DNA from: an uncultured virus (IMG/VR IMGVR_UViG_3300027851_001141)
Lineage: Duplodnaviria > Heunggongvirae > Uroviricota > Caudoviricetes
DNA: 64,000 nucleotides
IMG/VR virus record: IMGVR_UViG_3300027851_001141
Strand: one strand, 5' to 3'
Shown: one piece after another, positions 1 to 64,000 of the stretch
How positions within the stretch are numbered: position 1 is the first letter of the stretch
How the letters are laid out: each line of letters starts with the position of its first letter
Notes under the pieces: generated by a model
Seen by the model: only the letters and a program-made list of their open reading frames with translations
Told to the model about the DNA's origin: nothing
The model's database searches: none
Translations under genes and position numbers: made by a program

Positions 1-609
1 TCATGGCTGCCTCAAAATCTTCGTCTTCATAAGGTTGGCCGCACTAGATCGAGGCTCAGCAAGTCCGGTACCGTAGGACCACGTGAAGGGCTTCCCGTCA
101 GGAAGTGCGATGGTACGTGTACCGTACGATCCAACCTCTAAATTAGCGTAAAACAGGTCTACTCCCATCTCTGTGTGTAACCTTTCCACAGGAAGGTGTA
201 GCTCATGTTCAAAGAACTCCTCAGCCAAACTTACAAGTCTTAGATAATCTTCTGTGCCTGTTGAAAATAGTTCGACCTTCATGAAGGTCATCTGACGAAC
301 CTCCGCATACGAAGTGTACGCTTCTCCTCGGAAGCAAGGAGAAACAGCCACTAGGTCTCCTTCAGGCAAAGAGTCCTCCAGGCGTAACTCTAATAGGGAC
401 TGCTCTGCAGACCCCACCAGGACGGCATTCCACTCAGTACTTAGTGCGATGTCCAAGGCACCCTCAGGAAGGGTATAATCTATCGCCTTCTTAGAGACAG
501 CCCACGGCGCTTCCACGTAGGAAAATCCTTTTCCTACGTAAAAAGAGACCGCCTTACCTATAAGGGCCCAGTCTATAGGTCTTAGAGGGTGTGAGAATTC
601 GCAAGTCAT
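1..609 (-). CDS. Minimal class II aminoacyl-tRNA synthetase-like (SerRS catalytic core-like) protein
   Basis: SerRS-like motifs: LVGSAEQSL (cf. TAE), motif 2 SPCFRGEA..FMKVELF, motif 3 GTGLAEPR. Only 202 aa, with no N-terminal coiled-coil tRNA-binding arm. Confidence 0.7.
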   Translation of the reverse strand: MTCEFSHPLRPIDWALIGKAVSFYVGKGFSYVEAPWAVSKKAIDYTLPEGALDIALSTEWNAVLVGSAEQSLLELRLEDSLPEGDLVAVSPCFRGEAYTSYAEVRQMTFMKVELFSTGTEDYLRLVSLAEEFFEHELHLPVERLHTEMGVDLFYANLEVGSYGTRTIALPDGKPFTWSYGTGLAEPRSSAANLMKTKILRQP

Positions 610-848
610 TTTCTACTTCCATCTAAAAAAGCAGATTTAGTAGCTTCGGACATTTGCCTCAGGTCCTGCATCGAGAGACCCATACGAAGTGCTTTGGCTT
701 CGAGGGCTCCGTACAGGTCTGCCAGCTCACACATGGCCAGAAGTCTTATGCCCTGCAGCTCCGCATCTTCAAGCTCTTCCAGCTCTTCCCTTATCTTGGA
801 AGTTTCTCCAAGAGTACCCTTCTGTATCTCACGAGTATGGTACCCCAT
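606..848 (-). CDS. MazG-like/all-alpha NTP pyrophosphohydrolase
   Basis: KIREELEELEDA...ELADLYGAL pattern (EExxE...ExxD). Confidence 0.6.
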   Translation of the reverse strand: MGYHTREIQKGTLGETSKIREELEELEDAELQGIRLLAMCELADLYGALEAKALRMGLSMQDLRQMSEATKSAFLDGSRK

Positions 849-874
849 CTAAGACTCCTATAGATTTTCAAAGT

Positions 875-948
875 TGGTTCGGGGCCTAGGATTCGAACCC
901 AGATAGCCAAGACCAGAACCTGGCGTCCTACCGTTAGACGAACCCCGA
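875..948 (-). tRNA. tRNA-Gln(CTG), CCA encoded
   Basis: Minus strand TCGGGGT..CCAGG-TT-CTG-GT-CTTGG..GGTTCGAATCC..GCCCCGA-A-CCA; full cloverleaf with U1-A72. Confidence 0.93.
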
Positions 949-959
949 ATGTTTTTTGT

Positions 960-1034
960 TGGTTCGGGAAGAAGGATTCGAACCTCCACCGTACTGAGTC
1001 AAAGTCAGCCGTCCTACCGTTAGACCATTCCCGA
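960..1034 (-). tRNA. tRNA-Gln(TTG), CCA encoded
   Basis: Minus strand TCGGGAA..GCTGA-CT-TTG-AC-TCAGT..GGTTCGAATCC..TTCCCGA-A-CCA. Confidence 0.93.
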
Positions 1035-1439
1035 TCTTCTCTTTTGTGTTCTTATCCTATGACAGTTGGAACAAACCAACTCGCACTTCTCTATCTCCTT
1101 CATTATGGATTCCCATGATCCTATAGTTACCAGTACAGCCACGCTGTTTATCTTGTTATCCTCTATATGGTCATAGTCCATACATATTGGGGGAAATTTG
1201 TTTCCGCAGTCTGAGCAAGGAGTGTTCTCTTTTAACTTGGATATTCTTTCCCTGTAAGCACGTCTCGTGTTCTTTGATTTTTGGTAGTAGTACTCTTTGT
1301 TACTGTAATAGTGGTTCTTTAGATACTCCCTATTACAGAGTCTACATACTGTAGCTAAGCCGTCCTTCTTCACAGATGACTTGTTAAATTCATCTAGTGA
1401 TTTTTCTTCTCCGCACCTGCCACACTTCTTACTGTTCAA
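1020..1439 (-). CDS. HNH endonuclease with N-terminal Zn-binding motif (putative homing endonuclease)
   Basis: CGRC..CRLC, then CSDC..DYDH..CELVCSNCHRIRT HNH signature. Confidence 0.8.
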   Translation of the reverse strand: MNSKKCGRCGEEKSLDEFNKSSVKKDGLATVCRLCNREYLKNHYYSNKEYYYQKSKNTRRAYRERISKLKENTPCSDCGNKFPPICMDYDHIEDNKINSVAVLVTIGSWESIMKEIEKCELVCSNCHRIRTQKRRSGMV

Positions 1440-1927
1440 TTTGCTCCGTAGTCCTTACTACTATCGTCAGGGTTGGAGAACAGAAGGCCTCCTAGTTCTT
1501 CTAGGACTTCTTCTATGTTTCCTTCGCCTCCGTAGTTCTCTCCTTGTGCAGAATGCCAAGTTGAGATTATATCAGAGTAATCTTCTAGTGCTACAGAAAA
1601 GTCTTCGTTTATATCCATCATAGACTCACACACCATTCGATGTGCTTCGAAAAGCAACTCTAACGAGGGTAGTCCTGACCATTCATTCCTGTCGTACGCC
1701 AGTGCTATTGAATAGGCAAGTATCACATTTATGGATATTTCGTACAGGGTCATATCCATTCCGGTAAGTAAGGTAAACCTTTTCTCTCCTAAATCTACGG
1801 AGCCTGCAAAACATTGTTCTGGCACATCGCCCAGACATATCAGCAGTGTACCTTTTGTAAGAGGCAAGTTTTCTTGAACAAATTGAGCTAATGCAGGAAC
1901 TTGATTCTCATCCCAGGCAATGGACAT
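1436..1927 (-). CDS. Hypothetical acidic protein
   Basis: 163-aa ORF in operon, overlapping the next start. Confidence 0.55.
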   Translation of the reverse strand: MSIAWDENQVPALAQFVQENLPLTKGTLLICLGDVPEQCFAGSVDLGEKRFTLLTGMDMTLYEISINVILAYSIALAYDRNEWSGLPSLELLFEAHRMVCESMMDINEDFSVALEDYSDIISTWHSAQGENYGGEGNIEEVLEELGGLLFSNPDDSSKDYGAN

Positions 1928-1941
1928 ATTGTTACTTTCGG

Positions 1942-2664
1942 TCAGGCAACCTTAAGGCCGTCAAAGTTGCAGTTTTTAGTTACCATTTTGATGCCTTCTG
2001 AGACTTCCTCCCTTAGATAAACTCCATCAGCGAATTTCACTAAAGAGTCCAAGGAATTGTTTACTTCTTGTGGAGTGGCAAGCCCTCTAAGAACTGACCA
2101 TCTTAGAAAGATCACCATAGTCTGCACCACGTCCGACACACAGTAAGACCCTATGTCCGAATATCTATTTTTAGCCCAAAGTTTCTCTACCTCAGATCCG
2201 TCAACATCCATTTTTCCTGGAAGACCAAGTGAAGCAGCAATGTGGTCTAGTTTCATGGTCTCTGTCGCCCCAAACAGCGACATGTGATCTTTTAGGTCTA
2301 TGTGGCCCGTCAAATCATATCTATGACCGAAATCTCTTTTGAAGTACCACTGGCAAGGTATTCCATAGTACATGGATCTGTATAGAATCACGGGAAGGTC
2401 GAACCGTCTTCCTCCCCATGTCACAAGTATAGTTTCGTCATCTATGAGACGACCAAACTTGATTAGTATGTCTTTTTCTTTTTCTCGATCCAAGCCAATA
2501 ATATTAAAATCTTGAACAGAGAACTCGTTGTCAAGAACCACGTAAGACAGGCATACAGGCTGGTGAAATACCGGGAGCTTAAACTCAGAGTTTCTAGTGT
2601 CTAGAATTGCTCTCTGAGATGGCACAGTCTCTATATCTAGGACTATGCATTTCTTTGTAGCCAT
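1942..2664 (-). CDS. 3'-5' exonuclease, PolB exonuclease-related (DnaQ/DEDD superfamily)
   Basis: ExoI LDIETV, ExoII TWGGRRFDLP, HIDL, ExoIII YCVSDV. Confidence 0.85.
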   Translation of the reverse strand: MATKKCIVLDIETVPSQRAILDTRNSEFKLPVFHQPVCLSYVVLDNEFSVQDFNIIGLDREKEKDILIKFGRLIDDETILVTWGGRRFDLPVILYRSMYYGIPCQWYFKRDFGHRYDLTGHIDLKDHMSLFGATETMKLDHIAASLGLPGKMDVDGSEVEKLWAKNRYSDIGSYCVSDVVQTMVIFLRWSVLRGLATPQEVNNSLDSLVKFADGVYLREEVSEGIKMVTKNCNFDGLKVA

Positions 2665-2667
2665 TGT

Positions 2668-3057
2668 TCAACTTCCTATTTTAGTTCGGAGAAGAAGCCA
2701 GTAACTTGGTTCTTTGGTATTGTTGAATCTATAGAGGTGTACTTTTTGATCCTTATACACCACCTTAGGGTCCTTGTGCTTCACTTCTACGTTGGAGAAT
2801 AAAGAAAGGTACGCCTCACTCGCTAGGTGGTGAGGAAAATCTTTCTTCAAGGAAAGAGAGTATCCAAGTATGGAGTTTCCATCACCGTGATAGTGCGATA
2901 ACAAAAGAGAAGGATCCTCGAAACATTTTTTCCTCTGTGGCCGATTTACGACAACTCCAAATCTTATAACCCAAAGGTTGTTAGCTGTTTGGACTATGGT
3001 CTCTTCCGGCAAAGAGTTCCACTGAATACTGGCTTCTTTACTGGGCTTAGGGCTCAT
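2668..3057 (-). CDS. Hypothetical protein
   Basis: 129-aa ORF packed in operon. Confidence 0.5.
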   Translation of the reverse strand: MSPKPSKEASIQWNSLPEETIVQTANNLWVIRFGVVVNRPQRKKCFEDPSLLLSHYHGDGNSILGYSLSLKKDFPHHLASEAYLSLFSNVEVKHKDPKVVYKDQKVHLYRFNNTKEPSYWLLLRTKIGS

Positions 3058-4130
3058 GAAGCTACCGTAGGAAGTAGGCCCTTAAACTTTCCTGACATTC
3101 CTTTGATGAGAAGAAATGTGTCCCAAAAGTCTATTTCTATGTCTCCCGCCTTGATGAGGTTGAGCATCTCCATCATGTACTTAGAGGATAGTTTGGTGGC
3201 GAATTTATCGGCAGTAGACTCTTCTAGTGACAGGGAGGTCTGAGTGGACCCATGTTCAGCCACACACCTGAAATGTGCTTTTGTTCCCTTTATGAGGCAG
3301 TCTATGTGAGTGTCATACGCAATAGCTCCCATATGAATTGCACTGACCTCTCTTAGAGACTGCATCAACTCTTCCACGCTGGTTTTTATGGAGCAACCTT
3401 TGCTGTCGTAGTCTATGCCGTTATTGATCCACTCTTCTACATCTTCCGGTGTAGATTGTATAGCAGGGTGAAATACGTCTAAGGACTCAGTTTTTATTCT
3501 GAAGGTTCCATTATGGGCGCCTATGCTGGTCTCTCCATCCTGGATGCGTGATAGAGCAGCGGAAAGAAAGGAAGGCTGCATTAGGATGTCGAACTCCTTC
3601 TGCGCCACCACGAGTTTTTCCTTGAAAACCACTGCCCTATATTGATCTGTGGTGGAAAGAGTCAGGCTTTCACTCGCCTGTATGCGTATGGCCAACTGTG
3701 TACCTGGCAAAGCAGACCCAAGTTGAATACGAGATAGTGCTCCTCTTAGTATGTCGGTGGGAAGATTCACTGACGCCTTGAAGGATTTGACTGGTCGTTG
3801 TGCCTCGATGTTCTCCGCGTCACCAGAAGCCACAACCACCCCCTTCATCTTTCCTGACTTGAAAGATATAGAGCTTTTCTCCACCTCCATATGAAGCGGG
3901 TCCTGGAAATCCATACGAAGAAAGTGGGCGATAGAGATCACTATTTGCCCCTCTTCCTCCACATTAGCCTCCAGGTTCTGCCTGCAGTATACTCCGTTTT
4001 TTCCGGCTTCTACTATCAGCATACCAGATTCGGCGCTGGCGGTTAAAAGCGCATAGGCTTCCGCGTCAAACAACGCAGCAACTGTACGCACCGCGTCTCT
4101 AAAAGAGACTCCTTCAAGTGTAACTTTCAT
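3054..4130 (-). CDS. dnaN: DNA polymerase III beta sliding clamp-like protein
   Basis: 358 aa with three-domain length; STTDQYRAV (cf. ATDGHRL), SKYMMEMLNLI (cf. NxxYLLDxL), C-terminal GLLP. Confidence 0.7.
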   Translation of the reverse strand: MKVTLEGVSFRDAVRTVAALFDAEAYALLTASAESGMLIVEAGKNGVYCRQNLEANVEEEGQIVISIAHFLRMDFQDPLHMEVEKSSISFKSGKMKGVVVASGDAENIEAQRPVKSFKASVNLPTDILRGALSRIQLGSALPGTQLAIRIQASESLTLSTTDQYRAVVFKEKLVVAQKEFDILMQPSFLSAALSRIQDGETSIGAHNGTFRIKTESLDVFHPAIQSTPEDVEEWINNGIDYDSKGCSIKTSVEELMQSLREVSAIHMGAIAYDTHIDCLIKGTKAHFRCVAEHGSTQTSLSLEESTADKFATKLSSKYMMEMLNLIKAGDIEIDFWDTFLLIKGMSGKFKGLLPTVAS

Positions 4131-4576
4131 CTAATGCTCTTGAGGTATCTTACGAATGTTGGGTTGGACAAAGCGTGCGGACCACGTGCCGCCCGAACCA
4201 TTTCTATGGCTTGGTCAGACGTTACTCCAAGGATTTTTCTTAGCAGGAGAGCAGTCACAATACCGCTCCTGTTTCTTCCAGCCATGCAAGTTATGAGTAT
4301 TCGTCTACCTTCTCTATGAAGAGTATGCAGTTTAGCGACTGTTTTCGCTACGTTTCCCATCAACGAAGAAGAAACCGCTACGGGGGAGTCTACATCTATC
4401 AGTGGAAGGCGAAATACTTCCTTTGACCTATCGTTTTCTGGGGGTATTATTTCTGGTTGCCATTCTTCTGCGCACAGAACTACCGCGTCAAACTCCTCGA
4501 ATAAGCCGTCAGCGTCCACTACTGCCCCGCCCATGCATAGGTTGGGAGACACCAGGTTGTAGTTGTGTACGGGCAT
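4127..4576 (-). CDS. Dual-specificity/tyrosine protein phosphatase
   Basis: CX5R P-loop TCMAGRNRSG; AIEMVRAARG..NPTF. Confidence 0.88.
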   Translation of the reverse strand: MPVHNYNLVSPNLCMGGAVVDADGLFEEFDAVVLCAEEWQPEIIPPENDRSKEVFRLPLIDVDSPVAVSSSLMGNVAKTVAKLHTLHREGRRILITCMAGRNRSGIVTALLLRKILGVTSDQAIEMVRAARGPHALSNPTFVRYLKSIR

Positions 4577-4962
4577 CAGTAACTTTCGTAGGGTACATCT
4601 TCCGAACGTGACGGACCAATTCCGAGAATATGTCGAGATACGGGGCAGTGGTTGTCACAGTACTCTTCATTATGTGGGCACGGGTCTCCTACCCACTGCC
4701 TTCTTGTCACACAGCGGGTATCACAAGTAAACTTTACAAGATCTTGCACCGATACTTCCTGCTCTCCCTTTTCTCCGAACAACTCGTATACACAACACGA
4801 TCTTGGAGGCTGACGCATGATGGTTCGAAGTATGCACACATGCTGGTACCAGCATGATTTGCATATGTCACTTACAGGAAAAGGCGAGGCCTGTACAGTC
4901 TCGCCCTTTCTTTCCTCATACTTCTTTCTTAGCAAGGAAGACTTGGATATGAAGTTCGGCAT
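4576..4962 (-). CDS. Cys-rich hypothetical protein
   Basis: Multiple Cys clusters; operonic. Confidence 0.5.
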   Translation of the reverse strand: MPNFISKSSLLRKKYEERKGETVQASPFPVSDICKSCWYQHVCILRTIMRQPPRSCCVYELFGEKGEQEVSVQDLVKFTCDTRCVTRRQWVGDPCPHNEEYCDNHCPVSRHILGIGPSRSEDVPYESY

Positions 4963-5202
4963 TTACTTTTTTGGGTCTGAGATAGCCTGTCGTAGATTTT
5001 CCCTAGACCTAGACCTTGACAGCTTTTCTACCCCACAACAAGGACAGAAAGACTGGTGAATGGAGAATTGGGTGCTGCAGGAACTGCATGTGGAGGTTTT
5101 TTCGACCGTCTCCACAAATCCTCTTTTACACAAAGGACACGAAGAGAGGTGACTTCCTTCAAACTTTCCTACAAACCCACAATGGGAGCACTGTACTTTC
5201 AT
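4963..5202 (-). CDS. Double zinc-ribbon protein
   Basis: Four CxxC pairs (CSHC, CPLC, CSSC, CPCC). Confidence 0.6.
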   Translation of the reverse strand: MKVQCSHCGFVGKFEGSHLSSCPLCKRGFVETVEKTSTCSSCSTQFSIHQSFCPCCGVEKLSRSRSRENLRQAISDPKK

Positions 5203-5224
5203 CGTAGAGCCTTACTGGCCCTTT

Positions 5225-5443
5225 TTACTTATGCCTGAATGTGATTATTCCGTGCGTCAAGTCATAAGGAGAAAGGGATACCTGAACATCATCTCCCAAG
5301 ATAACCCTTATACGATTTTTTCGCATCTTGCCGCATAGCCTGGCGTTAACGTCCGCCCCGTTTTCCAATTTAACGGTAAACTGACCTCCAGGGTGAACGT
5401 CAGATATCTTTCCGTTCAATTGTACGTGTGAGTCCTTCGGCAT
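5225..5443 (-). CDS. infA: Translation initiation factor IF-1
   Basis: 72 aa; F.VKLENG..V.A..GKMRKNRIRVILGD.V.V.LSPYDLT.G.I.FR canonical IF-1. Confidence 0.96.
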   Translation of the reverse strand: MPKDSHVQLNGKISDVHPGGQFTVKLENGADVNARLCGKMRKNRIRVILGDDVQVSLSPYDLTHGIITFRHK

Positions 5444-5445
5444 TC

Positions 5446-6777
5446 TTATCTCAGCCCTTTCATAGTGTCCACTCTTGTTCTGCTTCCCACTTCCATATCA
5501 GGGTCACCTCCATGGTGATCTGATATCATCATTCTGGAGAAATCCTCTAGTAGCTGGAACTTAAATGGCGCCCAGCCTCTAACCGCAGGTTGGTCTATAG
5601 TGATAATATGAGTTCCCTTTTCTTCTTCCCCATAAGACCACGTCCATACGGTATTTGCGTGCTCTGCCAAACCTCTTGCATAACGAAGAGTACCGTCTTC
5701 GTTCATCTGAGTGGGGGCTATGATAAGGGCCCCGAGGTCTTTGGTAAGGAGCTTCAGCTCTCTCGCCAAGTCGTTCAGCTTCTCCCAATCCTTCATCTTA
5801 TCTGCGTTGGGGTGATCCAGAAGATTAATGTAGTCTATGACTACTACATTGTATTTAAAGGGTTTTAGCTGAAGTCTTAGCCTGGATACGCTGATGTGGG
5901 ATATAGGCCATACGGTAAATCTGCAACCGTTAGTAATGCCATGGGCCTTGAATCTTCTCCACGACTTGAACAGAGCCTTTTGCTCTAGAGAGCTTGTAGT
6001 CTTGGTTCGTATCTTGTTGTGCTCGACTCCAGACAGTTTGGAGATCAAGCGCTCTGCTGTCTCCTGCTTGTTCATCTCTAGTGGAATGTAGATTACGTTT
6101 ACGTTGTTTAGCTCGTACATGTTTGAAGTCATGTTGAGCGTTAGTATCGACTTTCCTCCCTTTTTATGGGAGGCCGGAATGAATAGGTCGGTAAACCCGA
6201 ATCCTCCAGTATAGCGGTCGAAATTACCGAAAGTGGAGGGCAATAGTCTGACAGGATCGTTAGAGAATATCTCTTTGACAAACTCGTCCACGTCTTCGTC
6301 TTCGGTTCCCTTTCCTACGTGATACATTCTCTCTTCTTCTGCGTCCGTTCTCATATCGGAAAGGCACATCTCCATGTCATTCATTATTTTTTCTACGTTA
6401 AGTTTGGTAGCCACCTCCATTTCTGATATGGATTCCGAGGAGAATGCGTAGAAACGTCTAATGACCCTGTAGTACTCCAGTATGTCTAGAAGCCTCTTAG
6501 CGTCATCTACTGTCTGAACTGGGCTCACTGTAGGAGATTTGAGAATGTCTGCTGTATCCTGCTCCAGCTCTGGGGCATCCAGAAATGTCTCCATAGAGGG
6601 AAGATCTGTGGCACTCCTAATCATCATTTGCTCAATGACGGAGTAGGCTTTAGCCATAGGAAGATAGCCAAAGTGATCCCTGTGCAGCTTCCCAAGAAGT
6701 TCAGTTTTTACTTTTTTAGGTCCTTGTAGGCACGACAGCACTGCGCGTATCTCAGATTTCGTCTTTATGATCTTCAC
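5446..6777 (-). CDS. DnaB-like replicative helicase
   Basis: FDRYTGGF, Walker A variant ASHKKGGKS, LEM, VVIDYINLL, ARELKLL..L, TQMN. Confidence 0.88.
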   Translation of the reverse strand: MKIIKTKSEIRAVLSCLQGPKKVKTELLGKLHRDHFGYLPMAKAYSVIEQMMIRSATDLPSMETFLDAPELEQDTADILKSPTVSPVQTVDDAKRLLDILEYYRVIRRFYAFSSESISEMEVATKLNVEKIMNDMEMCLSDMRTDAEEERMYHVGKGTEDEDVDEFVKEIFSNDPVRLLPSTFGNFDRYTGGFGFTDLFIPASHKKGGKSILTLNMTSNMYELNNVNVIYIPLEMNKQETAERLISKLSGVEHNKIRTKTTSSLEQKALFKSWRRFKAHGITNGCRFTVWPISHISVSRLRLQLKPFKYNVVVIDYINLLDHPNADKMKDWEKLNDLARELKLLTKDLGALIIAPTQMNEDGTLRYARGLAEHANTVWTWSYGEEEKGTHIITIDQPAVRGWAPFKFQLLEDFSRMMISDHHGGDPDMEVGSRTRVDTMKGLR

Positions 6778-7343
6778 TAGGCTAAGTTCCTTTCTATCAC
6801 TGCTGCGGAATCTAGATGAAATACTGCGTTAAATTTAAGTTTGACCCTTCTCATTAAAGTTGCCGGGTCTCCTCCTGCGCAAAGTATCCTAAAGCAAGTC
6901 TTGTGTTTATGGCACCAGTCTCGTACTGCTTGCACTCTTTCTGGAGGGGCTTCGTCGTATATGTTAGTCAGCATGAACACAGACTCATCACGCACTATTT
7001 CTTCCTGTACTCCTGCCGAGTCAGTGATTTGTACTCTGAGACCTTTTGATAGAGCCCTCTTCATAAGGTCATAGCCATGTACAATTGAAGCATCATCGTC
7101 CGACGTGGAGGAAAGAAGTATGAGATAAGGAAGAGAAAAGAACTCTCCTGACCTCATTCTATCGAACCACTCGTCCTGAACTTTAGGTAGAACACTGTGC
7201 TCATCGAGAACAGTCAGCTTGAATCTTGGTTTTTCTTCAGTTATCGGTCCCCACGCTGTAGACGGAATGTCTGCAGCGTAGTAAAGTGCGTCACTCTGAT
7301 TCTTAATTCTGTGATAGTCTGGTGTCCTGTTTCCGCTTCTCAC
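6777..7343 (-). CDS. Hypothetical protein, possibly a degenerate helicase loader
   Basis: Directly upstream of and coupled to the DnaB-like gene; alpha/beta pattern but no intact Walker A. Confidence 0.4.
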   Translation of the reverse strand: MRSGNRTPDYHRIKNQSDALYYAADIPSTAWGPITEEKPRFKLTVLDEHSVLPKVQDEWFDRMRSGEFFSLPYLILLSSTSDDDASIVHGYDLMKRALSKGLRVQITDSAGVQEEIVRDESVFMLTNIYDEAPPERVQAVRDWCHKHKTCFRILCAGGDPATLMRRVKLKFNAVFHLDSAAVIERNLA

Positions 7344-8068
7344 TTTGATTCCTTGTGGTCTAAAGAATTACAGTCTGACTCACTTACTATCCTCTTTACG
7401 TGCTTGTTTTCCCTCCAAAAGTTTTCACCTACCCGGGCGGCAGCATCTTTGCCAGAAAGAAGCTCTGCTCTCATTTTCATGAAGGTAAGACCTTGTTCTA
7501 ACGCGTCGTCTATGGCTTTGTGGGTGTGGGGAAGACCTTTGTCGAACCATCGGTTGGGCCAGCTACCCTTTCCGGACCTGCCGTATCGATTTTTTAAAGT
7601 GGCACTTGCATAGGTTTTCATATCTACGCAGGAAAAGCCAAAAGGACTAGAGAGCCCTAGATATTTGAAATACACATAAAGAAAAGTAAAATCGAATCCC
7701 GCGGGGAAACAGACTGCCACCTTAGGTCGGCCTCCTGCGGTGGTATGCACCCATTCAGAGAAGCTTCTCATGGCTTCCCTGGGATCCACAGGATTGCTAG
7801 TGGAGTGGTTCCAAGCTTCTTGGTTCTTTTCCCAGAAATTCATGGTGTCTGGGTCTTGCACAGCAGACTCAAGAGGCTGCAGGTTTACCTCAAACGTATC
7901 TAGAAGGGTCCCATCATAGTTAAAAGCAGCACAACCCAATGAAATCATGGAGTTTACGATAGGTATGGGACCATCTGTCTCTATGTCGACAGAGAAAAAT
8001 ACTTCCTCGTCCCTGTCCTCTACGGGAGAGAACTGCGAATCTTTGCTGAGGTGTTCTGTATCTGTCAT
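7340..8068 (-). CDS. DEDDh 3'-5' exonuclease (RNase AS/DUF5051-like)
   Basis: SVDIETDGP, AGFDF, HKAIDDA. Confidence 0.85.
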   Translation of the reverse strand: MTDTEHLSKDSQFSPVEDRDEEVFFSVDIETDGPIPIVNSMISLGCAAFNYDGTLLDTFEVNLQPLESAVQDPDTMNFWEKNQEAWNHSTSNPVDPREAMRSFSEWVHTTAGGRPKVAVCFPAGFDFTFLYVYFKYLGLSSPFGFSCVDMKTYASATLKNRYGRSGKGSWPNRWFDKGLPHTHKAIDDALEQGLTFMKMRAELLSGKDAAARVGENFWRENKHVKRIVSESDCNSLDHKESK

Positions 8069-8072
8069 AGAC

Positions 8073-9779
8073 TTATATCTCGTTAGGGTTAGGCTTGTCG
8101 TTTTCGTCGAAATTCTTGAGCCAGTCCTTCATTGTCTTGGCTGTTTTTTTCTTCGGCAGAGATTCAGCAGATTGGGCGAAGTCAAATCCCCACTTTTTAT
8201 ACAGCTTGTCTCTGAATCCTACGGAGGACCCTGCCATTCCATGTCCTGCGTGCCACGTATAAATGTGAACTCTAGGCTGAGGCTTATCCCACTCTATGCC
8301 GTTTTCTTCTAAGAACTTATAGTTTGAACCAGACAGGTATCGTCTTACACGCCCTACTCTCTGCTCTTCCCGTTCCTTTCCGAAGTTAGGGAAGGGCTGA
8401 TGTATGGAGTCGAGAGGAGGTATGTTGACGTTTTCGTTGATGACTTGAGTTCCTATGATGACAGAGACCCTACCTGACAGGAGTTCTTCGGCGTACCAGT
8501 TTTGGTCTTTCATTTCTTGTCCGCCAATGATAAGCTCGCAGCCAAATCCCTGTAGTTTTATCTTTTGCTGCATCCTAAAGGCGTGGTTTCTTCTCTCTGT
8601 CACCAAGAGTACCTTTCTACCTTCTTCGCACTCCTTGATGATTTCCTCGTAGAGACATTCCTGGTAGGCAGCGTTTCTAGCTAGAAAGTTGACTAGCTGC
8701 GGTATGATGTATTTTCCTTTGAATATTCGGTCAGGAACTAGGACGTTAGACGCGTGAAAGTGGACCATAGGAGTCATAGCCTCCTTTGTTCCCTTCGCAG
8801 TAACCGGCCCTAACGTGTCAAAGATAGCTACGTGTGTCCTATCCTTCCTTGAAGGGGTGGCCGTTTGCCCTCCCCTGTACTTAGCGTTAAAAGACCTTGT
8901 GGCTGCATGGAACGTAGGGGCAGACTCATGGTGGCATTCTTCGGTCCATAGGAGTCCGAAGTCATTCTTGAGCCTTTTCCTGATTTTTACTCCGCCCGCT
9001 GATGCTAGAGACTGGAAGGTGGCAAACGTAATAGGGTAGTGTTTTCCTTTTCTGGTCATCCACTTCCTTTGTTTGTTTCCATCCTTGTCTACAACCCACT
9101 TCCAGTCCTTGTTTAATACACCCACCAAGTGCTCTCCAGCCTCTTCCTCCAGTTCTGCTAAATTTGTGTGCTCATATAGGCCCTCAAAACCAACCATTAG
9201 GTGACGAACCTCCTGCGCAAGCAGAATAGTCCGGAGACCTAGGTGGGAGACTAGCCAAGAAAACGCGACAGTTTTGCCCCATCCGGTAGGAGCCTGGAGT
9301 ATTCCGTACTTCTTAGAAAGCCATTTGTCTACAACCTCCTGCTGCCACGGATATAGTGTACTGGTGCACACGAGGTTGAAATCTAGCTTAGGAGCTACTC
9401 GTTCGTCTCGGACCCCAAGATGAGCAAAGTGCTTTTTTATTTTACCGATGTCTCCTCTGGCAAAGGTTGTCCATCCATCCTGTCTGTCCTGGTATGTTTT
9501 TAGGACTATTTCTTTAGAGATAGGAATTTTCTTGTGACTAAAGTGCTTACACACATCATGTATGGTATAACCCTTTTGCTCACACGTGGTTCTACCTGGA
9601 CGCCATTTCTTCCCCCAAAGATCGCAATTAGAGCATTGAGGTGGCAAGTCTAAGTTGGGGTGGTATTCTACCTCTTCGAACCTGTAGGTAAAATCTTCCC
9701 TCGCCTCGTCTTCAACATATTCAGTGGGAACCCACAGAATGTTGTTGAGAACGCACAGCTTTTCCTTGCCTCCTCCCAT
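8073..9779 (-). CDS. Superfamily 2 DNA/RNA helicase (UvsW/XPB-like)
   Basis: LYPWQQE, APTGWGKT, Walker B variant EECHH, TATPSRKD, QRVGRVRR. Confidence 0.88.
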   Translation of the reverse strand: MGGGKEKLCVLNNILWVPTEYVEDEAREDFTYRFEEVEYHPNLDLPPQCSNCDLWGKKWRPGRTTCEQKGYTIHDVCKHFSHKKIPISKEIVLKTYQDRQDGWTTFARGDIGKIKKHFAHLGVRDERVAPKLDFNLVCTSTLYPWQQEVVDKWLSKKYGILQAPTGWGKTVAFSWLVSHLGLRTILLAQEVRHLMVGFEGLYEHTNLAELEEEAGEHLVGVLNKDWKWVVDKDGNKQRKWMTRKGKHYPITFATFQSLASAGGVKIRKRLKNDFGLLWTEECHHESAPTFHAATRSFNAKYRGGQTATPSRKDRTHVAIFDTLGPVTAKGTKEAMTPMVHFHASNVLVPDRIFKGKYIIPQLVNFLARNAAYQECLYEEIIKECEEGRKVLLVTERRNHAFRMQQKIKLQGFGCELIIGGQEMKDQNWYAEELLSGRVSVIIGTQVINENVNIPPLDSIHQPFPNFGKEREEQRVGRVRRYLSGSNYKFLEENGIEWDKPQPRVHIYTWHAGHGMAGSSVGFRDKLYKKWGFDFAQSAESLPKKKTAKTMKDWLKNFDENDKPNPNEI

Positions 9780-10219
9780 CAGATTCCCGTCGAGCCAAAT
9801 CCGCCCTCTCCACGTTCTGTGGACGACAATTCGGAGGTTTCTTCGAAGGATATTGAAGGTAGCGAGTTTATTATGAGTTGTGCTATACGGTCCCCCACAC
9901 TGAAAGAAATATCTGGACCGAAGTTTATCAGAATTACCTGAATTTCACCCCGATAATCACTGTCTATAGTTCCAGGACTGTTGAGTACCGTGACTCCAAA
10001 CTTGGCTGCAAGGCCGCTTCGGGGTCTCACCTGGCCTTCATACCCCTGAGGTATCTCCAGAGACAACCCGGTGCTTACCTTGGCTCGCCCCATGGAAGGA
10101 ATGAAGACGTCTTCCACAGTGCACAGGTCAAACCCTGCTGCTCCTTCTGTGGCAAGATGTGGCACCGTAGCAGCGGGGTGCAGCTTTCTGAACTTTATGG
10201 GTGTTTTTTTCTTGGGCAT
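9779..10219 (-). CDS. dut: dUTPase (trimeric)
   Basis: AAGFDL, RPRSGLA, GTIDSDYRGEI, RIAQL, RGEGGFGSTG. Confidence 0.97.
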   Translation of the reverse strand: MPKKKTPIKFRKLHPAATVPHLATEGAAGFDLCTVEDVFIPSMGRAKVSTGLSLEIPQGYEGQVRPRSGLAAKFGVTVLNSPGTIDSDYRGEIQVILINFGPDISFSVGDRIAQLIINSLPSISFEETSELSSTERGEGGFGSTGI

Positions 10220-10241
10220 AGACGCGGGTTTTACAGTTTGA

Positions 10242-11102
10242 TCACGAAGTCATAAAAGGAACCGTGGACAACATAGAAGTGCACTCAAATTCCCTAAGAA
10301 AAGAAGAAAGTCCCTTAGGATCACCTTCTCGTACTCTCTTCTTTAGTCGGACTTCTTTTCTGAGTCTTACTACCTCATACATATTTCGTATTTGCTGTTC
10401 ATGTGCCCGTAGTTTTTCGGCTGTCTGTTGCGGCATCCCACCTAGATCAGAGAACAGCTGATCCGGATTTTCTGCTCTTTCTACTGCCTTAGCTACGTGC
10501 TTTTTCATGAGCCGTGGGACACTAGGTAGTCCATCACTCTTGTCTCCAAACAAGGCTTTAGCCAGAGTTATAGATTTAGGGGACGGAGATCCATAGTGCT
10601 TTTCACAGGACTTTCGTATGTCACCATCCGTAAGTATGTCCTGGAACGAAACTATATCTACGTTAGGTCCCCTGCACGTCCACAAGTCCTTGTCGGAGGA
10701 CAGGATCAGATGTCTGGCGTTTGGGTTACGATGAACCCACGCTGCAATGGCGTCATCTGCCTCCGCATCAACCGGCTTTATTTCTGTGCACTTTAGATAG
10801 GATACCAGTTTTCTTACATCAGGAGCTGGGTCAAACTCTCTATCCTTAGACCTTCCCGCCTTGTACGAAGGGAACAATTCATATCTTAGTTTTTCTCCCC
10901 CTTCGTAGCAAAACACCACTTCTCCTGAGAAGTCTCGTTTCCACTTGTATATTGTTCGCAGAAATCTAAACACGTGTCCTGTGGGATACCCAGAAGAGGT
11001 TTTTAGTTCCTCTCCTCCTGGGTTGACCATCCAGGATTTCCAAACAGTGTTTTGGAAGTCCACTACTACGTACCGATCTCTTACTTCTTCAAGGCTCTTC
11101 AT
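10242..11102 (-). CDS. 5'-3' exonuclease/flap endonuclease (Pol I N-terminal/T4 RNase H family)
   Basis: VVVDF, YKAGR, EADDAIA, SSDKDL, GDKSDGLP. Confidence 0.9.
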   Translation of the reverse strand: MKSLEEVRDRYVVVDFQNTVWKSWMVNPGGEELKTSSGYPTGHVFRFLRTIYKWKRDFSGEVVFCYEGGEKLRYELFPSYKAGRSKDREFDPAPDVRKLVSYLKCTEIKPVDAEADDAIAAWVHRNPNARHLILSSDKDLWTCRGPNVDIVSFQDILTDGDIRKSCEKHYGSPSPKSITLAKALFGDKSDGLPSVPRLMKKHVAKAVERAENPDQLFSDLGGMPQQTAEKLRAHEQQIRNMYEVVRLRKEVRLKKRVREGDPKGLSSFLREFECTSMLSTVPFMTS

Positions 11103-11433
11103 TTGTACTGGATATCTTTCTCAACGCAGTGATGCTGTGATTTAGCTTCTCCCACGTAGTTTGTACTCTTTGAGCCTGATCCTCTGGTATTGTCCCTTGT
11201 TCCATCAGGTCGTCCAAAACATCCCGTGCCAGGCATAAAGTATTCTCCACATGAGAACCTCCTTGTCCTCTAGCTTCTTCATAAATGGCCGCTACTTTAA
11301 TAAGATCGGACAAAGCCTGCATCTCTGCCTTGTCATAGGAGACAGATCTGTCAGAAGAATTAGACTCTATTTTTCCTCTGAGGTAGGATATTCTCCTGGA
11401 TACAGCCTTTATTTTTGACTTAAAGTCGTGCAT
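11089..11433 (-). CDS. Hypothetical helical protein
   Basis: 114-aa operonic ORF. Confidence 0.5.
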   Translation of the reverse strand: MHDFKSKIKAVSRRISYLRGKIESNSSDRSVSYDKAEMQALSDLIKVAAIYEEARGQGGSHVENTLCLARDVLDDLMEQGTIPEDQAQRVQTTWEKLNHSITALRKISSTNEEP

Positions 11434-11479
11434 TTATGTAGATCTTTCTGCCGTTTTTACGGCCATTTACTGCATAATT

Positions 11480-11932
11480 TTACAGAGACGGAGGCTCTTC
11501 AGAGCCATCTGGGTATATGACCCAAACAGGAGTCTGCGTTCTTTTGGCGTGGCGGATAGTCATCCAGGTACCTGCCCTAAGAGTGGATTTGGGCTCCTTT
11601 GGGCATGCTATAACTAGGTCGGAATCCTCTACTATTTTCTTGTTTCTCTCCAAAGAATCCTCTGGGTCCGCGATGTAAGTACCTTGTTTAAAAGCTCTTT
11701 TGGGCCTTATGGTGCACGGTCTTACGGCTATTTCCATGCCAAGATTCTCTGCTATGTCATGCGCCTGAGCATCCGCCCCTACGCAATCCCCATGGACCAT
11801 TTTCTTTGGGTTCAACTCCTTCAAGATCTTCTCCACGCGTTCTGCTTGCGCAGAAGACATGCCTTTTTGGGTTCCTGTAAAACCTACTACTTCGAAGTAG
11901 TAGTTAGTTTGAGGCGGGTTATGTAACTTCAT
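11480..11932 (-). CDS. SLOG-superfamily (YspA/DprA-like) nucleotide-binding protein
   Basis: VGFTGT, HGDCVGAD, RNKKIV..SD.VIA, GTWMTIRHA. Confidence 0.75.
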   Translation of the reverse strand: MKLHNPPQTNYYFEVVGFTGTQKGMSSAQAERVEKILKELNPKKMVHGDCVGADAQAHDIAENLGMEIAVRPCTIRPKRAFKQGTYIADPEDSLERNKKIVEDSDLVIACPKEPKSTLRAGTWMTIRHAKRTQTPVWVIYPDGSEEPPSL

Positions 11933-11958
11933 CGTAATCTCCTTAGGATTGTAGATTC

Positions 11959-13119
11959 ATGCGAGACCAATTACTATTCAGACTGCAAAGAGTAGCTAGA
12001 AAAATAGTCCTCATCGAACGTCTTCGCAAAGTTGCGCTCTCTTCTGAAGAAGAGATGATAGATAGGATGTCCGAAAGGTCTAAGAAGGTATTACTAGGAG
12101 CTAGGGGTAAGCTGTTCAAAGCGTTGAAGGCAGCTGAACTAACACTTACAGAAGAGGGCCAATCCTCTCTTCGATCGCTCGCTGATGTAATACGGTCTGT
12201 AGTAACAGAAGCCGGAGTAGTAGATACCTCAAAACTTCCAGAAGTCAAGGGGAATCAGGACGCACTCTTCAAACCCATTATAGACTCAGCTAGAAAAGGT
12301 GCTGCGGTGCCTTTCTCCCTTACAGCCAAGAGCTTCTGGGGGCTCATGCAGGGCTTCGACAAGTTCCTTACTGTGGCCATGCTTGGATCCCGCCTACAAG
12401 ACGCCAGGTTTGTGGAACTAGCCAAACAGAACCAGGCGTATCGAGATCGCCTCTACAAAGCCATGGAACAATTGGCCAGGACTCTTCCCGAGATGCAGGA
12501 GTATCTAGCCAAATTCGAGAAGAACCTCCCCTCACCTTCTGCTCCAGTAGAGGAACCCTCCAAGGACTCCACAGCTTTGGAGGCGGTTGAGGCACAGCTA
12601 AGGTCAGCTGAGGGAGAAATGCGCGCAGTGGTTAGTCAGCTATCTAAGCTGATTGTCAAAAGGTCGTCTGACCTTCTGGGAGACACTGCTCCGCTCACAG
12701 AAGCTCTGGATCACAACATATTCACACTATACAATAAAAACAAGGTCAACGAAGCCCTTAATAGAGACAGAGAATTCTACCAGGAAGCCCTCATGCTAGA
12801 ACATGGGTCGTTTCCAGTAGATCTCGAAGAAGAGCTGGATTCTAAGACTAAGAAGGCTCTCTATCTCTCCTATCGCTCTTTTGTGATGGCGGTACGTGCT
12901 TTAGGAGTCCTTCAGTTTGCTGCCTCCAAACCTGAGCTAGTCTTGAAATCGCAGAAAGCGCAAGAACTCGTGGTAAAGTCTCAAGAAATTCTGAGAAACA
13001 GAAAAGACAAGATAGTATCTTTTCTATCAGCGCTGAAAAAGGAAGCAGCGAGTGACAAGGAGCGCAAGGAAGAAAAGGGCGTTCCAAATAAGTCGTTCTC
13101 TGAGTTCTTTCAGGAATAA
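11959..13119 (+). CDS. Hypothetical helical protein (possible late/virion protein)
   Basis: 386-aa ORF on the minority strand. Confidence 0.65.
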   Translation: MRDQLLFRLQRVARKIVLIERLRKVALSSEEEMIDRMSERSKKVLLGARGKLFKALKAAELTLTEEGQSSLRSLADVIRSVVTEAGVVDTSKLPEVKGNQDALFKPIIDSARKGAAVPFSLTAKSFWGLMQGFDKFLTVAMLGSRLQDARFVELAKQNQAYRDRLYKAMEQLARTLPEMQEYLAKFEKNLPSPSAPVEEPSKDSTALEAVEAQLRSAEGEMRAVVSQLSKLIVKRSSDLLGDTAPLTEALDHNIFTLYNKNKVNEALNRDREFYQEALMLEHGSFPVDLEEELDSKTKKALYLSYRSFVMAVRALGVLQFAASKPELVLKSQKAQELVVKSQEILRNRKDKIVSFLSALKKEAASDKERKEEKGVPNKSFSEFFQE

Positions 13120-13171
13120 CCCTGTAAACCACCTATAGCACTATTGCTAGTGCGCACAGAAAGAGGATTGC

Positions 13172-14518
13172 ATGAGCAAGCCCCACAGAGGAACAACTAA
13201 ACACGTCAACTGGGTTGCCCAACGAATTGCTCAGGTGGCCCAAAGTTTGGGTGTTCCTGTATCTTCCCTCACAAGAGACAAGTTTTTAGCTCATGTGGAA
13301 GACGTAAACCGCACTGACATTGATAGGTGCATGGGATGGGGACCAGTTCGCGCCATTGCCTCCTCTATGCACCCCCATGCCCTTAGGGGTCCGGTCGATC
13401 TTCCCGTACCTGCCGTGCCAGAAGGGTATTTTGTAAAGAATGTAAACTCAAATTTAGATGCAGAGGGAAACCTAATCGAACAGTGGATAAAGGCACCGCT
13501 GGCGCAAGCAAAAGGAACCCTCACTGATCAGGTACCTTCTGGGCATGTTGTGAGTGGAGTGTCCACTCTAGTTTCTGGAGACGGACACACACTAGTTCAG
13601 TGGGTCAAGACCAAGAAGGAGGGAGAGAGTAAGGAAGACCTCCTACATCGTCTTCTATCGTCCCTTCCTGACTCCATTCCTGTGAGATCTAGTTCCATAC
13701 CAGGACCGGATAAAAATCAGCTAAACGACAGGCTATTAGCCGTGTACCCTATGGGAGACCCTCACATTGGTATGCTTTCTTGGGCACCCGAGACCGGCGA
13801 GGACTTCGACCTTAACAAGGCAAAAGAAATATTCTGCCATGCCATGGAAGAGTTGGTTCAACGTGGACCAAGAGCGAGTACGGCACTCATAGTAAACCTG
13901 GGTGATTTCTTTCACGCAGACAACGAGCAGAATAGAACGTCAAGGTCCGGTCATGCTCTAGATGTCGACGGAAGGTGGCCCAAAGTACTCCAGGTAGGCC
14001 TAGAGATCATGGTCTATCTTATAGACCAAGCCCTTATCCATCATGACACCGTTCGAGTTATCAATGAGATCGGTAACCACGATGACCACAGTGCCATGTT
14101 TCTCAGTGTGGCTCTTAATGCCTACTACCGAAACGAACCAAGAGTTAGTATAGACCTAAGTCCGAGTAGATTTCACTGGCATAGATTTGGTAAGAACCTT
14201 ATAGGAATTACTCACGGACACAACCAGAAACACGCGGATCTGGAGTCTATCATGGCTGCGGAGAGGCCTCAGGATTGGGGTTCAACCGTCCATAGATTCT
14301 GGTACTGTGGACACATTCATCATTCAGTAAAGAAAGAAATGCGTGGGTGTGTGGTTGAGTCTTTTCGTACGCTTGCCGCCAGAGATGCCTGGGCAGCTAA
14401 CATGGGGTACAGGTCAGGAAGAGATATGAACCGCATTACTCTTCATGAAGAGTATGGAGAGATAGGTAGAGAGATAGTAAACGCAGCCTACCTTCAATCC
14501 ATGTACCTTAAAGAGTGA
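13172..14518 (+). CDS. Calcineurin-like metallophosphoesterase with N-terminal extension
   Basis: GDPHIG, GDFFH, GNHD, HGH, GHIHH motifs. Confidence 0.85.
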   Translation: MSKPHRGTTKHVNWVAQRIAQVAQSLGVPVSSLTRDKFLAHVEDVNRTDIDRCMGWGPVRAIASSMHPHALRGPVDLPVPAVPEGYFVKNVNSNLDAEGNLIEQWIKAPLAQAKGTLTDQVPSGHVVSGVSTLVSGDGHTLVQWVKTKKEGESKEDLLHRLLSSLPDSIPVRSSSIPGPDKNQLNDRLLAVYPMGDPHIGMLSWAPETGEDFDLNKAKEIFCHAMEELVQRGPRASTALIVNLGDFFHADNEQNRTSRSGHALDVDGRWPKVLQVGLEIMVYLIDQALIHHDTVRVINEIGNHDDHSAMFLSVALNAYYRNEPRVSIDLSPSRFHWHRFGKNLIGITHGHNQKHADLESIMAAERPQDWGSTVHRFWYCGHIHHSVKKEMRGCVVESFRTLAARDAWAANMGYRSGRDMNRITLHEEYGEIGREIVNAAYLQSMYLKE

Positions 14519-14525
14519 CCCGTTT

Positions 14526-14921
14526 ATGGGAAAACTAATGAATAATAGAAGAACACTAATATCGGCTCTTGAGAGAGAACTACGCAAGGAGGCCTTTGGG
14601 ACTACCAAGTTCCAGGACTTTGTATCCAAGTTTTCAGAACTAGCCGTAAAGTCCAATGACTCCTTCCTTTTGAGGTTTTCGGACAAGCTGGTGTCCTATC
14701 CAGACTTCATGAGGGAGCCTGACCCAGTTGAGTTCTCACAGCACTTTGTGCGCAACGTAAAGCCACAAGGGTCTGCATACAGGGACAATCTTAGCTCAGA
14801 AAGCACTGCCCGCACTCTCCTAGACAAGGTAGTCAGAAAACTGGATCAGATGCAGGGCAAGTCAGCAGCACAGGCTGCTGACTTTTTTAGGCAGGCGTCC
14901 AACGCTATACGCCTACCTTAA
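14526..14921 (+). CDS. Hypothetical protein
   Basis: 131-aa ORF continuing the plus-strand operon. Confidence 0.55.
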   Translation: MGKLMNNRRTLISALERELRKEAFGTTKFQDFVSKFSELAVKSNDSFLLRFSDKLVSYPDFMREPDPVEFSQHFVRNVKPQGSAYRDNLSSESTARTLLDKVVRKLDQMQGKSAAQAADFFRQASNAIRLP

Positions 14922-15536
14922 GTAGTCCTTTGCCTTCTTTAGTGCGGCGCTTTCTTCTGCGGACAGAGGAACGAACTCTGCAATCCAGGCCGGAGGATTC
15001 GCTTCCCACTTATCCTTGGAGGCCCTGTACCTGGTGTTCCAATACCGGGCAAACGTATTTCTAATGTCTGCGTCGTATCTCTTTCCTGGGGGAAAGTCAG
15101 ACTTAAATCCATCTCGCTCAACGTCAGCTACTGATATTTCTTGTATACCATTTAGGTAGCGATATCCAGTGATCAACAGACACAGTCTTGAGGCTTCTTC
15201 GGGCATGCCCACCACCGGCATCCACTCCTCGTTAGGAGTTTTCTTGTCAGGATCCTCCATCATACGGTAAACGACAGAGTCGTTCTGCACTTTGTAGGAT
15301 TCTCTCACCCAAAGGTAGTCTCCAACTTCTCCGTAAGGAGGACTTATTTTGGAGAGCTTGTTCTTTGTGGCAAAGAAGGCGGGGAGGCCGTCTAGGTCAC
15401 CGGCCATAGCCTTTCTTTCCTTGTCGGAAAAGCATCGTACTGTGTGACGCTTGGTACCCAACAACACCGCCGCTATGTGCTCCTCGCTCAGCGCTAGGGG
15501 CATTCCATAGGACAATCCCTTGTATCTCTTTCTCAT
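14913..15536 (-). CDS. ASCH/PUA-like domain protein
   Basis: AVLLGTKRHTVR, PYGEVGDYLWVRE, MPEEASRL.L.IT, W..NP.AW..EF typical of phage ASCH-like family. Confidence 0.7.
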   Translation of the reverse strand: MRKRYKGLSYGMPLALSEEHIAAVLLGTKRHTVRCFSDKERKAMAGDLDGLPAFFATKNKLSKISPPYGEVGDYLWVRESYKVQNDSVVYRMMEDPDKKTPNEEWMPVVGMPEEASRLCLLITGYRYLNGIQEISVADVERDGFKSDFPPGKRYDADIRNTFARYWNTRYRASKDKWEANPPAWIAEFVPLSAEESAALKKAKDYLR

Positions 15537-15570
15537 ACCATTTAAGTAAGGTAGAGATAAACAAAGGAAA

Positions 15571-16580
15571 TTATTTTAGGTAAGACCATACGGGGGAATG
15601 CATGTGCCCCCGTTGCCGAAAGGCCGTTGATAATACTTCTTTGCGGGATTCTGGACACCATTCAGTGTCCTTGTAAGTTCTAATGACAAAGGTGCTGAGG
15701 GTAAGAGTATGTCCTCCTGCCTTTTTACGGCTTACCAAGGACTGAAATGGCTGACCCCTCATCTCTCTGTATGCGTCTATATGAGGCTGATAGTCCGTCT
15801 CAATTCTAGATCGAACATTCTCACCAAAAATACTAGATACAGTTATTACTTCGTAGTACATTTCGTGCCTAGACGGGCGTGATGTCGTCAAATTTCTTTT
15901 CGCCCCAGGATGGACTCCTAATTTTTATTGTGTCACAAAAACGATCAGAGTAGTTCCCTAATGCGGGCGTACTCCAACGAATCCAAACAGGTGCTAAAGG
16001 AGGCGGAACCGTCAGTATGGCCGCTGATTCTACCGGAGATAGAATAACATGGACGCTCCTTTTTAAGGAAGACCCTAAGTCTGTTTCTTTTTCACGGTGA
16101 TGATGTCGGCAGTTCGATGGGCGTGGGTAGTCTACAGCGTCGTGGCAAAAAGAATGTCTAGCTGGTTGCGGTACGTCCATATTGTAGATAGACCTTACAG
16201 ACTCACCAAATATGGTGGACGTTCTCTCTATCACGTACAAGTGCTTACTTGGTTTTGACATTTTACCTCATGAATCCTACAGAGACTCTAGGCCTTTCTT
16301 CCCATGAAGGATGGATAGTCGTACTCTTTGTTCTGACCCACCTGACAGAATTACATCGATCAGGATAACTCAGTATAGCGACAGATTCTACTCGATAGCA
16401 CCTAATGTGCTGAAACACCTTCAGGGTGCGCCCAAAGTTACAATTTACACGGTCTATATCATAGGACAACCAATCACTTTTTGATTTTGGATTGGGAGAG
16501 ACTACCGCTGTTATAGTCTCTCCAAATATGTCGGACCTGCTTATGAGTTCGTATGCGTATTTTATTCCTTCTTCATTCAT
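15571..16580 (-). CDS. Three tandem paralogous small hypothetical proteins (15571-15891, 15869-16261, 16263-16580)
   Basis: Shared N-terminal Y.(L/V/I)...S.IFGE.(V/I) motif and C-terminal P(S/V)W. Confidence 0.6.
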
Positions 16581-17349
16581 CCGTGAACTCCGCTACAAAA
16601 GAATAGGGTAGAAGTAACTTTTCTGACCTAAGCAGGGATTCGTCTGAGATGTCGCATCCCCAAAAATATCTTCCATTTTTAAGGGAGGCCTCTCCGGTGT
16701 TTCCTGACCCCATAAAGGGGTCCATCACAAGTTCTCCCCTGGAAGTCGAGTTCATGACCAATACTTCCAACAGATCCACTGGCTTTTCTGTGGGGTAAGA
16801 GTCTGAACTTCGTATCCTCTTATGGGAAAGTATGTCAGAAATGGATCTGCTGTTGAGTTGACGAGTTCCCTTGAAGCTTTTTCCCTCTTGTGGGACCCAC
16901 TTGGACGTACCCTTTTCGAAGAAAAGGATGAACTCGTACTGGGATCGATAGTGATAACCCATCCCCATTGCTTCCTTATTCCACACCAATCGCTTCCAGC
17001 AATAGAAGCCAGCTTCCATGCCTGCCTTTTTGAGCAGATCTGAAGTCTCGTCGTCGCAAAACATGTAGCAGTGTGTCTTGGGTTTTAGAACCCTGTACAG
17101 TTCCCTGCATAGCTCCGGGAGAACACTGTTGGGTATAACCCTGAACCAGTCATTGCTAGACGACTTGCTCTTGGAAAGCCTGGTAGTCGTGCCTTTGGAC
17201 CTATGCTTCTCTAAGGAGGCATAGGGTATATCCGTGATAACACAGTCGGCCACCCCCTCGTCCAGGGATTTAAGCCAAAGAAGGGCGTCTCCCTGCGCCA
17301 GGTAGAGCCCTCCTTCCAACTCATTTACCTTAGTCTTAGGACGAGTCAT
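16573..17349 (-). CDS. DNA methyltransferase, N4-C/N6-A beta class
   Basis: Motif IV variant TDIPY, YPTEKP, motif I DPFMGSG. Confidence 0.88.
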   Translation of the reverse strand: MTRPKTKVNELEGGLYLAQGDALLWLKSLDEGVADCVITDIPYASLEKHRSKGTTTRLSKSKSSSNDWFRVIPNSVLPELCRELYRVLKPKTHCYMFCDDETSDLLKKAGMEAGFYCWKRLVWNKEAMGMGYHYRSQYEFILFFEKGTSKWVPQEGKSFKGTRQLNSRSISDILSHKRIRSSDSYPTEKPVDLLEVLVMNSTSRGELVMDPFMGSGNTGEASLKNGRYFWGCDISDESLLRSEKLLLPYSFVAEFTDE

Positions 17350-17765
17350 AGCAGGGGCAATCCTGCTGTAACTTGGTCCACGTTTTCCGATAGAGCGGGC
17401 CCTACCGCCACTACTGTGTTCGTTTCGACACCCTTAAACTCAGTGGCTCCAGAATCGGCGATAAGAGCACAAGGAAGACCCAGTGCCAACGCTTTGGCGT
17501 GGATAGAAAGAAGCTCTTCCTCGGAGTTTACGTAGACACATATTTTGGTGAACTTACCTGTGAGCCATTCCCACATAGGACCATGAGGGTCACAGTCTAA
17601 AGTTAATGAGGCTGGTCCTTGAAGTTCTCCGTTTGGGGTGAGAGGAGCCCTCCATACCATTTTGTCTAGAAGAACCTTCATAGAAGCATGAGCACATTGC
17701 GCTGCTATTTTTCCTTTTCTCATGTTCAGGTCTTTCCTGACCACAAGAACTTGTTTCGTACTCAC
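17346..17765 (-). CDS. Peptidyl-tRNA hydrolase, PTH2 family
   Basis: KQVLVVRKDLNMRKGKIAAQCAHA, KICV, DSGATEF, AVGP. Confidence 0.93.
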   Translation of the reverse strand: MSTKQVLVVRKDLNMRKGKIAAQCAHASMKVLLDKMVWRAPLTPNGELQGPASLTLDCDPHGPMWEWLTGKFTKICVYVNSEEELLSIHAKALALGLPCALIADSGATEFKGVETNTVVAVGPALSENVDQVTAGLPLL

Positions 17766-18124
17766 AGCTTTCTCCTGTTTCTATCCCTAAGAAGTTTTCC
17801 TAGGGAAATTCTCTTTTCCTGTAGAGAGATCATCTGTTCATAGTTGTTCGCCGACATACTCTCTAAAAGAGAGTCAGTCTCCTCTGTAACCAAACTGGCC
17901 TCCCACTCTGCGTATTGGTCCAAAAGACTTACACACTCGTTGAGTAAAAATACGTCTTCTGACCAAAGTTCAGACGATGGCGCAAGAGTTATGTTTCCCT
18001 TGTTGTCTATCACATGGTGCCCCTCCAGACCGTTGATAGACACTGGACTTCCTTGTATGGTAACAGGTTGTCCCTGGTAGAAAACTACGTCACCTGATTC
18101 GAGTGATACCTTCACGATAGGTCC

Positions 18125-19360
18125 TTATACGCGAGTAGTTTTCTTTATATCGAAGTTTTCTTCGATAAATGCGATGACTCTCTGCGGATCAACATCACGC
18201 GAGAATACGATGTTAGGTCCGTGGTTTTCAAGAAATACAGCTTTTATCTTGCCGTCTTCCGCCACAGAAACTAATCCGTCTGCTGTGTTGTGACCACACT
18301 CGTGGCTACCACATTCAAAGTACTTCTGAGGCCTGACAGGAACCTTAGATGATTCCTTCATGGGACAATGAAAGTGAACTACACAGTCTAGAGTAGGGTG
18401 CTTGTCGAACATGATCCATTGAGATCTGCTGCCAGCCGAGGGCTTTGCACCGTATGCAGTAACTATGTGCTCGTTTTCCGACACAATCCTGACCATATCC
18501 AGCTTTTTGTTGTAATTTGACCTTCTTATCGAGCATAAGATGGATCCGTCAGGCTGCCTAACCGCAAAGTGTCCAACAGTTACTCCGTTAAACTCTTGAT
18601 ACGCCCCCTCCTTCACGCAATACTTTACTACAGCACGAAGAGACGGAGGAACACTTTCACTTTCTATACTCTCCAGTGTACCAGGAACAGCGACTGTCCG
18701 TGCAAAGGTACCTCTGCTCCTACTACCGGCCATGTCAACAAGTTGTGACAGAACAAAGGATCTATCCGTGGACACTGCATACCTAGATTGCTCTGGCGTC
18801 ACAATCATGTTGACTCGGGTATGTGTGTCATTTGCTAGTACAAGATTGCAGTGAGATCCCTTACACAATCGTAGCGCCGCATCAAATTGCTGGTCTTCTG
18901 TGGCCCCCGACGTGGTTTTGAACCCCACGAGGAATATATCCTTGCGGTGACTCCGTATGTCTCCTATGATCTTTTTGGCAGGAGTTAATACCATTTCGTA
19001 CGAGTACATTGATTGCAGCCTCTGCCTGTTCTTTCCCGACAGAGTCACCTCCTTAGACCCGGGACTTAGAACTTGGCCAGTAAAGTCACACATAGCTGCG
19101 GATAAGAATATGACTTTTGTGAGAGGGTCTCCCACCAACTTTTGTACCAGATTCTCTACGTCCTCATTTGTGTCTATGGAAGAGGACGGTTCTGCCATCC
19201 GTGTCAGAACCAATTCCTTCTCCAGGTTGGAGAAATGAGGTGAGTCGGATACCAGCGAGTGCAAAGTACGTGCGGTTTTACCCGAAGCAGGAGCAGACAA
19301 CGCAAAGTGAGGACGCACGTAGAAACGCGTTCCTCCACCGATGACGTATACCTTTTTCAT
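18125..19360 (-). CDS. CoaB/Dfp-like ligase domain fused to class II aldolase-like domain
   Basis: GGGT..., SAAMCDF, FLVGFK, LVLAND (CoaB); C-terminal VVHFHCP, NHG (aldolase II metal motif). Confidence 0.65.
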   Translation of the reverse strand: MKKVYVIGGGTRFYVRPHFALSAPASGKTARTLHSLVSDSPHFSNLEKELVLTRMAEPSSSIDTNEDVENLVQKLVGDPLTKVIFLSAAMCDFTGQVLSPGSKEVTLSGKNRQRLQSMYSYEMVLTPAKKIIGDIRSHRKDIFLVGFKTTSGATEDQQFDAALRLCKGSHCNLVLANDTHTRVNMIVTPEQSRYAVSTDRSFVLSQLVDMAGSRSRGTFARTVAVPGTLESIESESVPPSLRAVVKYCVKEGAYQEFNGVTVGHFAVRQPDGSILCSIRRSNYNKKLDMVRIVSENEHIVTAYGAKPSAGSRSQWIMFDKHPTLDCVVHFHCPMKESSKVPVRPQKYFECGSHECGHNTADGLVSVAEDGKIKAVFLENHGPNIVFSRDVDPQRVIAFIEENFDIKKTTRV

Positions 19361-19653
19361 GGAGTCTCCTCAGACTTAGATTTAGACTGTCTATCTAGCT
19401 GCATCTCACTCATCACTTCTATGATCGCTTTCTTTAGCCTTTCTTTCTGCTCCCTCTCCATCACTCTGCGGGACACGAAGTAGATGACCGAAAAGAACAG
19501 AGACGCAGATACGGCATACCCCAGAACAGGAAATAAAAGTTCTGTGTCAGAGGACAAAAAAGACACTAAGTAGAAAACTAGAGGAGCAGAGGACAGAATG
19601 ACAATCAGAGAGTACAACCAGAACCTAAGGCTCTTAGGTAAAGTCACTCCCAT
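19357..19653 (-). CDS. Membrane protein with two transmembrane helices
   Basis: Two hydrophobic segments followed by a charged tail. Confidence 0.55.
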   Translation of the reverse strand: MGVTLPKSLRFWLYSLIVILSSAPLVFYLVSFLSSDTELLFPVLGYAVSASLFFSVIYFVSRRVMEREQKERLKKAIIEVMSEMQLDRQSKSKSEETP

Positions 19654-20963
19654 CTCGAATACCTATTCTTTCCAATCAAAGAAGGACCTTCCCCCACCGC
19701 TTCAAGTCGAACGCCTCTTCCGGCTTGAGATTTGGAAGCATCCAAATCTCTAGTTCGGATAGGCTTGGCCTTGATTCCTTCGTCCGGCTTGTGACTGGAC
19801 GGGGACCACCCTAGGTCTCTTGCTTTCCTATACACATCGGCCAAAATGACCCCGTTTTTAGTGTCTTCTTCCTCGTTAGAGAATCCAAATCCCCTACTCT
19901 TAGACCTAGACTTGGTTGCGGACCAATCAATAATGGGGTCTGCGTCAGGAACCATTCTGAGAAGAATCTTGTTGGCTTGTTCTGCTGTAAGGGGAGGTAC
20001 CCTAATATGGTGAGAGAGTCTGCCGCTTCTCAACAGTGCAGGGTCCATCTCGGACCGAGGAGAGTTTGTTGTAGCCAACACTCGTATGTCTACAACATCA
20101 CCTACGATGCCCGACGTAAGATTTAGCATAGACGATACAGCAGACATGTTGTCTGCCATTCTTCTCGTGAGAATAGAGTCTGCATCCTCGCAAATCAAAA
20201 CTACAGGTCCTACATCATGATGGTTTTCTTTTAGATTGATGAGGACCGAAGACATGGACGGGTTACCAAGCTCCGAAACGAGAGAAGGAGGTATAAATAT
20301 GAAGATTCCATTCTTCACTTTCTTTATCATGGAACGGACAAGAAATGTCTTTCCGCACCCAGGAAGTCCCTCCAAGATGAATAATCTTCCGTCAGGAAAG
20401 TCTTCCTGCATAGAAGAAACCATAGACACAATCTGATCTTGGATAGAAATGTCGTAATTGTCCAGATCTAGGTCACTAGCTGCATACCCAAGAGAGCTGA
20501 CAGTAAGCCCCGATTGGCCCTGGGTCAGTATGTACACCCTACCCCTGTTGTCTCTTTCTACATTGGTGATGCAGGAGGGTATAGTGCTCCTAACCTGCTC
20601 TATCAGGTCATGATTGCTAGATACCAGGGATATACTAAACCTAGATCTGTCCCCTGAGGTGGATAAGAGAACAGCCCCTTCCTCCCACACGTAAATTTGT
20701 TCGTAGTCGTCATCCCATGCATAGCAACCCTCGTCGACCTGCTTCAACTTGATCTCTGCCTTTTCAAAACAGGCGAGGATGTCTTCTCGAACAGATTCTC
20801 TAGTTACCACACCGTTGGTGGCGTATCTGAGTGGGTGCTTGTGGGTGTTACTCTCGTCCCTGACCGCAATCTCGGCCAAATTTCGGTACACCCAATTGCA
20901 GATCCAGTCGGGATTAGTGATGTCAGGGTGCTTGGGGGAAGGTCCTTCAATCCAGGTATTCAT
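19644..20963 (-). CDS. AAA+ ATPase
   Basis: Walker A GLPGCGKT, Walker B LICEDAD, TTN..MDPALLRSGR. Confidence 0.88.
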   Translation of the reverse strand: MNTWIEGPSPKHPDITNPDWICNWVYRNLAEIAVRDESNTHKHPLRYATNGVVTRESVREDILACFEKAEIKLKQVDEGCYAWDDDYEQIYVWEEGAVLLSTSGDRSRFSISLVSSNHDLIEQVRSTIPSCITNVERDNRGRVYILTQGQSGLTVSSLGYAASDLDLDNYDISIQDQIVSMVSSMQEDFPDGRLFILEGLPGCGKTFLVRSMIKKVKNGIFIFIPPSLVSELGNPSMSSVLINLKENHHDVGPVVLICEDADSILTRRMADNMSAVSSMLNLTSGIVGDVVDIRVLATTNSPRSEMDPALLRSGRLSHHIRVPPLTAEQANKILLRMVPDADPIIDWSATKSRSKSRGFGFSNEEEDTKNGVILADVYRKARDLGWSPSSHKPDEGIKAKPIRTRDLDASKSQAGRGVRLEAVGEGPSLIGKNRYSRWE

Positions 20964-21356
20964 GCTAGGTTAGACTTTCTTAGGCTGTTTTGTTGTCTAC
21001 TCTTTTGAGTAAGAGGAAAGAATGCGCGCAGCTTCGTCTCGTTCTTTTGTCAGGGCCCTTACCAAAGATATCAACTCCTCTATGTGTTGAGGAGCTTTTG
21101 CATAGGACGTTGCCTCTACGTTGGAGCTAAATACTCCTAGAGTAGTGTGCAGATCCTCGCAAAGAAACACACAAGACTCTCCGTTGCTGTTGGCCCCACA
21201 AACTCTTTTTCCCTTAGAGGTTCTGCCCCAGAACCTTTCTATCTCTTCTATTTTGTCTTGAATTTTCTTTGTGCTCAACATGTAACATCCTGTTATAGTG
21301 TGATTACACCTTGTGAAATATAACTAGGATTTCATGCTGAAGTTATCTAGGGACAG

Positions 21357-21740
21357 ATGCGTTCGGATTTGGCTATAAGACTTCTTCAATCAGCTAACGT
21401 CATTGCTGACTATAAAATTGACATAGATTCTTTTGTAGAGGATACAAAAGATTCTCACCTTGGTTTGCTAGAAGCGAAAGAGAACGTAGAGGCCCTAGTT
21501 AGCCTGATGCAGAGATCCAAACAGCAGGGTCCTGTGGAAAGGCTAACTAAAGTTAAAGAGCGCATAGAAGAGGCTCTAGACGTGCTGCGCAGACTGGATG
21601 CCCTGTATCATTCAGGAAAAATAGGGTTCGGCAACAGAACCCCACAGGTGCGTCACACAAAGCAGACCCACTCTCTGCAAAAGAGCCAAGAGCGCCCCGA
21701 TAAGGATAGGCCCACCAGAGGCCTCTTCACCCAAAAATAG
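21357..21740 (+). CDS. Hypothetical protein
   Basis: Isolated plus-strand ORF filling a gap. Confidence 0.55.
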   Translation: MRSDLAIRLLQSANVIADYKIDIDSFVEDTKDSHLGLLEAKENVEALVSLMQRSKQQGPVERLTKVKERIEEALDVLRRLDALYHSGKIGFGNRTPQVRHTKQTHSLQKSQERPDKDRPTRGLFTQK

Positions 21741-22077
21741 GACCGCTGTTAGGGTCGTTGAACTCTGTTCCCGGAAGCTTTGTGCCACTCTTAGTACTTC
21801 CTATGTAGTGGCACATAGACACCCACATGGTCTCTTCTCTTTCGGAAAGGGGATCAGAATTCTTTAGCTTGTTTTCTACTTGTCGGTATTGTTTGAGAAG
21901 CTCTTTGCGGAAATCCTCTAGTGCGTCTTCTCTACTAATGCCTTCTCCTTCGATGCCTGTCTCCATCCAGAAGGCCACCCAATTACCTGTTCTTCCGTTC
22001 AACTCCACAGGAAGAGGTGAGTCCAGATAAAGTTCGGGGTCTTGAAGGCTGTCCAGATATTCACTTTCTTTGGGCAT
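21727..22077 (-). CDS. Hypothetical protein (weakly HicB-like fold)
   Basis: WVA....GIEGEG.SREDALE pattern. Confidence 0.4.
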   Translation of the reverse strand: MPKESEYLDSLQDPELYLDSPLPVELNGRTGNWVAFWMETGIEGEGISREDALEDFRKELLKQYRQVENKLKNSDPLSEREETMWVSMCHYIGSTKSGTKLPGTEFNDPNSGPIFG

Positions 22078-22259
22078 GTTGCTTCTTTCTAATTTGCTTG
22101 ACTATCTCTGCCTCTTCCTCGGGAGACAAATATAGTGGGTCTGTATCGAATTCTGGAAGATCCGGCGGAGTCCATGTCTCCGCATCCTTCTGCAGCTTAT
22201 CTATAGCTGAGAGAAGAGTTTTTTTCATATCTTCCTTGTCTTCACTCATTTACACTCCT

Positions 22260-22448
22260 ATGTACCCTAAGATACTAAACCTAGCAAACAAGTTGGAAGT
22301 CGTGGCACTGCTGTCTCTTGAGGCCAAAAAGAAAAAGAAGCGAAAGAAAAAGAAGCGGAAGGACATGGCTGGATCCATCCCTGACAGCCTAGACGTGACT
22401 TTTGGTGGAGACGGAGGATCAGGAGATGGCGGAGGCGGAGGCGAATGA
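22260..22448 (+). CDS. Small Lys-rich/Gly-rich protein
   Basis: ATG at 22260; KKKKKRKKKKRK tract and Gly-rich tail. Confidence 0.5.
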   Translation: MYPKILNLANKLEVVALLSLEAKKKKKRKKKKRKDMAGSIPDSLDVTFGGDGGSGDGGGGGE

Positions 22449-23128
22449 GTTCACACTTACTTCATGTTGGTGTAAGACAGGCCATACTAGGTCTCGTGTC
22501 CAGAGGAGCAATACCGGATCGTGACATAGTACGAAGTCTAAGTGTTTCTTTTGGGTCAGAAGAAGTGTTCTCTGTACTGTCTACGCTGGAGCAAGAAGGT
22601 GTTCTGCATAGAGACAGATATGGATTTCTCCGCAGGTCTGCTACAGTGTGACAGCACGTGCATATCGAGTTACCTTCAGAAGAAGGTTTGCTAGGATACG
22701 TTCCTCACACATTCTACAGACTGTTTGTTCCGCACCGACTAGTGGAGGAAGTAGAAACACTACGTGGGTCTGCGGGACAGTCATCCCGCATTCCTCACAT
22801 TTTGTGACTAGAGCGTTTCTATAGGGCAAGTGGAACCTTGGGTAGATGGGCTACTGCTCTGCCTAGTTTTACCGTCTTGACCTTGGTAAGGGAGGTGACG
22901 TCGACCAGAGCGGAGTTTTTCTTCCCTACCTTACACCCCCTGCAAGGCATGTAGGCCATCAGCTCTTTGCACACTCCGTCGTCTCTAATCTGGATTTCTT
23001 CCGCTCTAATCCACCTTTTTCCGCACGATTCCTTTTTTAGAACGCTGCTGAGAATCTCACAATGGAAAAAGTCAGTCTTCTTTGCACCTGGAATGGCAGA
23101 ACTGAACTTCTTCTCTATGCTCTTGGTG

Positions 23129-23671
23129 TTAGACTTTTGCGGCATCAATTTCCTTGTCTAGAATCTGTATCGATTGCTCGTTCCAGGCTTTGGCAAGCAA
23201 TGGAAGGGGGTCGTGTAGGCCTTTTGGTTGAGGGTCTCCCAAATTCCACCACACAGTGCGAGTGGTTCCCGCATCGTAATGCTCAAAATGTAGCATAAAT
23301 CGGGAGTGTCCGGGTATGTCAGGACGCTCCTTGCCCTGAGGAAGCACAGGAATAACTCTAGCTATATGTTGCCCCTCTTCTACATCCTGACCCTCTGATA
23401 CTAAGGATTCTACTTCTCCATACACTAGTACGCCTGACTTGCCTTCTACTAAAACAGCATAGGTAGTGAGCCACCAAGGTGACTCGGGTGGCCCTGTGAA
23501 CCTTTCTACAGACACTACTATACCAGGTTCTACAGCATATACTGGAGCACCTTCTACGGTGTAAAGGTCTACTCCTGTGTGTACATCGTGTTTTCTCTTA
23601 AAGCCAAAGGTACCTTCTTTGGAGATGAATGCAGGAAAATTGACGTCCTCACGGCGAAGCGGAAATGTCAC
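23129..23671 (-). CDS. M23 family peptidase
   Basis: HTGVDL, GAPVYAV..G.V, LHFE. Confidence 0.8.
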   Translation of the reverse strand: MTFPLRREDVNFPAFISKEGTFGFKRKHDVHTGVDLYTVEGAPVYAVEPGIVVSVERFTGPPESPWWLTTYAVLVEGKSGVLVYGEVESLVSEGQDVEEGQHIARVIPVLPQGKERPDIPGHSRFMLHFEHYDAGTTRTVWWNLGDPQPKGLHDPLPLLAKAWNEQSIQILDKEIDAAKV

Positions 23672-25323
23672 TTGATTTTTCCTTCAAAGTTTCACCTACG
23701 GATTGCACCACACTGCCCCAGTACTTCATCCTGTTAGACAAATTCTTACTGTCTAAACCCAAATCTTTGAGTTTGTTTATAGACTTTTGTAAGTGAGAAA
23801 CTTGCTTTCTGGCGTAATCTCTCCTGATAACTAGGACAGTTACAGGCGTGTCCAGAAGTACCTGCTGAGTGATGCCAGTCTCTTTGGAGGCTAGCGCATG
23901 TACGGGGACCACCCCTTGACCTGCTTCTTGCTGAAAATCTAGGATGTCTACGGCCAAGGTACGTAGTCTAGTTCCGTTTCGTTGCTTCCACTTTGCTCTT
24001 TGCTTGTGGTGACGTGTTTTTGTCACACCATGAACTTTTCTCTCTCCCCTATAGGTTCGACCCATGGTGACCTCCATTAGTCAACTATGTACAGGGTTCA
24101 GCCTACCAGGACGATAGGGCTCCATCTAAATACAGTCATTATGTGATGTGCTCTTGAGTTTCCTACTGTGCCTTCATACACCATTTCTTCGTTCTTCAGT
24201 TCTCTGCATATGAAGGTTGACCTGGCCCTGTTGATGTCAGCTTCGTTTGGCTTTTTTATCTTTTGCTCTTCCTCTCGAAATACGATGAGATGGTAAGACG
24301 CTTGCTTTTCTTCAGACCCACGAACCAGAACAGGAGCGATAGTAGCTAAAACTACCAGATTTTGTCCCCTAAGTCTGAATTTATTTGCGGGGTTTCCTTC
24401 TACCTCTACGGGGTCCTCTTGTACCCAAATGCGAGAGTCTAGCTCAGAAGGAAGAACTCCTTCCATAGCTTCTCCGACCCATTCCCCGTCTGCCTCAGTA
24501 ACAGGAAGTAAATTCATTTTTCGTTCTTTCTTCTCCAGAAGAAGGGTTGCTTGTCTTCGTACATGTCATTGTACCCAGTGGGATCGGACCTACTGTAGGT
24601 TCTGGTTTCGTCACTAGGTCGTCCGGGGCCTCCGTCAGGCGAAGATATCCAAGGATGACCTTCATACTCAACATGTATCCAGTCGCTATTCCCCATAGAT
24701 GACGTGCTTATTACTTTGCAAGGACCTACGAAGATGTTGAATAGAAAGTCACCTTCTTTGACCTGAGAAGAATGCAAGATGGCATCGTGAACCACTGCGT
24801 CAAATACGCAAGAGTCTTCCTTCATGTTCTCACCCTATACCGTGCTACCCCATCTTCGTGAGATAGGTCGTTCACCCCGTGCAGAACCAAGTCCTTTTTC
24901 AGTTGGCTAGCCACCTGAGAAGCTTCTTTTTCGTCTATTTTTAGGGCGGAAGCTAGCCAGGCCCTAGTAAATTCTGTGACCTTTGAAGTTTTTATGTAGT
25001 CTGCTGCTGCTTCGGAGAGTGACATAAGCCTTGACTTACGTCTATCCTTTAGGGATTTTTTCTTTTTCATGAAATTCACTCTTCCTCGTCTATGACGCAC
25101 ACACAAACAGCATCCTCGGGTGCGTACAGCCCAGCTCGTATTTCTACGAGAAACCCACCAACGTCTCTGCAGTAGTCTTCACAACCTTCCCTTTCATTCT
25201 CTCCTCTCGACTTATCTTCGGAGGTAGAAGAAAAGGCCAGAAGCACGCAAAAGAAAACTGCAAATAACGAAGACCATCCTACCAGAGGAACCAAAAAAAT
25301 CTTGAAGAACTTTTTCATACTGG

Positions 25324-25881
25324 TCATGCCTTAAGACGTTCGCAATACTCTTCGTAAAGAGCGGAAAATTCCGACAAATCAGGGCTAGTCATTATGTCTT
25401 CGTACAAGTCGGCAACAGATAGAAAGCTTACTATTTTCCCTTGAGAAACTATCTGGTGCCCGTAATCGAGAACTCTAAGCGCATGGAACACCCTTTTCGG
25501 GTTCTCTGTCGCCATACCTTTTTTGAAATCGGATTGGGCCCGTTCTAGAGCACTGACTGCTACTGCTGTTTTGTTTATAGGGGGAGTAGTTATCCTTCTC
25601 ACCAGAGAAAATTCAGGAGGAGAAAATAATCCTTCTATAAAAAATACGCTTCCTGCTCTGACTCCCTCTATAAATGTAGTGGTGTTCTTTACTACGATGT
25701 CTACCTCTTCCTTAAGAATTAGAGCGTCACTGGCACTGTCAGAAACAAGCAGGTAATCTACGTCCGATTCCGGTCCTGCTACCCCATACACCACGCTGCC
25801 CATGACACATAGCAGAACCACATCTTTAGACTTTGCTTTAGCAATGGCTACAAGCTCATCCTGTTCTTTGATAATAGGCAT
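25324..25881 (-). CDS. Pol-beta superfamily nucleotidyltransferase
   Basis: GSVVYG....SDVD motif; FHALRVL. Confidence 0.78.
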   Translation of the reverse strand: MPIIKEQDELVAIAKAKSKDVVLLCVMGSVVYGVAGPESDVDYLLVSDSASDALILKEEVDIVVKNTTTFIEGVRAGSVFFIEGLFSPPEFSLVRRITTPPINKTAVAVSALERAQSDFKKGMATENPKRVFHALRVLDYGHQIVSQGKIVSFLSVADLYEDIMTSPDLSEFSALYEEYCERLKA

Positions 25882-26308
25882 AGGTCATATGCTCCACGCT
25901 TTGAAAGAAACTTTCTGAGTTAGAACTCCATGGTTTTACTAGCAGTGTAGAGCTGGGATAAGTTTGGTGAGCGGCGTGGACAAGTTGAGTTCCTACTCCT
26001 TGTCTTCTGTATTTCCTGTCCACGTAGATGCCTATGGGTACTTCTGCTGCATCCTCCAAATCAGCGATCAGAACCCCCAGAATCCCGTTCCTGCTCCCTC
26101 GTGCAATGAAAGCTCTCCATCGCTGAGGCTCTCTCTTGCATTCTCTTTGAAAGGTCTCGAAATGTCCCGCTTTAAGTTTGAGACGCTTTACCCTAGGTCC
26201 TGTACGTGGGTCAAGTAGCGCATCCTCTAGCCACACATTTTCTATGTACATCAGGTGGTTCCTTTTCCTTCGCACTTGTAGCACTGCTCTTCCCTGTAGT
26301 TTCCGCAC
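25856..26308 (-). CDS. GNAT acetyltransferase
   Basis: IYVDRKYRRQGVGTQLV acetyl-CoA motif. Confidence 0.8.
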   Translation of the reverse strand: MRKLQGRAVLQVRRKRNHLMYIENVWLEDALLDPRTGPRVKRLKLKAGHFETFQRECKREPQRWRAFIARGSRNGILGVLIADLEDAAEVPIGIYVDRKYRRQGVGTQLVHAAHQTYPSSTLLVKPWSSNSESFFQSVEHMTYAYYQRTG

Positions 26309-27227
26309 GTCTTTCCCTTAGCACAGTCACAGTAAAAGAGCATTCCATGACCTTCACACTCCTTACACAGGACTGGTTTTTTCACCTCGTATTCTTCGTC
26401 CTCGTCTTCTTCATCGGGAAGGTAGTATCCAAGCATAACAAGCCCACTGTCTGTATTGGCACTTCAATATTAGATTGTCTAAGTGCACGTAAGTGCTCAA
26501 GAATACCTAATAGGTCTGGTCAGTTCCAGAACCCCGTTCACGTACACTTGTCCTACTGTGATTACGCAAAATCCGATGACTGAATGGCACACTTCAACTA
26601 CAACGTCGTTGTCCTTGAATACTTCGGAAATCAACGAAGAGGCTAAGCAAATTGTTCCGGAAGCAAGTGCTGCGGGAAGAAGTGCGAGTAGGATGACTAT
26701 CCAGGTAAGGGTTTTCATAGCTTTTCCTTAGTTGAAGATTTTATGGTACCAAATGTAGAGTGCGTAACACAAAGCACTCGCTCTATTAACCGGGTACTCA
26801 GAAAAATACTTGTTTTTGGCCATAGAAGACCCAAAAGCCTCAGGATCCGACCTTCGCAGGGCCAGCTTGCACTCTTCCGGAAGGGTCTCCACAGGATGTG
26901 GTAATCCAGATGTTAGGAATTCTTGCACAAGAAGGTTACCAAAATCCGGTATTTGCTCTTCACGTATGTCCTGTTCCATCTTCTTTTGTCTCCAGTCCCT
27001 CTCTAAAAGTCTGCTCATAAAGTTGCTTTACTATAAGCTGTGCTTCATCAAATGGGTTCTCTCTCATCACTTCTAAGGCTGTCTTGTACCCAGCCCTTCT
27101 ACCAATGCGTCTCCATAAAGGACCCAACGATACCTCTCTCCGGCTACTCATCATGTGACCAATTAAAGACCCCACGAGGAAGAAAAAAGAGCAAAGGGAA
27201 AAGGCCATAAGCAGGGGCATACGTTCC

Positions 27228-28091
27228 TCAATTGAAGTGGATGATTTTAGGGGACCCACGATAGCGTAAGGTGCGTCGCCATACGTGAGGAATGACTTCT
27301 TCTACCAGAGGTTCATACACTACTGTTCTTACTACTGTAACTCTGTCTGTTCCCTGTTCTTCTATTCTTCGTGTGCCAGGATCTAAAGATCTGTTTCTCC
27401 TAAACTCCACTCCCATGTCTTCCCTGTTGTATTCATGCACAGTCACAGATACTCTGTATGGGCGCCTTTCCGCAAGAAAAGCTATAGTTAGTGTCTCTGT
27501 TCCGACCTTGGTCAGTATTCTAACAGGAAAGGGGAAAGGATTGAACACTCTAAGATCCTTACCGCTGTCAGCTACAGTGGCGTCAAATCCTGGGTCAACG
27601 TAACTCATGTACCTAGAATGACTCCAATATTCCGGAAAATCTAGCCCAGATTGTAGAGCGGAGGAAAATAAGGTACTGGCTACTTGACACACTCCACCTC
27701 CGTAGGACTCCTGCAGAGTTCCATCTAGTATGGACAGAGCTTTCTTCCACCCTCTAGTTCTCACGCGTGGACCAACTGTCTGGTTAAACGAGAAGTGGGA
27801 GTAGGAAGGAATGACCACGTTGTTCAGTAAAGAAGCTGCCTTTCTTATGTTGTACGCCCTATTTCTATACTTCCCCCATCTCCTAAAGGAAGTGGTCGTA
27901 GAGTGAAGTACCACTTCTTCAAAATCGGGGACATGGGCAGACACTTGAATGTCTCCTATGTCTACCCTTCCTTCCATTTCGTCAGGTACATCAGCTACAG
28001 GGCCGCAGGATATAAGGTACAGGAGTATGAGGCTACGAAGCATGGGTATACCAATTAGGTTTTCTATTAGGCCTCTTATTCCAACGGGCAA
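27228..28091 (-). CDS. VanW-like protein (probable lipoprotein) with G5-like C-terminus
   Basis: NRAYNI..AA..LN, FSFNQTVGPR, GGGVCQVASTL, HS..Y..PG.DATV, DL. Confidence 0.85.
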   Translation of the reverse strand: MPVGIRGLIENLIGIPMLRSLILLYLISCGPVADVPDEMEGRVDIGDIQVSAHVPDFEEVVLHSTTTSFRRWGKYRNRAYNIRKAASLLNNVVIPSYSHFSFNQTVGPRVRTRGWKKALSILDGTLQESYGGGVCQVASTLFSSALQSGLDFPEYWSHSRYMSYVDPGFDATVADSGKDLRVFNPFPFPVRILTKVGTETLTIAFLAERRPYRVSVTVHEYNREDMGVEFRRNRSLDPGTRRIEEQGTDRVTVVRTVVYEPLVEEVIPHVWRRTLRYRGSPKIIHFN

Positions 28092-28614
28092 AGGATGACT
28101 TCTCTTCTTGATAAAATCTTCTGTAGGACTCTACAGCAAGAGGCAAAACAAGACACTCTTTGTTGTCCGTCATACATCCTTGTGGATAGTATTTCTCTGG
28201 CATGCAAAGAGGAATGGAGATGTACGGTCTACCTTCTGCATCCGTGGAGTACAAGGGGAGCTTGGCCATGTCTAGGTCGTTTATGGACAACGAAGACAAG
28301 AATTCAGAAGCATAACGCACCACACTTTCCGACTTATGCTTCTTTCCGTATCTGTAGGTATATTCCTCACACAGGGAAACTCCGTGTTTAGTAAGCCAAA
28401 TGATGTTTCTAGCACATTTTCTCAACCACACGTTAGCCCTATGATTGACGTATGCTGCCTTGAACAACTTGTCCCTGGACACCTTGTCAGGAAATAGAAG
28501 AAGCAGCGCGGTGGAAACCATCTGCGCTGCTTCTGTACTCATTTTTACGACATGCTTGTCGCATTGCATTTGGGCTGCTGTGACAGGGTCACGATCTAGG
28601 TAAAACACATTCAT
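28033..28614 (-). CDS. Pyrimidine-dimer DNA glycosylase/endonuclease V-like protein
   Basis: MNVFYLDRDP..AA...CDKHVVKM..E.AQM, EYTYRYGKKH, YRRFY. Confidence 0.82.
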   Translation of the reverse strand: MNVFYLDRDPVTAAQMQCDKHVVKMSTEAAQMVSTALLLLFPDKVSRDKLFKAAYVNHRANVWLRKCARNIIWLTKHGVSLCEEYTYRYGKKHKSESVVRYASEFLSSLSINDLDMAKLPLYSTDAEGRPYISIPLCMPEKYYPQGCMTDNKECLVLPLAVESYRRFYQEEKSSFARWNKRPNRKPNWYTHAS

Positions 28615-28810
28615 AGAGCTTCCACACCACCGATTTCAAATCAGTGTCGGATAGTACATATCCAGAAAATTCTCCGTTTTCGTACTTTTGTAGACAACCA
28701 TCCCTTATCTCAAGAAACTCGTCGTCCCAGTCCCAGTTCACTCTAGTTATCCTGGATCCGCTGGTAAGTACGCTGCATGCGTACGCAAAAAAGAAGTACC
28801 CGTCAGACAT
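28589..28810 (-). CDS. DUF2829/Tad2-like small protein
   Basis: G.RITR.NW...D.L.S..W motif. Confidence 0.5.
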   Translation of the reverse strand: MSDGYFFFAYACSVLTSGSRITRVNWDWDDEFLEIRDGCLQKYENGEFSGYVLSDTDLKSVVWKLYECVLPRS

Positions 28811-30358
28811 GGAGACTAGTTCCCTTCTTTATTTCATCTACTATTGATATCACAAGAGGAGAACCCGGTCTAAACAAAATTAGACTTTCTCCCCTGAAAA
28901 CGTGGAAGTTTAGAATTATTGTTGTGTTGTCTCCGTCTGAGACAAGCGTGTAGTCTGTATCAGGTGACAACAAGGACCCCTTGAAGTATAGGGACCAGTC
29001 AAGTGGAATGTAGCAAGATACGTAGGTACTCATGCGGTGTCATTGAGTAAGGTTAGAGGAGTCACAACCATATCCGCTTCTTCTAGGACACGACACAACT
29101 CTTCTGCCATGTAGAAGACATCACGGGGCAACTCTACGTCAGGATTCTCTACAGAAACCCACATACCGCTTTTCCTGACGTATTCTTTGCTAGTCGTTAT
29201 TCTGCGGAAGAAGGGCCACGGCCAGGAAAAAGAAATACTAGACGTCTCTACGCAGCAGACCCATCTTTCTAGGCCTTCTTTTTCTTTCCACATCCTCACT
29301 ATAAGAGGTTCACTCACAGTCTACCAGCCTCTCTAGCTCATCCACGGAAAAGACGAAGTTGTCGAGGACGATTGTGGGGGACACAATCACTTTCTCGTCA
29401 AAAGAGACACGTCTCAAACACCTTTTCCAGTGAATTGAGTAACCGTCGTGGCATAAGGTGTAAAATGGTTCTACCTCAGCGGATTCTGTGATGACTCCGC
29501 ATTTTCCTTCTAGGGCATCTTTGGCCTTGTTGGACCAATCTTCTCCTAAGGAAGTAATACGCACCTTAGTGCCTACATTCAGATTGCTTTCACTCATACA
29601 ATCCTGAACAATTTTACAGAACGCGTTGAGGGTTGCTTCGGCTGAGCAGCACCAGTGGCACGTTTCCGTGAAAGACTAGCTTTTCTTTAGAACGAATATC
29701 CGAAGCCAGTATTGCCCCTGGATTGTTGGGGCACTGACCTGTTACCTCGTACACTTCAGGAAAAGTGTCTTCCATGAATACATCACCAGTTTGAAGTTCA
29801 GACACAGATATGTATTTCATAGTTTATCCTTTTTATCTCCATACTTGTCATTTAGCTGAGCCCTTAGGTGGTTTATTAACTTTTTATCGGTGTGTAGCTT
29901 GAACGGAGGGACCGTCTTGCCAGAGAATAAATTCTTCTTCACACTCACTTCTTTCATGTTGTCCTCCCCAGGTTGCTGGGTCACATATGTCAGGAAAATC
30001 TCCGCCTCTGTACGTAAATTCTTCGAAAGCCTCTACATAGAGGTGTGGCAGGCACATGGATCTCGGTCCAACAGAATAAGGTCCGTATATTTCTGCTCCG
30101 CAGTTCATACACTTTCCTAGGCGTACCGAGTCACTGTCTCCTACCTCTTGGTATGACAGTACTCCTCCTTTGAACTGGTCTTTTGTGGGGTCTACAATGG
30201 ATCCGTCTGGGGCCACGCACCACCAGTGCTCCATGAGACCATGGATCGTCGATACAAATCCAGGAACTCGTTTTAACTCTGGAAATTCCTTACACATTTC
30301 TTTAGTGGCACCGCCACATGCTCCAACTCGGTTCTTATGTGGATAAGAAGCTATCCAC

Positions 30359-31363
30359 TCATCGTACTCTTTCGACATATTCCTGTGCCTTGCTCAATGC
30401 CTTATCCATTTCCGTTCTAGAAAACCAGAAAACAACAGGCTCCTTGTTTTCTTTAATGATTAGCTTGATCGGAGCTGTTTCTCTTCCCCACTCAATGGAT
30501 ACTACTACGTCATCACTTATGAATAGAGTTTTGGTAACTCTTGAGTCGCTAAAGGATTCAGTGGGGTGCCATCCTTCATAGCACCACCCCAACCCGACCT
30601 CTTTGGATTTAGTAAAAGAACATACTGCTAGGAAAAGAGGGTCAGTTTCCCTATATTCTTCCCATTTTCTACTCCACTCCTCTTGGTTCCTTCTGCTTTC
30701 TGCCCGCCTTTTCTCTTCTTCTGGGTCCATCCACTCTTGAACCCACAGAAGACTCCCTCCATCCAGCTTGTATGTGTACGAGGCGACAGTTTTGTAAGAG
30801 ACGCCTTCTCCGTCATCGTCTCCTTCGTATTCTGATATTTCCTCAGTTTCGAAGAATGTCACCAAACTGCCGTCTACCTCAGGATAGCGCTGAGAGCAGT
30901 CTGCTCCGACCTCTTCTCCATTCTTCATAAGTTTGAGATGGGGCCATCCGTTACCCATGGGATCGGAGAAATCGTACGCTCTAAATTCATATGGACACGC
31001 CCAATAGCATCCTGCTACCAGAAGCAGCCTATTGGTTGGGTCATACTTATAGTCTGTCCAACAGAATCCGTGTCCTTTCGCCGCCTCTTCGGGCAAGAAC
31101 GACCTCTTCAGACCCGTATCCAGTTCTATTACCGTTTGACCTTGATAGTCCTCTCCGCACACCAGGTAATCATGGCCGTTAGTGTGGTTCTCTACAAACA
31201 AATGGGGAAAGCTGCTGTAATTTCTATCAACCTCTGCAATGAGGTTCCCGTCTATGCCTCTTACTGTTCCCTTGGTGTAGTTCCAACAGCCTGGCTTAGT
31301 AGGGACGCTCTCTACCTCTAGGGTGTATCTTTCGGAAGGACTTTTGATTTCTTTTTTGATCAT
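30359..31363 (-). CDS. Hypothetical beta-rich protein
   Basis: 334-aa ORF; GCYWACPY motif. Confidence 0.6.
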   Translation of the reverse strand: MIKKEIKSPSERYTLEVESVPTKPGCWNYTKGTVRGIDGNLIAEVDRNYSSFPHLFVENHTNGHDYLVCGEDYQGQTVIELDTGLKRSFLPEEAAKGHGFCWTDYKYDPTNRLLLVAGCYWACPYEFRAYDFSDPMGNGWPHLKLMKNGEEVGADCSQRYPEVDGSLVTFFETEEISEYEGDDDGEGVSYKTVASYTYKLDGGSLLWVQEWMDPEEEKRRAESRRNQEEWSRKWEEYRETDPLFLAVCSFTKSKEVGLGWCYEGWHPTESFSDSRVTKTLFISDDVVVSIEWGRETAPIKLIIKENKEPVVFWFSRTEMDKALSKAQEYVERVR

Positions 31364-31381
31364 GTGATCTTATCTCGGTGT

Positions 31382-31879
31382 ATGAGTCTCTTGAGCATAT
31401 CCGATAGGATACGTATTCTGGCAGCTAAAGATCCCTGCTCTAAGTGCGGAGGTTCTGGAAGGATTCCTCAGTTCGGTCACATAGACGAAGGGATATGCTA
31501 TTGGTGCAAGGGCTCTGGTGTGGAACCCAAAGGTAGGAAGGCGCCTAAATCCAAAGTAGGACCCAAGCAAACTACTGACGAAGAAGACGTCAAAATGGCC
31601 ATATACCAGTTACGTACCTACTACAACAACTTTAGGAACGCACTCCGAAGGCACGTAAGAGAGTCAGCTCACGACGAGTCCTTTCATATCGACTCGTTCT
31701 GGTCGCAGTTTGACTCAGAAAGGTTCGATCCGAAAGTGGGTAAAAAGGAGTTCTTTTTAGCAGTAGCCGACGCTATTCGTGAGATTCATGACAAGGGGTC
31801 CCCAGAAAAAGCAAGAGAAATACTACGGTCTTTTTCTGACCTTAAAAAGAGATCGGACTCCGTATTAGGCGATCGCTAA
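31382..31879 (+). CDS. Protein with DnaJ-type zinc finger
   Basis: CSKCGGSG...CYWCKGSG repeats. Confidence 0.6.
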   Translation: MSLLSISDRIRILAAKDPCSKCGGSGRIPQFGHIDEGICYWCKGSGVEPKGRKAPKSKVGPKQTTDEEDVKMAIYQLRTYYNNFRNALRRHVRESAHDESFHIDSFWSQFDSERFDPKVGKKEFFLAVADAIREIHDKGSPEKAREILRSFSDLKKRSDSVLGDR

Positions 31880-32085
31880 CTTACTCAACTCGTGAGCCCA
31901 CGCTGGAAGAGTTTCTCCGGTAGCGTCAAGCTTGACTATGTAAGGATATATCCCTCCATGTCTTACTTCTACTACCGTACAGGGCCCGGTTCCTCCGTAT
32001 CCTTGGTGAATGCATTGAAACCACGCGCGGTCTCCTACACACAGACCCCGTTCGTCGGCTAGTATGGTCATGGTTCGATGCCTTC

Positions 32086-32709
32086 TTACGGTTTGAGTTT
32101 ATTCGAGTGGTTTTGAAATTTAGAGGACAGCCTTCCGGTAGTAGTGAAAGATAGACTTCCAGTGGTCGTGAAAGAGGCTACGGAATGAGGCGCTTGATAT
32201 CTATCAAACTGTTCCTGTGTATTCCACAGAAACAATTGAGTGGTCTTGTCCACATCAGTCAAAAGCACATACCCATTTAGGGAGCCATTTTCCTTCACTA
32301 TCACAGACACGTTAACCTTTCCCGTCGGGATTAGTTCAAAATCCAACCCATAGAGGATCTCTTCCTCAGAAGGACGATACACCTTTTCTTCATCTTTTTT
32401 ACACAAAAAGGATTTTCGCTGGATATCGTAGCTTCCGTCAGAATAGCTATTTCTAACGATTATTGTTCCGTCCTCCGTGGAAACTGCGGTAAGAACCCAC
32501 TGCGTATACGGAATAACTGCGTCGTACGCCTCCATTTTTAGGATGTTGGCATAAGTTACAGAGTGGTTGTCTCTTTTCTTTACCACCACTCTGCATATAT
32601 TCTGTGAGGCCCATGTCTCACAGTAATAGGAACAAGTTTTATTAAGGCATTCCACCGAGAACCCAGAGTCGTAAGCCCCTGGGTGACCGCAGTACCTACA
32701 GTCAGTCAT
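32086..32709 (-). CDS. Hypothetical protein with N-terminal Zn ribbon (paralog of 44822-45214)
   Basis: CRYCG..GAYDSGFSVEC.N..C shared N-terminus. Confidence 0.6.
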   Translation of the reverse strand: MTDCRYCGHPGAYDSGFSVECLNKTCSYYCETWASQNICRVVVKKRDNHSVTYANILKMEAYDAVIPYTQWVLTAVSTEDGTIIVRNSYSDGSYDIQRKSFLCKKDEEKVYRPSEEEILYGLDFELIPTGKVNVSVIVKENGSLNGYVLLTDVDKTTQLFLWNTQEQFDRYQAPHSVASFTTTGSLSFTTTGRLSSKFQNHSNKLKP

Positions 32710-33454
32710 AGTCTTCCTCATCATCGTCATCATCGTCATCGTAGAGGCCACATCCCTCTTCTTCCTCTTCCTCTTCCTCCTCGTCTTCCATTTCTTCCTG
32801 GAAGACTATTCTATGAAATTCCTTGACCTTTTCCTTACTAGGAGCGGGTATAGACTCGTAGACAAAGAGACCGTCTTTTGTATTTCCTCGCGATACAAAG
32901 TTCCAGCCCTCGTCTACAGAATGTGTGGTGAACGCGAGATCAGGAAACATTTCCTGCATTTTGGCAAATACAGGAAGTGGGAAACTCCATGCGGTATTGA
33001 ACACAATTTCCAGCGTAGATGGAGACCTGTGGATGGACACATCGTAGGAGTTCCACTTAGTCCCCCAATTATCAATGGACCATTGGTACCAATCAACGTA
33101 GCCAGATACTTCATAGCAACGAGCTGCTCTTTCGCCCGCAGACCTCTGAGCGTCGGTAAGTCCGGATAGCAGTTCTTCTCTACTTGAGAAGTGAGAATAA
33201 TTGTAGTGGTCCCTTACCCACTGATCCCAAGAGACATCTTGGACATCTCCCATGAAGCTGGCATACTTTCCTGTGAGGGCGTAGAATCCCGTGTATGCAT
33301 CCGTGGAGGATTCGGAATTTTCCACCTCAACTGGCTTGGGTATAATTGAACCAAAGTCGAAGTGGTCATTCGTCAGGACCTTATCAGAGAAAACCTTAAG
33401 GCTCTCTGGACTTCCTGAAATAGAGCAACGGGTTGTAACGTGGTTGGGCATCAT
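32702..33454 (-). CDS. DUF1281/YubB ferredoxin-like (Api92-like) protein with poly-acidic tail
   Basis: MPNHV, FDF..IIP.P, DWYQWSIDNWGTKWN, FNTAWS.P. Confidence 0.75.
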   Translation of the reverse strand: MMPNHVTTRCSISGSPESLKVFSDKVLTNDHFDFGSIIPKPVEVENSESSTDAYTGFYALTGKYASFMGDVQDVSWDQWVRDHYNYSHFSSREELLSGLTDAQRSAGERAARCYEVSGYVDWYQWSIDNWGTKWNSYDVSIHRSPSTLEIVFNTAWSFPLPVFAKMQEMFPDLAFTTHSVDEGWNFVSRGNTKDGLFVYESIPAPSKEKVKEFHRIVFQEEMEDEEEEEEEEEGCGLYDDDDDDDEEDYD

Positions 33455-33981
33455 CCTTCTCCTATGTGCTTAGAAACTTCACCAGTTTTTAGGGTTCTCC
33501 AGTCAGGCCACGTACGGTTCTGATTTCTGTTTTGTTTTGCCACAAGGCATTTGACCAGTTTATCTCCGTCTGCTCCGGCAGACCTCCACGCCCCATCCAT
33601 AGCGAGGAGAATGACATCCACCCATTCCTCTAAAGAGGAGGGGTCTTCCTCTATCTCTTTTAGTTCCTCTCTGATATGAGAAACGACCCCAGAGTACCTG
33701 TCTCCTGGACCAAAAGTCTCCAGAGACCATTTGGCCTTTTCATTGTGAAAATAGCTTAGGTCAAAACTGGAGAGCCACTGTCTTACCTCGTACCTTAGTG
33801 CGAGGGAGACTAAAAGTATTACCGACAAGGTGGCCCCAGCAGAATACCACTCTTGTGCATGAAGTTCCCTGACTACCTCCACCAAAAGAAGGGTCATCAT
33901 GACTAGGATGAGGGAAACCCACAGGATACTAGATAGAGTAACTCTTTTCGGTGTCATTTGGATTCCTTTGTGTACAGCCAT
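33451..33981 (-). CDS. DUF550-type dATP/dGTP diphosphohydrolase with N-terminal transmembrane helices
   Basis: WSLETFGPG..GVV.HIREELKEI...EEWVDVILLA.DGAWR..KQ.RN..R.WPDWR. Confidence 0.78.
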   Translation of the reverse strand: MAVHKGIQMTPKRVTLSSILWVSLILVMMTLLLVEVVRELHAQEWYSAGATLSVILLVSLALRYEVRQWLSSFDLSYFHNEKAKWSLETFGPGDRYSGVVSHIREELKEIEEDPSSLEEWVDVILLAMDGAWRSAGADGDKLVKCLVAKQNRNQNRTWPDWRTLKTGEVSKHIGEG

Positions 33982-34255
33982 ATTTCTAGTTCTTTCCTTC
34001 TGATTTCCGCTTCTTCCTCGGGCTCTTCGTGAGACTGAAGAATAGAATTGAGGGCACTCAATACAAAGCTTGACCCTCCAGAAACATGCACTACTAGGTC
34101 CCTTAGATTTCTAAGGAACTTGATCTCATCGTCGTTTCCACTCTCTACGAATTTTCTGCAGGAGGCAGAAAGGGAGGAGCAGAGCTGACTGTCTGGAGCA
34201 TCGCCCAGGGCGGAAATAAAATCTCTATACTGTGTCATACGACCCTATTAAAAGA

Positions 34256-34279
34256 AAAGAGGGCCAGAAGGCCCTCTTT
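34256..34279 (-). terminator. Intrinsic terminator
   Basis: AAAGAGGGCC-AGAA-GGCCCTCTTT hairpin with T-run on the minus strand. Confidence 0.7.
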
Positions 34280-34950
34280 GTCAGTTCCGGCTGCCCGGCC
34301 TTCCAAACGCCACAGGCCTCACTGGAGAGCCTGTCCCACCCTCACCGTAATTCAATATACGAGATAGAGATTCAGCCGCAACCTTAACCGGTTCTATTAT
34401 GGGGTCTGGTTCACCTTCTGTGGAAGGGAGTGGTTGACCAATCCACAAATTCAAGTAGTTATCTTTATCCATTTGGGTCACCAGTCCTCTAAGTTGAGGG
34501 CGTCTACAGAAGAATCGAAGTTGGATTCCTTTGCATCAAATATTATTGTGAGAGTCTCTACCTCCACCTTTTCCAGACTAGAGAAGTAGTCTCCCCAGGC
34601 TACTCGACGACCCTTTAAAAAAGAAGGACTTTTGGCGTTTGTTGACAGAAGAGCCTGCGCCACTGCATGAGCTTTAGCTGGGTTGCCATACACAGACACT
34701 ACGTCTACATGTCCGTGTGACGTACCAAAGGTATCACCGTCACTGTAGTATCCTACCACGGCATGCACAATGTTTCGCGGAGAGTCAAAAGCAGAAGCAG
34801 GGACTTGAAATGACGCGGTACGGTAGAAGCAGTAAGCCGAAGGAAGCGTTTCTTCTTCCGTCACGATGGCTCCTCTAAATTTGGTAGTATAGGTTTTTCC
34901 GAAGAGTTCCTGAGAGTAAAGAACATGGACCCACACTGTTTTTTCTGTGT

Positions 34951-35379
34951 TCACTGAGCACCTTCTTTAGAGCGCAACCTGTCAACGTCGGTCACCAGGA
35001 ATACGTCCCATTCTAATGGGTCTCCCACTATTCCGGCGCGACTGGGATGCGGGTCGTGCAGGACACTGCCCCTACTCCATACCACAGAGTGGTTCCAATC
35101 TCCGCGTGGAGACTTTCCAGAAGCAATGTATACGGCTTCCCCGTATTCCTTTGGATAGGCCCCAAATGGGTCTTCTCTCCATGTAGAGATGACGACCCCG
35201 CAGTTTTCATGTAACCACTTGTTAGTTTCTGAAAACCATGCTTCTCCGCCCGCACAAAAGTTAGGAACTGTCTCTAACGGAAGTCCTAAAATGGACGCAA
35301 TGCAGGCAGCGTAGCAATTTCCTCTTTCTTCTTTAGAGGTGTGGGGCCCACCAAAAGTAGTTTGATCTTGAAATTTCAT
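34951..35379 (-). CDS. Papain-like/C39-like cysteine-protease-fold protein
   Basis: GNCYAACIASILGL...HSVV....HDP (Cys-His-Asp). Confidence 0.5.
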   Translation of the reverse strand: MKFQDQTTFGGPHTSKEERGNCYAACIASILGLPLETVPNFCAGGEAWFSETNKWLHENCGVVISTWREDPFGAYPKEYGEAVYIASGKSPRGDWNHSVVWSRGSVLHDPHPSRAGIVGDPLEWDVFLVTDVDRLRSKEGAQ

Positions 35380-35691
35380 CTTGTCCTACGGCAGCTTTAC
35401 TCTGGGAGGAGTTGACACAGGCCCATCCTCAGCGGCATCCATGCCTGAATCCATCCATACAATTTCATCGTGAATAATATGGACAATCCTCGGCCACAAG
35501 GATTCGTACTTCTCTACCTCTTCCCTTTCGGACTCGGACAATAACTTGTATTCGTCGTCCATGAGGGAGAGCAAAGGACTGTCCTGCTTAGGGTTCCAAT
35601 TAGGATGCATTCTCCTTTCCCTAAGAAGGCGTGCCAAAATTGTGTACCTCTTTAAAGGGGTGATATCTGACTCCATACTTGTTCTCCTACG

Positions 35692-36537
35692 TCAGCATTC
35701 TGACGACAGAAGCTGTGCTTCATCCTGAAGCACAGCGTCTAGTTCCATCAGGAGTGCCTTCAGTAGCCATTTGTTTTCTATGGAGGTTAAGGTGCCTCGT
35801 CCCCCTGCCTCCAGAACGGTTTCTTGCTGTTCTGGACTAAGGCATTCGAACATGTGTAGACCAGTCAGCGCCTCCCTGACTGCACTGGTCGCTAGCTCGG
35901 GTAAGGATGTGAGCGGATATAGAAGCGTCACGGGACGTAGCCAGCTATTTTCTAGCTTGAGAGCCTTGAAGATATTAGTAAGTACAATCCTACCTCTCCT
36001 AAGTCGGATTTCGTCTAATTGGTAGTCCGCCCAGGGACCCTGTATATCCTTTGGACTTGTCTCATAACTTTTAATGAATGTAGGGCTCAAGTCCAACCTC
36101 AGAATGACATACGAAAGGGGACTTAGGTGAGGGTATCCTGCGTTGACTAGATCTACGCTCCCCTTGCCAACGTAGCCTGCATAGAGGTCCTTAAGAACAG
36201 AAAGAACTAAGTGAGGATCGTATTCAAAGAAGGGATTACTCGGGTCTGCGCTCTTAACGGCCCAGTCGGGAGGATCAAAACGAAGAGTAGTTTCTCTACG
36301 TTTTTTTAGAATAGCATTCTCGACTACTGAAGGAAACCAAGATTTAGCTATGGAGGCAATTTCTTCCTTATGGGCTGCTGTGCGCTCTTCCTCCTGCCTT
36401 TTTTCTTCCTTTATTTTTTCCTCTAACTTGTTTTTACCACGTGATATAGCCTCATCGACGTCCTTCAACCAAGGCTTCTCGTAGTAGAGGACATTTCTCT
36501 TTGCTTCTTCTAACGTGGAAACTTTTTCGTCTGTCAT
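35692..36537 (-). CDS. Hypothetical protein, NPF-YD family member
   Basis: WFP...NPFFEYDPHLVLSVL shared with 38604-39656 and 43176-44102. Confidence 0.6.
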   Translation of the reverse strand: MTDEKVSTLEEAKRNVLYYEKPWLKDVDEAISRGKNKLEEKIKEEKRQEEERTAAHKEEIASIAKSWFPSVVENAILKKRRETTLRFDPPDWAVKSADPSNPFFEYDPHLVLSVLKDLYAGYVGKGSVDLVNAGYPHLSPLSYVILRLDLSPTFIKSYETSPKDIQGPWADYQLDEIRLRRGRIVLTNIFKALKLENSWLRPVTLLYPLTSLPELATSAVREALTGLHMFECLSPEQQETVLEAGGRGTLTSIENKWLLKALLMELDAVLQDEAQLLSSEC

Positions 36538-36878
36538 AACACAAGCTCCAGATCTCTAGGCAATTCAGTGCCAATCTACATCGGCACAGGTTAGACGTTC
36601 GTACCCGTCTTTTTCCTGTATTCTTACCAGACAGTTGTCTGGAACCTTCTCTACAACTAACTTATCCCACCCTGCGTAGCACACGGGTTTGGGCAGACTT
36701 GGAAACCTCTCCTCCACGCGCTTCTTGAACTCCTCTAACACAGTGGAAGACAGATCTTGCGCCTCTACCTTAGACACAAGCCACGGATCCTCCAGAAGAA
36801 AAGCACGTAAAGCCCTAGGCTGGTTCAGATTCCAAGACACCCAACCAGCCCCATACCCAGGACTGATAACTACTTTTC

Positions 36879-37472
36879 TCATACGTCTTCCTCTTTGAGT
36901 TCCTTATCTGCCGAGAAAAGCTCCAATCCGTATCCGTCAGACGACACAAAGACAAGCCCTGTTGCGCTTCTGCGAATGGCCCATATGGGTCCGTCGCTAT
37001 AACAGTGCTCCCCAGGTCCGAACTTACTCCACTTTTCATGGCCTTTTGCAATATTTCGCCAAGAAAGAAGATGTTCTCTGCTCTCGGAGTATGTGAAGTG
37101 ATTATTTTCTACAAACCACCAGCAGTCTGTGCGATCCTCTACCCACCAAGAACCGAGAACAACTGCCTCCCCTTGAGCGTGACGCACTTCCCCGTCAGGA
37201 AGAGGAAGAGCGGACACCCAGTTGTTGTCGTTTTCCTCTTCTGTTTTCCCAGGAGAAACCAACTCCCAATCGGTGGCTTTAATATCGTTCACCCTAAATT
37301 CGTAAGACAGTGGGCTGAATCTTCCACACAACCCACCGTCAGGAGCAACGAATTGTATGATTTCATCGCCCTCTAGATCGTGACTTAAGTATAGGCGACT
37401 TGCTTCCGCCCAACTTTTTCTCCTTATGACCCCGCCCGTAGTTAGATAGGGAAGTACATCTTCTAAACGCAT
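36879..37472 (-). CDS. DUF2829/Tad2-like N-terminal domain protein
   Basis: GGVIRRKSW...DIKATDWELV. Confidence 0.6.
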   Translation of the reverse strand: MRLEDVLPYLTTGGVIRRKSWAEASRLYLSHDLEGDEIIQFVAPDGGLCGRFSPLSYEFRVNDIKATDWELVSPGKTEEENDNNWVSALPLPDGEVRHAQGEAVVLGSWWVEDRTDCWWFVENNHFTYSESREHLLSWRNIAKGHEKWSKFGPGEHCYSDGPIWAIRRSATGLVFVSSDGYGLELFSADKELKEEDV

Positions 37473-38603
37473 GGTTATTCTGCCTGAAGTACAAGGAAGG
37501 AAGAGTGTGCGGAAAGTCGAGGTAACGCCTCATACTCTGAGACTGTTCCGACTTCCTCCCAGTGCGCAAGAGTCTTTAGTCCTTCTTCATCCAGTGAACG
37601 GTAGTGGACCAATCCGGCGTAGAATGTTGATCCGCCTGGGGTCATCATGTGGATAATTCCTCCACGCACATGAGAAACTCTACCGTAAATACATATTCCG
37701 TGTACTCTTAGCTTTACCGGAATTCCGACCTCCACCTGTTGCATAAAATCACTCTTTCTGCCAGAAAAACATGTGGCTTTGTTCCATGTGGAAAAAATCA
37801 ATAATCTTTTGAATTAGCCAATCCACCTGTTTTGTGGGTATTCTTTCAGCCGCTGACCCCAAAACAAAGACCCCGTGAGGAAAACGATAGAACGCAGCTT
37901 CTTTGTTCAAATCTGGGGAATTTGTGCCATAGTGCAAATACAGCTGCCCAACAACATCTACTCTGCGGCGAAATGGCCACCAACCCACAAGGTAAGAGGC
38001 AGTTACTTTGTGAATTCGATGTTGGTCGTTTTGAGTGAGATGCTGGCACTCTTTTTCGTTGGGAAAAGGACTGCAATCGATTAAAATGAGTTTCATTGTC
38101 TGGTAACTCCACTCTTCTCTGCTATCCAACGAAGCTGCCTATCGGCGTTCTCGATGCACTCTTTTAGTGAGTAGAAGTCGTCGCACCCCAGCGTATCGAA
38201 ATCATCTTCATCACGCTTAACAGTCACCAGAAACCAGTCCCACTTGCCTTCGCTACACCTGTTAGCTCCGAAGTAACCAAGAGGAGTGTGTACGTGCACG
38301 ATGTCGCGAAATGGATCGTAGCCTTCTTTCACATCTTCTCCCCGTACGGGAAGTCCAAGGATTTTTAGCTCGGGGTGTTCCGGAATCATCTTTTTTTATC
38401 CTCTAGTTTGTGAACGTACAGGCGCAAGTCATCCATAAGATTCCATTCGTCAATGATACGACTGGGTCCGCCTTCTTGGCTAATGAGCTTGTGCACGTCT
38501 TCTTCCGTAGGGTATGTAGGTCCGTCGCCATCAGGCCATAGCTCTTCGTATGCTAACTCCACACTAACTTCGATGTCTATTTTAAACCTTGCTTTTTTGG
38601 ACG

Positions 38604-39656
38604 TCATTTGAAACATCTTTCGCTGAGTGTAAGTGTCAGCACAGTGTACTCCATGTTGGGCCAGTCAGGCTCAGTGGTAGAATGATTCTTATAGGTGCCT
38701 TGGAAGTATGGACCGTAGAGGTCCACCAACACCGAAAGAACCAAATGACAGTCATAAGGAAGAAATGGATTGTCTTCCGGATTTAGCCCAGGTCCAGAAT
38801 CTCCCCAAGTAAGAAAAATTTGATTCTTACCCCTGATGATAGTATCCTTGACCTGATTCGGAAACCACTTGGAGGCGATGGTTTTAATTCTCTGAGCGTC
38901 CTTTTCTTTTTGTAGGTTAAGGGCTTCCAATCTACGTTTTTCACGAAGAGCGTTTTTTTCGTTCTGCGCATCTCTTTCGGCGTTACCCTGAGCAATGGCT
39001 TCTTCGACTGCGAGTGTTATTGGATTTTCCAGAGGGTCTTCCACACAATTCAACTCAAGGTTCCCCTCGTGCCATGTAGCGATCTTTTCTTCTTCTCCTC
39101 CTGATATCTCACCCAGCGCAAGTTTTCTAATGGCGGCTGCCTTAGCAAGTACTGTGGGATCTGACTCCTGCTTAGGATTAAGAATCGCTAAAGCAAGTCG
39201 CTTCGATGCGTCACTACGCATCCATTGGGTTGCCTTCCTTACATCCAACTTACGATCAGGTGCTATTTTGCGAAGCCGTGCTTGCGTTCGAGCCAGCGCA
39301 ACCAGAGCTGGAATGTCTTGACTTATCTCGGTATCTCCGAAGCGGTTAGAGTGCATTTGAGACTGCTCGGGCTCGGAGGCCTCTTTGTATTGGCTTGTGT
39401 CGATCGTACCATGTATTCTAAAGTGGTCTAAAAGTGGTGTCAGCCCTTGAACCGCCTCTACTGGAAGGTGACAGGAGTATTCGGAACCATCATCTTCGTT
39501 CAGCAAGGTGACCGAAAGTACCCTGGTTGGATTCTTTTTGAGGTCAGCTATCCAACGAGAGGATATTAGGACACTCTGCCCTAGTGGATCTTTAAACCTA
39601 AAAGTCTCGTCATCAACACGAACTAGAAGAGGAGCACTCATGTGAATCTTTTCCAT
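38604..39656 (-). CDS. Hypothetical protein, NPF-YD family member
   Basis: WFPNQV...NPFLPYDCHLVLSVL; preceded by AACCC motif. Confidence 0.65.
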   Translation of the reverse strand: MEKIHMSAPLLVRVDDETFRFKDPLGQSVLISSRWIADLKKNPTRVLSVTLLNEDDGSEYSCHLPVEAVQGLTPLLDHFRIHGTIDTSQYKEASEPEQSQMHSNRFGDTEISQDIPALVALARTQARLRKIAPDRKLDVRKATQWMRSDASKRLALAILNPKQESDPTVLAKAAAIRKLALGEISGGEEEKIATWHEGNLELNCVEDPLENPITLAVEEAIAQGNAERDAQNEKNALREKRRLEALNLQKEKDAQRIKTIASKWFPNQVKDTIIRGKNQIFLTWGDSGPGLNPEDNPFLPYDCHLVLSVLVDLYGPYFQGTYKNHSTTEPDWPNMEYTVLTLTLSERCFK

Positions 39657-40072
39657 AAATCTTTTTCTTACCCTAGTATGCTCAGGGTTCCTTCCTAAGT
39701 CTCACTCTTCTGGTTCTGTTTCCTGAAGAGAAGCGGTCTCATCAAAGCTCGCTTCGTCAGGCCAAGAATTAGTGATCTCTTCAAGAAGGTCCTGAACGAA
39801 TTCCAGTTTTCTTTGAATCTGGGGCTTTAGCGTGTAGAGTTCTCTTACCTCGTGCTCCACCTCGGTGAATCTAAACACAGGCAGGTAAAATCCGTAAAGA
39901 GACGAACCCTTTCTTTTACGCAAAGACCCCTTTGCTTGGGCCAAGAGAATGTTGGCTAGTTTGTTGAAGGTCTGCTTGGCTTTGGTTCGATTGTTCTCTA
40001 CGTACTTCTGTACCTCTAAAAATACGTGACCGCTGTCATCGTAGGTCAGAAGTATGACGGGTTTGCTAGAGG

Positions 40073-40531
40073 TCACTTCGAACCCAGAGAAAGAGAGTCT
40101 TTCTTCTTTTGCTCGTCAATCATAGCCTGTAGGTCAAACGCGAGGCGTCCTAGAGACTCAAGTCCCTCTTCGGATAGAATCTGATAACCGATTATCTTGG
40201 CCTTGTCTTCAATCTGACGTGCGGTCATTTTGGTGGCGCACATACCTCTGCAGCACCACAAGAGGTTGTTGCTGGACTGGAGGAAGTACACAATGTGTTT
40301 GTAGGAACTGTCGTTATCGCACGAAATGTACGTGGTTTCTTCTACCTCTTCCCAATCTTCCGCAAGCATATTGCTCAGACTCATTATGTAAGGTTGAATC
40401 TGACCCACAGTTGTCACTTCCATGATATCTCTGGCATCATGAGACAACATAAGATGCGTTCTGGTGGGCCAGATTTTTCTGCGGATCTTATATCCATAGA
40501 GTAACTTCTTTAACGCGGCTTCGATTTTCAT
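40073..40531 (-). CDS. DUF2829/Tad2-like protein (paralog of 44353-44835)
   Basis: AALKKL..G.KIRR..W...MLAEDWEEV. Confidence 0.65.
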   Translation of the reverse strand: MKIEAALKKLLYGYKIRRKIWPTRTHLMLSHDARDIMEVTTVGQIQPYIMSLSNMLAEDWEEVEETTYISCDNDSSYKHIVYFLQSSNNLLWCCRGMCATKMTARQIEDKAKIIGYQILSEEGLESLGRLAFDLQAMIDEQKKKDSLSLGSK

Positions 40532-41009
40532 GGTTCACACCTATGGCTGCTGACGTAGTTCTTAAATTAGAGGTGTCAGACGTTTTCAGGAGACTCTAGC
40601 TTCTCTATGGCTTCTAACGCTCCCAAGGCAGCTATCAGGGAGGCGTGACACACATCACGTGAGGAATAACCCTTCACCCAGGCGTTATAGTAATACTTGG
40701 CGCACCTAAGAACCTCTCGTTGATAGTCTTCTACGGTGACTCGTCGTAAGTCTTTTAGGTCCATTTATCGTGCTCCACAGGTAAAGTTGGAGTGTGGAAT
40801 CGAATCACGTTATTTCCTTCTCCCTCAGTTTCGACAAACACACGATCACAGCAGTGGCGATGGTAGCCTCGTGACCACTGGCAAGCACGCTACCTCCACT
40901 GTCGTAGGTTTCGTCAGTCACCGCGAGCACGAGCCATTTCTGCGCCTGGTACGCACACTGCACGTGACCTCCCATCTTTTTAGCGAGCAGTACAAGGTGC
41001 TCTAAGTCA

Positions 41010-41112
41010 ACGAGATTGTCCACGTCGTTGCCCTTTTCTAGATCTGGCATTTGTAACTCCTTGGTCCAACCTTAAATACGCATATCCTGGATTCGGCCCG
41101 ACGGAAAAATAA
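41010..41112. repeat. ~100-bp dispersed repeat (copy 2 at 45551-45654) covering upstream region, RBS and first 14 codons
   Basis: Near-identical CTTAAATACG(C/T)ATATCCTGGATTCGGCCCGACGGAAAAATAA; MPDLEKGNDVDNLV vs MPDLDRSNDVDNLV. Confidence 0.85.
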
Positions 41113-41224
41113 TACATGTCGGGATTAGTTGGCTAGGGAGTAGACTGTTTGTTGTCTTATAGCCCGAATCTCACTAAGCATGTGTCTGAACGTCGGAACG
41201 TAAGGGGCAGGCCTATCGAAATAC

Positions 41225-41911
41225 TCATGGCATTTCAGAATTCTGCAGCCAGTCGGAGGGAAGGTCCCATTCTGCAGGAGCAACTCCTTCCGCCAGGTAC
41301 TTTATCTCCTCCTCCAGGTTTTGTTTTGCGTTGGCGGTACGCGTGGAAAAGTACCCAGTGAGATAGAAAGGGTCTCTGGACAAAAGAGCCTCCAGAGCTT
41401 TCGTTCTTCCTACCTTGTATTCTTCCAAGGGAACAAAGCTGTACTCCTTGCGAATTGCCTGCATGTACTGAGCGTACACAGGTCTTGGCTCCCCAAGAAT
41501 GGACAGGTCGATGTCCAGAAAGAACCGCGCCGACCAAAGGTCCGTGTCCGAGTAAAACTGATCTGTGACCTTGTGATTTGCGGTGTCACGAATCATCTGG
41601 TGGATGACACGCACTTCTCGCTCGGACCCTACCATTTCTGTAGTGAGAAGAGTGGTAAGAAACAGTTCTGCACTTCTCTCTTCGTTTCTACCGGGACGGG
41701 ATCTCGGGTCGTACACCGCGTCATGAAACCAGATGGCCGTTTCCACCACATCCGCCTGGGTTTTGGTTAGCCACTTGCTGTCAACCAAGGTATCCACCAA
41801 GCGCAGGCACGCTTGAACGTGGCTGAGATTGTGGTAATGACGGTGCGGCTCGTTGTACAGAGTGGTCAGAGAAGAGATGACAGACAAAGGTAGCATTTGA
41901 GCTTTCTCCAC
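41225..41911 (-). CDS. HD-superfamily metal-dependent phosphohydrolase
   Basis: YNEPHRHYHNL.H, WFHDAVYDP, NEERSA, FLDIDLSILG, IRKEY. Confidence 0.88.
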   Translation of the reverse strand: MEKAQMLPLSVISSLTTLYNEPHRHYHNLSHVQACLRLVDTLVDSKWLTKTQADVVETAIWFHDAVYDPRSRPGRNEERSAELFLTTLLTTEMVGSEREVRVIHQMIRDTANHKVTDQFYSDTDLWSARFFLDIDLSILGEPRPVYAQYMQAIRKEYSFVPLEEYKVGRTKALEALLSRDPFYLTGYFSTRTANAKQNLEEEIKYLAEGVAPAEWDLPSDWLQNSEMP

Positions 41912-42604
41912 GAACTAGAGTATGACCAGGGTTTGGCCTCACAAAAATATTCTAAGGCCCTAAAGAGGCTAGTACCCTCTTTAAAACCCCATACCCCCTT
42001 AAAAGGACAAACTGGAAAGGGGAAATTTCCCTTAGAGAATTTCCCGCCAGATACGTAGGTGCTTCTCAATTTTTCTTCCGGGCGTGTACTCCGAAGAAAC
42101 GTACTTCCAGGCGCGCAGAAGTCTCATTGCTCCACTGCGAGAAATGAGCCGTTTCTTGCGCAGAGTGAATAGCGTCCACTCCAGCTCGTCAATCTCTATG
42201 TCACACCACCGATGTGACAGAATTACTCCTTCCGCCTCCACCACGCATCCTATGCGCAGCAGGTAGGATATTCCCAGAAGAGAAGCCAAGTTCTCTTCTT
42301 CTATGGAGTCTTGCTCGGAAAGAAGCTCGAACCCAAACTCGGGCATCATCTTTCTTTCGGGCGCAGCTACAACCCAGTGCGCTATCTCGTGCGCAAAATC
42401 AAAAACGTCATCCCCACAGCCATGCCCGACGGAAAAATCAAAACAGCCCCATTCGCCCACTCCCCATTTGAATCCTACCCTACGTGCAATGGCCACCATC
42501 TTCTGTCCGTTTCTGGACCGCAGAAACTTAAGCCTGGCTTTATTTTTGTGCTGTAGAGAGGAATCGTGCTTCTTGTAAGGTATCACACAGGGGGTCGCAC
42601 CCAT

Positions 42605-43162
42605 TCAATTTTCCTTTTCTGGCTTCATGTACAACGTCCCATGTTCGCAGAATTGTTGGAGGAAAGGAAGCATGTCCTTGAGCATTCCCCGGTCGATAGA
42701 GAGCACAAGTCCAGGAGCGCAAAATAGAAGTTTTGAATAAGTGGAGTGCAATTCCCACTTTGCTTCTTCGTTCGTAAACTCGTACCACTCCCTGCCCAAC
42801 ATTCTAACACTGGACTTCTTGAACTCAGGAAGAGGCTCCCACACAAACGAGTCCAAGATACCAAGATACCTAACAGAATCTCTTATGGTCGAGTGTGCTC
42901 CCAGCATCACAAACTTTTTGCCCGCCACTTTTGCTCGTCGGGTCATTTGGTGAAAAAAGATCAGCCAGCGAGCTATGACTAGCTCACATTTGGACAGATC
43001 GCACACCACCCTATCGTACGAATCGATGAGTTCAAGCAACTTGCTTTCGTCCTCTTCGTGACATATGTCGTCGACAAACTCAGGACATATGAGGACGGCC
43101 TCAGTATCCTGCCGGTGAATCGTAAAGAGTCCGATTTTTTCCATAGTTGTCTCCAAGTCCAA
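42605..43162 (-). CDS. STAS (anti-sigma-factor antagonist)-like domain protein
   Basis: VVCDLS.C..., F....RAK..G.KFV.LG....IRD.V...GI pattern. Confidence 0.55.
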   Translation of the reverse strand: MDLETTMEKIGLFTIHRQDTEAVLICPEFVDDICHEEDESKLLELIDSYDRVVCDLSKCELVIARWLIFFHQMTRRAKVAGKKFVMLGAHSTIRDSVRYLGILDSFVWEPLPEFKKSSVRMLGREWYEFTNEEAKWELHSTYSKLLFCAPGLVLSIDRGMLKDMLPFLQQFCEHGTLYMKPEKEN

Positions 43163-43175
43163 ATGGCCTATTCAT

Positions 43176-44102
43176 TCAACCGAGGGCACGTTGCACGTTC
43201 GGTAGGACCGATATGTAGGTGTAATCCTCGTACCCGTAGTCAGGATCTCCTGACCTTGCTTTTGACACGCTGATCTTGACGAACTCTCCTGCTATTTCTT
43301 CGATAATCTTCTTGACCATCCAGGGATCGTAATATTGGAACGGGTTTGAGTCATACCCCTGAACCCACGGAAAAGCTAGGTAGATACCGCCTTGTCTTTC
43401 TGTCGACATTTCTAGCTGCTTCGGAAGCCACTCGGACAGCTTTTCTCGGAGGTACTTCTCGTCCGCTTTTCTTTTGGCTTCGGCTATTCTATCAGCCTCC
43501 AGTTTAGCGGCGCTCTCCTGCCTTTTCTTTTCTTCCAACCTTTCTGCGCCACGTCTAATTGCACTTTTGATCGGATTGTCCGGACTCGTCTGCTGCATAA
43601 TCTTGATTGTTATTTCCTTATGGATTTCATCCATCTCACGGCGGAGATAGCACTCCAGAGGAACTAACATGTCAGTCTGTCGCATGGCTTCCAGAAGAAC
43701 ACAGAAAATAGTTTCCCAACAACAAGCAACTCCACGAGCAGTTAGGAACTCGCTGACAGTATCACGAACTTTTCTGCATGTGCCGTCTTCTTCGATTTCT
43801 GAGATCAGTTCTTTGGTGATATCGAACCTGAACTCTTTTGCTGGCAAATCAGGTTCGGCACTGGCGAGTAACTCTTGGAGGAACTCTTGGTCGACGATTT
43901 CCCGTACATCCCTGGCGACGGCAGCCTCAAGTGCCCCAAGAGGGGAAAAGAAGTCACTCTCCTTGTACTTGGGTGCTACTTTCTTGGGCACGTCACCCTG
44001 CTCTTGCAGGTATGCTACAAAATCCTTTTCCAAGTTTCGATCTCGAATGAACTGTATTGTCTGCTCAAGCATGTCCGTCTTCTCCTGCGTAATTCTGCTC
44101 AT
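43176..44102 (-). CDS. Hypothetical protein, NPF-YD family member
   Basis: WLPKQL...NPFQYYDPW; the AACCC motif at 44113-44127 places the start at or below 44102. Confidence 0.6.
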   Translation of the reverse strand: MSRITQEKTDMLEQTIQFIRDRNLEKDFVAYLQEQGDVPKKVAPKYKESDFFSPLGALEAAVARDVREIVDQEFLQELLASAEPDLPAKEFRFDITKELISEIEEDGTCRKVRDTVSEFLTARGVACCWETIFCVLLEAMRQTDMLVPLECYLRREMDEIHKEITIKIMQQTSPDNPIKSAIRRGAERLEEKKRQESAAKLEADRIAEAKRKADEKYLREKLSEWLPKQLEMSTERQGGIYLAFPWVQGYDSNPFQYYDPWMVKKIIEEIAGEFVKISVSKARSGDPDYGYEDYTYISVLPNVQRALG

Positions 44103-44182
44103 GTTCGTTCCCAGTATGTCCAGGGTTCCACTTCTCCAAGTGGTAATACCAACTACCAGTATCGCACACTGTCGCACCTACT

Positions 44183-44265
44183 CAGTTATCCGAGTATCCA
44201 GTTATCCAGTTATCCAAGTATCCTCGGTTACCGGGTGCCCGGAAAATCCAAAGGATTTTCCGGGC
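44183..44265. repeat. 8-bp tandem repeats (AGTTATCC-like) plus 13-bp-arm palindrome; copy of 50068-50164
   Basis: 39-bp identity GTTACCGGGTGCCCGGAAAATCCAAAGGATTTTCCGGGC at 44227-44265 and 50124-50162. Confidence 0.9.
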
Positions 44266-44352
44266 CTGAAAAACCCTGGACGTACTTCTGCACCTCTAGA
44301 AATACATGACCACTGTCGTCATAGGTGAGAAGTACGACTGGCTTGGTGGGAG

Positions 44353-44835
44353 TCACTTCGCGCCTGAGGAAAGAGAGTCTCTCTTCTTCTGTTCTTCGAT
44401 CATGACTTTTACGTCAAAAGGAAGTCTAGTAAGAGAACCAAGCGTGTCCTCCGTCATCGTGCTGTATCCAGCGATACGTATTCGTTCTTTGATTTGATAG
44501 ATGGGCATTTTAGTAGCGCACATAAAGCGACAGCACCACAAAAGAGCCCCCGCGTCTTGCAGGAATTTTACCACATACTTGTATGCGTTGTCATGGTCGC
44601 ACTCGATGTATGCGGTTTCTTCTACTTCTTCCCAGTCTTCAGCGCACAGGGCGTCCATCTTGATCTTATACGGATGCTGCTGGTCCACCCCGTCAGACTC
44701 CATAAGAGTCTGGCCATCGTGATACAGGGTGAGATACACTTCGGCAGGCCAAGATATACGTCGAATCTTAGATCCTGACTTGAGCTTTTTTAGGGCGGCT
44801 TCGATTTTCATGTCTGATCCATCAGTAGAATTCAA
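44353..44835 (-). CDS. DUF2829/Tad2-like protein (paralog of 40073-40531)
   Basis: MKIEAALKKL..G.KIRR..W..AEDWEEVEET..LWCCR.MCATKM shared. Confidence 0.65.
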   Translation of the reverse strand: MNSTDGSDMKIEAALKKLKSGSKIRRISWPAEVYLTLYHDGQTLMESDGVDQQHPYKIKMDALCAEDWEEVEETAYIECDHDNAYKYVVKFLQDAGALLWCCRFMCATKMPIYQIKERIRIAGYSTMTEDTLGSLTRLPFDVKVMIEEQKKRDSLSSGAK

Positions 44836-45214
44836 CTGTCAAATCTTTTTTACCTGAAAAGGTGACTGTCGTACCCTGTCCTACTATCTCCAGATAAGAT
44901 GTACCTCCTGAAGACTTCCTAGTCGGACTTATGTACATTGTGCACGCATACTCAACAGAAAAAGAAAGAGATGCGAGAGGACTCACGAACACCTCCTTGC
45001 CTCCGCAGGAAACTTTCCATTCTCCTCTACGAGACCTAATTTCTATCTCGGTTCCAACCGGAAAAGAGGTGCTTGAGTCAGTTCTCATCGGAGGAGATAG
45101 ACCCATAAGGTCTGCTTGCTTTTGGCTAAAGCAATGGCATGACCTATTCGTGCACTCCACCGAGAATCCGGAGTCGTATGCTCCGGCCTGGCCACAGTAA
45201 CGACAAGCAGTCAC
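44822..45214 (-). CDS. Hypothetical protein with N-terminal Zn ribbon (paralog of 32086-32709)
   Basis: CRYCGQAGAYDSGFSVECTNRSC. Confidence 0.55.
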   Translation of the reverse strand: MTACRYCGQAGAYDSGFSVECTNRSCHCFSQKQADLMGLSPPMRTDSSTSFPVGTEIEIRSRRGEWKVSCGGKEVFVSPLASLSFSVEYACTMYISPTRKSSGGTSYLEIVGQGTTVTFSGKKDLTVEFY

Positions 45215-45927
45215 GGTTTGCTCCCGTACGCCAGATTGAAACGTTCCACGGCACGCTGAACTACGTCTCTTACAGAAATGGTCACGGGTACGAACTTGGT
45301 TTCTTCTTCTCCGCCTTCCCAAACAGTGAACCACCCTATCTTCTGCATCTCTTCTTGGGCGCGCTGCAGAGAGTAGTGAAACTTGGAACGAAGTATCCCA
45401 TCAAATCCTGACTCGTCCTGTGGCCCCAGACAGTTGATGAAAACCGAAATTTGGTATACCCAGTCACCCTTCTCCACCTCAAACTCATCTTGATGTGTTT
45501 TGGTATAGGGGGCCACGCTTACAACGGCAGAGATCTCGTAATTTCCTACTACGAGATTGTCTACGTCGTTGCTCCTGTCTAGATCTGGCATCTATACACT
45601 CCTTAGTCCAAACTTAAATACGTATATCCTGGATTCGGCCCGACGGAAAAATAAATTCCTGTCAGCTGGGAATAGAAAAAGAAAACCGAGTCTCCAGGGC
45701 GTAGTACTCGACAACGCCGCCCGAGTCGATCCACTCATGAATGTGCGGAACTAGAATACTCCAGGGAGATGCTCGGTTCTTGGTATCCCATGAATACTGA
45801 AAACGTGGCAACCCGTCCGTATCTTCCTTGGACCCGAAGAGACGGTCGCACGTTTCGTGAGTGAGACGAATGGGAAGTTGGACTACTTCGGCCTTGGCTG
45901 GTTTCTTTTTATTGGAAGCTTTTAGCG

Positions 45928-46860
45928 TCATAGTGTCATTCCCAAGGCGTCGAGCTTGTTCTTCAACAAAGCATTCACCTTATCGTCATCTTCGTCTTTT
46001 ACTGGGACGTTCTCGAAGATGGATGTCCATCGCAGGGCATAGTCATCGATTCCGCACAATCCCAGGTTGTCGATGATGTTCTCACAGATCTTTCCAAGGA
46101 GAAATGGAAATTCGGAATCTCTGTTGTCGTACGTGTACTTCATCTGAAGATCAACCTTTATGATTTCCTGTAGGTTCTTTTCGGCCAGTCCAGCAAGATA
46201 CCACAGGCGTGCTCTCTTCAGAAATTTCTGTTCGTCCAAGCCTTTTTGGAACATCTGGATGACAAGGCTGCCATCGTCTGCGTCGGGAAGGTAACTGCCA
46301 CCCAGGTAGTCATCGAATTGATAACCTTCTTGCCAGAGGTACTCGATGATTTCTCCTGTGAAGAGAACAGGGTGATAGGAGTCCTTACACGTGCCTGCTG
46401 GGTCGATGAACGGAACAGCCAAGTGTTCCTTTCGAATTCTTGACATTTCTTCCGACCAGGAAGTTACGAGTCCACTCAAGTAATTGCCAACCCTAGGTCC
46501 GCTAAAGTAGATCGCTCCCTCAGTAATCCAGACTTCTGTGCCTTTGTGCAGATACTTAGCGGTGTAGGACTTTTCACCACCTTCTGGTTGGTCGTACAGA
46601 ACTTCCCAACCGCCCAGGTTCATCTTAAACCCTTCCGAATTCACGAAGTGCACGCAGAGTGAGGGTCCTAGTTCTGAGAGTTGAAGTTCCTTACCTTTGA
46701 AATTGGAGACAAGAGTGTTCCACATCATTTGGGCTTCAGTACTATTCATAGGAAGAAAGATTTTAGTTCCGTTTATGGGCGTAACCGTCCCTGCTGTCCA
46801 CAGACTCGGCTTGACAAGAAGAGGCATGGTCATTCCACCCCTGTAAGAAGCGGAGTCCAT
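45928..46860 (-). CDS. Hypothetical protein (tandem paralog of 46830-47618)
   Basis: EYLWQEGYQF.DYL, WYLA.LAE.NL, DSEF..LG..C.N..DNL shared. Confidence 0.65.
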   Translation of the reverse strand: MDSASYRGGMTMPLLVKPSLWTAGTVTPINGTKIFLPMNSTEAQMMWNTLVSNFKGKELQLSELGPSLCVHFVNSEGFKMNLGGWEVLYDQPEGGEKSYTAKYLHKGTEVWITEGAIYFSGPRVGNYLSGLVTSWSEEMSRIRKEHLAVPFIDPAGTCKDSYHPVLFTGEIIEYLWQEGYQFDDYLGGSYLPDADDGSLVIQMFQKGLDEQKFLKRARLWYLAGLAEKNLQEIIKVDLQMKYTYDNRDSEFPFLLGKICENIIDNLGLCGIDDYALRWTSIFENVPVKDEDDDKVNALLKNKLDALGMTL

Positions 46861-47618
46861 TCCAGAGCAACCTTCTCCACTTCGTCGTTATCGCTCCATT
46901 CCAGAGCAACCTTCTCTACCTTGGGCTCAAGCAGCAACAGGTTGTCCATCACGTTTCTGCAGAACGTGCCAAGGAATTTAGCAAACTCTGAATCTGGTTT
47001 GTGCTGACGACACCTTCGGCGCAGAACCTCATCAGCTTCTGCTACCTCAAGCAAGTTATGTTCAGCCAAGCGAGCCAGGTACCACGTACGTAATTGGTCC
47101 AGAACGGCTTCTTCGTTTCCTTTTTCCTTCATGTAGTGGAGTACCGCAGCTCCCTTGCACTCAGCATACGAGTCAGATTTGAATCTCCCAGGAAGGTAGT
47201 CCTCAAACTGGTACCCTTCCTGCCAAAGGTACTCTAGCATTCCTCCAGTGAGATAGATAGTACCGTCGGCTGTGTGGACGTACCCCTTTTGAATCTCTAG
47301 AGACGAAAAATCGCTAGCAAGTTGCCCCCAGCGGTACACCACATCTTTCCACGCCGTGGCTCTTTCTTGCGTTCCATAGAAGGTCAGAGTTCCATCCTTG
47401 AACACCGCCTGCGCCTCCCTGTGAAGGTACCTGCTTTTGTAGTCTTCCAGTCTACCGTCTACATTTTGGCGATACTCTATGTACCACCCGTGCAGGCACG
47501 CACCCAGCTTGGTTTGGGAGTTGTCGGTTTGGGAGTTGTAGTGAACTCCGTAATGATCCCTCAATTGTGAGACTATCCTGCGGGCATCCATAATGGACAA
47601 CGGAAGTCCAATCTGCAT
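46830..47618 (-). CDS. Hypothetical protein (tandem paralog of 45928-46860)
   Basis: Same shared motifs; C-terminal VEKVALEW duplicated. Confidence 0.65.
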   Translation of the reverse strand: MQIGLPLSIMDARRIVSQLRDHYGVHYNSQTDNSQTKLGACLHGWYIEYRQNVDGRLEDYKSRYLHREAQAVFKDGTLTFYGTQERATAWKDVVYRWGQLASDFSSLEIQKGYVHTADGTIYLTGGMLEYLWQEGYQFEDYLPGRFKSDSYAECKGAAVLHYMKEKGNEEAVLDQLRTWYLARLAEHNLLEVAEADEVLRRRCRQHKPDSEFAKFLGTFCRNVMDNLLLLEPKVEKVALEWSDNDEVEKVALEWTPLLTGVE

Positions 47619-48667
47619 AGCGGTTTCTCCTTGGAATCAAAATTCCTCGGGTACCAATGAAACCCACCTAAGAGCCAGGTGTTCCAGTTCATCTTCTGGG
47701 TTATCGAGCTTGTTGTCGATAAATACTCTTGCACATCTTCCTCAAAAGAAGGTCCTGCTAGTACCTCTTTTTAACCCCATACCCCTGTTTTAGAAGCAAA
47801 CTGGAAAGGGGTAATCCGGTACTTCACTCCTTGAGAAGTTCTTGGAGTGAGGTAACGGCCTGGCGTAACCCATGCGCGGTTCCTCCGAAAAATTCAGCCA
47901 TACTGTACATGTTACGACTTCGGTCGGGAACAACGAACGGACTCGGAGTTCGGGGAGGGTCTTCAAAGGAGGACTTGATGGCCTCTTCGTTCCAGGCCTT
48001 CTCTGCCTCCGCGCATATTCGCTGAGATTCCTCCATGTATCCCTTGCACCGTTTTTCAGCATTGTCTGCTTCCTCCAGAAATATCTGAAGTAGGTGCTCC
48101 AGTTTGGATCGACTTACGTCTTTCACCACCACCCTGCTTCCTGACCCATCTTGTAGAGTCCAAAGGAAACCAAGGCCGAGCCACTCAGAATGAGTAGAGC
48201 AGAAACAAAGACCACCCAAAGTGCAGCAACTCCCATGTTACCGCCCCACGTGATCTTGTGAATGAACTTGTCGTAAAATGACTTCATTGAAATCTCCTTC
48301 AGAGTGGTATTACCAGTATCTTACACTGTCTCACACTAGGTGGTCGTCCCTTTTGCCTTCATACTTTTCTTTTAGGCGGAGGTACTCAGCTCGTTCGCGA
48401 GCTGCAGCTTTGGCAGTATTCTGTTGAATCTCTTCCTCTGCCTTCTGACGGGCCTTTTCGCAAGCCCGATCCTTGATGGCAGTGACGTCAATGGATTCAG
48501 TCAGCGCATACACCTCACAAAAGGCACCCTTGTAGTCGTGATAGCGGGTCCAATAGTTATCGACCTCCCACTCGACGCCGCACATGGTCTCGCACAGCGA
48601 GACATACTCATCGAGCGAGCTGTAACCGTTATCCACCCTCATTTCAACTAGGTATCTCATTCTGTCC

Positions 48668-49036
48668 TCACAGATCCATCTTGGCTACGGCAAGAGCAAG
48701 CTTCCATCCGCGATCGGTAGGTTCAAACCGTGCGATAGGAGACCGAAACTTATCACTTACGGTGAAATGAGGGTCCACCACCTTCTGCAAGATGAGATTG
48801 CTGATGGTCAGGTTCGAATAGACCATGATCTTTCGCCCCTCGTAATTGGTGCAATCTAAATATTTCACTTCGACAACAAGGTGTCTTCCCACTTGCTGCG
48901 ACCTCAGAATCTCATAATTCAACGGGTCTGGATTACCCGGCGGGGAAACCCCCTGTGATGGTACGGTGATCGGCGGAGGAGATACGCTCTCCCCGTAGTA
49001 GTACTCCTCTTCACGACGAAATGGTCCGATTCCCAT
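48668..49036 (-). CDS. Conserved phage hypothetical protein
   Basis: NPDP.NY..., Y.DCTNYEG.KI.VY, DPHF, PIARF.PT..GW. Confidence 0.6.
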   Translation of the reverse strand: MGIGPFRREEEYYYGESVSPPPITVPSQGVSPPGNPDPLNYEILRSQQVGRHLVVEVKYLDCTNYEGRKIMVYSNLTISNLILQKVVDPHFTVSDKFRSPIARFEPTDRGWKLALAVAKMDL

Positions 49037-49066
49037 AAGTCCTCCTATTCAATAAAGCACCGAGGC

Positions 49067-49837
49067 TCACACCTCAGGCCACTCTTTTTTAGCGACAATG
49101 CCTAGCTTCTGTGCTCTGTCTTCGTACTTACTTTGAAGTACAGGTCCTAGCTCTTCCCACGTAAGTCGTTTCGAATCGAAGCTAGAATCCGGAAACTCTC
49201 CTACTTCACTCTCGTACAAACGTTGCCCACCTGTCTTACGCACCTTGGTCTCCAGAGCTTCATCAATGCCCTCCCTCAGAGCCAAGACCATATCCATTTG
49301 CATCCAGAGAACGAAATTTAGCATCTCCACAGAATGGGCACCGGAGTATTCGTACAAGAATAATCCTAGGACGTCCGTGTCTTCCTTTAGTACGAAGGTC
49401 TTTTTATTGATGACTCCAGAAGGAAAAGCTGCAAGAACTTTCTCAAAGCCTTTCTTAACTCTTTTCTCCGTCACTGCGTTTTCTTCTTTCTCGGGTGTGT
49501 GAATACACGGCACCGTGAAGGGAGAGGTATCTTGAAAGGCCTTAGTCTTGCCTTTCCACTTAGCTACTTCGATCACAGCTTCGTGCATCGCCTCCACAAG
49601 TTTCTCTTCACTCTCTTGAGTAGATCCTACGACCCGATGAAGTGTAGGACATGCTACCGACCCGTTGGGGTACGCGATGACTGAGCGGTCAGGGTTCAGC
49701 TTTTCCTTGAAATACAGAACCATAATGTCAGAGGCCTCTAAATGAGAGTGAAGTGGAGATTCACGAACCCACCCGTAGCTCTGCGGTGCGGGCACTCTCT
49801 GAGTAATTCGCTTCAACATTTCGTCGTCGATTTTCAT
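49067..49837 (-). CDS. Hypothetical protein
   Basis: 256 aa; AGGAG RBS and AACCC motif upstream. Confidence 0.65.
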   Translation of the reverse strand: MKIDDEMLKRITQRVPAPQSYGWVRESPLHSHLEASDIMVLYFKEKLNPDRSVIAYPNGSVACPTLHRVVGSTQESEEKLVEAMHEAVIEVAKWKGKTKAFQDTSPFTVPCIHTPEKEENAVTEKRVKKGFEKVLAAFPSGVINKKTFVLKEDTDVLGLFLYEYSGAHSVEMLNFVLWMQMDMVLALREGIDEALETKVRKTGGQRLYESEVGEFPDSSFDSKRLTWEELGPVLQSKYEDRAQKLGIVAKKEWPEV

Positions 49838-50067
49838 GCTGCTCCTTTTCCTGCACTATGTTCAGGGTTGAAACTTACTCAAAAGGTCACGCGCGGAAAA
49901 TACTTCCCAGAAAAAGGTTTAGGTCAGGAAATTCACCTACCCCCATTTTAAACCCCATACCCCTTCTCAGATTCTAAACTGGGAAAGGGTAATCCGGTAC
50001 CCCAAGTTCAGAAATGGAATTGGTATTACCAGTGTACGACATACACCTACCAACTTCCTAAGGTTCT

Positions 50068-50334
50068 CAGTTATCCAGTTCTCTAAGTTATCAGTTATCA
50101 AGTTACCATTTTCAAGTTTCCAAGTTACCGGGTGCCCGGAAAATCCAAAGGATTTTCCGGGCACATTTTAGGCCCGGAGGGTTTTTCACTGGATTTTTCT
50201 TTTAGAAAAATCCGAGATTTTCCACCGGGGAAAATCTCCCAGCAAAATATTTCCCGGAGAAATATTTTGGAGAGGGGGCCGTTGGCTTATTTTTCCGGGC
50301 CCGTATTTCCCTCCGGGGAAATACCTACCGGGTA
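50068..50334. repeat. Array of short direct repeats and five related palindromes at the GC boundary
   Basis: Inverted repeats at 50132-50164, 50191-50213, 50214-50238, 50243-50269, 50303-50324. Confidence 0.9.
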
Positions 50335-50354
50335 AATGTCAGGCCCTTAACGAA

Positions 50355-50385
50355 GAAAAGCCCCCCGGTTTCCGGGGGGCTTTTC
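50355..50385 (-). terminator. Intrinsic terminator (bidirectional-type)
   Basis: GAAAAGCCCCCCGG-TTT-CCGGGGGGCTTTTC. Confidence 0.85.
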
Positions 50386-50394
50386 GCTTGGTTT

Positions 50395-50847
50395 TCAGCC
50401 GAAGCTGAAAAGTGCTTCGAGTTCGGCGTCGATCTCGGAGCGCGTGGCGACCGTCGGAGCCGGAGCGGGGGCCGGGGTCGGCTTGGCCTTGGGAGCGGGC
50501 GCCGACTTGGGAGCCGGAGCGGCCGGGGCGCCGAGGTCCAGATCCAGATCGAACGAATCCAGATCCAGCGCCGGAGCGGGAGCGGGAGCGGGAGCGGAGG
50601 GTGCGGGTGCGTTCTTCGTCGGGCAGGTCCGGGCGTTGTGGCCCTCCTCCCCGCAAATGCTGCACTTGTACTTGCGCTCGCCCTCCGCCTCGACGGCCGG
50701 AGCGGGAGCCGGAGTCGAGGCCACCTTGGCGGGTTGCGTGACCGGCTTGGCCCCCTGGAACGCGGCCAGCGGGATCACCGCGTAACCGTTCTCCGCCAGA
50801 AGGTGAACCAACTTGCCGAACTGCTCTGCCGAAATCTTCATGATCAT
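50395..50847 (-). CDS. CCHC zinc-knuckle protein with Pro/Ala-rich linkers
   Basis: CSICGEEGHNARTC (CX2CX4HX4C); PAPAPA tracts; own promoter motif and terminator. Confidence 0.75.
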   Translation of the reverse strand: MIMKISAEQFGKLVHLLAENGYAVIPLAAFQGAKPVTQPAKVASTPAPAPAVEAEGERKYKCSICGEEGHNARTCPTKNAPAPSAPAPAPAPALDLDSFDLDLDLGAPAAPAPKSAPAPKAKPTPAPAPAPTVATRSEIDAELEALFSFG

Positions 50848-50902
50848 GATTCCTTTCTTGGCGAGGCGTCCCTCGCCTCTCGGATTCTACTATGGCCAGG
50901 GT

Positions 50903-51457
50903 TCAGGCGGTGGCCAGGACTCGCGAAAGGGTGGACGGCGGGAGAATGCGGGCGAGAACGTCACGAGTCAGAACGTCCCCGGCCTCGACAATCTTGCGAG
51001 CCCGGACCGGACCGACACCGGGCAGCTTTTGAAGTTGGCCGATCGAAGCACTGGCCAGGTTTTCGAGCGCCATCGACTCCCGCTTTTCAGCGTACCGATC
51101 CCAAACCGCACGAGACTTGCTCGGCGCCGATCGGGCGACCACGAGAAGCGGGGAAACCTCCCACGACGGACGATAGAAGGGAAGCGAGGCGAATGCCTCG
51201 AAACGGGAAACCTGGGCAGCCTGGCGAGCCTTTTCGGCCCGCTGACGCGCACGCTCTTGAAGCTCCGCGCGAGCTTCTTCGATGGCCACGATCTCTTCGA
51301 TGTCCAGATCGTCGTAGTCGACAGCCCGGAACACCGGGAACAGGAACGAGGAAAGCTCCGCCGAGTAAAGGCAGGCGATCGAAACCGCACAGCAGACGAT
51401 GACCATCGCCCAGCCGAAACCGTCCAGAAGAATCGCGAGAGTGTCGATCGTTTCCAT
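50903..51457 (-). CDS. Membrane-anchored helix-hairpin-helix (ComEA-like) DNA-binding protein
   Basis: N-terminal hydrophobic helix, coiled coil, C-terminal ASIGQLQKLPGVGPVRARKIV. Confidence 0.7.
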   Translation of the reverse strand: METIDTLAILLDGFGWAMVIVCCAVSIACLYSAELSSFLFPVFRAVDYDDLDIEEIVAIEEARAELQERARQRAEKARQAAQVSRFEAFASLPFYRPSWEVSPLLVVARSAPSKSRAVWDRYAEKRESMALENLASASIGQLQKLPGVGPVRARKIVEAGDVLTRDVLARILPPSTLSRVLATA

Positions 51458-51558
51458 GGCGCCCACTTCTTTCTGGCCAGTCACACCGGCCAAGGTTTGA
51501 ATCTGCCGACTAATATGGCCAGGGTCGGAACGCAGAAGCCTAGGAACGAGTTAAACGG

Positions 51559-51592
51559 GAAAAGGGCCCCCGGTTTCCCAGGGGCCCTTTTC
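51559..51592 (-). terminator. Intrinsic terminator
   Basis: GAAAAGGGCCCC-loop-GGGGCCCTTTTC. Confidence 0.8.
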
Positions 51593-52009
51593 TCACGCCG
51601 CCTTCCGCTTGGCCAGCGCCGCCGTGACCTTGGCGGCGTAGGCCGCCGCTTGGGCGTAGACCGTCGCCGCGACGTGCGGGTCGAGACGGCCGACCGACGA
51701 GGCGAGACACACCGCCCCCGCCTCGGGCTTCGGGTTGAACTTGGCGGTGCCGTCCGACTGGACCACCCACCGGGGCAGCGCGTTCCCCTTCGCACCCTTC
51801 GAGACGAAGCACCCGCTCACCGCGATGCGCATCGGGCCCTTCGTCCCGTCCTCGGCGAGCACCTGGCGAAGCGACGCCGCGAAGCTCTCGACGCCCTCAC
51901 CGGGGGCACCGACGAGCGATCCATCGGCGGTCGAGACGTGGAAGACGAGCACCTTGCTGAGAACGAGGTCGCGGGCGGGGTCGTACGAGTTCTTGTTGTT
52001 CTTGGCCAT
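51593..52009 (-). CDS. Hypothetical protein
   Basis: AGGAG RBS; own promoter motif and terminator. Confidence 0.65.
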   Translation of the reverse strand: MAKNNKNSYDPARDLVLSKVLVFHVSTADGSLVGAPGEGVESFAASLRQVLAEDGTKGPMRIAVSGCFVSKGAKGNALPRWVVQSDGTAKFNPKPEAGAVCLASSVGRLDPHVAATVYAQAAAYAAKVTAALAKRKAA

Positions 52010-52683
52010 GATTGTTTCTCCTGTAGAGGTCGAGGCGTCCCTCGCCTCCCCTTCTACTATGAACAGGGTTGGTTTGGACACTTTTGACACACCTGCCCCT
52101 TAAGTGAGGGGCGGACGTGTCTTTTCACTCGGCGGGCCGGGTGACGTTTTCGGCACTCGGCGGAGGATTGAGACTCCCCAAGCGGGGCGCCTCGTTCACG
52201 ACTCGGGTTCCCCAATAGAGGATCCAAGCTGCCGGAGTACGTCCCCACACGTTCACGCAGAACGTGAACGCTAGGACGGAGACGATCACATACCACTTTT
52301 TCAAGGATTCCATGCGGCAAATGCCTCCTGCCATTTACTATTAGCAGGGTTTGATTCCACCTAATAGCCGATTGAAAGTTGGAAATAGGGGAAAGTCTCA
52401 CGTGAACTGGTAATACCAGTTGCACTTAAAGGTTACCTTAGTCGGAAAATGTTGTAATCATCTATTCACACTTTCGACCCTTTAAGTGAGGCAGCGGGTC
52501 AACAGGGGAAAACGGCCCTTCTCACGTGGAATAGCGGACAGGCGGCAGGTCAGGTTAAAAGGCAATGGCCCGCAAGCGGGCCTGAAAAGCTAGATTCTCG
52601 TAGCCACTGCGAGGAACGGTTAGTGACTATTAGAAATAGGTGTATCACTGCGAGGATTCTCGTAGCCACTGCGAGGATTAAAC

Positions 52684-52720
52684 GGAAATAGCCCCTAGGA
52701 AATACCTAGGGGCTATTTCC
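52684..52720 (-). terminator. Intrinsic terminator
   Basis: GGAAATAGCCCCTAGG-AAATA-CCTAGGGGCTATTTCC. Confidence 0.8.
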
Positions 52721-52730
52721 GGGTAGTGCA

Positions 52731-52916
52731 TCACGCCACCGACTTGATACGGTGGACGATGACGTTTTGGGTTCGGGCTCGAATCAGGAAGATCGCTTTG
52801 TCGATCTCTTCGAGATTCTTCTGAATCTCCTTTCTGCGATCCTCTCCCGCTCGAATCTGTGCCCGGAGCAGCTCACCCTTACGAGTGAGAAGATGACGAA
52901 TCTGATCGTTGCCCAT
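52731..52916 (-). CDS. Small coiled-coil protein
   Basis: GAGGAGG RBS then ATG at 52916, downstream of the promoter motif. Confidence 0.6.
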   Translation of the reverse strand: MGNDQIRHLLTRKGELLRAQIRAGEDRRKEIQKNLEEIDKAIFLIRARTQNVIVHRIKSVA

Positions 52917-53077
52917 GGTCCTAGCCTCCTCTTGGCATCTATTATGAAAAGGGTTCGTAGCCACTGCGAGAAATAGGGGTATCACTGCGAGGATTCTCGT
53001 AGCCACTGCGAGGAATCATTAGAAAGGGTAGGGGGTTAAACAGAAATAGCCCCTGGGTTGGTTACCAGGGGCGTATT

Positions 53078-53359
53078 TCAGGAAACCTTCTCGACCTTCT
53101 CGAAAGAAAGGCTGTCGAACTGGAGCCCGTGAGAAGGATCGGAGCAGCATCGAGTGTATTTCTCGACCAGCTTGAAATCCGGTGCGTGGGCTGCCAGAAC
53201 CTCAAGCACCTTCGCCTTCCGGTCCGGAAAGACGACTCCGAGGTTTTCCTCCCCATGAAACTTGGCCAGCTTGGCCAACCGGAATGCGGCCACGTGAGGC
53301 AGACCGTAATCTGCCTTCAACTTCTTTCCGAGCACCTTCCGATACTTGGCGAGAGTCAT
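53078..53359 (-). CDS. Small hypothetical protein
   Basis: AGGAGG RBS; promoter motif at 53384; terminator at 53043-53079. Confidence 0.6.
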   Translation of the reverse strand: MTLAKYRKVLGKKLKADYGLPHVAAFRLAKLAKFHGEENLGVVFPDRKAKVLEVLAAHAPDFKLVEKYTRCCSDPSHGLQFDSLSFEKVEKVS

Positions 53360-53440
53360 AGCTCCCTCCTTTCGTCTCCCTTTATTATGTCGAGGGTTGG
53401 ACTCGGGCAGCACGTGCGTTAAAAGGGCTTAGCCCCCACA

Positions 53441-53713
53441 CTAGGGATTCCACCTAGAGGGGAGGCTGTAGCCTTCGTCTTCTTCGTCGAAGATTTCTCT
53501 CCGCTCTTTCCGCGCTTCCTTCTCCGCTTTTCCACGCTCCGATTGAAGCCGGAGAGTGCGAATCTTGGAAGCGATGCGCTCCGCCCGGTGGTATTCCTGA
53601 GAGCAGATTTTACATCCGCACTCGATCACCGGGAAAGAGTATCCCTGAGAGCAGGGAGCGGAGAGAATCTCGGCGTGCTCGTTCGAGAGCTTTTCGATCT
53701 GGCGTTCGTCCAT
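53441..53713 (-). CDS. Small hypothetical protein with Cys motif
   Basis: GGAGG RBS; promoter motif at 53734. Confidence 0.6.
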   Translation of the reverse strand: MDERQIEKLSNEHAEILSAPCSQGYSFPVIECGCKICSQEYHRAERIASKIRTLRLQSERGKAEKEARKERREIFDEEDEGYSLPSRWNP

Positions 53714-54361
53714 GAAGCCTCCCTTCGAGATTTAGTATGAAAAGGGTTGCGGGGCTAGCTCACCCCATTCCTTTGCCCCACTTCTCGACCGCGTGTTCCC
53801 ACACTTCCGCGAGAAGGTAAATCCTACCCGCAACGTGCAGTTGGGGCACCGACTTTTCGTCCGGTTGCTCGTTTGCTTCCACCGGGGATTCGATGGTGTC
53901 GATCGCTTCTGCCCGGATGGCAACGAGGCGTGTGTTTTCCCGATTCAGCGTCCCGTCCCGCGAAACTTCGTTGTAGACCAGAAAGTGAATGATCATGGAA
54001 TCAACCTCGGGACAGGTTCGTACACCCGTCGCTTGATGTCTTCTTCGGTGTAGGCTGTCTCCCATTCCGGAAGAAACTCACACCGGGCCAGGATTTCCAT
54101 TCTCCGGAAATCTTCTCGCTCGTGGACCTCCGAAAGAACGTCCAAAAGCGCGTGGCAGGTTTCCGTGTCCTGGGAATCGAACATTTCCAGTTCCACGTGC
54201 TGCTGGCACTGGTAACTGTCTCCGGTCCAGTCGCACAGAAGCAGTGTGTAAAGTACGTGAATCATTATTTCCTCGTCCTTGGTACTTACTATGAAGTGGG
54301 TTCGTCTCGCAGCGAGGATTCTCGTAGCCGCTGCGTACTCCTGCGCGCATTAAACGACAAA

Positions 54362-54475
54362 AGCCCCACCTAGGTTTCCCTAGGTGGGGCTGGCAGGTAT
54401 GGACATGTAACCCAACTTACCTGTTACATAGAGGTACCCTCCTCCCGTCAGGTTTCTGCCGCGGTGGCCCTACCT
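54362..54475 (-). ncRNA. Candidate stand-alone small RNA/start-stop minigene (SD-ATG-TAA)
   Basis: Promoter motif 54476-54490, GGGAGGAGG-8 nt-ATGTAA (54424-54446), terminator 54362-54391; no ORF longer than a few codons. Confidence 0.6.
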
Positions 54476-54509
54476 ATTATGGGCAGGGTTTGCGGGCTAG
54501 GCTTGTGTG

Positions 54510-54932
54510 TCAGTAGGGTGAAGGATTCTCTCCGTCGGGAAGCCGGAATCCGTTTTCGGAAGCGAAGGCACGAAGACCAAGTTCGATGTCCCAATCGCTT
54601 GCCGCATCGTCGTGAATGCTTTGCAGCTCGGAGAAGAACTGCAAATCTTCGGCCGTCTCCGAATCGAAGCCGACCGCCTCGTTCAGCTCCCTTTGGACGT
54701 CCTCGTAGGGGGCATCTTCGTGGATCTTCTCCACGATTACTCCCTCGAAGCGGGGATTGTACTTCTCGTCGGAAATCAAGTGCCCAATGTTGCACTTGCA
54801 ACCGTTTCGCCCCCGGTACATCGGGCCTTCGACCTGACGTCTGCTGTATCCCAGGGAGAGCCGAAAGCCTTGGTACTTCATCCCGTTCCAGACCTTCGTG
54901 AAGATTTCCTGCTTTTGTTCGTGACTCAACAT
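54510..54932 (-). CDS. Conserved phage hypothetical protein
   Basis: YRG.NG.KC.IG.LI.DE.Y...LQ.IHD pattern; GGAGG RBS. Confidence 0.6.
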   Translation of the reverse strand: MLSHEQKQEIFTKVWNGMKYQGFRLSLGYSRRQVEGPMYRGRNGCKCNIGHLISDEKYNPRFEGVIVEKIHEDAPYEDVQRELNEAVGFDSETAEDLQFFSELQSIHDDAASDWDIELGLRAFASENGFRLPDGENPSPY

Positions 54933-55401
54933 CTTTATCCTCCCGTCAAGGGGCGACGACGTATCCATGAAAGTTCGAGGCGAAGAGAGCACCCCAAAAG
55001 AGCGCCCACGTCAGGAAGCGGCCACCGAGACGAAGCCTCGTTCTGCCAGACTGCGACAACCAGAAAGAAAATCCCGGCCGGAAGAAAATGGTTCATGAAT
55101 GGAACCAGCTTGGCGAGGTAGTACGTCCAAAGACCCACCGTCGCCAGGTTGGAGAAAAACTCCAGACCCGTCATTCCGTCCGCATCCTCGAACGGAATGT
55201 AATACACTCGGCCTTCCTTCGTACGAAGGACACGGTGCGTCTCGGTCTTGGAACGAATCGGAAGCTGCCAACGAGCGGTCATGATTCACCTCTTGGGTGT
55301 GAAAGGAATGGGCCGTCGTCGGCCTCGAAACCTAGTATGACCAGGGTTGAGTTTGGCTTAAACGAGAAAAGGCTCCCAGGAGTATTCCTAGGAGCGTCTT
55401 C

Positions 55402-55767
55402 TCAGGGAGTGTACTTCACGCCGAGAATCTCGATGTGCGTCGGGTAGTCCACCCACCGAAAGCTGATTCCGTGAGGCTTCTCCGCGTCGATCCACCGGAG
55501 AAATCCCCAGCAGAGCTTGCAGAATCGCGGCACGTTGTCTTTGGCGAGAGCCTCGTCCGAGAGCCGGAAATGGCGGCGAACACGCTCCAGATTCTTCTGG
55601 AGAACCTCTTTCAGCGGCGCTCCGGTTTGCGCACAGACCATGTCCTCGATTCCCGGAGTCGAAAGAGCGAGGATGTACATCCGCTCCACCTCGATCACCG
55701 TTCCCAGGTACACGTTGAAGTTCTCGTCATCGACCTCGAACGTGGAAGTCAGAAAGCTCTTGCCCAT
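55402..55767 (-). CDS. Hypothetical protein
   Basis: GAGGAGG RBS; promoter motif at 55791. Confidence 0.6.
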   Translation of the reverse strand: MGKSFLTSTFEVDDENFNVYLGTVIEVERMYILALSTPGIEDMVCAQTGAPLKEVLQKNLERVRRHFRLSDEALAKDNVPRFCKLCWGFLRWIDAEKPHGISFRWVDYPTHIEILGVKYTP

Positions 55768-55812
55768 GGGGTCACCTCCTCTTGGCTTTTACTATGGCCA
55801 GGGTTTAGATTA

Positions 55813-56397
55813 CTATTTGAGGTAGACGTATCCCTTGATACCCTCCTCCCGATATTCCGCGTAGCACTCCAACTCCGTCTTCATGGAATGCTTTTCCAGA
55901 AAGAGGCGTGTCTTCTCCTCGCTGCCGTTGCGAAACTTCGTGTGAGCGATGACCCTTTCGCTCCCGTCGGGATGAATCTCGAACACATGCACTTCGGTTT
56001 TCACATTCACCTCCCACAGAGGAATGTCGAGAACGAACGTGGAAAGCTCACGTTGAAACACCACCTGAAAGTCAGAATGGTGGGAAACAGCTCCCGAAGG
56101 AACATCGTAGACACGGATCAGAAATCCGTTGTCTTCCAGTTGAATCGTCTCATCCTCCGTAAACCACTCACAAAGTTGGTTCACCGAGTCGAAGCCGCAA
56201 ACCTCCCCTGCCTTCATAGCGTAACCGCTCGCAAAAGGTGTCGGATGGTAGGGACAGCCGGAGTGCCTACTCGAAAGGCTCAAAGTCATGTTCGACGACC
56301 TGTCGGACCGAGTATCCAAAAGTTGGTAGGGTCCAAATCCGTCCCTTTTGTGTTCGACTCGGTAGACCCTGCCGCCCAGCATAGCCAAGTCTTTCAT
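55813..56397 (-). CDS. Hypothetical protein
   Basis: VYRVEH..G.GPY..CGF.S..QL..WF phage motif; AGGAGG RBS. Confidence 0.6.
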   Translation of the reverse strand: MKDLAMLGGRVYRVEHKRDGFGPYQLLDTRSDRSSNMTLSLSSRHSGCPYHPTPFASGYAMKAGEVCGFDSVNQLCEWFTEDETIQLEDNGFLIRVYDVPSGAVSHHSDFQVVFQRELSTFVLDIPLWEVNVKTEVHVFEIHPDGSERVIAHTKFRNGSEEKTRLFLEKHSMKTELECYAEYREEGIKGYVYLK

Positions 56398-56810
56398 GTC
56401 GGCCTCCTTTCTCTTTCTATTATGGAAAGGGTTGCTTCGCTGCGAGGATTCTCGCAGCGGCTACGAGGAGGGTTAAATGGAAAATAGCCCGACGTAATAT
56501 TCCGTCGGGCTATTTTCAGCAGAAGGTGGTTCGACTGTGCCACAGTTCCGGATTGTGGCCGTACCCGTCGTGTCGGATGGGTTCTCCGTCCCCGTCGAGC
56601 GTGACGGGAGTTTCCTCGTCATCGGAGGGAGTGCTCGTGACGGTGTAGAGACACCATCGGTTTCCGGGACACCATCCCGTCAGGAACAGATTTCCGGCGG
56701 CGATTTCGACGGCGAACTCCTCGGGAAGCTCTCCGAGGAACATCGCCATCACGCCCTCATCTTCGGTCAGGTACCGCACCAAGTATTGTTTCGCCATGAT
56801 CTGTTTCCTT

Positions 56811-57029
56811 TCAGATGACGCCGTCTTCGATGAACGCACCGCCGCTGCGCTTCCACGCGGCGATCTCTTCTCGGTAGAGATCCGGATCGTACTCCAGATC
56901 GAAGTCTCCGTCCGAGAAGCAGTCAACGAAGTAGTTGACCACCGGGTCTTTCGTCTTCATGTTCGCGTCGTAGGCACGTTGGCAGAGGTCCAACTGTGCT
57001 TCCGTCAGAATGCTGAGGCTCAGATTCAT
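56811..57029 (-). CDS. Small acidic protein
   Basis: AAGGA RBS; directly downstream of the tRNA-like RNA. Confidence 0.6.
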   Translation of the reverse strand: MNLSLSILTEAQLDLCQRAYDANMKTKDPVVNYFVDCFSDGDFDLEYDPDLYREEIAAWKRSGGAFIEDGVI

Positions 57030-57056
57030 TGTTGTTTCCTTTCAGTGGAACTTCAT

Positions 57057-57142
57057 TGGTCGCAGGGGTAGGAGTCGAACCTACTTATTATCATCACACC
57101 CTTGGCAGGGAGAGCCCGGCTCATTTTTCGTGATGCCCTGCG
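57057..57142 (-). ncRNA. tRNA-like RNA with acceptor stem, T arm and CCA, but no D arm or anticodon
   Basis: CGCAGGG/CCCTGCG-A-CCA; GTAGG-TTCGACT-CCTAC; internal CATCAC/GTGATG stem enclosing two hairpins. Confidence 0.75.
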
Positions 57143-57796
57143 CTGCCCTTTCTATTATGTTCGGGGTTGCCTCACCAGCAGTCGAACACAACGTCCCTTT
57201 TCTCCAGATCCTCCACCAGCATTTCCTTTAGATCCTGCTCGGGAATGGCCAGAAGAGACTTCGTGTTGTGGCGAATCCAACTCTGGAATCCACCGGGAGA
57301 GATTGGTTGACCCAACGTGATGACGCACAAAACGTGAAAGTGAACGTACTTTTCCGGATCGTACTCGTCATCATTGGGAACGGACATTCCCTCTTCTTCC
57401 GCAAACCTCGCAATGGACAGGGGAAAGGCGAACATTTCTTTTCTCCTAGGCTGAGGATAGATAGAAATAGCCCGACGGAATATTCCGTCGGGCTATTTTC
57501 AGGTTCAGTCACTTGTGGTAGCGACGTTTGTCATCGGGATGCAGGACGAACGGGCCCTTGATTTCTGCGACGGACCCCAGGAAGAGATTTCCTGGTGAGG
57601 TGTTTCTCGCCACGAACTCGTTGAGACTCGCAGCGTAGTTTTTCCCGTGCTCTTCGGAGAATGGGCCCTGAATCGCACCACCTCGACAGTCGTGAACGTA
57701 AACGTCCATGTCAGCACCTCCTTTTTCGTTACTATGTTCGGGGTTCCATCTACTAAAAACGAAAATAGCCCGACGGAATATTCCGTCGGGCTATTT

Positions 57797-58102
57797 TCAG
57801 GCTGCCTTGGCGACTTCTCGAAGAGCGAAGCTCTTGAAGCTCTTGGCCTCGGCGATCTTGTTGGAGAGGACCGAGAGCTTGTGCCACTCGGCGAACGCTG
57901 CCTGGTAGGCGTCGGACGCCGCCGCGTGGAAGTTGCTTCCCATGGGATATTTCCGCATGGTGGCCGAGTGCTTCTCGACCTCGGCCCGCCAGTATTCCAT
58001 GGCGGGCTTCACGAAGACCACCAGCGTCAGGCCGATGATCTTGTCCGCCGTGAAGGTGCGGGTCGCTTCGCTGATGTTCTTGATCTGGGCCTTGATGTCC
58101 AT
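57797..58102 (-). CDS. Hypothetical Ala-rich helical protein
   Basis: AGGAG RBS; promoter motif at 58144; terminator follows. Confidence 0.65.
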   Translation of the reverse strand: MDIKAQIKNISEATRTFTADKIIGLTLVVFVKPAMEYWRAEVEKHSATMRKYPMGSNFHAAASDAYQAAFAEWHKLSVLSNKIAEAKSFKSFALREVAKAA

Positions 58103-58543
58103 GAGTATTTCTCCTGTTGAGGTGGACGGGGTGGTCGAGATTTAGTATGAACAGGGTTGGTTCGGCCAACACCTTCAATCGTCGCAGTAGAACGTGTAGA
58201 CTTCGAGGCCTCCGCCACGGAAGATTTCTGCTGCGTGTTTCTCGGTGAGGCCGACCAGGGTGCTTCCGGTCCAGAGCGCTGACTTATCCGAGGTCACGTA
58301 GGTCACCGTCCAGGTTGTTTCAGTGACGGCGCAGGGTTTCTCCTCGTTTTCGTGAACGCCGATCGTGAGAATGAATCCGCGGTCGCCGAACACTACGTCG
58401 CAGATTTTCTTCTCCTCCCTTTCGCGTGACCCAAGAAAGTAGATCCTTGCCACCTTGTCAGGCCGATTTTCCCGGAGCCACTTCCACTTGGCGGAAGTTT
58501 CGGGGGCGGAGACGCTGCTGGTTCTGCTCGCCATGGATTTTTC

Positions 58544-59023
58544 TCAGTCCGGAAGAGAAGAGAGCGCCTCCGCGATGGCGGCGCGGTTCTTTGCCAGCTT
58601 GGACAGTTCGTCTTGGATGTCCATGTAGAGAATCGAGGTGGGCCCCACCAGAGCACCGCCTCCCCCGAACTCTCCCGGTCGCATTTTGGAGCAGGTGTAG
58701 GACCACGTGAAAACGATGCACTCGTTGGGGCGGAACTTCTGGAGGAAATCCTGAAGAAGTCCAGCCATCACGTCGATTTGTCCGCCTTCTTCGCAGAAGA
58801 TGACCAGTTGGTTACCTTCCTTTTCGTAGTTCCACCCCCACCCTTCTTCACAGAGTTGCTTTTCGATATCTGTGAACTCGTGCTCTTCGTCGTCTTCCAG
58901 GAGCAGTTCGTGCTCTCCGCTGACGATGGCTTCGTACCACACCATCTTCTCGATGAGGAACTTGCCCTCCTCTTCGTTGCGAAGATCGATCTGGAACGAG
59001 CTTTGTTGGTAGTTGTTCGCCAT
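58544..59023 (-). CDS. Acidic hypothetical protein
   Basis: 159 aa; WSYTCSK.RPGEFGGG motif; RBS present. Confidence 0.65.
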   Translation of the reverse strand: MANNYQQSSFQIDLRNEEEGKFLIEKMVWYEAIVSGEHELLLEDDEEHEFTDIEKQLCEEGWGWNYEKEGNQLVIFCEEGGQIDVMAGLLQDFLQKFRPNECIVFTWSYTCSKMRPGEFGGGGALVGPTSILYMDIQDELSKLAKNRAAIAEALSSLPD

Positions 59024-59036
59024 TATTTTCTTCCTT

Positions 59037-59348
59037 TCAGTGAATGAATCCTTCGCACCCGATCACTCGTCCCTCGGAATCCCGAACGAGACGACCCGGA
59101 GAAACCAGGTCCACTCGGGGCGAAGTTGCCTTCACCACCGCCGAGACGATGTAGAGCACACCATTTTCTTGCGGCGGAAGACCCTCAACCGCTCCTATTT
59201 CGGAGCGGTAGATCGGAATGTTGTCGATGACGTCCACACACTTTGTGAACTGTTCCACCCTTGCGCATCCCTCGGAAGGAAAGGTTTTTTCTTCCGCCTC
59301 TCCGTTGAAGACGACGATGGTGTGAGGGGTGAGGTTGATGAATCTCAT
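59037..59348 (-). CDS. DUF1874-like viral protein
   Basis: INLTPH.I, PS.G.ARV, GLP....YIVS..V, RD.EG.VIGC. Confidence 0.7.
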   Translation of the reverse strand: MRFINLTPHTIVVFNGEAEEKTFPSEGCARVEQFTKCVDVIDNIPIYRSEIGAVEGLPPQENGVLYIVSAVVKATSPRVDLVSPGRLVRDSEGRVIGCEGFIH

Positions 59349-59352
59349 TGTT

Positions 59353-59826
59353 TCACTCCGGGAGAAGGCCGAGCACTTTACGAAGAAGTGACCGGGGGCT
59401 GCGCACCGAGATTTTGTCTCGGAACGAGTCATTCGGGTTCCTCGACGCGATCCACTGGTCTTCGTCGTCGAGGTAGTCGGGACAGAGATTGTGGCACTTG
59501 CCCTTTTCGATCATGAAGACGACCTTCGCAGCGAGCCACTCTTGAACGGACTCGTATTCCGTTCGGTCGTACTTCTTGCGATAGTCCCAGGACGCCTTCT
59601 CGGGGATGACCAGGAAGTACTCTCCTTCGGGAAGAAGAGCCTGGATGGCCTGAATGTCCCCGAGGTCGAGGTCACCCCATCCGATTTCCACTCCGAGTCG
59701 GTTGTACCACCGGGCGTTGTGGAAATATTCCTTCGCCCTGATTTGCCCCTCTTGAAGCATGAACTGAATGTCCATGCTCGGATCGTGCTGGAATCGATCG
59801 AACATTCGTGCGGTGAGTAGCGACAT
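59353..59826 (-). CDS. Hypothetical protein
   Basis: HNA.WYN..G..IGWGDL motif; AGGAGG RBS; promoter motif at 59848. Confidence 0.65.
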   Translation of the reverse strand: MSLLTARMFDRFQHDPSMDIQFMLQEGQIRAKEYFHNARWYNRLGVEIGWGDLDLGDIQAIQALLPEGEYFLVIPEKASWDYRKKYDRTEYESVQEWLAAKVVFMIEKGKCHNLCPDYLDDEDQWIASRNPNDSFRDKISVRSPRSLLRKVLGLLPE

Positions 59827-59897
59827 TGGCCACCTCCTTCCCCCTCTATTATGTCCAGGGTTGTGTCACTGCGAGGTTTCTCGCAGTGACGAAGGCG

Positions 59898-60323
59898 CTA
59901 GTAAGCCCAATCATACGCCTTAAGGGAACCGTCTTTTGAGTATCCCACCTGACAACAATCTACTGAGAAAGCCCAATCGGGCAGGTTTGCCCACTCGCCT
60001 TCATAAGGGCTGATGTATTCCATAATCAGCACAGGTATTCCCAAACTTTTGGAAATTTCATCGTTGTACCCACACCGAGCTAGCCAATGTTTTTGGGTTT
60101 TCCACGTAGAAGATTCGTAATAGTTTGCCTCGAATCCGTCCGATCCCTTGGGCAACTTGATCACGAAATCATCGTTAAGGCGAAAGGCCACACGGTTACG
60201 GCCTTCTCCTATGGGTTCTCCGTAAAGTTCTTTTAGCTTTTGAAAGGCGACTTCTACTAGCTTTTCTAAATCTTCTTCGGTTTCTACCTGAACTCGGTGT
60301 TTGGTATTCTTTCTCAGAATCAT
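59898..60323 (-). CDS. Minimal protein-kinase-like protein
   Basis: IGEGRNRVAF..VIKLP..N..E..LIMEY..QVGY...YDW. Confidence 0.5.
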   Translation of the reverse strand: MILRKNTKHRVQVETEEDLEKLVEVAFQKLKELYGEPIGEGRNRVAFRLNDDFVIKLPKGSDGFEANYYESSTWKTQKHWLARCGYNDEISKSLGIPVLIMEYISPYEGEWANLPDWAFSVDCCQVGYSKDGSLKAYDWAY

Positions 60324-60392
60324 ATTACCGCCATTAACGAAGAAAGAGCGCACGGCCGTGCAGTTAAAAGGCCATGAGGACCAGGTTAAACG

Positions 60393-60429
60393 CCAACAGC
60401 CCCCTAGCTAACTGCTAGGGGGCTGTTGG
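60393..60429 (-). terminator. Intrinsic terminator-like hairpin
   Basis: CCAACAGCCCCCTAGC-TAACT-GCTAGGGGGCTGTTGG. Confidence 0.7.
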
Positions 60430-60633
60430 GCTTGTGCAGCATATCCACAAGGTGGGCCATGCATCTTTCGACTGGCCTTTCGCTTGAAGACTTGGCGATT
60501 CTCCATTAGCATTTCTGCCAACTTCTACGTTTCGTTGCTCCTCAAACTACCGAAATACCCTTGTCTACGAGCATAGGGGAAACGCTCTGTGACGCTCTAC
60601 CTTTCTCGCTAGCACTCGTGGTATTTCTAAGGG

Positions 60634-60706
60634 TGGGACCGGCGGGACTCGAACCCGCGACCGATGGATTAAAAGTCCACTGCTCTACCAACTGAGCTAC
60701 GGTCCC
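60634..60706 (-). tRNA. tRNA-Lys(TTT), CCA not encoded
   Basis: GGGACCG-TA-GCTC..GAGC-A-GTGGA-CT-TTT-AA-TCCAT..GCGGG-TTCGAGT-CCCGC-CGGTCCC-A, followed by CCC. Confidence 0.95.
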
Positions 60707-60787
60707 AGAAGTGGACACCCGAGGTGCGGGTCGGGTGTCCACGGAATGACCTAGAGGGAAAGGAGGGGAAACCTCTAGGTCACGTAT

Positions 60788-61033
60788 TCACTTCTTGGGG
60801 ATCGAGAGGAAGCGTCCCTTGGGGTCGCGGAAGGTCGCCCCCTCGGCACGGGCCTTCCGGAACGCGTCGCCGATCGAGACGGCGACCTTCTGCTCGACCT
60901 GCGTCTCCCGGTAGGCACGCATGTTCTTGCGCTCTTCGTTGCGCTTCACCTTCCGCTCGTGACTTCCGAGGATCTTCGGAAGACGAAGGCGGAGTTCCTC
61001 GGGGGAGAGACGCTTGGCGTGAGGCTGATTCAT
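60788..61033 (-). CDS. Small basic protein
   Basis: GGAGG RBS; promoter motif at 61078; RDPKGRF motif. Confidence 0.6.
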   Translation of the reverse strand: MNQPHAKRLSPEELRLRLPKILGSHERKVKRNEERKNMRAYRETQVEQKVAVSIGDAFRKARAEGATFRDPKGRFLSIPKK

Positions 61034-61212
61034 GATTATTACCTCCGGTGTGGCCGTCGTGGCCGGTGACTCACTTTACTATGGACAGGGTTCGACCTAC
61101 TTGAAGATTCCTTCCGGGCAACGGAAGTGTCGGTCGCTCACTTTGCCACGGAGACGGATCGTGTAGACCCATTCCCCGCACAGAAACGTTCGTCGCTTTC
61201 GTCGCTTGTTCA

Positions 61213-62638
61213 CTATTCCTCCTGGGCCTTGAGGAAGGCCTGGTTCACGCGGTCCAAGATTTCCTCTTCGGTGTCTCCCGAATCCCAGCCAGGACAAGGT
61301 TCGCAACGGTCGGCATCCACCAACTTGAGAATGAAATCTCTGGCGTCGGCGTCGAGCGTGGTTCCTACCGAAGCGTACACCACAGTGTTGCCACGAAAGA
61401 AAACCCACAAGTCGTGCTCTGGTTCCGCTCTCGAAACCTCTTGGGGAAGGACACCATCGATGTAGTGCCAGTCCGTGATGACTCCGTTCCTTTGAAGGTT
61501 TTCAGAGAGAGCCTCACTCACGAGGTCTTCCGGTGCCTGCTCCTCTTCGATCTCGAAGAGAATCGAAACGTTTGCTCTGTAGGTTACCTTGGCCATTTCA
61601 CGCTCCGTGAGCCTGCTCGACCTGGCAGGTTTGCTCTCCCTTGGAAAGCTCTTTGCAGATCCAGTAGCACCTTCCGTAGTCGCATTCCTCGGAAGCGATC
61701 ACCGAAACTCCGGTGATGTTGGCGATCTGCGCCGCGAAAAGAATCGAGATCGGATGCTTGTTCACCCAATCCGTTCCTTGACAGTCGGGATGTTCTCGAA
61801 GGACTTTGAGAGCCTTCTCGAAGGAGTAGATGACTCCGCTCAAGTTGCTCGCACTCTGCACGTCCAGAGCGGCCTTCGCCGCCTCTTGCAAGGTCTTCAT
61901 GATCATTCTCCTTGTGGTTGCTGAAACCAGAACTCTTGAGGCAGGGGCTCACCCGTGTAAATGTCCCACAGCCATTCTCCGTCCATGCCTCCCTTGCAGA
62001 TTCGTACGAGTCCGTACTCGTCCACGGGGATCTCCTCTTTCGCACACCTGCTCTCGAAGAGCTGGTCGGCGTCCCGGCGGGAGTCGGCCTGAAAATAGTA
62101 GCCGTGACTCCCGTCGTTGTGCTCGTACATGAAAGTGTACTTCATGATTCACCTCACATATGACGTGCAAGCGCCAAGGCCGACGCCCGACGCCAATGCA
62201 ACGACGCCCGTCTCTCCCAAAGAAAGGTCACGGCCGCAATCAGCTCTTGGCGGATTTCGTCCGAGCAACTGATACGCTCACACACAAGTGCCAGTTCGAC
62301 GTGGAGTGTCTCAGCCTCTGCGCGGTTGACGATATCAGCGGCTAGGCGGGAGATAGTCAGAGTGGAGAGCAGCATAGTGTGTTCGTAGGTGAAGGTGTAC
62401 TTCATGGTCAGAACCGATCGAAAGCGTCGAGAGCACGGAACACGTCTCCAATGTCGCTTCGCGTTACGACCTCGTTCCCGATGCAGAAGCCTCCGACGTT
62501 TCCATCCATTTCCGTGTCGGAAAGAACGCGGCCACAGAAGTCTCTGGCACTGAAAGCCAGGTTGGCACCGAACGTCCCGTTCGTGACGTAGTAGCCGTGA
62601 ATGGAACCGATGCGAGTGTTGGGGTTGATGACGATCAT
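61213..62638 (-). CDS. Operon of five small hypothetical proteins (61213-61596, 61598-61906, 61903-62145, 62154-62405, 62408-62638)
   Basis: Abutting ORFs downstream of the promoter motif at 62657; two begin MKYTF.YEH. Confidence 0.6.
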
Positions 62639-63149
62639 TGTTTCCTCCTGGCCTTTACTATGTTGAGGGTTCGTCTTTCCTTAAACGAGACAAGGCCCTT
62701 TCGGGCCGAGTCTCAGTCTTCGTGGTGAGTGAAGCCGAAGGTACCCACCTTGTTCCCGTTCGCATCCATGACGGGGAGGTCTTCGATGGCCCTGGCTGGA
62801 AGAGAGGTCATTTTCTCCACGATCTTTTCGAGAGACTCGATGATGTGGCGCTTGTAGCGCATGGCATCGTTGCCCATCGTGATCTCGACCTTGAACTTCA
62901 TGACTTCAACTCCATTTCTTCCACGTAGTAGTAGAATCGTTGGTGGTTTCGGGTGTCGGGGTGATTCGTGAGAGGGTGCCCACCGAAAAGCTTTTCCCCG
63001 TCCTCGTCGCAAGCCTTCTGTGCCGCTTCGTAGGTGAGGAACGCGCCCAGATAGGTGACGAAATTTGTCGGGGTGCTTCTCGGTCTTGGTCGCAACGAAG
63101 ACTTGGCGACAAGGCTCCGGCTCTGCCTCGGTCCCTTCGAGAAGGGACG

Positions 63150-63422
63150 TCACCATGCTCTGGATTCCGCGTACCAATTCATGAGAATGGCGGTGAGGTG
63201 TCCGTGAACGTCATAGATGGGATCGAGAAGGTCACCGTTTTCGTTGGTGACCTTCGTGATCTCCAGCACTTCGACGAGAGCCTTTCTCGCCTCGGGCCCG
63301 AAGATCGAGCCTGTCCAGAACTCGCCTTTCGCCTCGGCTCGTTCCTTGCTCTGTTCCAGAGTGAAGTCGATGGTCGCGATGACCCTCTCGATTTCTTTGC
63401 GAATGTCCTTGGGCTTGGTCAT
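63150..63422 (-). CDS. Small hypothetical protein
   Basis: AAGGA RBS and ATG at 63422, downstream of the tRNA-like RNA. Confidence 0.6.
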   Translation of the reverse strand: MTKPKDIRKEIERVIATIDFTLEQSKERAEAKGEFWTGSIFGPEARKALVEVLEITKVTNENGDLLDPIYDVHGHLTAILMNWYAESRAW

Positions 63423-63449
63423 GATTATTTTCCTTTCCTTTTGGAACAC

Positions 63450-63580
63450 TGGCCCCCTGGGATGGACTTGAACCACCACTTTCCTTACCTCGCATCGAAA
63501 GTTGCAGCTAACGATGCGAGACTGTGCTCTGCGTCTGCAAACACTTCGCACGGACGTTCTGCCAATTAAACTACCAGGGG
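63450..63580 (-). ncRNA. 131-nt tRNA-like RNA with canonical acceptor, D and T arms and CCA; anticodon arm replaced by two hairpins
   Basis: CCCCTGG/CCAGGGG-G-CCA; TA; GTTT-AATTGGCA-GAAC; GGTGG-TTCAAGT-CCATC. Confidence 0.8.
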
Positions 63581-63655
63581 ATAGGTGAAGCCTCATGGCC
63601 TCACCGTTTAGTATGAGCAGGGTTGCTCAATCCAACACGTCTTCCTCCAAGATCA

Positions 63656-63985
63656 TCAGTCTAGACAGTAGGAAAGTTTTGCCTTGACCTCTCGGCACAA
63701 CTCGAAGGGGTTGTCCTCCCAGCCTCCTGTGTCGTACTCGGTGCTGCACGGATAATCGTGCTCAGCCCCCACGAGAAGGTGGTCATTCTCGAAATCCTCC
63801 AACTTGGAGTAGAGGTCTTCGATTTCGTGGTCGAACTTGGACCACTTGGCGTAGAGGAACAAGAAGAGAACCCCCTGCTCGTGCTCGTACACCTCGTTTG
63901 CTTCCTTGAGGACCGGGTGATTACGCAACTCGTCCAGGGCTCGGCCCTTTTTGATTGCCAACCCAACGTCAGTTCGCGTTGACAT
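63656..63985 (-). CDS. Hypothetical protein
   Basis: 109 aa with AGGAG RBS. Confidence 0.6.
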   Translation of the reverse strand: MSTRTDVGLAIKKGRALDELRNHPVLKEANEVYEHEQGVLFLFLYAKWSKFDHEIEDLYSKLEDFENDHLLVGAEHDYPCSTEYDTGGWEDNPFELCREVKAKLSYCLD

Positions 63986-64000
63986 TCAAACTCCTTGAGG

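Follow-up and report, generated by a model that had tools for sequence, protein, structure and literature searches.

An early-region promoter-to-terminator unit with a Shine-Dalgarno sequence and an immediate start-stop in an uncultured jumbo phage lineage

The unit and its surroundings in the early region

The stretch of DNA analysed here (the window; 64,000 nucleotides) belongs to an uncultured virus (IMG/VR record IMGVR_UViG_3300027851_001141). In its early region, within the 244-nt gap that separates the stop codon of a 160-aa gene (TGA 54512-54510) from the start of a 90-aa gene (54265), it carries a short minus-strand unit composed of a promoter motif, a Shine-Dalgarno (SD) sequence, an ATG directly followed by TAA, and an intrinsic terminator (Table 1). 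When the sequence was read, each of these elements, together with the possible pairings between them, was found on the minus strand exactly where an earlier note on this DNA had placed it, and the observation of a promoter-to-terminator unit with SD-ATG-TAA is confirmed. The promoter motif lies 20 nt beyond the stop codon of the 160-aa gene, and 44 nt separate the end of the motif from the ATG of the unit. The upstream 160-aa protein has no match in Pfam, and the downstream 90-aa protein has none in PHROG or Pfam. Neither the sequence nor the terminator scan revealed a terminator between the 160-aa gene and the promoter of the unit, and, therefore, transcripts of the upstream genes must presumably terminate at the hairpin at 54391-54362 as well. 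Since the 160-aa gene has no terminator of its own, this job of the hairpin is independent of the short RNA.

Table 1. Features of the unit, of the genes flanking it, and of two translation-related genes of the window. Positions are those of the window.
Feature	Position	Strand	Sequence or basis
Upstream early gene, 160 aa	54510..54992	minus	phrog_17693 (annotated function unknown), 7.7e-21
Promoter motif	54490-54474	minus	AACCCTGCCCATAATAG; exact match to core CCCTNNNCATANT; PWM score 22.2
5' leader, 27 nt	54447..54473	minus	sequence
Shine-Dalgarno	54446-54438	minus	GGGAGGAGG; sequence
Spacer between SD and ATG, 8 nt		minus	GTACCTCT; sequence
Start-stop ATG-TAA	ATG 54429-54427, TAA 54426-54424	minus	sequence
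Trailer between TAA and terminator, 32 nt		minus	sequence
Optional hairpin, ATGTAAC / 11-nt loop / GTTACAT	54429-54423 / 54411-54405	minus	complementarity
Intrinsic terminator hairpin, 13 bp (9 G-C), loop GAAA	54391-54362	minus	terminator scan
Terminator tail	directly after the 54391-54362 hairpin	minus	TTTGTCGTTT; terminator scan
T-tract and family-typical terminator tail	54350..54361	minus	TTTGTCGTTTAA; repeat family D4, 6 copies
Imperfect operator-like palindrome and second promoter copy, for the downstream gene	54286..54339	minus	AACCCACTTCATAGTA; PWM, repeats
Downstream early gene, 90 aa, own promoter, weaker SD	53993..54265	minus	ORF list
IF-1 homologue	5225-5443	minus	PF01176, 5.7e-18
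PTH2	17346-17765	minus	PF01981, 6.8e-32

A scan of promoter-terminator distances found a full terminator at most 260 nt downstream of 1 of the 27 pattern-matched promoter sites of the window, namely that of the unit, whose terminator ends at +128 from the promoter and is preceded by a longest ORF of 10 codons. The same scan of 64 promoters in a 392-kb relative (G003) yielded no comparable promoter-to-terminator unit without an ORF. Based on these scans of the window and of G003, the arrangement of promoter, strong ribosome-binding site (RBS), start-stop, and terminator is real and unique in the material examined. Furthermore, a survey of the cassettes bore out the earlier claim that the others carry an ORF or a tRNA-like RNA. 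The ATG-TAA of the unit is the sole promoter-proximal SD-ATG with zero codons among the window cassettes, the remaining ones carrying ORFs or tRNA-type RNAs.

Repeat families identified in the early region correspond to promoter plus SD (D1, D3, D6, D10, and D11), to an operator-like palindrome (CTGCGAG-N4-CTCGCAG) ahead of several promoters (D2), to terminator tails (D4), to terminator-promoter composites (D5), and to three near-identical 45-nt terminators (D7). The palindrome family, with 5 copies in comparison to 0.19 expected, is also present in G003, and the 390 nt from 52340 to 52730 consist of two terminators and repeated boundary units without an ORF. Repeated composites of terminator stem-loop, promoter, and SD, of the kind known as PeSL (see below), border small early genes in this region. 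The early region is a mosaic built of repeated promoter, operator-like, and terminator modules.

Promoter family, ribosome-binding site, terminator, and RNA fold

The core promoter motif is present in 20 exact copies, all of them on the minus strand, compared to 0.42 +/- 0.54 expected from shuffles, and a PWM derived from these copies retrieved 27 sites in the window, again without any on the plus strand; 20 of these sites fall between 49.8 and 63.6 kb. The promoter of the unit fits every invariant position of this 27-site motif. The list of ORF cassettes comprises 21, of which 19 have an SD and a start codon 12-57 nt past the motif, with ORFs of 50-300 aa and with ATG or, in two cases, GTG or TTG as start codon; the other 2 (63624 and 57168) fall outside this range and have long RNA-containing leaders. 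Among the promoter copies, the one belonging to the downstream 90-aa gene has one mismatch (from 54302) and a PWM score of 19.5 (at 54300), compared to 22-33. The same promoter type also drives RNA genes nearby, namely an intron-bearing tRNA-Glu and a tRNA-like RNA. The motif of the family is AACCCTnnnCATAnTA, and a scan of 49000-64000 for sigma-70 patterns found 1 site compared to 4.7 expected; the promoter family of the window is not sigma-70-like. In G003, 64 copies of a variant motif, AACCCyGnnGATAnTA, with GATA replacing CATA, lie on one strand. This relative encodes a sigma-70-family protein, and a search of it for the RNA-polymerase beta-type family PF00562 gave no match. As a separate observation, some of the motif copies in G003 were judged by eye to lie upstream of tRNA-like sequence.

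The duplex energy of the SD in the unit is -12.6 kcal/mol (calculated with a generic anti-SD), which places it 4th among 22 cassettes, and opening of the RBS (positions -14 to +5) costs 7.3 kcal/mol, the 12th rank among 20. By these two ranks, the RBS of the unit resembles those of real genes, and it is ordinary for this phage. In the MFE fold, the GGAGG of the SD is paired with CCUCU of the spacer. With respect to the stop codon, 46 complete genes were counted, of which 35 end in TGA, 7 in TAA, and 4 in TAG; since TAA terminates 7 of these 46 genes, it is a working stop codon in this phage. Recoding of TAA as a sense codon was considered and rejected, as stop usage gives no sign of it. Elsewhere in these genomes, SD-ATG-stop sites make up 0-6% of all SD-ATG sites, a chance-like rate, and by eye they lie mostly in coding-like sequence, with one or two just upstream of a gene start. 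The cassette architecture was found at none of these other sites, and there is no family-wide start-stop cassette.

The terminator of the unit, with an arm-arm duplex energy of -29.4 kcal/mol, is among the three strongest that the terminator scan detected in 49-64 kb. No competing antiterminator was predicted for it, and similar terminator tails (TTTCTCGTTTAA and TTTCATTTAA) are present in G003. The idea of an attenuator, in which the SD would compete with the terminator, was rejected, the best duplex between the SD and the 5' arm reaching -15.8 kcal/mol compared to the -29.4 kcal/mol of the terminator; the co-transcriptional folding intermediate does not contain the SD-to-5'-arm duplex.

Without the terminator, the 83-nt RNA body has an MFE of -26.3 kcal/mol compared to -25.2 +/- 3.1 kcal/mol for dinucleotide shuffles (z of -0.35), and a fold as good as that of the body is reached by 174 of 500 shuffles. 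The body has no structure beyond chance; the z of -4 obtained for the whole RNA is due to the terminator. This also bears on the pairings of ATGTAAC with GTTACAT and of the two ends, to which the earlier note had drawn attention. While both exist in the sequence, they are absent from the MFE fold or appear there in another register. The AUGUAAC/GUUACAU hairpin has -5.9 kcal/mol when folded alone and is absent from the whole-RNA MFE. For the two ends, pairing of AGGTAGGG (54475-54468) to CCATACCT (54402-54395) is possible if one mismatch is allowed, but the 5' end pairs in the MFE in a register other than the one proposed.

RNA-family searches of the cassette gave no match to the Rfam 15 covariance models at gathering score, and in a sensitive Rfam scan of 54250-54520, in which E-values up to 10 were considered, the best E-value was 0.7, on the terminator. 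ARAGORN found no tRNA or tmRNA at the cassette, with or without the intron option, and no T-loop motif was seen by eye in the cassette sequence. Matches or complements of the cassette elsewhere in the window and in the relatives were 11-13 nt long and at chance level. Regarding the GGA-type sponge that had been suggested for this RNA, three GGA motifs were counted, of which the SD contains two and the third lies at the loop of the terminator. CsrA/Rsm sponges usually carry more than three such motifs, exposed in hairpin loops.

The locus in related phages

Cultured phages gave no nucleotide match to 53900-55100, and the best cultured match to the helicase has at most 27% identity; the phage is without a cultured relative. 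Through the helicase, four IMG/VR contigs (G001-G004) are related to it at 65-78% identity, with 75% amino-acid identity for the helicase of G003. The DNA of G001 is approximately 70% identical, and this contig ends before the early region. G003 has homologues for 9 of the 45 early ORFs of the window, at 33-56% identity and in shuffled order, and none for the two genes flanking the cassette. No homologue of the cassette itself was found in G001-G004 by blastn or short-word blastn, the few identities of 11-16 nt falling into coding-like sequence. Two candidates from these contigs were examined and rejected: a 16-nt identity in G004 (CCTCTATGTAACAGGT), together with the recurrent GGGTACCTCT, lies in coding-like sequence without SD or promoter and was attributed to chance, and a G003 promoter at 70469 followed by a hairpin, considered as a second empty cassette, is an overlapping promoter/terminator composite ahead of a 68-aa ORF.

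Searches of larger collections gave no match for the 160-aa and 90-aa flanking proteins in viral_contigs, and none for the 160-aa protein in metagenome_contigs. The only match of the 90-aa protein in metagenome_contigs and genome_contigs, to a Verrucomicrobiia MAG (48% identity over 33 residues), was rejected as a false positive; it is shared by two similar contigs, in which the promoter motif is absent. Likewise, neither the exact 23-nt cassette pattern nor the exact terminator and palindrome patterns were found in viral_contigs, and for a 138-aa early protein, searched alone or as a two-sequence alignment, G003 itself was the sole match.

In addition, of the words sampled from 52000-57000, 5-97% recur in 24 public sequencing runs, which come from 17 studies. 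None of the 24 runs is recorded as RNA, and four were compared (X2, X5, X13, and X21); X21, an RNA-labelled run that is probably DNA, has nothing on the stretch and no bearing on expression, and the coverage of X13 lies outside the cassette and its borders. The lineage, which comprises phages of roughly 390 kb, is found in freshwater, wastewater, and soil metagenomes.

Run X2 contains a relative with approximately 96% identity. Its first contig spans 53700-54439 with 27 substitutions (3.6%), and between 54358 and 54439, including the ATG-TAA, the terminator stem is kept and two changes are listed, an extra base in the terminator loop and an alteration in the tail. One substitution of this contig is unlisted, so that the cassette part has at most one further change. 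As approximately 3 changes would be expected in these 82 nt, the retention of the 3' part is not significant. A second X2 contig, at 54462-54811, takes in the promoter and has 7 nt deleted immediately ahead of it; most of the 31 differences of this contig are unlisted. Most of the SD falls into the gap that separates the two contigs (54440-54461). In X5, a single low-depth contig matches 54268-54357 and then continues into 139 nt of unrelated sequence. This sequence opens with a terminator hairpin that differs from that of the unit but is attached to the same tail, the junction at 54357 lying inside this tail. The downstream 90-aa gene is covered by X2 and, partly, X5 contigs with few differences. 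Thus, the conservation of SD-AUG-UAA that the earlier note had proposed to look for is absent in G001-G004, but the ATG-TAA region is kept in X2, where most of the SD is uncovered. The occurrence of relatives with an intact ORF at this place, which had been named as evidence against a dedicated RNA, is partly addressed by the same contigs, since X2 keeps the unit and X5 has a different sequence there.

Interpretation and comparison with known systems

The reading that we tentatively prefer is that the unit may be an mRNA-type early cassette without cargo and without a dedicated function, probably left behind after the loss of a small ORF. Transcription, ribosome binding, and the event of ORF loss are all elements that we infer from the sequence. 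The promoter would fire early and give rise to an RNA of approximately 110 nt ending at the terminator, where transcripts that read through from the 115-aa and 160-aa genes upstream would stop as well, and we propose that the terminator has been retained for the sake of these upstream operon transcripts. On the short RNA, ribosomes would bind the SD, place fMet-tRNA on the AUG, and be released at once at the UAA, and this immediate stop would spare the terminator stem from translating ribosomes. The small early ORF of the module may have been lost during module shuffling, with relatives differing by module replacement, and a dedicated trans-acting function would not be needed to explain the sequence. 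The cargo-less reading is supported by the generic nature of the parts (a standard promoter, the usual leader length, a gene-like RBS, and a D4 tail), and no signal from fold, Rfam, tRNA, antiterminator, or homologue searches marks a specialised RNA. However, the unit stands alone among the 27 window promoters, without a clear second case among the 64 of G003, so that there is no pattern of decayed cassettes. Furthermore, promoter, SD, and AUG are without any decay, a random deletion would place a stop right after the ATG in approximately 3 of 64 cases (about 5%), and, as the same promoter drives RNA genes nearby, an RNA product would not be foreign here. An ancestral, ORF-bearing version of the cassette was not seen among the relatives compared.

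The shuffling invoked here has a counterpart in the PeSL (promoter-early stem-loop) cassettes of T4-type phages, for which the sources describe repeated units of stop codon, terminator stem-loop, promoter, SD, and start codon that flank small early ORFans in plastic regions, as well as recombination at these units that inserts, deletes, or replaces small early genes, so that close relatives differ there (PMC2839356, PMC4122927). The early region of the phage is alike in its repeated modules at small-gene borders. One junction within a repeated unit was seen, that of X5 at 54357 on the single low-depth contig, and it may reflect replacement of the PeSL type. In contrast to PeSL, the phage uses the promoter of its own family, which is not sigma-70-like, adds an operator-like palindrome, has in this module no cargo, and is no relative of T4.

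For the start-stop itself, the closest description is that of the E. coli Start-Stops (Meydan et al. 2019; bioRxiv 10.1101/520783), where the preprint reports 14 sites within genes, found by retapamulin ribosome profiling. According to the same text (bioRxiv 10.1101/520783), expression of the host ORF rose by about 16% upon removal of the yecJ start-stop, and toeprinting, which was done for yecJ and hslR, showed ribosome binding. The phage unit shares with these sites, as there described, an SD-like sequence, a start codon, and an immediate stop. Whereas the sites of E. coli are out of frame within genes and modestly tune the host ORF (bioRxiv 10.1101/520783), the phage unit is stand-alone and known from sequence, and it contains no ORF to be modulated, with none longer than 10 codons and the terminator following 32 nt past the TAA. 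Since a start-stop allows no peptide, any role of it must be regulatory. Eukaryotic 5' UTR start-stops, such as the AUGUAA of Arabidopsis NIP5;1 and human examples (PMC11915504, PMC13338717, bioRxiv 10.1101/2021.07.26.453809), are likewise presented in these sources as an AUG with an immediate stop that forms an elongation-free stop point for the ribosome. According to the same sources, a main ORF follows them on the same scanned mRNA, and they control its translation or induce its decay, whereas no ORF follows in the phage transcript. A literature search of limited coverage found no stand-alone, trans-acting start-stop RNA in bacteria or phages.

The earlier note had instead likened the unit to the lambda bar minigenes, with which it has in common a mini reading frame that is carried by a phage and preceded by an SD, and a proposed link to peptidyl-tRNA hydrolase, and its statement that the phage encodes Pth2 and IF-1 is correct (Table 1). 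However, minigenes of the bar type have one or more sense codons and act by peptidyl-tRNA drop-off and starvation for that tRNA, whereas AUG-UAA can yield fMet-tRNA alone, which is hydrolysed by release factors. As there are zero sense codons after the AUG of the phage unit, the defining bar mechanism cannot operate, and the analogy to bar and Pth is mechanistically weak, PTH2 and IF-1 being real but not bearing on AUG-UAA. For toxic minigenes, a tRNA-sequestering mechanism is described in PMC2490762.

An alternative that we regard as unlikely is a purpose-built start-stop RNA, the strong SD of which would recruit 30S/70S and cycle initiation and immediate termination, thereby holding ribosomes, initiator tRNA, initiation factors, or RF1/RF2, or consuming fMet-tRNA, in the service of host takeover or translation tuning. 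Such an RNA would fit a promoter and terminator that enclose nothing but SD-AUG-UAA, unique among 27 promoters, an SD at rank 4 of 22 with optimal spacing and normal RBS accessibility, the retention of the unit in the approximately 96%-identical relative, and a phage that encodes IF-1, PTH2, and its own tRNAs. The stop directly after the AUG, with a chance of approximately 5%, points in the same direction, but the unit was chosen for its oddity out of a very large scan, which weakens this argument. Moreover, the unit is conserved in one close relative alone, being absent from G001-G004 and replaced by a different sequence in X5, and the other SD-ATG-stop sites are chance-like in rate and lie within coding sequence. 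A single SD per RNA would make a poor sponge, the phage needs the same ribosomes, and, as AUG-UAA makes no peptidyl-tRNA, the link to PTH2 is weak. The E. coli precedent cuts both ways, since in-gene start-stops bind ribosomes, by toeprinting and in vivo, while the effect of the yecJ start-stop is small, about 16% (bioRxiv 10.1101/520783). Of the dedicated RNA that the earlier note saw in this unit, the separate transcription unit, the strong and normally spaced SD, the AUG-UAA, and the lack of an ORF stand, while the dedicated role is uncorroborated. Its decoy or sponge finds no computational support either, given that there is no excess structure, no Rfam or tRNA match, and no homologue in G001-G004, and that the RBS is ordinary. 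That a stand-alone start-stop RNA would cycle host ribosomes without elongation in early infection, alongside the IF-1, PTH2, and tRNAs of the phage, we rate as rather improbable.

The remaining alternatives concern other uses of the same sequence. A regulatory small RNA that acts by base pairing or protein binding, with AUG-UAA being incidental, would suit an independent transcription unit of small-RNA size next to promoters that drive RNA genes. It includes a tRNA-like reading, in which the 5' AGGTAGG would pair with CATACCT (7-8 bp of end pairing with one mismatch), followed by G-CCA before the terminator, with three possible hairpins in between. Nevertheless, we consider this doubtful, because the body folds no better than shuffles, tRNA and Rfam signals are lacking up to an E-value of 10, no T-loop motif was seen by eye, and matches and complements in the window and the relatives stay at the chance level of 11-13 nt. 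In addition, if CATAAT serves as the -10 box, transcription would start at or downstream of the 5' strand of the end pairing. We also consider it very unlikely that the unit is a cis-acting boundary element, active on its neighbours alone, whether its extra promoter were to add read-through into the 90-aa gene or its SD-AUG-UAA, as part of the 3' UTR of the upstream operon, were to bring in a ribosome that protects the RNA at its 3' end. Upstream transcripts do contain the unit, as no terminator precedes it, the promoter of the downstream gene is weaker (PWM of 19.5 versus 22-33), and composite terminator/promoter boundaries are the rule in the region. However, read-through should be low because of the 13-bp terminator with -29.4 kcal/mol and no predicted antiterminator, and no other boundary in the window or G003 is built in this way. 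Finally, it appears highly improbable that a nonsense mutation at codon 2 has recently inactivated a micro-ORF here. With TAA as sense, the frame would comprise 19 codons and is indeed open for 17 codons past the TAA, but it would cross the terminator stem and end at a TAG in its 3' arm, and X2 appears to carry the same TAA, with no difference listed at this place and one substitution of the contig unlisted.

If the unit is a cargo-less cassette, as we tentatively prefer, its value would be descriptive, in that it documents a PeSL-like shuffled module system in an uncultured phage lineage and provides a clean consensus of promoter and terminator with which genomes of this kind can be annotated. 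The dedicated-decoy interpretation is possible but unsupported; whatever its role, the unit stands out as a clean oddity within the modular early region of this lineage of uncultured jumbo phages. If, on the other hand, the start-stop RNA were functional, it would to our knowledge be the first stand-alone, trans-acting start-stop element and would represent a new viral route to the host translation apparatus, which a cassette of 130 nt makes feasible to test directly.

RNA genes behind phage promoters

The tRNA-Glu(UUC) gene, which scores 40.1 bits against the Rfam tRNA model, is detected by ARAGORN with the intron option and missed by the default run; 5' of it lie a phage promoter (63624) and a leader hairpin. 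A further RNA is tRNA-like, with an acceptor-type stem of GCAGGG/CCCUGC, GGTTCGACTCC in its T-arm and ACCA at its 3' end. Its middle part is long and irregular, neither ARAGORN nor Rfam returned a call for it, and a 72-aa ORF follows downstream. The translation-related and anti-defence proteins of the window are listed alongside these RNAs in the table; one of the 3 Tad2-like domain assignments is under the Pfam cut-off.

Features of the window and of the relative G003
Feature	Position	Strand	Details
IF-1 homologue	5225-5443	-	
PTH2 peptidyl-tRNA hydrolase	17346-17765	-	
Tad2-like (anti-Thoeris) domain proteins	36879-37472, 40073-40531, 44353-44835	-	
ORF-free stretch	52340-52730	-	390 nt; two terminators and boundary repeat
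Palindrome CTGCGAG-N4-CTCGCAG	52648-52665, 52985-53002, 54310-54327, 56440-56457, 59869-59886		
Common terminator tail	52675, 53033, 54347, 56470, 60383		about TTTTnTCGTTTAA
Near-identical terminator hairpins	56475-56519, 57458-57502, 57756-57800		45 nt each
tRNA-like RNA	about 57056-57150	-	promoter at 57168; acceptor-type stem, T-arm, 3' ACCA
tRNA-Glu(UUC)	63450-63580	-	47-nt intron in anticodon loop; Rfam tRNA, ARAGORN intron option
Promoter/terminator composite	G003 70420-70470	-	overlapping; motif, then hairpin at once

Terminator modules and duplicated promoters

Judged by their near-identical hairpins and common tail, the terminators behave as repeated modules, and a similar tail occurs in G003, a 392-kb IMG/VR relative of the phage. 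The ORF-free stretch, inside which a boundary repeat of 45-68 nt is present in two to three copies, has the look of several accumulated cassette borders. Furthermore, the promoters at 54488 (that of the start-stop unit) and 53746 have the stretch CTAGCCC(C)GCAA upstream (54491-54503 and 53749-53761, minus strand). Since the other promoters lack it, this common stretch hints that the 2 promoter modules are duplicates of each other.

Promoters of the relative and a promoter-associated palindrome

Across the whole G003 contig, all 64 copies of the promoter motif lie on one strand. This relative encodes a sigma-70-family protein (247425-247622, minus strand), and nothing on the contig matches PF00562, the RNA-polymerase beta-type family. 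In its promoter/terminator composite, the 5' arm of the terminator hairpin begins directly after the promoter motif, and a 68-aa ORF lies downstream; this overlap of promoter and terminator is reminiscent of one subclass of the PeSL cassettes (promoter-early stem-loop) of T4-type phages.

The palindrome occurs 5 times in the window, compared to 0.19 copies expected, and is found directly upstream of several phage promoters as well as upstream of promoters in G003. It may be bound by a phage regulator as its operator, or act as a hairpin boundary element.

Follow-up and report, generated by a model that had tools for sequence, protein, structure and literature searches.

Small RNAs that display an anti-Shine-Dalgarno (anti-SD) sequence in a loop are already known in a few bacterial groups. 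In Staphylococcus, RNAIII and the Rsa sRNAs use C-rich (UCCC) loops, those of terminators included, as seeds against Shine-Dalgarno sequences (SDs). Regulation can also start from a tRNA precursor, as in 3′ETS-leuZ, where a 3′ external spacer acts as a sponge for sRNAs. Regulatory RNAs derived from tRNA spacers are the topic of PMC8166272. According to PMC4615179, the cuckoo RNAs of the Alphaproteobacteria (RSs0680a-d, which are CcsR1-4, SmelA075 and others) consist of 2 to 4 adjacent hairpins with CCUCCUCCC in every loop, and the mode of action proposed for them, as for staphylococcal sRNAs with C-rich loops, is pairing with the SD or occlusion of the ribosome binding site (RBS). In PMC12559287, the alpha-R8 sRNAs (MmgR and SisA-D; Rfam suhB, RF00519) carry a core, UUUCCUCCCU, with a weak hairpin on one side and a Rho-independent terminator on the other, outside any loop.

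The locus described here lies in a phage-like contig of 64,000 nucleotides, which is called the window below. Its long ORFs are nearly all on the minus strand. The window encodes a DnaB-type helicase, a superfamily-2 helicase, a sliding-clamp-like protein and a repair exonuclease, and it has three tRNA genes. Between the gene for a basic 81-aa protein (ORF81) and one of these, tRNA-Lys, stand two hairpins, the larger loop of which is of the anti-SD type (Table 1).

A preliminary description of this DNA had drawn a parallel to the cuckoo RNAs and their CCUCC loops. The likeness consists of adjacent hairpins of similar size, two in the window and 2 to 4 in a cuckoo RNA, and of an anti-SD-like C/U-rich loop. 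The differences are that the window loops are CCCCUCCUUUC and CCCGCACC while the cuckoo loops are all CCUCCUCCC, that the window element is single-copy and sits in a phage-like contig, and that it abuts a tRNA where a cuckoo RNA has its terminator. As an identity, the parallel does not hold: only one loop has CCUCC, the motif is not CCUCCUCCC, Rfam has no match, and the setting is phage-like rather than alphaproteobacterial. We reject membership on these grounds, and by analogy the phage element would match the cuckoo/CcsR RNAs in their proposed mode of action without being one of them.

The other known systems are more distant. With the alpha-R8 sRNAs, the window element shares a single-stranded pyrimidine core that starts with UUUCC and lies beside hairpins, but the core differs from UUUCCUCCCU and sits in a loop, and no U-tail follows. 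We rejected alpha-R8/suhB (RF00519) membership because of this different core, the missing U-tail and the lack of an Rfam match in the window. As with 3′ETS-leuZ, a regulatory RNA would here arise as a by-product of tRNA precursor processing; the window element differs in being a 5′ leader, or mRNA 3′ end, with an anti-SD loop and in belonging to a phage. RNAIII and the Rsa sRNAs come from unrelated organisms and have unrelated sequences, with no evidence of homology to the element. A full-text literature search found no paper on a phage-encoded anti-SD-loop RNA linked to tRNA processing.

Two hairpins between ORF81 and tRNA-Lys

The sequence, a hairpin scan and the predicted fold all recover two perfect hairpins between the stop codon of ORF81 and tRNA-Lys(UUU), with the stem lengths of 11 and 12 bp that had been reported for them. 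Hairpin 2 has 12 pairs if a closing G-U (60746/60783) is counted. On the minus-strand RNA, hairpin 2 is the 5′ and hairpin 1 the 3′ member of the pair, and the gap between them is 4 nt. The minimum free energy (MFE) fold of the minus-strand RNA from 60708 to 60790 is exactly hairpins 1 and 2, with an energy of -42.9 kcal/mol and an ensemble frequency of 0.70. None of 200 shuffled sequences was as stable (z = -7.94), and both hairpins were retained when 421 nt of context was folded. The loop of hairpin 2, CCUCC included, is unpaired in the MFE and centroid folds; the structural occlusion of the loop, which the preliminary description had named as a ground for giving up its idea, is not seen. 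Strong hairpins are frequent in this part of the phage, as 19 of the 30 perfect hairpins of the window (stem of at least 9 bp) fall within 48-64 kb.

Table 1. Positions of the features at the ORF81 and tRNA-Lys locus, numbered along the window
Feature	Position	Strand	Description
81-aa basic protein gene (ORF81)	60788..61033	minus	GGAGGU SD 7 nt before ATG; the hairpins are its 3′ untranslated end
Hairpin 2	60747..60782	minus	11 perfect pairs and a 14-nt loop; from sequence, fold and hairpin scan
Hairpin 2 loop	60758..60771	minus	UUUCCCCUCCUUUC, all-pyrimidine; candidate seed of anti-Shine-Dalgarno type
Hairpin 1	60711..60742	minus	12 perfect pairs, arms GTGGACACCCGA / TCGGGTGTCCAC; 8-nt C-rich loop CCCGCACC, without CCUCC
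UUCU spacer	60707..60710	minus	from hairpin 1 to the first tRNA base (G 60706); predicted RNase P cut after U 60707
tRNA-Lys (anticodon UUU)	60631..60707 (ARAGORN); 60634-60706 (Rfam, 79 bits)	minus	followed by CCC, not CCA
tRNA trailer, non-coding	60430..60630	minus	about 200 nt, on the same putative transcript; fold z = -2.1
Terminator-type hairpin	60393..60429	minus	16 bp, CGUUUAAC tail as in other terminators of the region; likely end of the unit

The stems contain 8 and 6 G-C pairs and thus have the G+C richness of an intrinsic terminator hairpin. As had been noted earlier, no U-tract follows either of them: the tails are UUCC and UUCU, and neither hairpin appears in a terminator scan. 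We rejected an identity as intrinsic (Rho-independent) terminators because of these tails. An RNase III site was likewise rejected, since stems of just 11-12 bp are probably too short for that enzyme. In an Rfam search of 60300-61100 with E values up to 10, the hairpins at 60711-60782 had no match, and the tRNA alone reached its gathering score.

The terminators of the region form a family of their own, with a long G+C-rich stem and then a GUUUAAC-like tail. Downstream of the hairpins, the first member of this family is the one in Table 1, past the tRNA and its trailer. The trailer contains GAAAGG and GAGGAG tracts, and Rfam found nothing at or near any gathering score in it (60430-60630). A small ORF at 60408-60521 in the trailer was judged non-coding, its SD-like tract being 17 nt from the TTG. 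For the 81-aa protein, no Pfam or PHROG family was found and no match in the ESM Atlas exceeded 0.76; a protein homologue search returned relatives in one cluster, 96% identical and with an in-frame insertion of one amino acid.

A scan for sigma-70-like promoters over 55-64 kb found none, and no promoter-like site was found on the minus strand between ORF81 and tRNA-Lys. The phage has a recurrent promoter-like unit of its own, in which a small CTCGCAG hairpin (CCTCGCAGYG...) is followed by CATAATAG and then by an SD and ATG; CATAATAG occurs 6 times against 1.1 expected. Units of this type are absent between 59.9 and 63.4 kb. A CATAGT at 61078-61083 is changed in the relative in sequencing run X3 described below, and for this reason we do not claim it as an ORF81 promoter.

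Sequencing data from other samples also cover the locus. In one metatranscriptome run (X17), a 162-nt contig of depth 2.8 covers 60694-60855 with 0 differences, spanning the 3′ end of ORF81 and both hairpins and extending 13-14 nt into the tRNA. No other contig of this phage in that run falls on a 1701-nt stretch at the locus. As a sign of expression the contig is a weak hint, given its low depth, a strand that cannot be read from contigs and possible carry-over of DNA. Very high depth at 60641-60700 derives from the tRNAs of other organisms, and two further runs (X15 and X18) cover parts of the 1701-nt stretch other than the hairpins. Because promoter-like sites are absent, only 4 nt separate the hairpins from the tRNA, the next terminator is the one at the end of the trailer and the X17 contig joins the 3′ end of the gene, the hairpins and the first bases of the tRNA, the simplest and a likely arrangement is one putative transcription unit of ORF81, hairpin 2, hairpin 1, tRNA-Lys, trailer and terminator.

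Close relatives of the phage are present in public sequencing runs. The relative in DNA run X3 is identical over 60598-60848, hairpins included. The block 60027-61065 contains just 2 differences, which lie where the stem of the terminator begins at its base, and from 61066 onward the relative is 5-12% different, with third-codon spacing of the changes within the next gene. The identity at the hairpins thus comes from phage mosaicism, the whole block being nearly identical, and is therefore uninformative on selection or covariation. Diverged relatives of the locus were found in none of the GenBank phages, IMG/VR and the JGI metagenome contigs. A blastn search with 58-64 kb against GenBank phages gave tRNA matches only, and one with hairpin 2 gave just two 17-nt chance matches. 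Protein-guided scans of IMG/VR with the 81-aa and 151-aa proteins found no relatives, and with a 131-aa protein a single one, at 37% and without a tRNA. The JGI metagenome contigs scanned with an alignment of the 81-aa protein gave no match. Searches with exact DNA patterns laid across the hairpins or combining the loop with the tRNA found none.

Loop composition and pairing potential

The loop of hairpin 2 lies within the longest polypyrimidine run on the sense strand of the window (19 nt, 60753-60771). On this strand CCUCC is 2- to 4-fold under-represented: over the full window it occurs 67 times and GGAGG 130 times, and within 48-64 kb the numbers are 11 and 46. Hairpin 2 is single-copy and is the only sense-strand hairpin of the window (stem of at least 9 bp) with CCUCC in its loop. 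Within the loop, CCUCCUUUC resembles what we take to be the 3′ tail of 16S rRNA.

The preliminary description had named two RBSs, near 53366 and 56403, as partners of the loop. Both are present in the minus sense, GAAAGGAGGGA at 53363-53373 and AAAGGAGG at 56403-56410, and each is followed by AUG; the description thus agrees with the sequence in all the details that we checked. Duplexes predicted between the loop and real RBSs of the window reach -18.4 kcal/mol for the RBS at 53.36 kb, and those at 54.44 and 59.84 kb give -17.0 and -15.3 kcal/mol. Sites on the sense strand that pair at -13 kcal/mol or better number 79, only about one-tenth of which are RBSs, and a bare 11-mer match between loop and RBS is not significant alone, as 72 of 100 shuffles yield at least 2 matches. 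The earlier idea of a loop that pairs with RBSs stands insofar as the loop is open in the predicted folds and on the transcribed strand; the complementarity to RBSs of the AAAGGAGG type is generic for any CCUCC sequence.

The same loop in Binatia and in other viral contigs

We searched a collection of species-representative genomes for the 18-mer that consists of the loop flanked by GG and CC. It was found at 33 loci, and in 14 of these a 12-bp hairpin followed by a U-tail has it as its loop. Thirteen of the 14 are in metagenome-assembled genomes (MAGs) of Candidatus Binatia and one is in a Thermodesulfobacteriota MAG (terminator). The Binatia loci align as a compact sRNA-like gene (loci L255-L287 and L288-L336; model R1). 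It starts with a strongly conserved upstream box, -35-like and TATAGT elements and a small 5′ hairpin. After these come a 12-bp hairpin with the loop UCCUCCCCGU, which carries UCCUCCCC, and then the 12-bp hairpin with the loop UUUCCCCUCCUUUCC and a U-tail. The gene belongs to no Rfam family; its best match there, suhB/mmgR, is below threshold (23.2 bits, E 0.23).

Because the 13 Binatia loci had been selected by the loop itself, we used the upstream box as a loop-independent probe on all 56 genomes of that Binatia order. The box is present exactly once in 20 of the 56 genomes, with 0 control matches, and the sRNA-like gene accompanies it in 20 of 20. UUUCCCCUCCUUU shows no variation among the 20 genes; the base after it is C in 13 of them and A in 7. 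The stem occurs as CUCG/CGAG, CUCG/CGGG, CCCG/CGGG, CCUG/CAGG and UCCG/CGGG, its changes being G-U and compensatory ones. Double-sided changes are found in 2 of 31 pairs of the 13-sequence alignment (A2), where the mean column identity of 88% shows that the gene is well conserved overall. A phylum-wide pattern search allowing 2 mismatches gave mostly noise, control matches being similar in number.

The window and the Binatia gene have an identical stretch of 20 nt, AGG-UUUCCCCUCCUUUC-CCU, which sits on a 12-bp stem in both, and each has two adjacent hairpins of about 12 bp. The feature that defines the Binatia hairpin, a stem of about 12 bp with UUUCCCCUCCUUU in its loop, is found in hairpin 2 of the window. 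Covariance model R1 matches the window at 60735-60840 (25.4 bits, E ~1.4e-4) with only hairpin 2 aligned; the UCCUCCCC hairpin, the promoter box and the U-tail of the Binatia gene are absent from the window, being deleted or unmatched in this alignment, and the order of the hairpins differs. The phage element has one hairpin in common with the Binatia gene and is not a full member of that type. When the DNA of 48-64 kb was compared with the 56 genomes of the Binatia order, only tRNAs matched, at 73-83%. With tRNAs alone as DNA matches to the order, we rejected as unsupported the idea of a Binatia phage that copied an sRNA of its host.

In IMG/VR, the exact 14-mer of the loop has at least 119 occurrences. 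For 27 of these at least 119 matches, an ATG lies 2-12 nt downstream on the other strand, i.e. the match is the reverse strand of an RBS. Among the matches listed, inverted-repeat flanks of at least 8 bp were found in 7, of at least 10 bp in 4 and of at least 14 bp in 3. As a control we used all remaining 14-nt windows in the flanks of these loci, from which 0.48 loci would be expected with stems of at least 10 bp and 0.055 with stems of at least 14 bp, against the 4 and 3 seen. A second control was the reversed 14-mer. With stems of at least 10 bp it gave 1 hairpin in 120 occurrences where the motif gave 4 in 119, a difference that by our own estimate is not significant at such small numbers; with stems of at least 8 bp, the motif gave 7 in 119 and its reverse 1 in 120. 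Since the single hairpin of this control has 15 bp, a clear excess over the reversed motif is seen only in the class of at least 8 bp. A further scan, for the motif extended by one closing G-C pair, yielded 9 loci across the whole collection, among them one new hairpin (L131).

The stems that carry the loop in these contigs are unrelated to one another and to that of the window (L010/L063, L030, L041, L058 and L131); L010 and L063 share a hairpin of 40 nt, 87.5% identical and with one inserted base pair, in flanks that are non-homologous. In 5 of 6 loci (L121-L125 and L131) an ORF on the same strand ends 25-70 nt before the hairpin, and these upstream genes have ordinary SDs. U-rich tails follow the hairpin in three loci (L121, L123 and L131) and no A-tract was found upstream of the loop-bearing hairpins in the loci examined, so the pyrimidine orientation is the transcribed one. 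Individual loci have further features. The hairpin of L122 lies about 25 nt past a TTGACT-17-TACAAT promoter, and same-strand tRNAs, confirmed with Rfam, are located downstream at about 680 nt in L122 and at about 270 and 610 nt in L125. The hairpin of L124 precedes the GAAAGGAG-N6-ATG of the gene that follows by 8 nt, and its loop is predicted to pair there at -11.5 kcal/mol. The preliminary description had asked whether the loop is conserved while the stem covaries; away from the window this is the case, with unrelated stems in the other phage contigs and a covarying stem in the Binatia gene. That the hairpin 2 loop is incidental is unlikely, a judgment that seems reasonably secure because the loop lies in the longest pyrimidine run of its strand, where CCUCC is avoided, and because an identical exposed loop is found in a bacterial gene and in unrelated phages.

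Proposed processing at the tRNA and the rival readings

We propose that the locus is a tRNA-linked 3′-end module in which the hairpins would protect an RNA end made by RNase P and hairpin 2 would show a functional anti-SD seed, a reading to which we give about an even chance. The minus-strand transcript would contain ORF81, the stem-loops, tRNA-Lys and the trailer of about 200 nt, and would end at the terminator-type hairpin (60393-60429). RNase P would cut at the 5′ end of the tRNA, 4 nt past hairpin 1, so that the RNA upstream of the cut would end in the two hairpins. Bacterial 3′ exonucleases are expected to be resisted by a stable-hairpin terminus with such a short tail, and the end predicted here should be stable against 3′-to-5′ decay. 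A hairpin that ends at position -5 may hinder the binding of the leader by RNase P. It seems reasonably secure that the hairpins are sense-strand structures, placed to become the 3′ end of the upstream RNA with a 4-nt tail upon the RNase P cut.

The preliminary description had RNase P release a separate RNA. This part needs revision, as RNase P alone leaves the hairpins attached to an mRNA of about 330 nt rather than on a free small RNA, unless a second cut is made upstream. The acting form would be the processed mRNA 3′ end itself or a shorter, decay-resistant fragment of it. In either form, hairpin 2 would keep its 14-nt loop single-stranded as a seed, and the loop would pair with purine-rich SDs of the GGAGG(GG) or AAAGGAGG type and lower translation initiation. 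A point against the anti-SD reading is that CCUCC is found in hairpin 2 only and is missing from hairpin 1. Judged from its sequence, the hairpin module is a credible candidate for a regulatory RNA. If real, a phage-encoded anti-SD RNA linked to tRNA processing would be a cheap means of interfering with translation initiation, for which the RNase P of the host suffices, and would assign a function to part of the non-coding sequence around phage tRNA genes.

A wider proposal, which we consider unlikely though conceivable, is that the UUUCCCCUCCUUU loop marks an undescribed RNA module scattered widely over bacteria, with the Binatia gene and the Thermodesulfobacteriota terminator as examples, and over many unrelated phages, which would deliver a stable anti-SD RNA by way of host RNA processing and so re-program translation initiation during infection. 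If this is true, such a module on phage gene ends and tRNA precursors might silence host or early-phage messages with strong SDs; alternatively, it might titrate a factor that recognizes the 3′ end of 16S rRNA. The exact loop common to Binatia and unrelated phages is a concrete motif with which to mine for such RNAs.

The main rival to a tRNA-linked module with an anti-SD seed is a purely structural role, which we regard as possible, if on the unlikely side. Here the hairpins would be 3′-end or insulator elements that protect the ORF81 mRNA from 3′ exonucleases after RNase P cleavage, with a loop whose sequence has no function, and they may also keep the folding of the tRNA independent or slow read-through. 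For such a role it would be enough that the stems are very stable, that the tail is 4 nt long and that the hairpins stand directly between a stop codon and a tRNA, and strong hairpins are abundant in the region anyway. The CCUCC missing from hairpin 1 fits this reading as well, and so does the fact that neither covariation nor loop conservation can be demonstrated at the locus, X3 being identical. However, blocking an exonuclease does not call for a loop as large as 14 nt and made up of pyrimidines alone, and the identical loop on unrelated stems exceeds the expectation of the flank-window control. The invariance of the loop in a bacterial sRNA-like gene and the avoidance of CCUCC elsewhere on the sense strand also argue for a function of the loop sequence. 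A loop with a function might still act in cis, in the manner of the pairing between 3′UTR and 5′UTR in icaR: it would bind an SD on the same RNA, at the ORF81 RBS or at the GAGGAG/GAAAGG tracts of the trailer, or else a neighboring RBS, and would tune translation or processing. The GGAGGU of ORF81 would form a loop duplex of -9.4 kcal/mol, but with just 5 contiguous pairs. In L124 the hairpin would form a pseudoknot over the RBS of the next gene; the window hairpin, by contrast, has no RBS following it, and the ordinary SDs of the genes upstream of the other loop-bearing hairpins do not favor pairing in cis, which we find improbable.

It is also quite improbable that the loop serves to bind a protein, either as a decoy, with the exposed CCCCUCCUUU imitating the 3′ end of 16S rRNA, or as a plain pyrimidine tract. 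The factor might be S1, Hfq, Era or bS21, or it might come from the phage itself, for example the 81-aa product, which is encoded next to the hairpins, is very basic and belongs to no family that we found. The same 13-14 nt recur with their UUUCC part included and SD pairing does not need UUUCC, which therefore suggests a constraint beyond CCUCC, although the constancy of these flanks is partly built into a phage search that used the exact motif. No known motif was matched, and the idea is a speculation from composition. Very improbable, in our estimate, is an element of the plus strand or of the DNA itself, such as an RBS, a GGA-type (CsrA-like) hairpin or inverted repeats bound as double-stranded DNA. 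Read on the plus strand, the loop is indeed GAAAGGAGGGGAAA, and each stem is a perfect Watson-Crick repeat. An ordinary plus-strand RBS, which had been considered as an objection to the original idea, fails on the lack of any ATG, GTG or TTG within reach and on a strand that is antisense to ORF81 in a window whose long ORFs are nearly all on the minus strand. The hairpins of the other contigs point the same way, as they follow same-strand genes and have U-tails in the pyrimidine orientation only.

A small RNA-like gene in Binatia

The 14-nt anti-SD-type loop of the hairpin upstream of the phage tRNA-Lys is also carried by an sRNA-like gene of about 105 nt in bacterial genomes; the gene is present as a single copy in 20 of 56 genomes from one order of Binatia. 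This gene combines a conserved upstream box and two anti-SD-type loops with a covarying terminator stem, and it is preceded by two different upstream genes. Its sole Rfam match, to suhB/mmgR, lies below threshold, and the gene is apparently undescribed.

Features of the Binatia sRNA-like gene and of the window region, by position
Feature	Position	Strand	Remark
Binatia sRNA-like gene	L255-L287 (13 Binatia loci), L288-L336; e.g. L259:923-1040		bacterial genome loci
Promoter-like unit	52605-53013, 54305-54317, 56435-56459, 59865-59890	minus	CCTCGCAGYG hairpin
CATAATAG	52939, 54474, 56417, 57152, 59846	minus	motif of the promoter-like unit
Terminator-type hairpins with (C)GUUUAAC-like tail	60393-60429, 56480-56517, 51559-51592, 52683-52721	minus	12-17 bp
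Hairpin with GCCCGGAAAATCC arms	44183-44265, 50051-50164		13-15 bp

Loop-bearing hairpins in other viral contigs

Two of the other viral contigs that display the same 14-nt loop on a hairpin have tRNA genes downstream of it. Near the end of one of these, a 62.7-kb contig (L125), such a hairpin lies upstream of two minus-strand tRNA genes (818-890 and 1161-1232) whose anticodon loops are abnormal; ARAGORN reads the anticodons as 'caga' and 'ta', and the genes score 49 and 55 bits with Rfam. In the other (L122, reverse complement, ~1440-1530), the loop hairpin lies about 25 nt downstream of a canonical TTGACT-17-TACAAT promoter, and about 650 nt that hold no long ORF separate it from a tRNA-Thr further downstream. 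The reversed control motif, CTTTCCTCCCCTTT, was likewise found once within a hairpin loop, there closed by a G+C-rich stem of 15 bp (L228). Because this control also sits in a hairpin loop, hairpins that display CCUCC may form a class wider than the exact motif.

The tRNA-Lys transcript and its surroundings

In the window, the discriminator base of tRNA-Lys is followed by CCC (60631-60633) rather than CCA, so its 3' end needs trimming and CCA addition. The trailer of about 200 nt (60430-60630, minus strand) has moderate predicted structure (z = -2.1), contains no convincing ORF and has no Rfam match; this stretch may represent another non-coding RNA carried by the tRNA transcript. A promoter-like unit recurs on the minus strand of the window, consisting of a small CCTCGCAGYG-based hairpin and, 10-15 nt later, CATAATAG, followed by a strong SD and ATG. 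There are 6 occurrences of CATAATAG where 1.1 would be expected, and 25 of CCTCGCWGYG where the expectation is 11.6. The minus-strand terminator-type hairpins share a tail resembling (C)GUUUAAC in place of a plain U-run.

Mosaicism, composition and repeats

Compared with the window, the related phage in the public DNA run X3 is nearly identical over 60027-61065 and diverges by 5-12% from 61066 onward, which places a mosaic joint at ~61066, just upstream of the RBS of the 81-aa gene. Across the window, G+C content steps from ~0.46 to ~0.55 at ~48 kb, and a scan of positions 1-64000 located 19 of 30 perfect hairpins with stems of at least 9 bp within 48-64 kb. The step and this crowding could mean that two modules with separate origins meet there or that the assembly is chimeric. 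One hairpin, with GCCCGGAAAATCC arms, is present twice. Downstream of either copy on the minus strand lie 4-6 tandem repeats of a 7-8-nt unit (GTTATCA / CAGTTATC), an iteron-like arrangement. Six further hairpins are densely clustered at 50191-50385.

Follow-up and report, generated by a model that had tools for sequence, protein, structure and literature searches.

Does a phage gene with a complete tRNA body, in which two hairpins stand where the anticodon arm belongs, encode a tRNA that has yet to be spliced, or an RNA made for some other job? This question is raised by a 131-nt element on the minus strand of a 64,000-nt stretch of DNA (the window) from an uncultured virus, IMG/VR record IMGVR_UViG_3300027851_001141. 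The window is part of a large phage that is far from any cultured one, and its helicase is at most 27% identical to the helicases of Erwinia jumbo phages. Among the products encoded in the window are PTH2, IF-1, three Tad2-like proteins, an RlaP-type nucleotidyltransferase and a protein resembling 3′-5′ exoribonucleases. Genes of this kind suggest that the phage invests in translation, tRNA ends and counter-defence. An earlier note, made from the letters of the window, had named a phage SerRS-like enzyme among the possible partners of the RNA. We could find no such enzyme: no aminoacyl-tRNA synthetase family, SerRS included, was hit by any of 124 window ORF queries against Pfam, and the two largest unassigned ORFs matched nothing in NCBIfam and one of them nothing in the PDB sequences. 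Nothing in the window points to a binding partner, a target or a charging enzyme for the RNA. An antisense role towards the window itself was also considered and dropped, as the 14-nt loop of hairpin 2 has 9 antisense matches in it against 5.1 expected, which is not above chance.

The features of the element and its surroundings are collected in Table 1. When read directly on the minus strand, the coordinates that the earlier note had given for the RNA were all correct. The element matches the tRNA model RF00005 with 40.1 bits, against a gathering cut-off of 29, over 63453–63580 and model positions 1–71 (E-value 2.9e-07 in a 351-nt search, 5.2e-05 when the whole window is searched). It has the 7-bp acceptor stem, a D arm with G18 and G19, and a T arm with a UUCRA loop. 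U8-A9 joins the acceptor stem to the D arm, and the nucleotides of the elbow are all canonical: U8, A14, A15/U48, G18, G19, G53-C61 and the U54-A58 T loop. In the alignment, the first 3 bp of the anticodon stem are followed by an insert of 67 nt. The full 5-bp anticodon stem, the 7-nt loop, U33 and purine 37 are absent, and the 3 bp are all that the RF00005 alignment contains of this arm. Following UCC, the order is hairpin 1, AGU, hairpin 2, GUAA, GGA, a 4-nt variable loop and the T arm. As not a single nucleotide separates C29 of the 3-bp stem from hairpin 1, the hairpin would stack on this stem as a long rod. The loops of both hairpins contain UGCA, which is self-complementary. The hairpin-2 loop can also be drawn as a 7-nt CUGCAAC, which is the tRNA-Cys(GCA) loop of a comparator described below (L096); as a hint that an anticodon-like loop may be displayed, this is only a lead.

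Table 1. Positions of the element, its parts, its neighbours and the genes referred to in the text. Positions are those of the window unless the related contig G002 is named.
Feature	Position	Strand	Basis or remark
tRNA-shaped RNA gene, 131 nt, encoded CCA	63450..63580	minus	RF00005 match, fold and direct reading
Acceptor stem CCCCUGG/CCAGGGG, perfect 7 bp	63574-63580 with 63454-63460	minus	
Discriminator G73	63453	minus	
Encoded CCA	63450-63452	minus	
D arm GUUU-AAUUGGCA-GAAC, then G26	63556..63571	minus	Aligned to RF00005 D arm
T arm GGUGG-UUCAAGU-CCAUC	63461..63477	minus	RF00005 alignment
3-bp stem UCC/GGA	63552-63554 with 63482-63484	minus	
Hairpin 1: GUGC, GAA/AGA internal loop, GUGUU-UGCA-GACGC, GCAC; 28 nt	63524..63551	minus	Minimum-energy fold
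Hairpin 2: perfect 9-bp stem CUCGCAUCG/CGAUGCGAG, 14-nt loop UUAGCUGCAACUUU; 32 nt	63489..63520	minus	
Promoter-like motif AACCCTGCTCATACTAA	63608..63624	minus	Match to AACCCNNNNCATANTAA; 27 nt upstream of the element
Leader hairpin, then UAU	63584..63605	minus	Fold -16.7 kcal/mol; between promoter motif and 5′ end of the element
90-codon ORF, no known family, RBS GGAAAGGAAAAUAAUC before ATG 63422	63150..63422	minus	Downstream of the element
IF-1, PTH2 and three Tad2-like (Thoeris anti-defence) genes	5225-5443 (-), 17346-17765 (-), 36879-37472, 40073-40531, 44353-44835 (-)		
RNA-ligase loci L279 and L280 of G002	G002:139647-140105, 147098-147700; also 99832-100326		

The minimum-energy fold of the 131 nt (-48.0 kcal/mol) consists of the acceptor, D and T arms and both hairpins. 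Alignment and fold thus bear out the earlier description of a tRNA body in which the anticodon arm has been replaced. The fold has a z-score of -2.56, with 5 of 200 shuffles folding equally well, and the insert folded alone reaches -2.94, with 1 of 200. The UCC/GGA stem is absent from the fold of lowest energy; with it the energy rises by 0.1 kcal/mol, and it pairs with a probability of 0.34–0.37. Pair probabilities are about 0.47 for hairpin 1 and 0.98 for hairpin 2. In the folding model hairpin 2 is therefore nearly certain and predicted to be very stable, and hairpin 1 and the 3-bp stem are plausible and thermodynamically only moderately favoured.

Standard finders had been expected to miss the element, and they did. 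Default ARAGORN and a gathering-mode Rfam scan skipped it, and their lists for the window contain just three tRNAs, all ordinary (Gln-CUG, Gln-UUG and Lys-UUU); the RF00005 match to the element surfaced with laxer filters. With E-values up to 10, an Rfam search of 63350–63700 gave no match to tmRNA, YrlA (RF02553) or Y RNA, a search of the element gave none to an intron, hammerhead, twister, pistol or hatchet family, and ARAGORN in tmRNA mode returned nothing. A group I intron would be expected to have about 200 nt or more with a group I core; the insert is 67 nt long and has no Rfam match. When introns were allowed (option -i), ARAGORN proposed a tRNA-Glu(UUC). We rejected this model, in which the intron would have 47 nt: the stem that it forces is weak, with two G.U pairs among its 4 bp, and the variable region, at 12 nt, is long. 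The true tRNA-Glu of the related phage G002 is unlike the body of the element. The best matches to the body are tRNA-Gln(CUG) and tRNA-Phe(GAA) of one unrelated contig.

Inserts of this length are not in themselves unusual. We scanned viral contigs and metagenome contigs with a degenerate pattern, which in the viral contigs consisted of a D loop of the element's type, a gap of 66–96 nt and a T loop of the element's type. Among the matches listed with flanks from the viral contigs, a perfect 7-bp acceptor stem closes 41 of 80 loci. The metagenome scan listed 80 of 119 matches with flanks, including 12 closed acceptor stems, none related to the element. Taken together, the matches listed from both scans include 67 distinct elements in which the acceptor stem is closed and a D stem is present. 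Removal of one stretch of 34–70 nt turned 41 of these 67 listed elements into canonical tRNAs, against 1.5% of shuffled controls, where canonical means a score of at least 6 out of 6.5 for a 5-bp stem, a 7-nt loop, U33 and purine 37; the sample represents one type of D loop and T loop among the matches listed. Most inserts of these comparators interrupt either the loop or the 5′ strand of the anticodon stem, the latter behind position 28 or 29; 37/38 is not their only site. Long inserts are thus common in phage tRNA genes, and most such genes are real tRNAs with an intron-like insert. The element had previously been regarded as unique. This view has to be given up, as insert-bearing tRNA genes are frequent in phage contigs, and an intron-type origin becomes a serious rival.

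Passages of Devoto et al. (2019; PMC6784885) describe tRNAs of Lak megaphages with “enigmatic introns.” As far as these passages go, the Lak-type genes and the element are alike in having a short, structured insert in the anticodon region and in being missed by default bacterial finders. The Rfam ribozyme and intron families had no match in the inserts of 20 comparator loci, and sub-threshold YrlA hits were seen on other long phage tRNA genes. In many of the inserts (L062, L111, L045, L084, L117, L114 and others) a hairpin is followed by A(C/U)AGCA. AGCA was found in 12 of 27 acceptor-distinct resolved elements among the matches listed, against 3.1 expected; going by its sequence, it could be a recognition site for an agent that removes the insert. 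The hairpin-2 loop of the element (UAGCUGCAAC) resembles a stretch of L111, UAGCAGCAAU. Three metagenome contigs (L184, L197 and L224) carry a tRNA-like family of 110–112 nt with closed acceptor stems, CCA encoded in one of the three, and an extra region of 34–36 nt; they resolve to no canonical anticodon arm and score 0.5–3. Five further loci (L157, L267, L219, L142 and L090) have inserts that do not resolve and that contain a nested T-arm-like hairpin with a GGTTCGA-type loop. These hairpins recall the Lak introns, some of which, in the wording of the same passages, “may encode a tRNA” (PMC6784885).

The element behaves differently from the insert-bearing genes. The best removal of a single stretch gives an anticodon-arm score of 4.5 out of 6.5, with C at position 33 in place of U33, and 9.4% of shuffles of the same stretch reach this score. 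None of the single deletions, and none of the two-deletion combinations or other hairpin boundaries tried by hand, gives 5 bp and U33. Exact excision of both hairpins leaves UCC-AGUGUAA-GGA, with a 7-nt loop, a 3-bp stem and G33. The reading that no canonical anticodon arm can be recovered is supported. Whereas one removal restores the arm in 41 of the 67 comparators among the matches listed, none does so here, and the insert is a two-hairpin junction in place of the anticodon arm, unlike those of insert-bearing tRNA genes. From established tRNA geometry, such an RNA probably cannot place an anticodon in the decoding centre, and so would read no codon.

A search with DnaB gave four related IMG/VR contigs with 89, 76, 75 and 66% identity. 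One of them, G002 (DnaB 76% identical), is complete, with 392 kb and 48 tRNA hits. BLAST, Rfam and ARAGORN found no counterpart of the element in the syntenic region of G002, which is the only one of the four relatives to span that region, and no tRNA of the four has a like acceptor end. The tRNA gene array of G002 contains RNA-ligase (PF09414) genes, of which two score above the family cut-off and a third scores below it. RtcB is absent from the four relatives. G002 also has two tRNA-like stretches below the tRNA cut-off, at 370275–370364 and 120275–120397, both on the minus strand (L036 and L037; 19.2 and 23.7 bits). A normal tRNA-Glu is the neighbour of one of them, in the early region; the other, in the tRNA array, has a body like that of tRNA-Trp, a loop of 14 nt and a long extra region, and its acceptor strands do not pair.

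Searches beyond these relatives gave the same picture. We found no match by blastn with 63300–64000 in 50,697 phage records, no homologue with exact and degenerate patterns of the element in viral contigs and genome contigs, and none in a protein-anchored search with the 90-codon ORF; with a nearby ORF the latter gave 0 loci. BLAST against all loci from L040 on returned words of the tRNA body of at most 21 nt, and the insert matched nothing. A covariance model built from the element alone was run on 100 of about 280 loci; the three alignments shown cover the tRNA body and skip the hairpins. The homologues found are near-identical metagenome copies and one diverged variant, of which 30 letters are visible.

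The stretch with the element occurs in sequencing runs of fresh water, wastewater, sludge and soil, in 13 studies. We compared four runs with the window in the form of assembled contigs, from which presence can be read but absence cannot. One of these runs (X2), an independent one of wastewater DNA, has a contig covering 63385–63809 that is identical over the element and has its sole difference at 63694. A metatranscriptome (X18) contains a contig that is colinear over 63366–63522, that is, over the 3′ part of the element and the start of the ORF, and that may even be DNA. The diverged variant comes from sludge (X3); it is exact over 63420–63475 and then diverges, its first 30 diverged letters being visible. 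In the variant the T stem GGUGG becomes GAUGG, by which a G.U pair becomes A.U with the pairing kept. It retains UGCAAC of the hairpin-2 loop and the outer stem strand UGCGAGG; the 4-nt GNRA-type joint changes from GUAA to GGAA, the inner stem of hairpin 2 changes from CGA to CAU, and the linkers are altered. In its hairpin 2, CAUUGCGAG are the letters that a compensating 5′ strand would complement. X3 has no cover over 63529–63565, and the X3 and X18 contigs both end at 63522. Joints that skip a hairpin were seen in none of the four runs, whose contigs speak for presence and not for absence. Two X3 contigs swap parts of the ORF region (63232–63441 of the window, for 122 and 235 other letters) and keep the 3′ part of the element. 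As these contigs replace the downstream sequence, the element appears to lie at the edge of a variable region.

The earlier note had credited the element with its own AACCC promoter motif at 63610, followed by a leader hairpin. AACCC alone is not enriched in the window (130 matches against 132 expected). The claim holds for the longer AACCCNNNNCATANTAA, of the form AACCC-N4-CATANTA(A/G), which occurs 20 times in the window when one mismatch is allowed (0.17 expected), each time on the minus strand; the copy at the element occupies 63608–63624, rather than lying at 63610. This promoter-like motif is specific to the phage and stands before small genes; its sites span 11904–63624, and 18 of the 20 are found at 50.9–63.6 kb. 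By eye, the other 19 copies stand about 16–50 nt before an RBS and start codon, and at the element the distance from the motif to the ATG is about 185 nt. The leader hairpin is real, and similar 5′ hairpins occur at the motif copies 52070 and 50903, so that it is not specific to the element. In G002, words like the promoter motif (AACCCCGCCGATAGTAA, AACCCGAGGAATAATA) precede genes at about 370.0–370.2 kb.

Between the element and the 90-codon ORF are 27 nt, which hold the RBS. We found no terminator-like site on the minus strand over 62600–64000. As there is none between the two, the element would head a transcript that runs into the ORF, which, judged from this arrangement, is probably co-transcribed with it. 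The ORF has no family match, and the protein atlas also returned nothing. We rejected a coding N-terminal extension of this ORF: the 148-codon frame from ATG 63596 is open in the window, but the X3 variant has an in-frame UGA, and the RBS precedes ATG 63422 and not the upstream ATG. Since the variant carries UGA in the open frame of the window, the element is not coding.

With canonical tRNA (RF00005) the element shares the acceptor, D and T arms, the elbow, the discriminator and CCA; it differs in its length of 131 nt and in lacking the 5-bp anticodon stem and the 7-nt U33 loop. With tmRNA it has in common a tRNA-like acceptor and T arm, and an anticodon arm replaced by a helix leading to other modules. 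However, tmRNA has no D stem and has a G3.U70 pair and a tag frame, none of which is true of the element (C3-G70). YrlA and Y RNA (RF02553) resemble our reading of the element as non-decoding tRNA mimics in which another helix replaces the anticodon stem; the element differs in having no RF02553 match. YrlA has a permuted topology, ending in the replacing (“anticodon”-side) helix with the acceptor closed, and is said, after work by Chen et al. from 2014, to occur in phages too. T4 species 1 RNA (rnaC), a stable phage RNA in a tRNA cluster, is likewise phage-encoded, of about 130–140 nt, and has a tRNA-like T arm and an acceptor-like end, but its extra part is a 5′ extension and not a replaced anticodon arm. 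In our searches rnaC (2909–3047 of L278) hit only the tRNA-Sec model, with 17.5 bits and E = 0.76, and folded far better than its shuffles (z-score -4.57). That the element is the same kind of RNA as T4 rnaC or rnaD was rejected; rnaC fails the tRNA model, and the 701-nt region with the element has no BLAST match in the phage collection, which includes T4. The engineered tRNA scaffold works in the same way as we envisage for the element, with a structured RNA in place of the anticodon arm, though it is a laboratory design and the element is natural. Ponchon and Dardel reportedly found in 2007 that an RNA in this place is processed and stabilised by the cell as a tRNA.

If the element is instead a precursor tRNA, a nuclease and an RNA ligase would remove two hairpin mini-introns of 28 and 32 nt and leave a decoding tRNA. 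As the majority of phage tRNA genes with inserts are true tRNAs whose insert resembles an intron (41 of the 67 comparators among the matches listed), the prior favours an intron, and the “enigmatic introns” in the cited passages on Lak megaphages (PMC6784885) point the same way. Hairpin 1 begins just after position 29, the site of many single inserts, and the 7-nt loop left by excision ends in UGUAA like Thr(UGU) loops. The RNA-ligase genes of G002, two above and one below the cut-off, lie inside a tRNA array. The spliced product would, however, have an anticodon stem of only 3 bp and G instead of U at position 33, which no single and no hand-tried double deletion improves to 5 bp and U33. By our estimate, chance would leave 7 nt that look like a loop with one fault about one time in four. 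The X3 variant has G at what would be position 36, and with it a different anticodon; no hairpin-skipping joint was seen in the contigs of the four runs, which show presence and not absence, and RtcB was not found in the four relatives. On balance, we consider two mini-introns an unlikely explanation.

Two further explanations dispense with a job for the RNA itself, and we think either one improbable. As a cis-acting 5′-UTR module, the element would by its tRNA shape attract RNase P and 3′ enzymes, which would remove the leader from the mRNA that encodes the 90 codons; the stability or translation of this mRNA would be set in this way, and the released RNA would be jobless. This would fit the position of the other 19 motif copies directly before ORFs, the lack of a terminator-like site between element and ORF, and the X18 contig from an RNA library, which is colinear across the 3′ part of the element and the ORF start; the distance to the ATG is about 185 nt here. 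Yet such processing needs an acceptor and a T arm only, and neither a D arm, an elbow nor a 67-nt domain. Moreover, since the X3 contigs swap the ORF region and keep the 3′ part of the element, the element does not seem to be tied to this ORF. Decay of a tRNA gene that an insertion or duplication has broken up and left without function would account for the loss of anticodon function and for an orphan without counterpart in the complete relative, in which degenerate tRNA-like remnants (120275–120397 and 370275–370364) do occur. Against decay stand a body in which every arm and tertiary-contact nucleotide is intact, a promoter motif of its own, and a highly structured insert. The element is also identical across samples of different studies and years, the X3 variant keeps the architecture where it is visible, and the stem word CTCGCATCG of hairpin 2, with 14 matches in the window at no more than one mismatch against 10.7 expected, does not form a family of repeats there. 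Finally, a small tmRNA-like or Y-RNA-like molecule, with a tRNA-like domain and a functional module of known class, is very hard to reconcile with the data and close to refuted. The general layout of a tRNA-like domain with an extension, a short frame from the hairpin-2 loop (GCU GCA ACU UUC GAU GCG AGG UAA) and the sub-threshold YrlA hits on other long phage tRNA genes would agree with it, but ARAGORN in tmRNA mode and Rfam with E-values up to 10 found no tmRNA, YrlA or Y RNA, there is no G3.U70 pair, the short frame is lost in the X3 variant, and YrlA ends at the “anticodon” side.

What was observed is the anatomy of the element, its promoter motif, an anticodon arm that cannot be recovered and the occurrence in several independent samples. 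From this we tentatively favour, without regarding it as established, the reading that the element encodes an RNA in the shape of a tRNA which is processed but does not decode, and for which the tRNA body is a scaffold. The intact body, the promoter of its own, the structured insert and the persistence across samples argue that the element is functional. Several points count against the scaffold: no base pair of either hairpin has covariation support, as no sufficiently diverged homologue was found; the complete relative G002 has no counterpart at the syntenic place; the sole contig from an RNA library (X18) is colinear with the ORF and may even be DNA; thermodynamics favours hairpin 1 and the 3-bp stem only moderately; the other insert-bearing genes set a prior for an intron; and the window gives no hint of a partner, a target or a charging enzyme.

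From the layout of the locus we infer how the RNA would be processed, what would make it stable and what it might bind. Transcription would start from the phage promoter of the element, at the head of a transcript that continues into the small ORF. RNase P, which prefers U at -1, would cleave behind the U that the UAU leader has at this position, and trimming at the 3′ end would expose the encoded CCA. This would yield an RNA of 131 nt whose tRNA elbow and acceptor end are complete, and in which the 3-bp stem and hairpin 1 form a rod about 15 layers long and hairpin 2 branches from the 3′ side. Without a 7-nt U33 loop at the right distance, it would not read codons. The tRNA body would serve as a scaffold that provides stability and access to the tRNA processing and binding machinery, and the two UGCA-bearing hairpins may be the working part; they would bind a protein or another RNA and could, for instance, act as sponge or decoy towards a tRNA-handling factor. 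A more specific version, which we hold to be possible but rather doubtful, is a natural “tRNA scaffold” in which the tRNA body is no more than a handle for processing and stability, and whose domain with two UGCA loops, one drawn as the tRNA-Cys-like CUGCAAC, captures a tRNA factor of host or phage, such as a tRNA-targeting defence nuclease or a synthetase. We found no description of a phage RNA effector of this kind in the literature.

Phage tRNA genes with inserts have been called enigmatic since 2019, and the element is an extreme case among them, in which the body is perfect and no tRNA can be recovered. To our knowledge, no route for the removal of phage tRNA inserts is known in bacteria. 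If the element is spliced after all, this would require a new kind of tRNA splicing with two excisions. If it gives rise to a stable RNA, phages would make tRNA-shaped RNAs for jobs other than decoding, which would bear on defences that target tRNAs, and the element would be a natural precedent for the tRNA scaffolds that are used to express RNAs.
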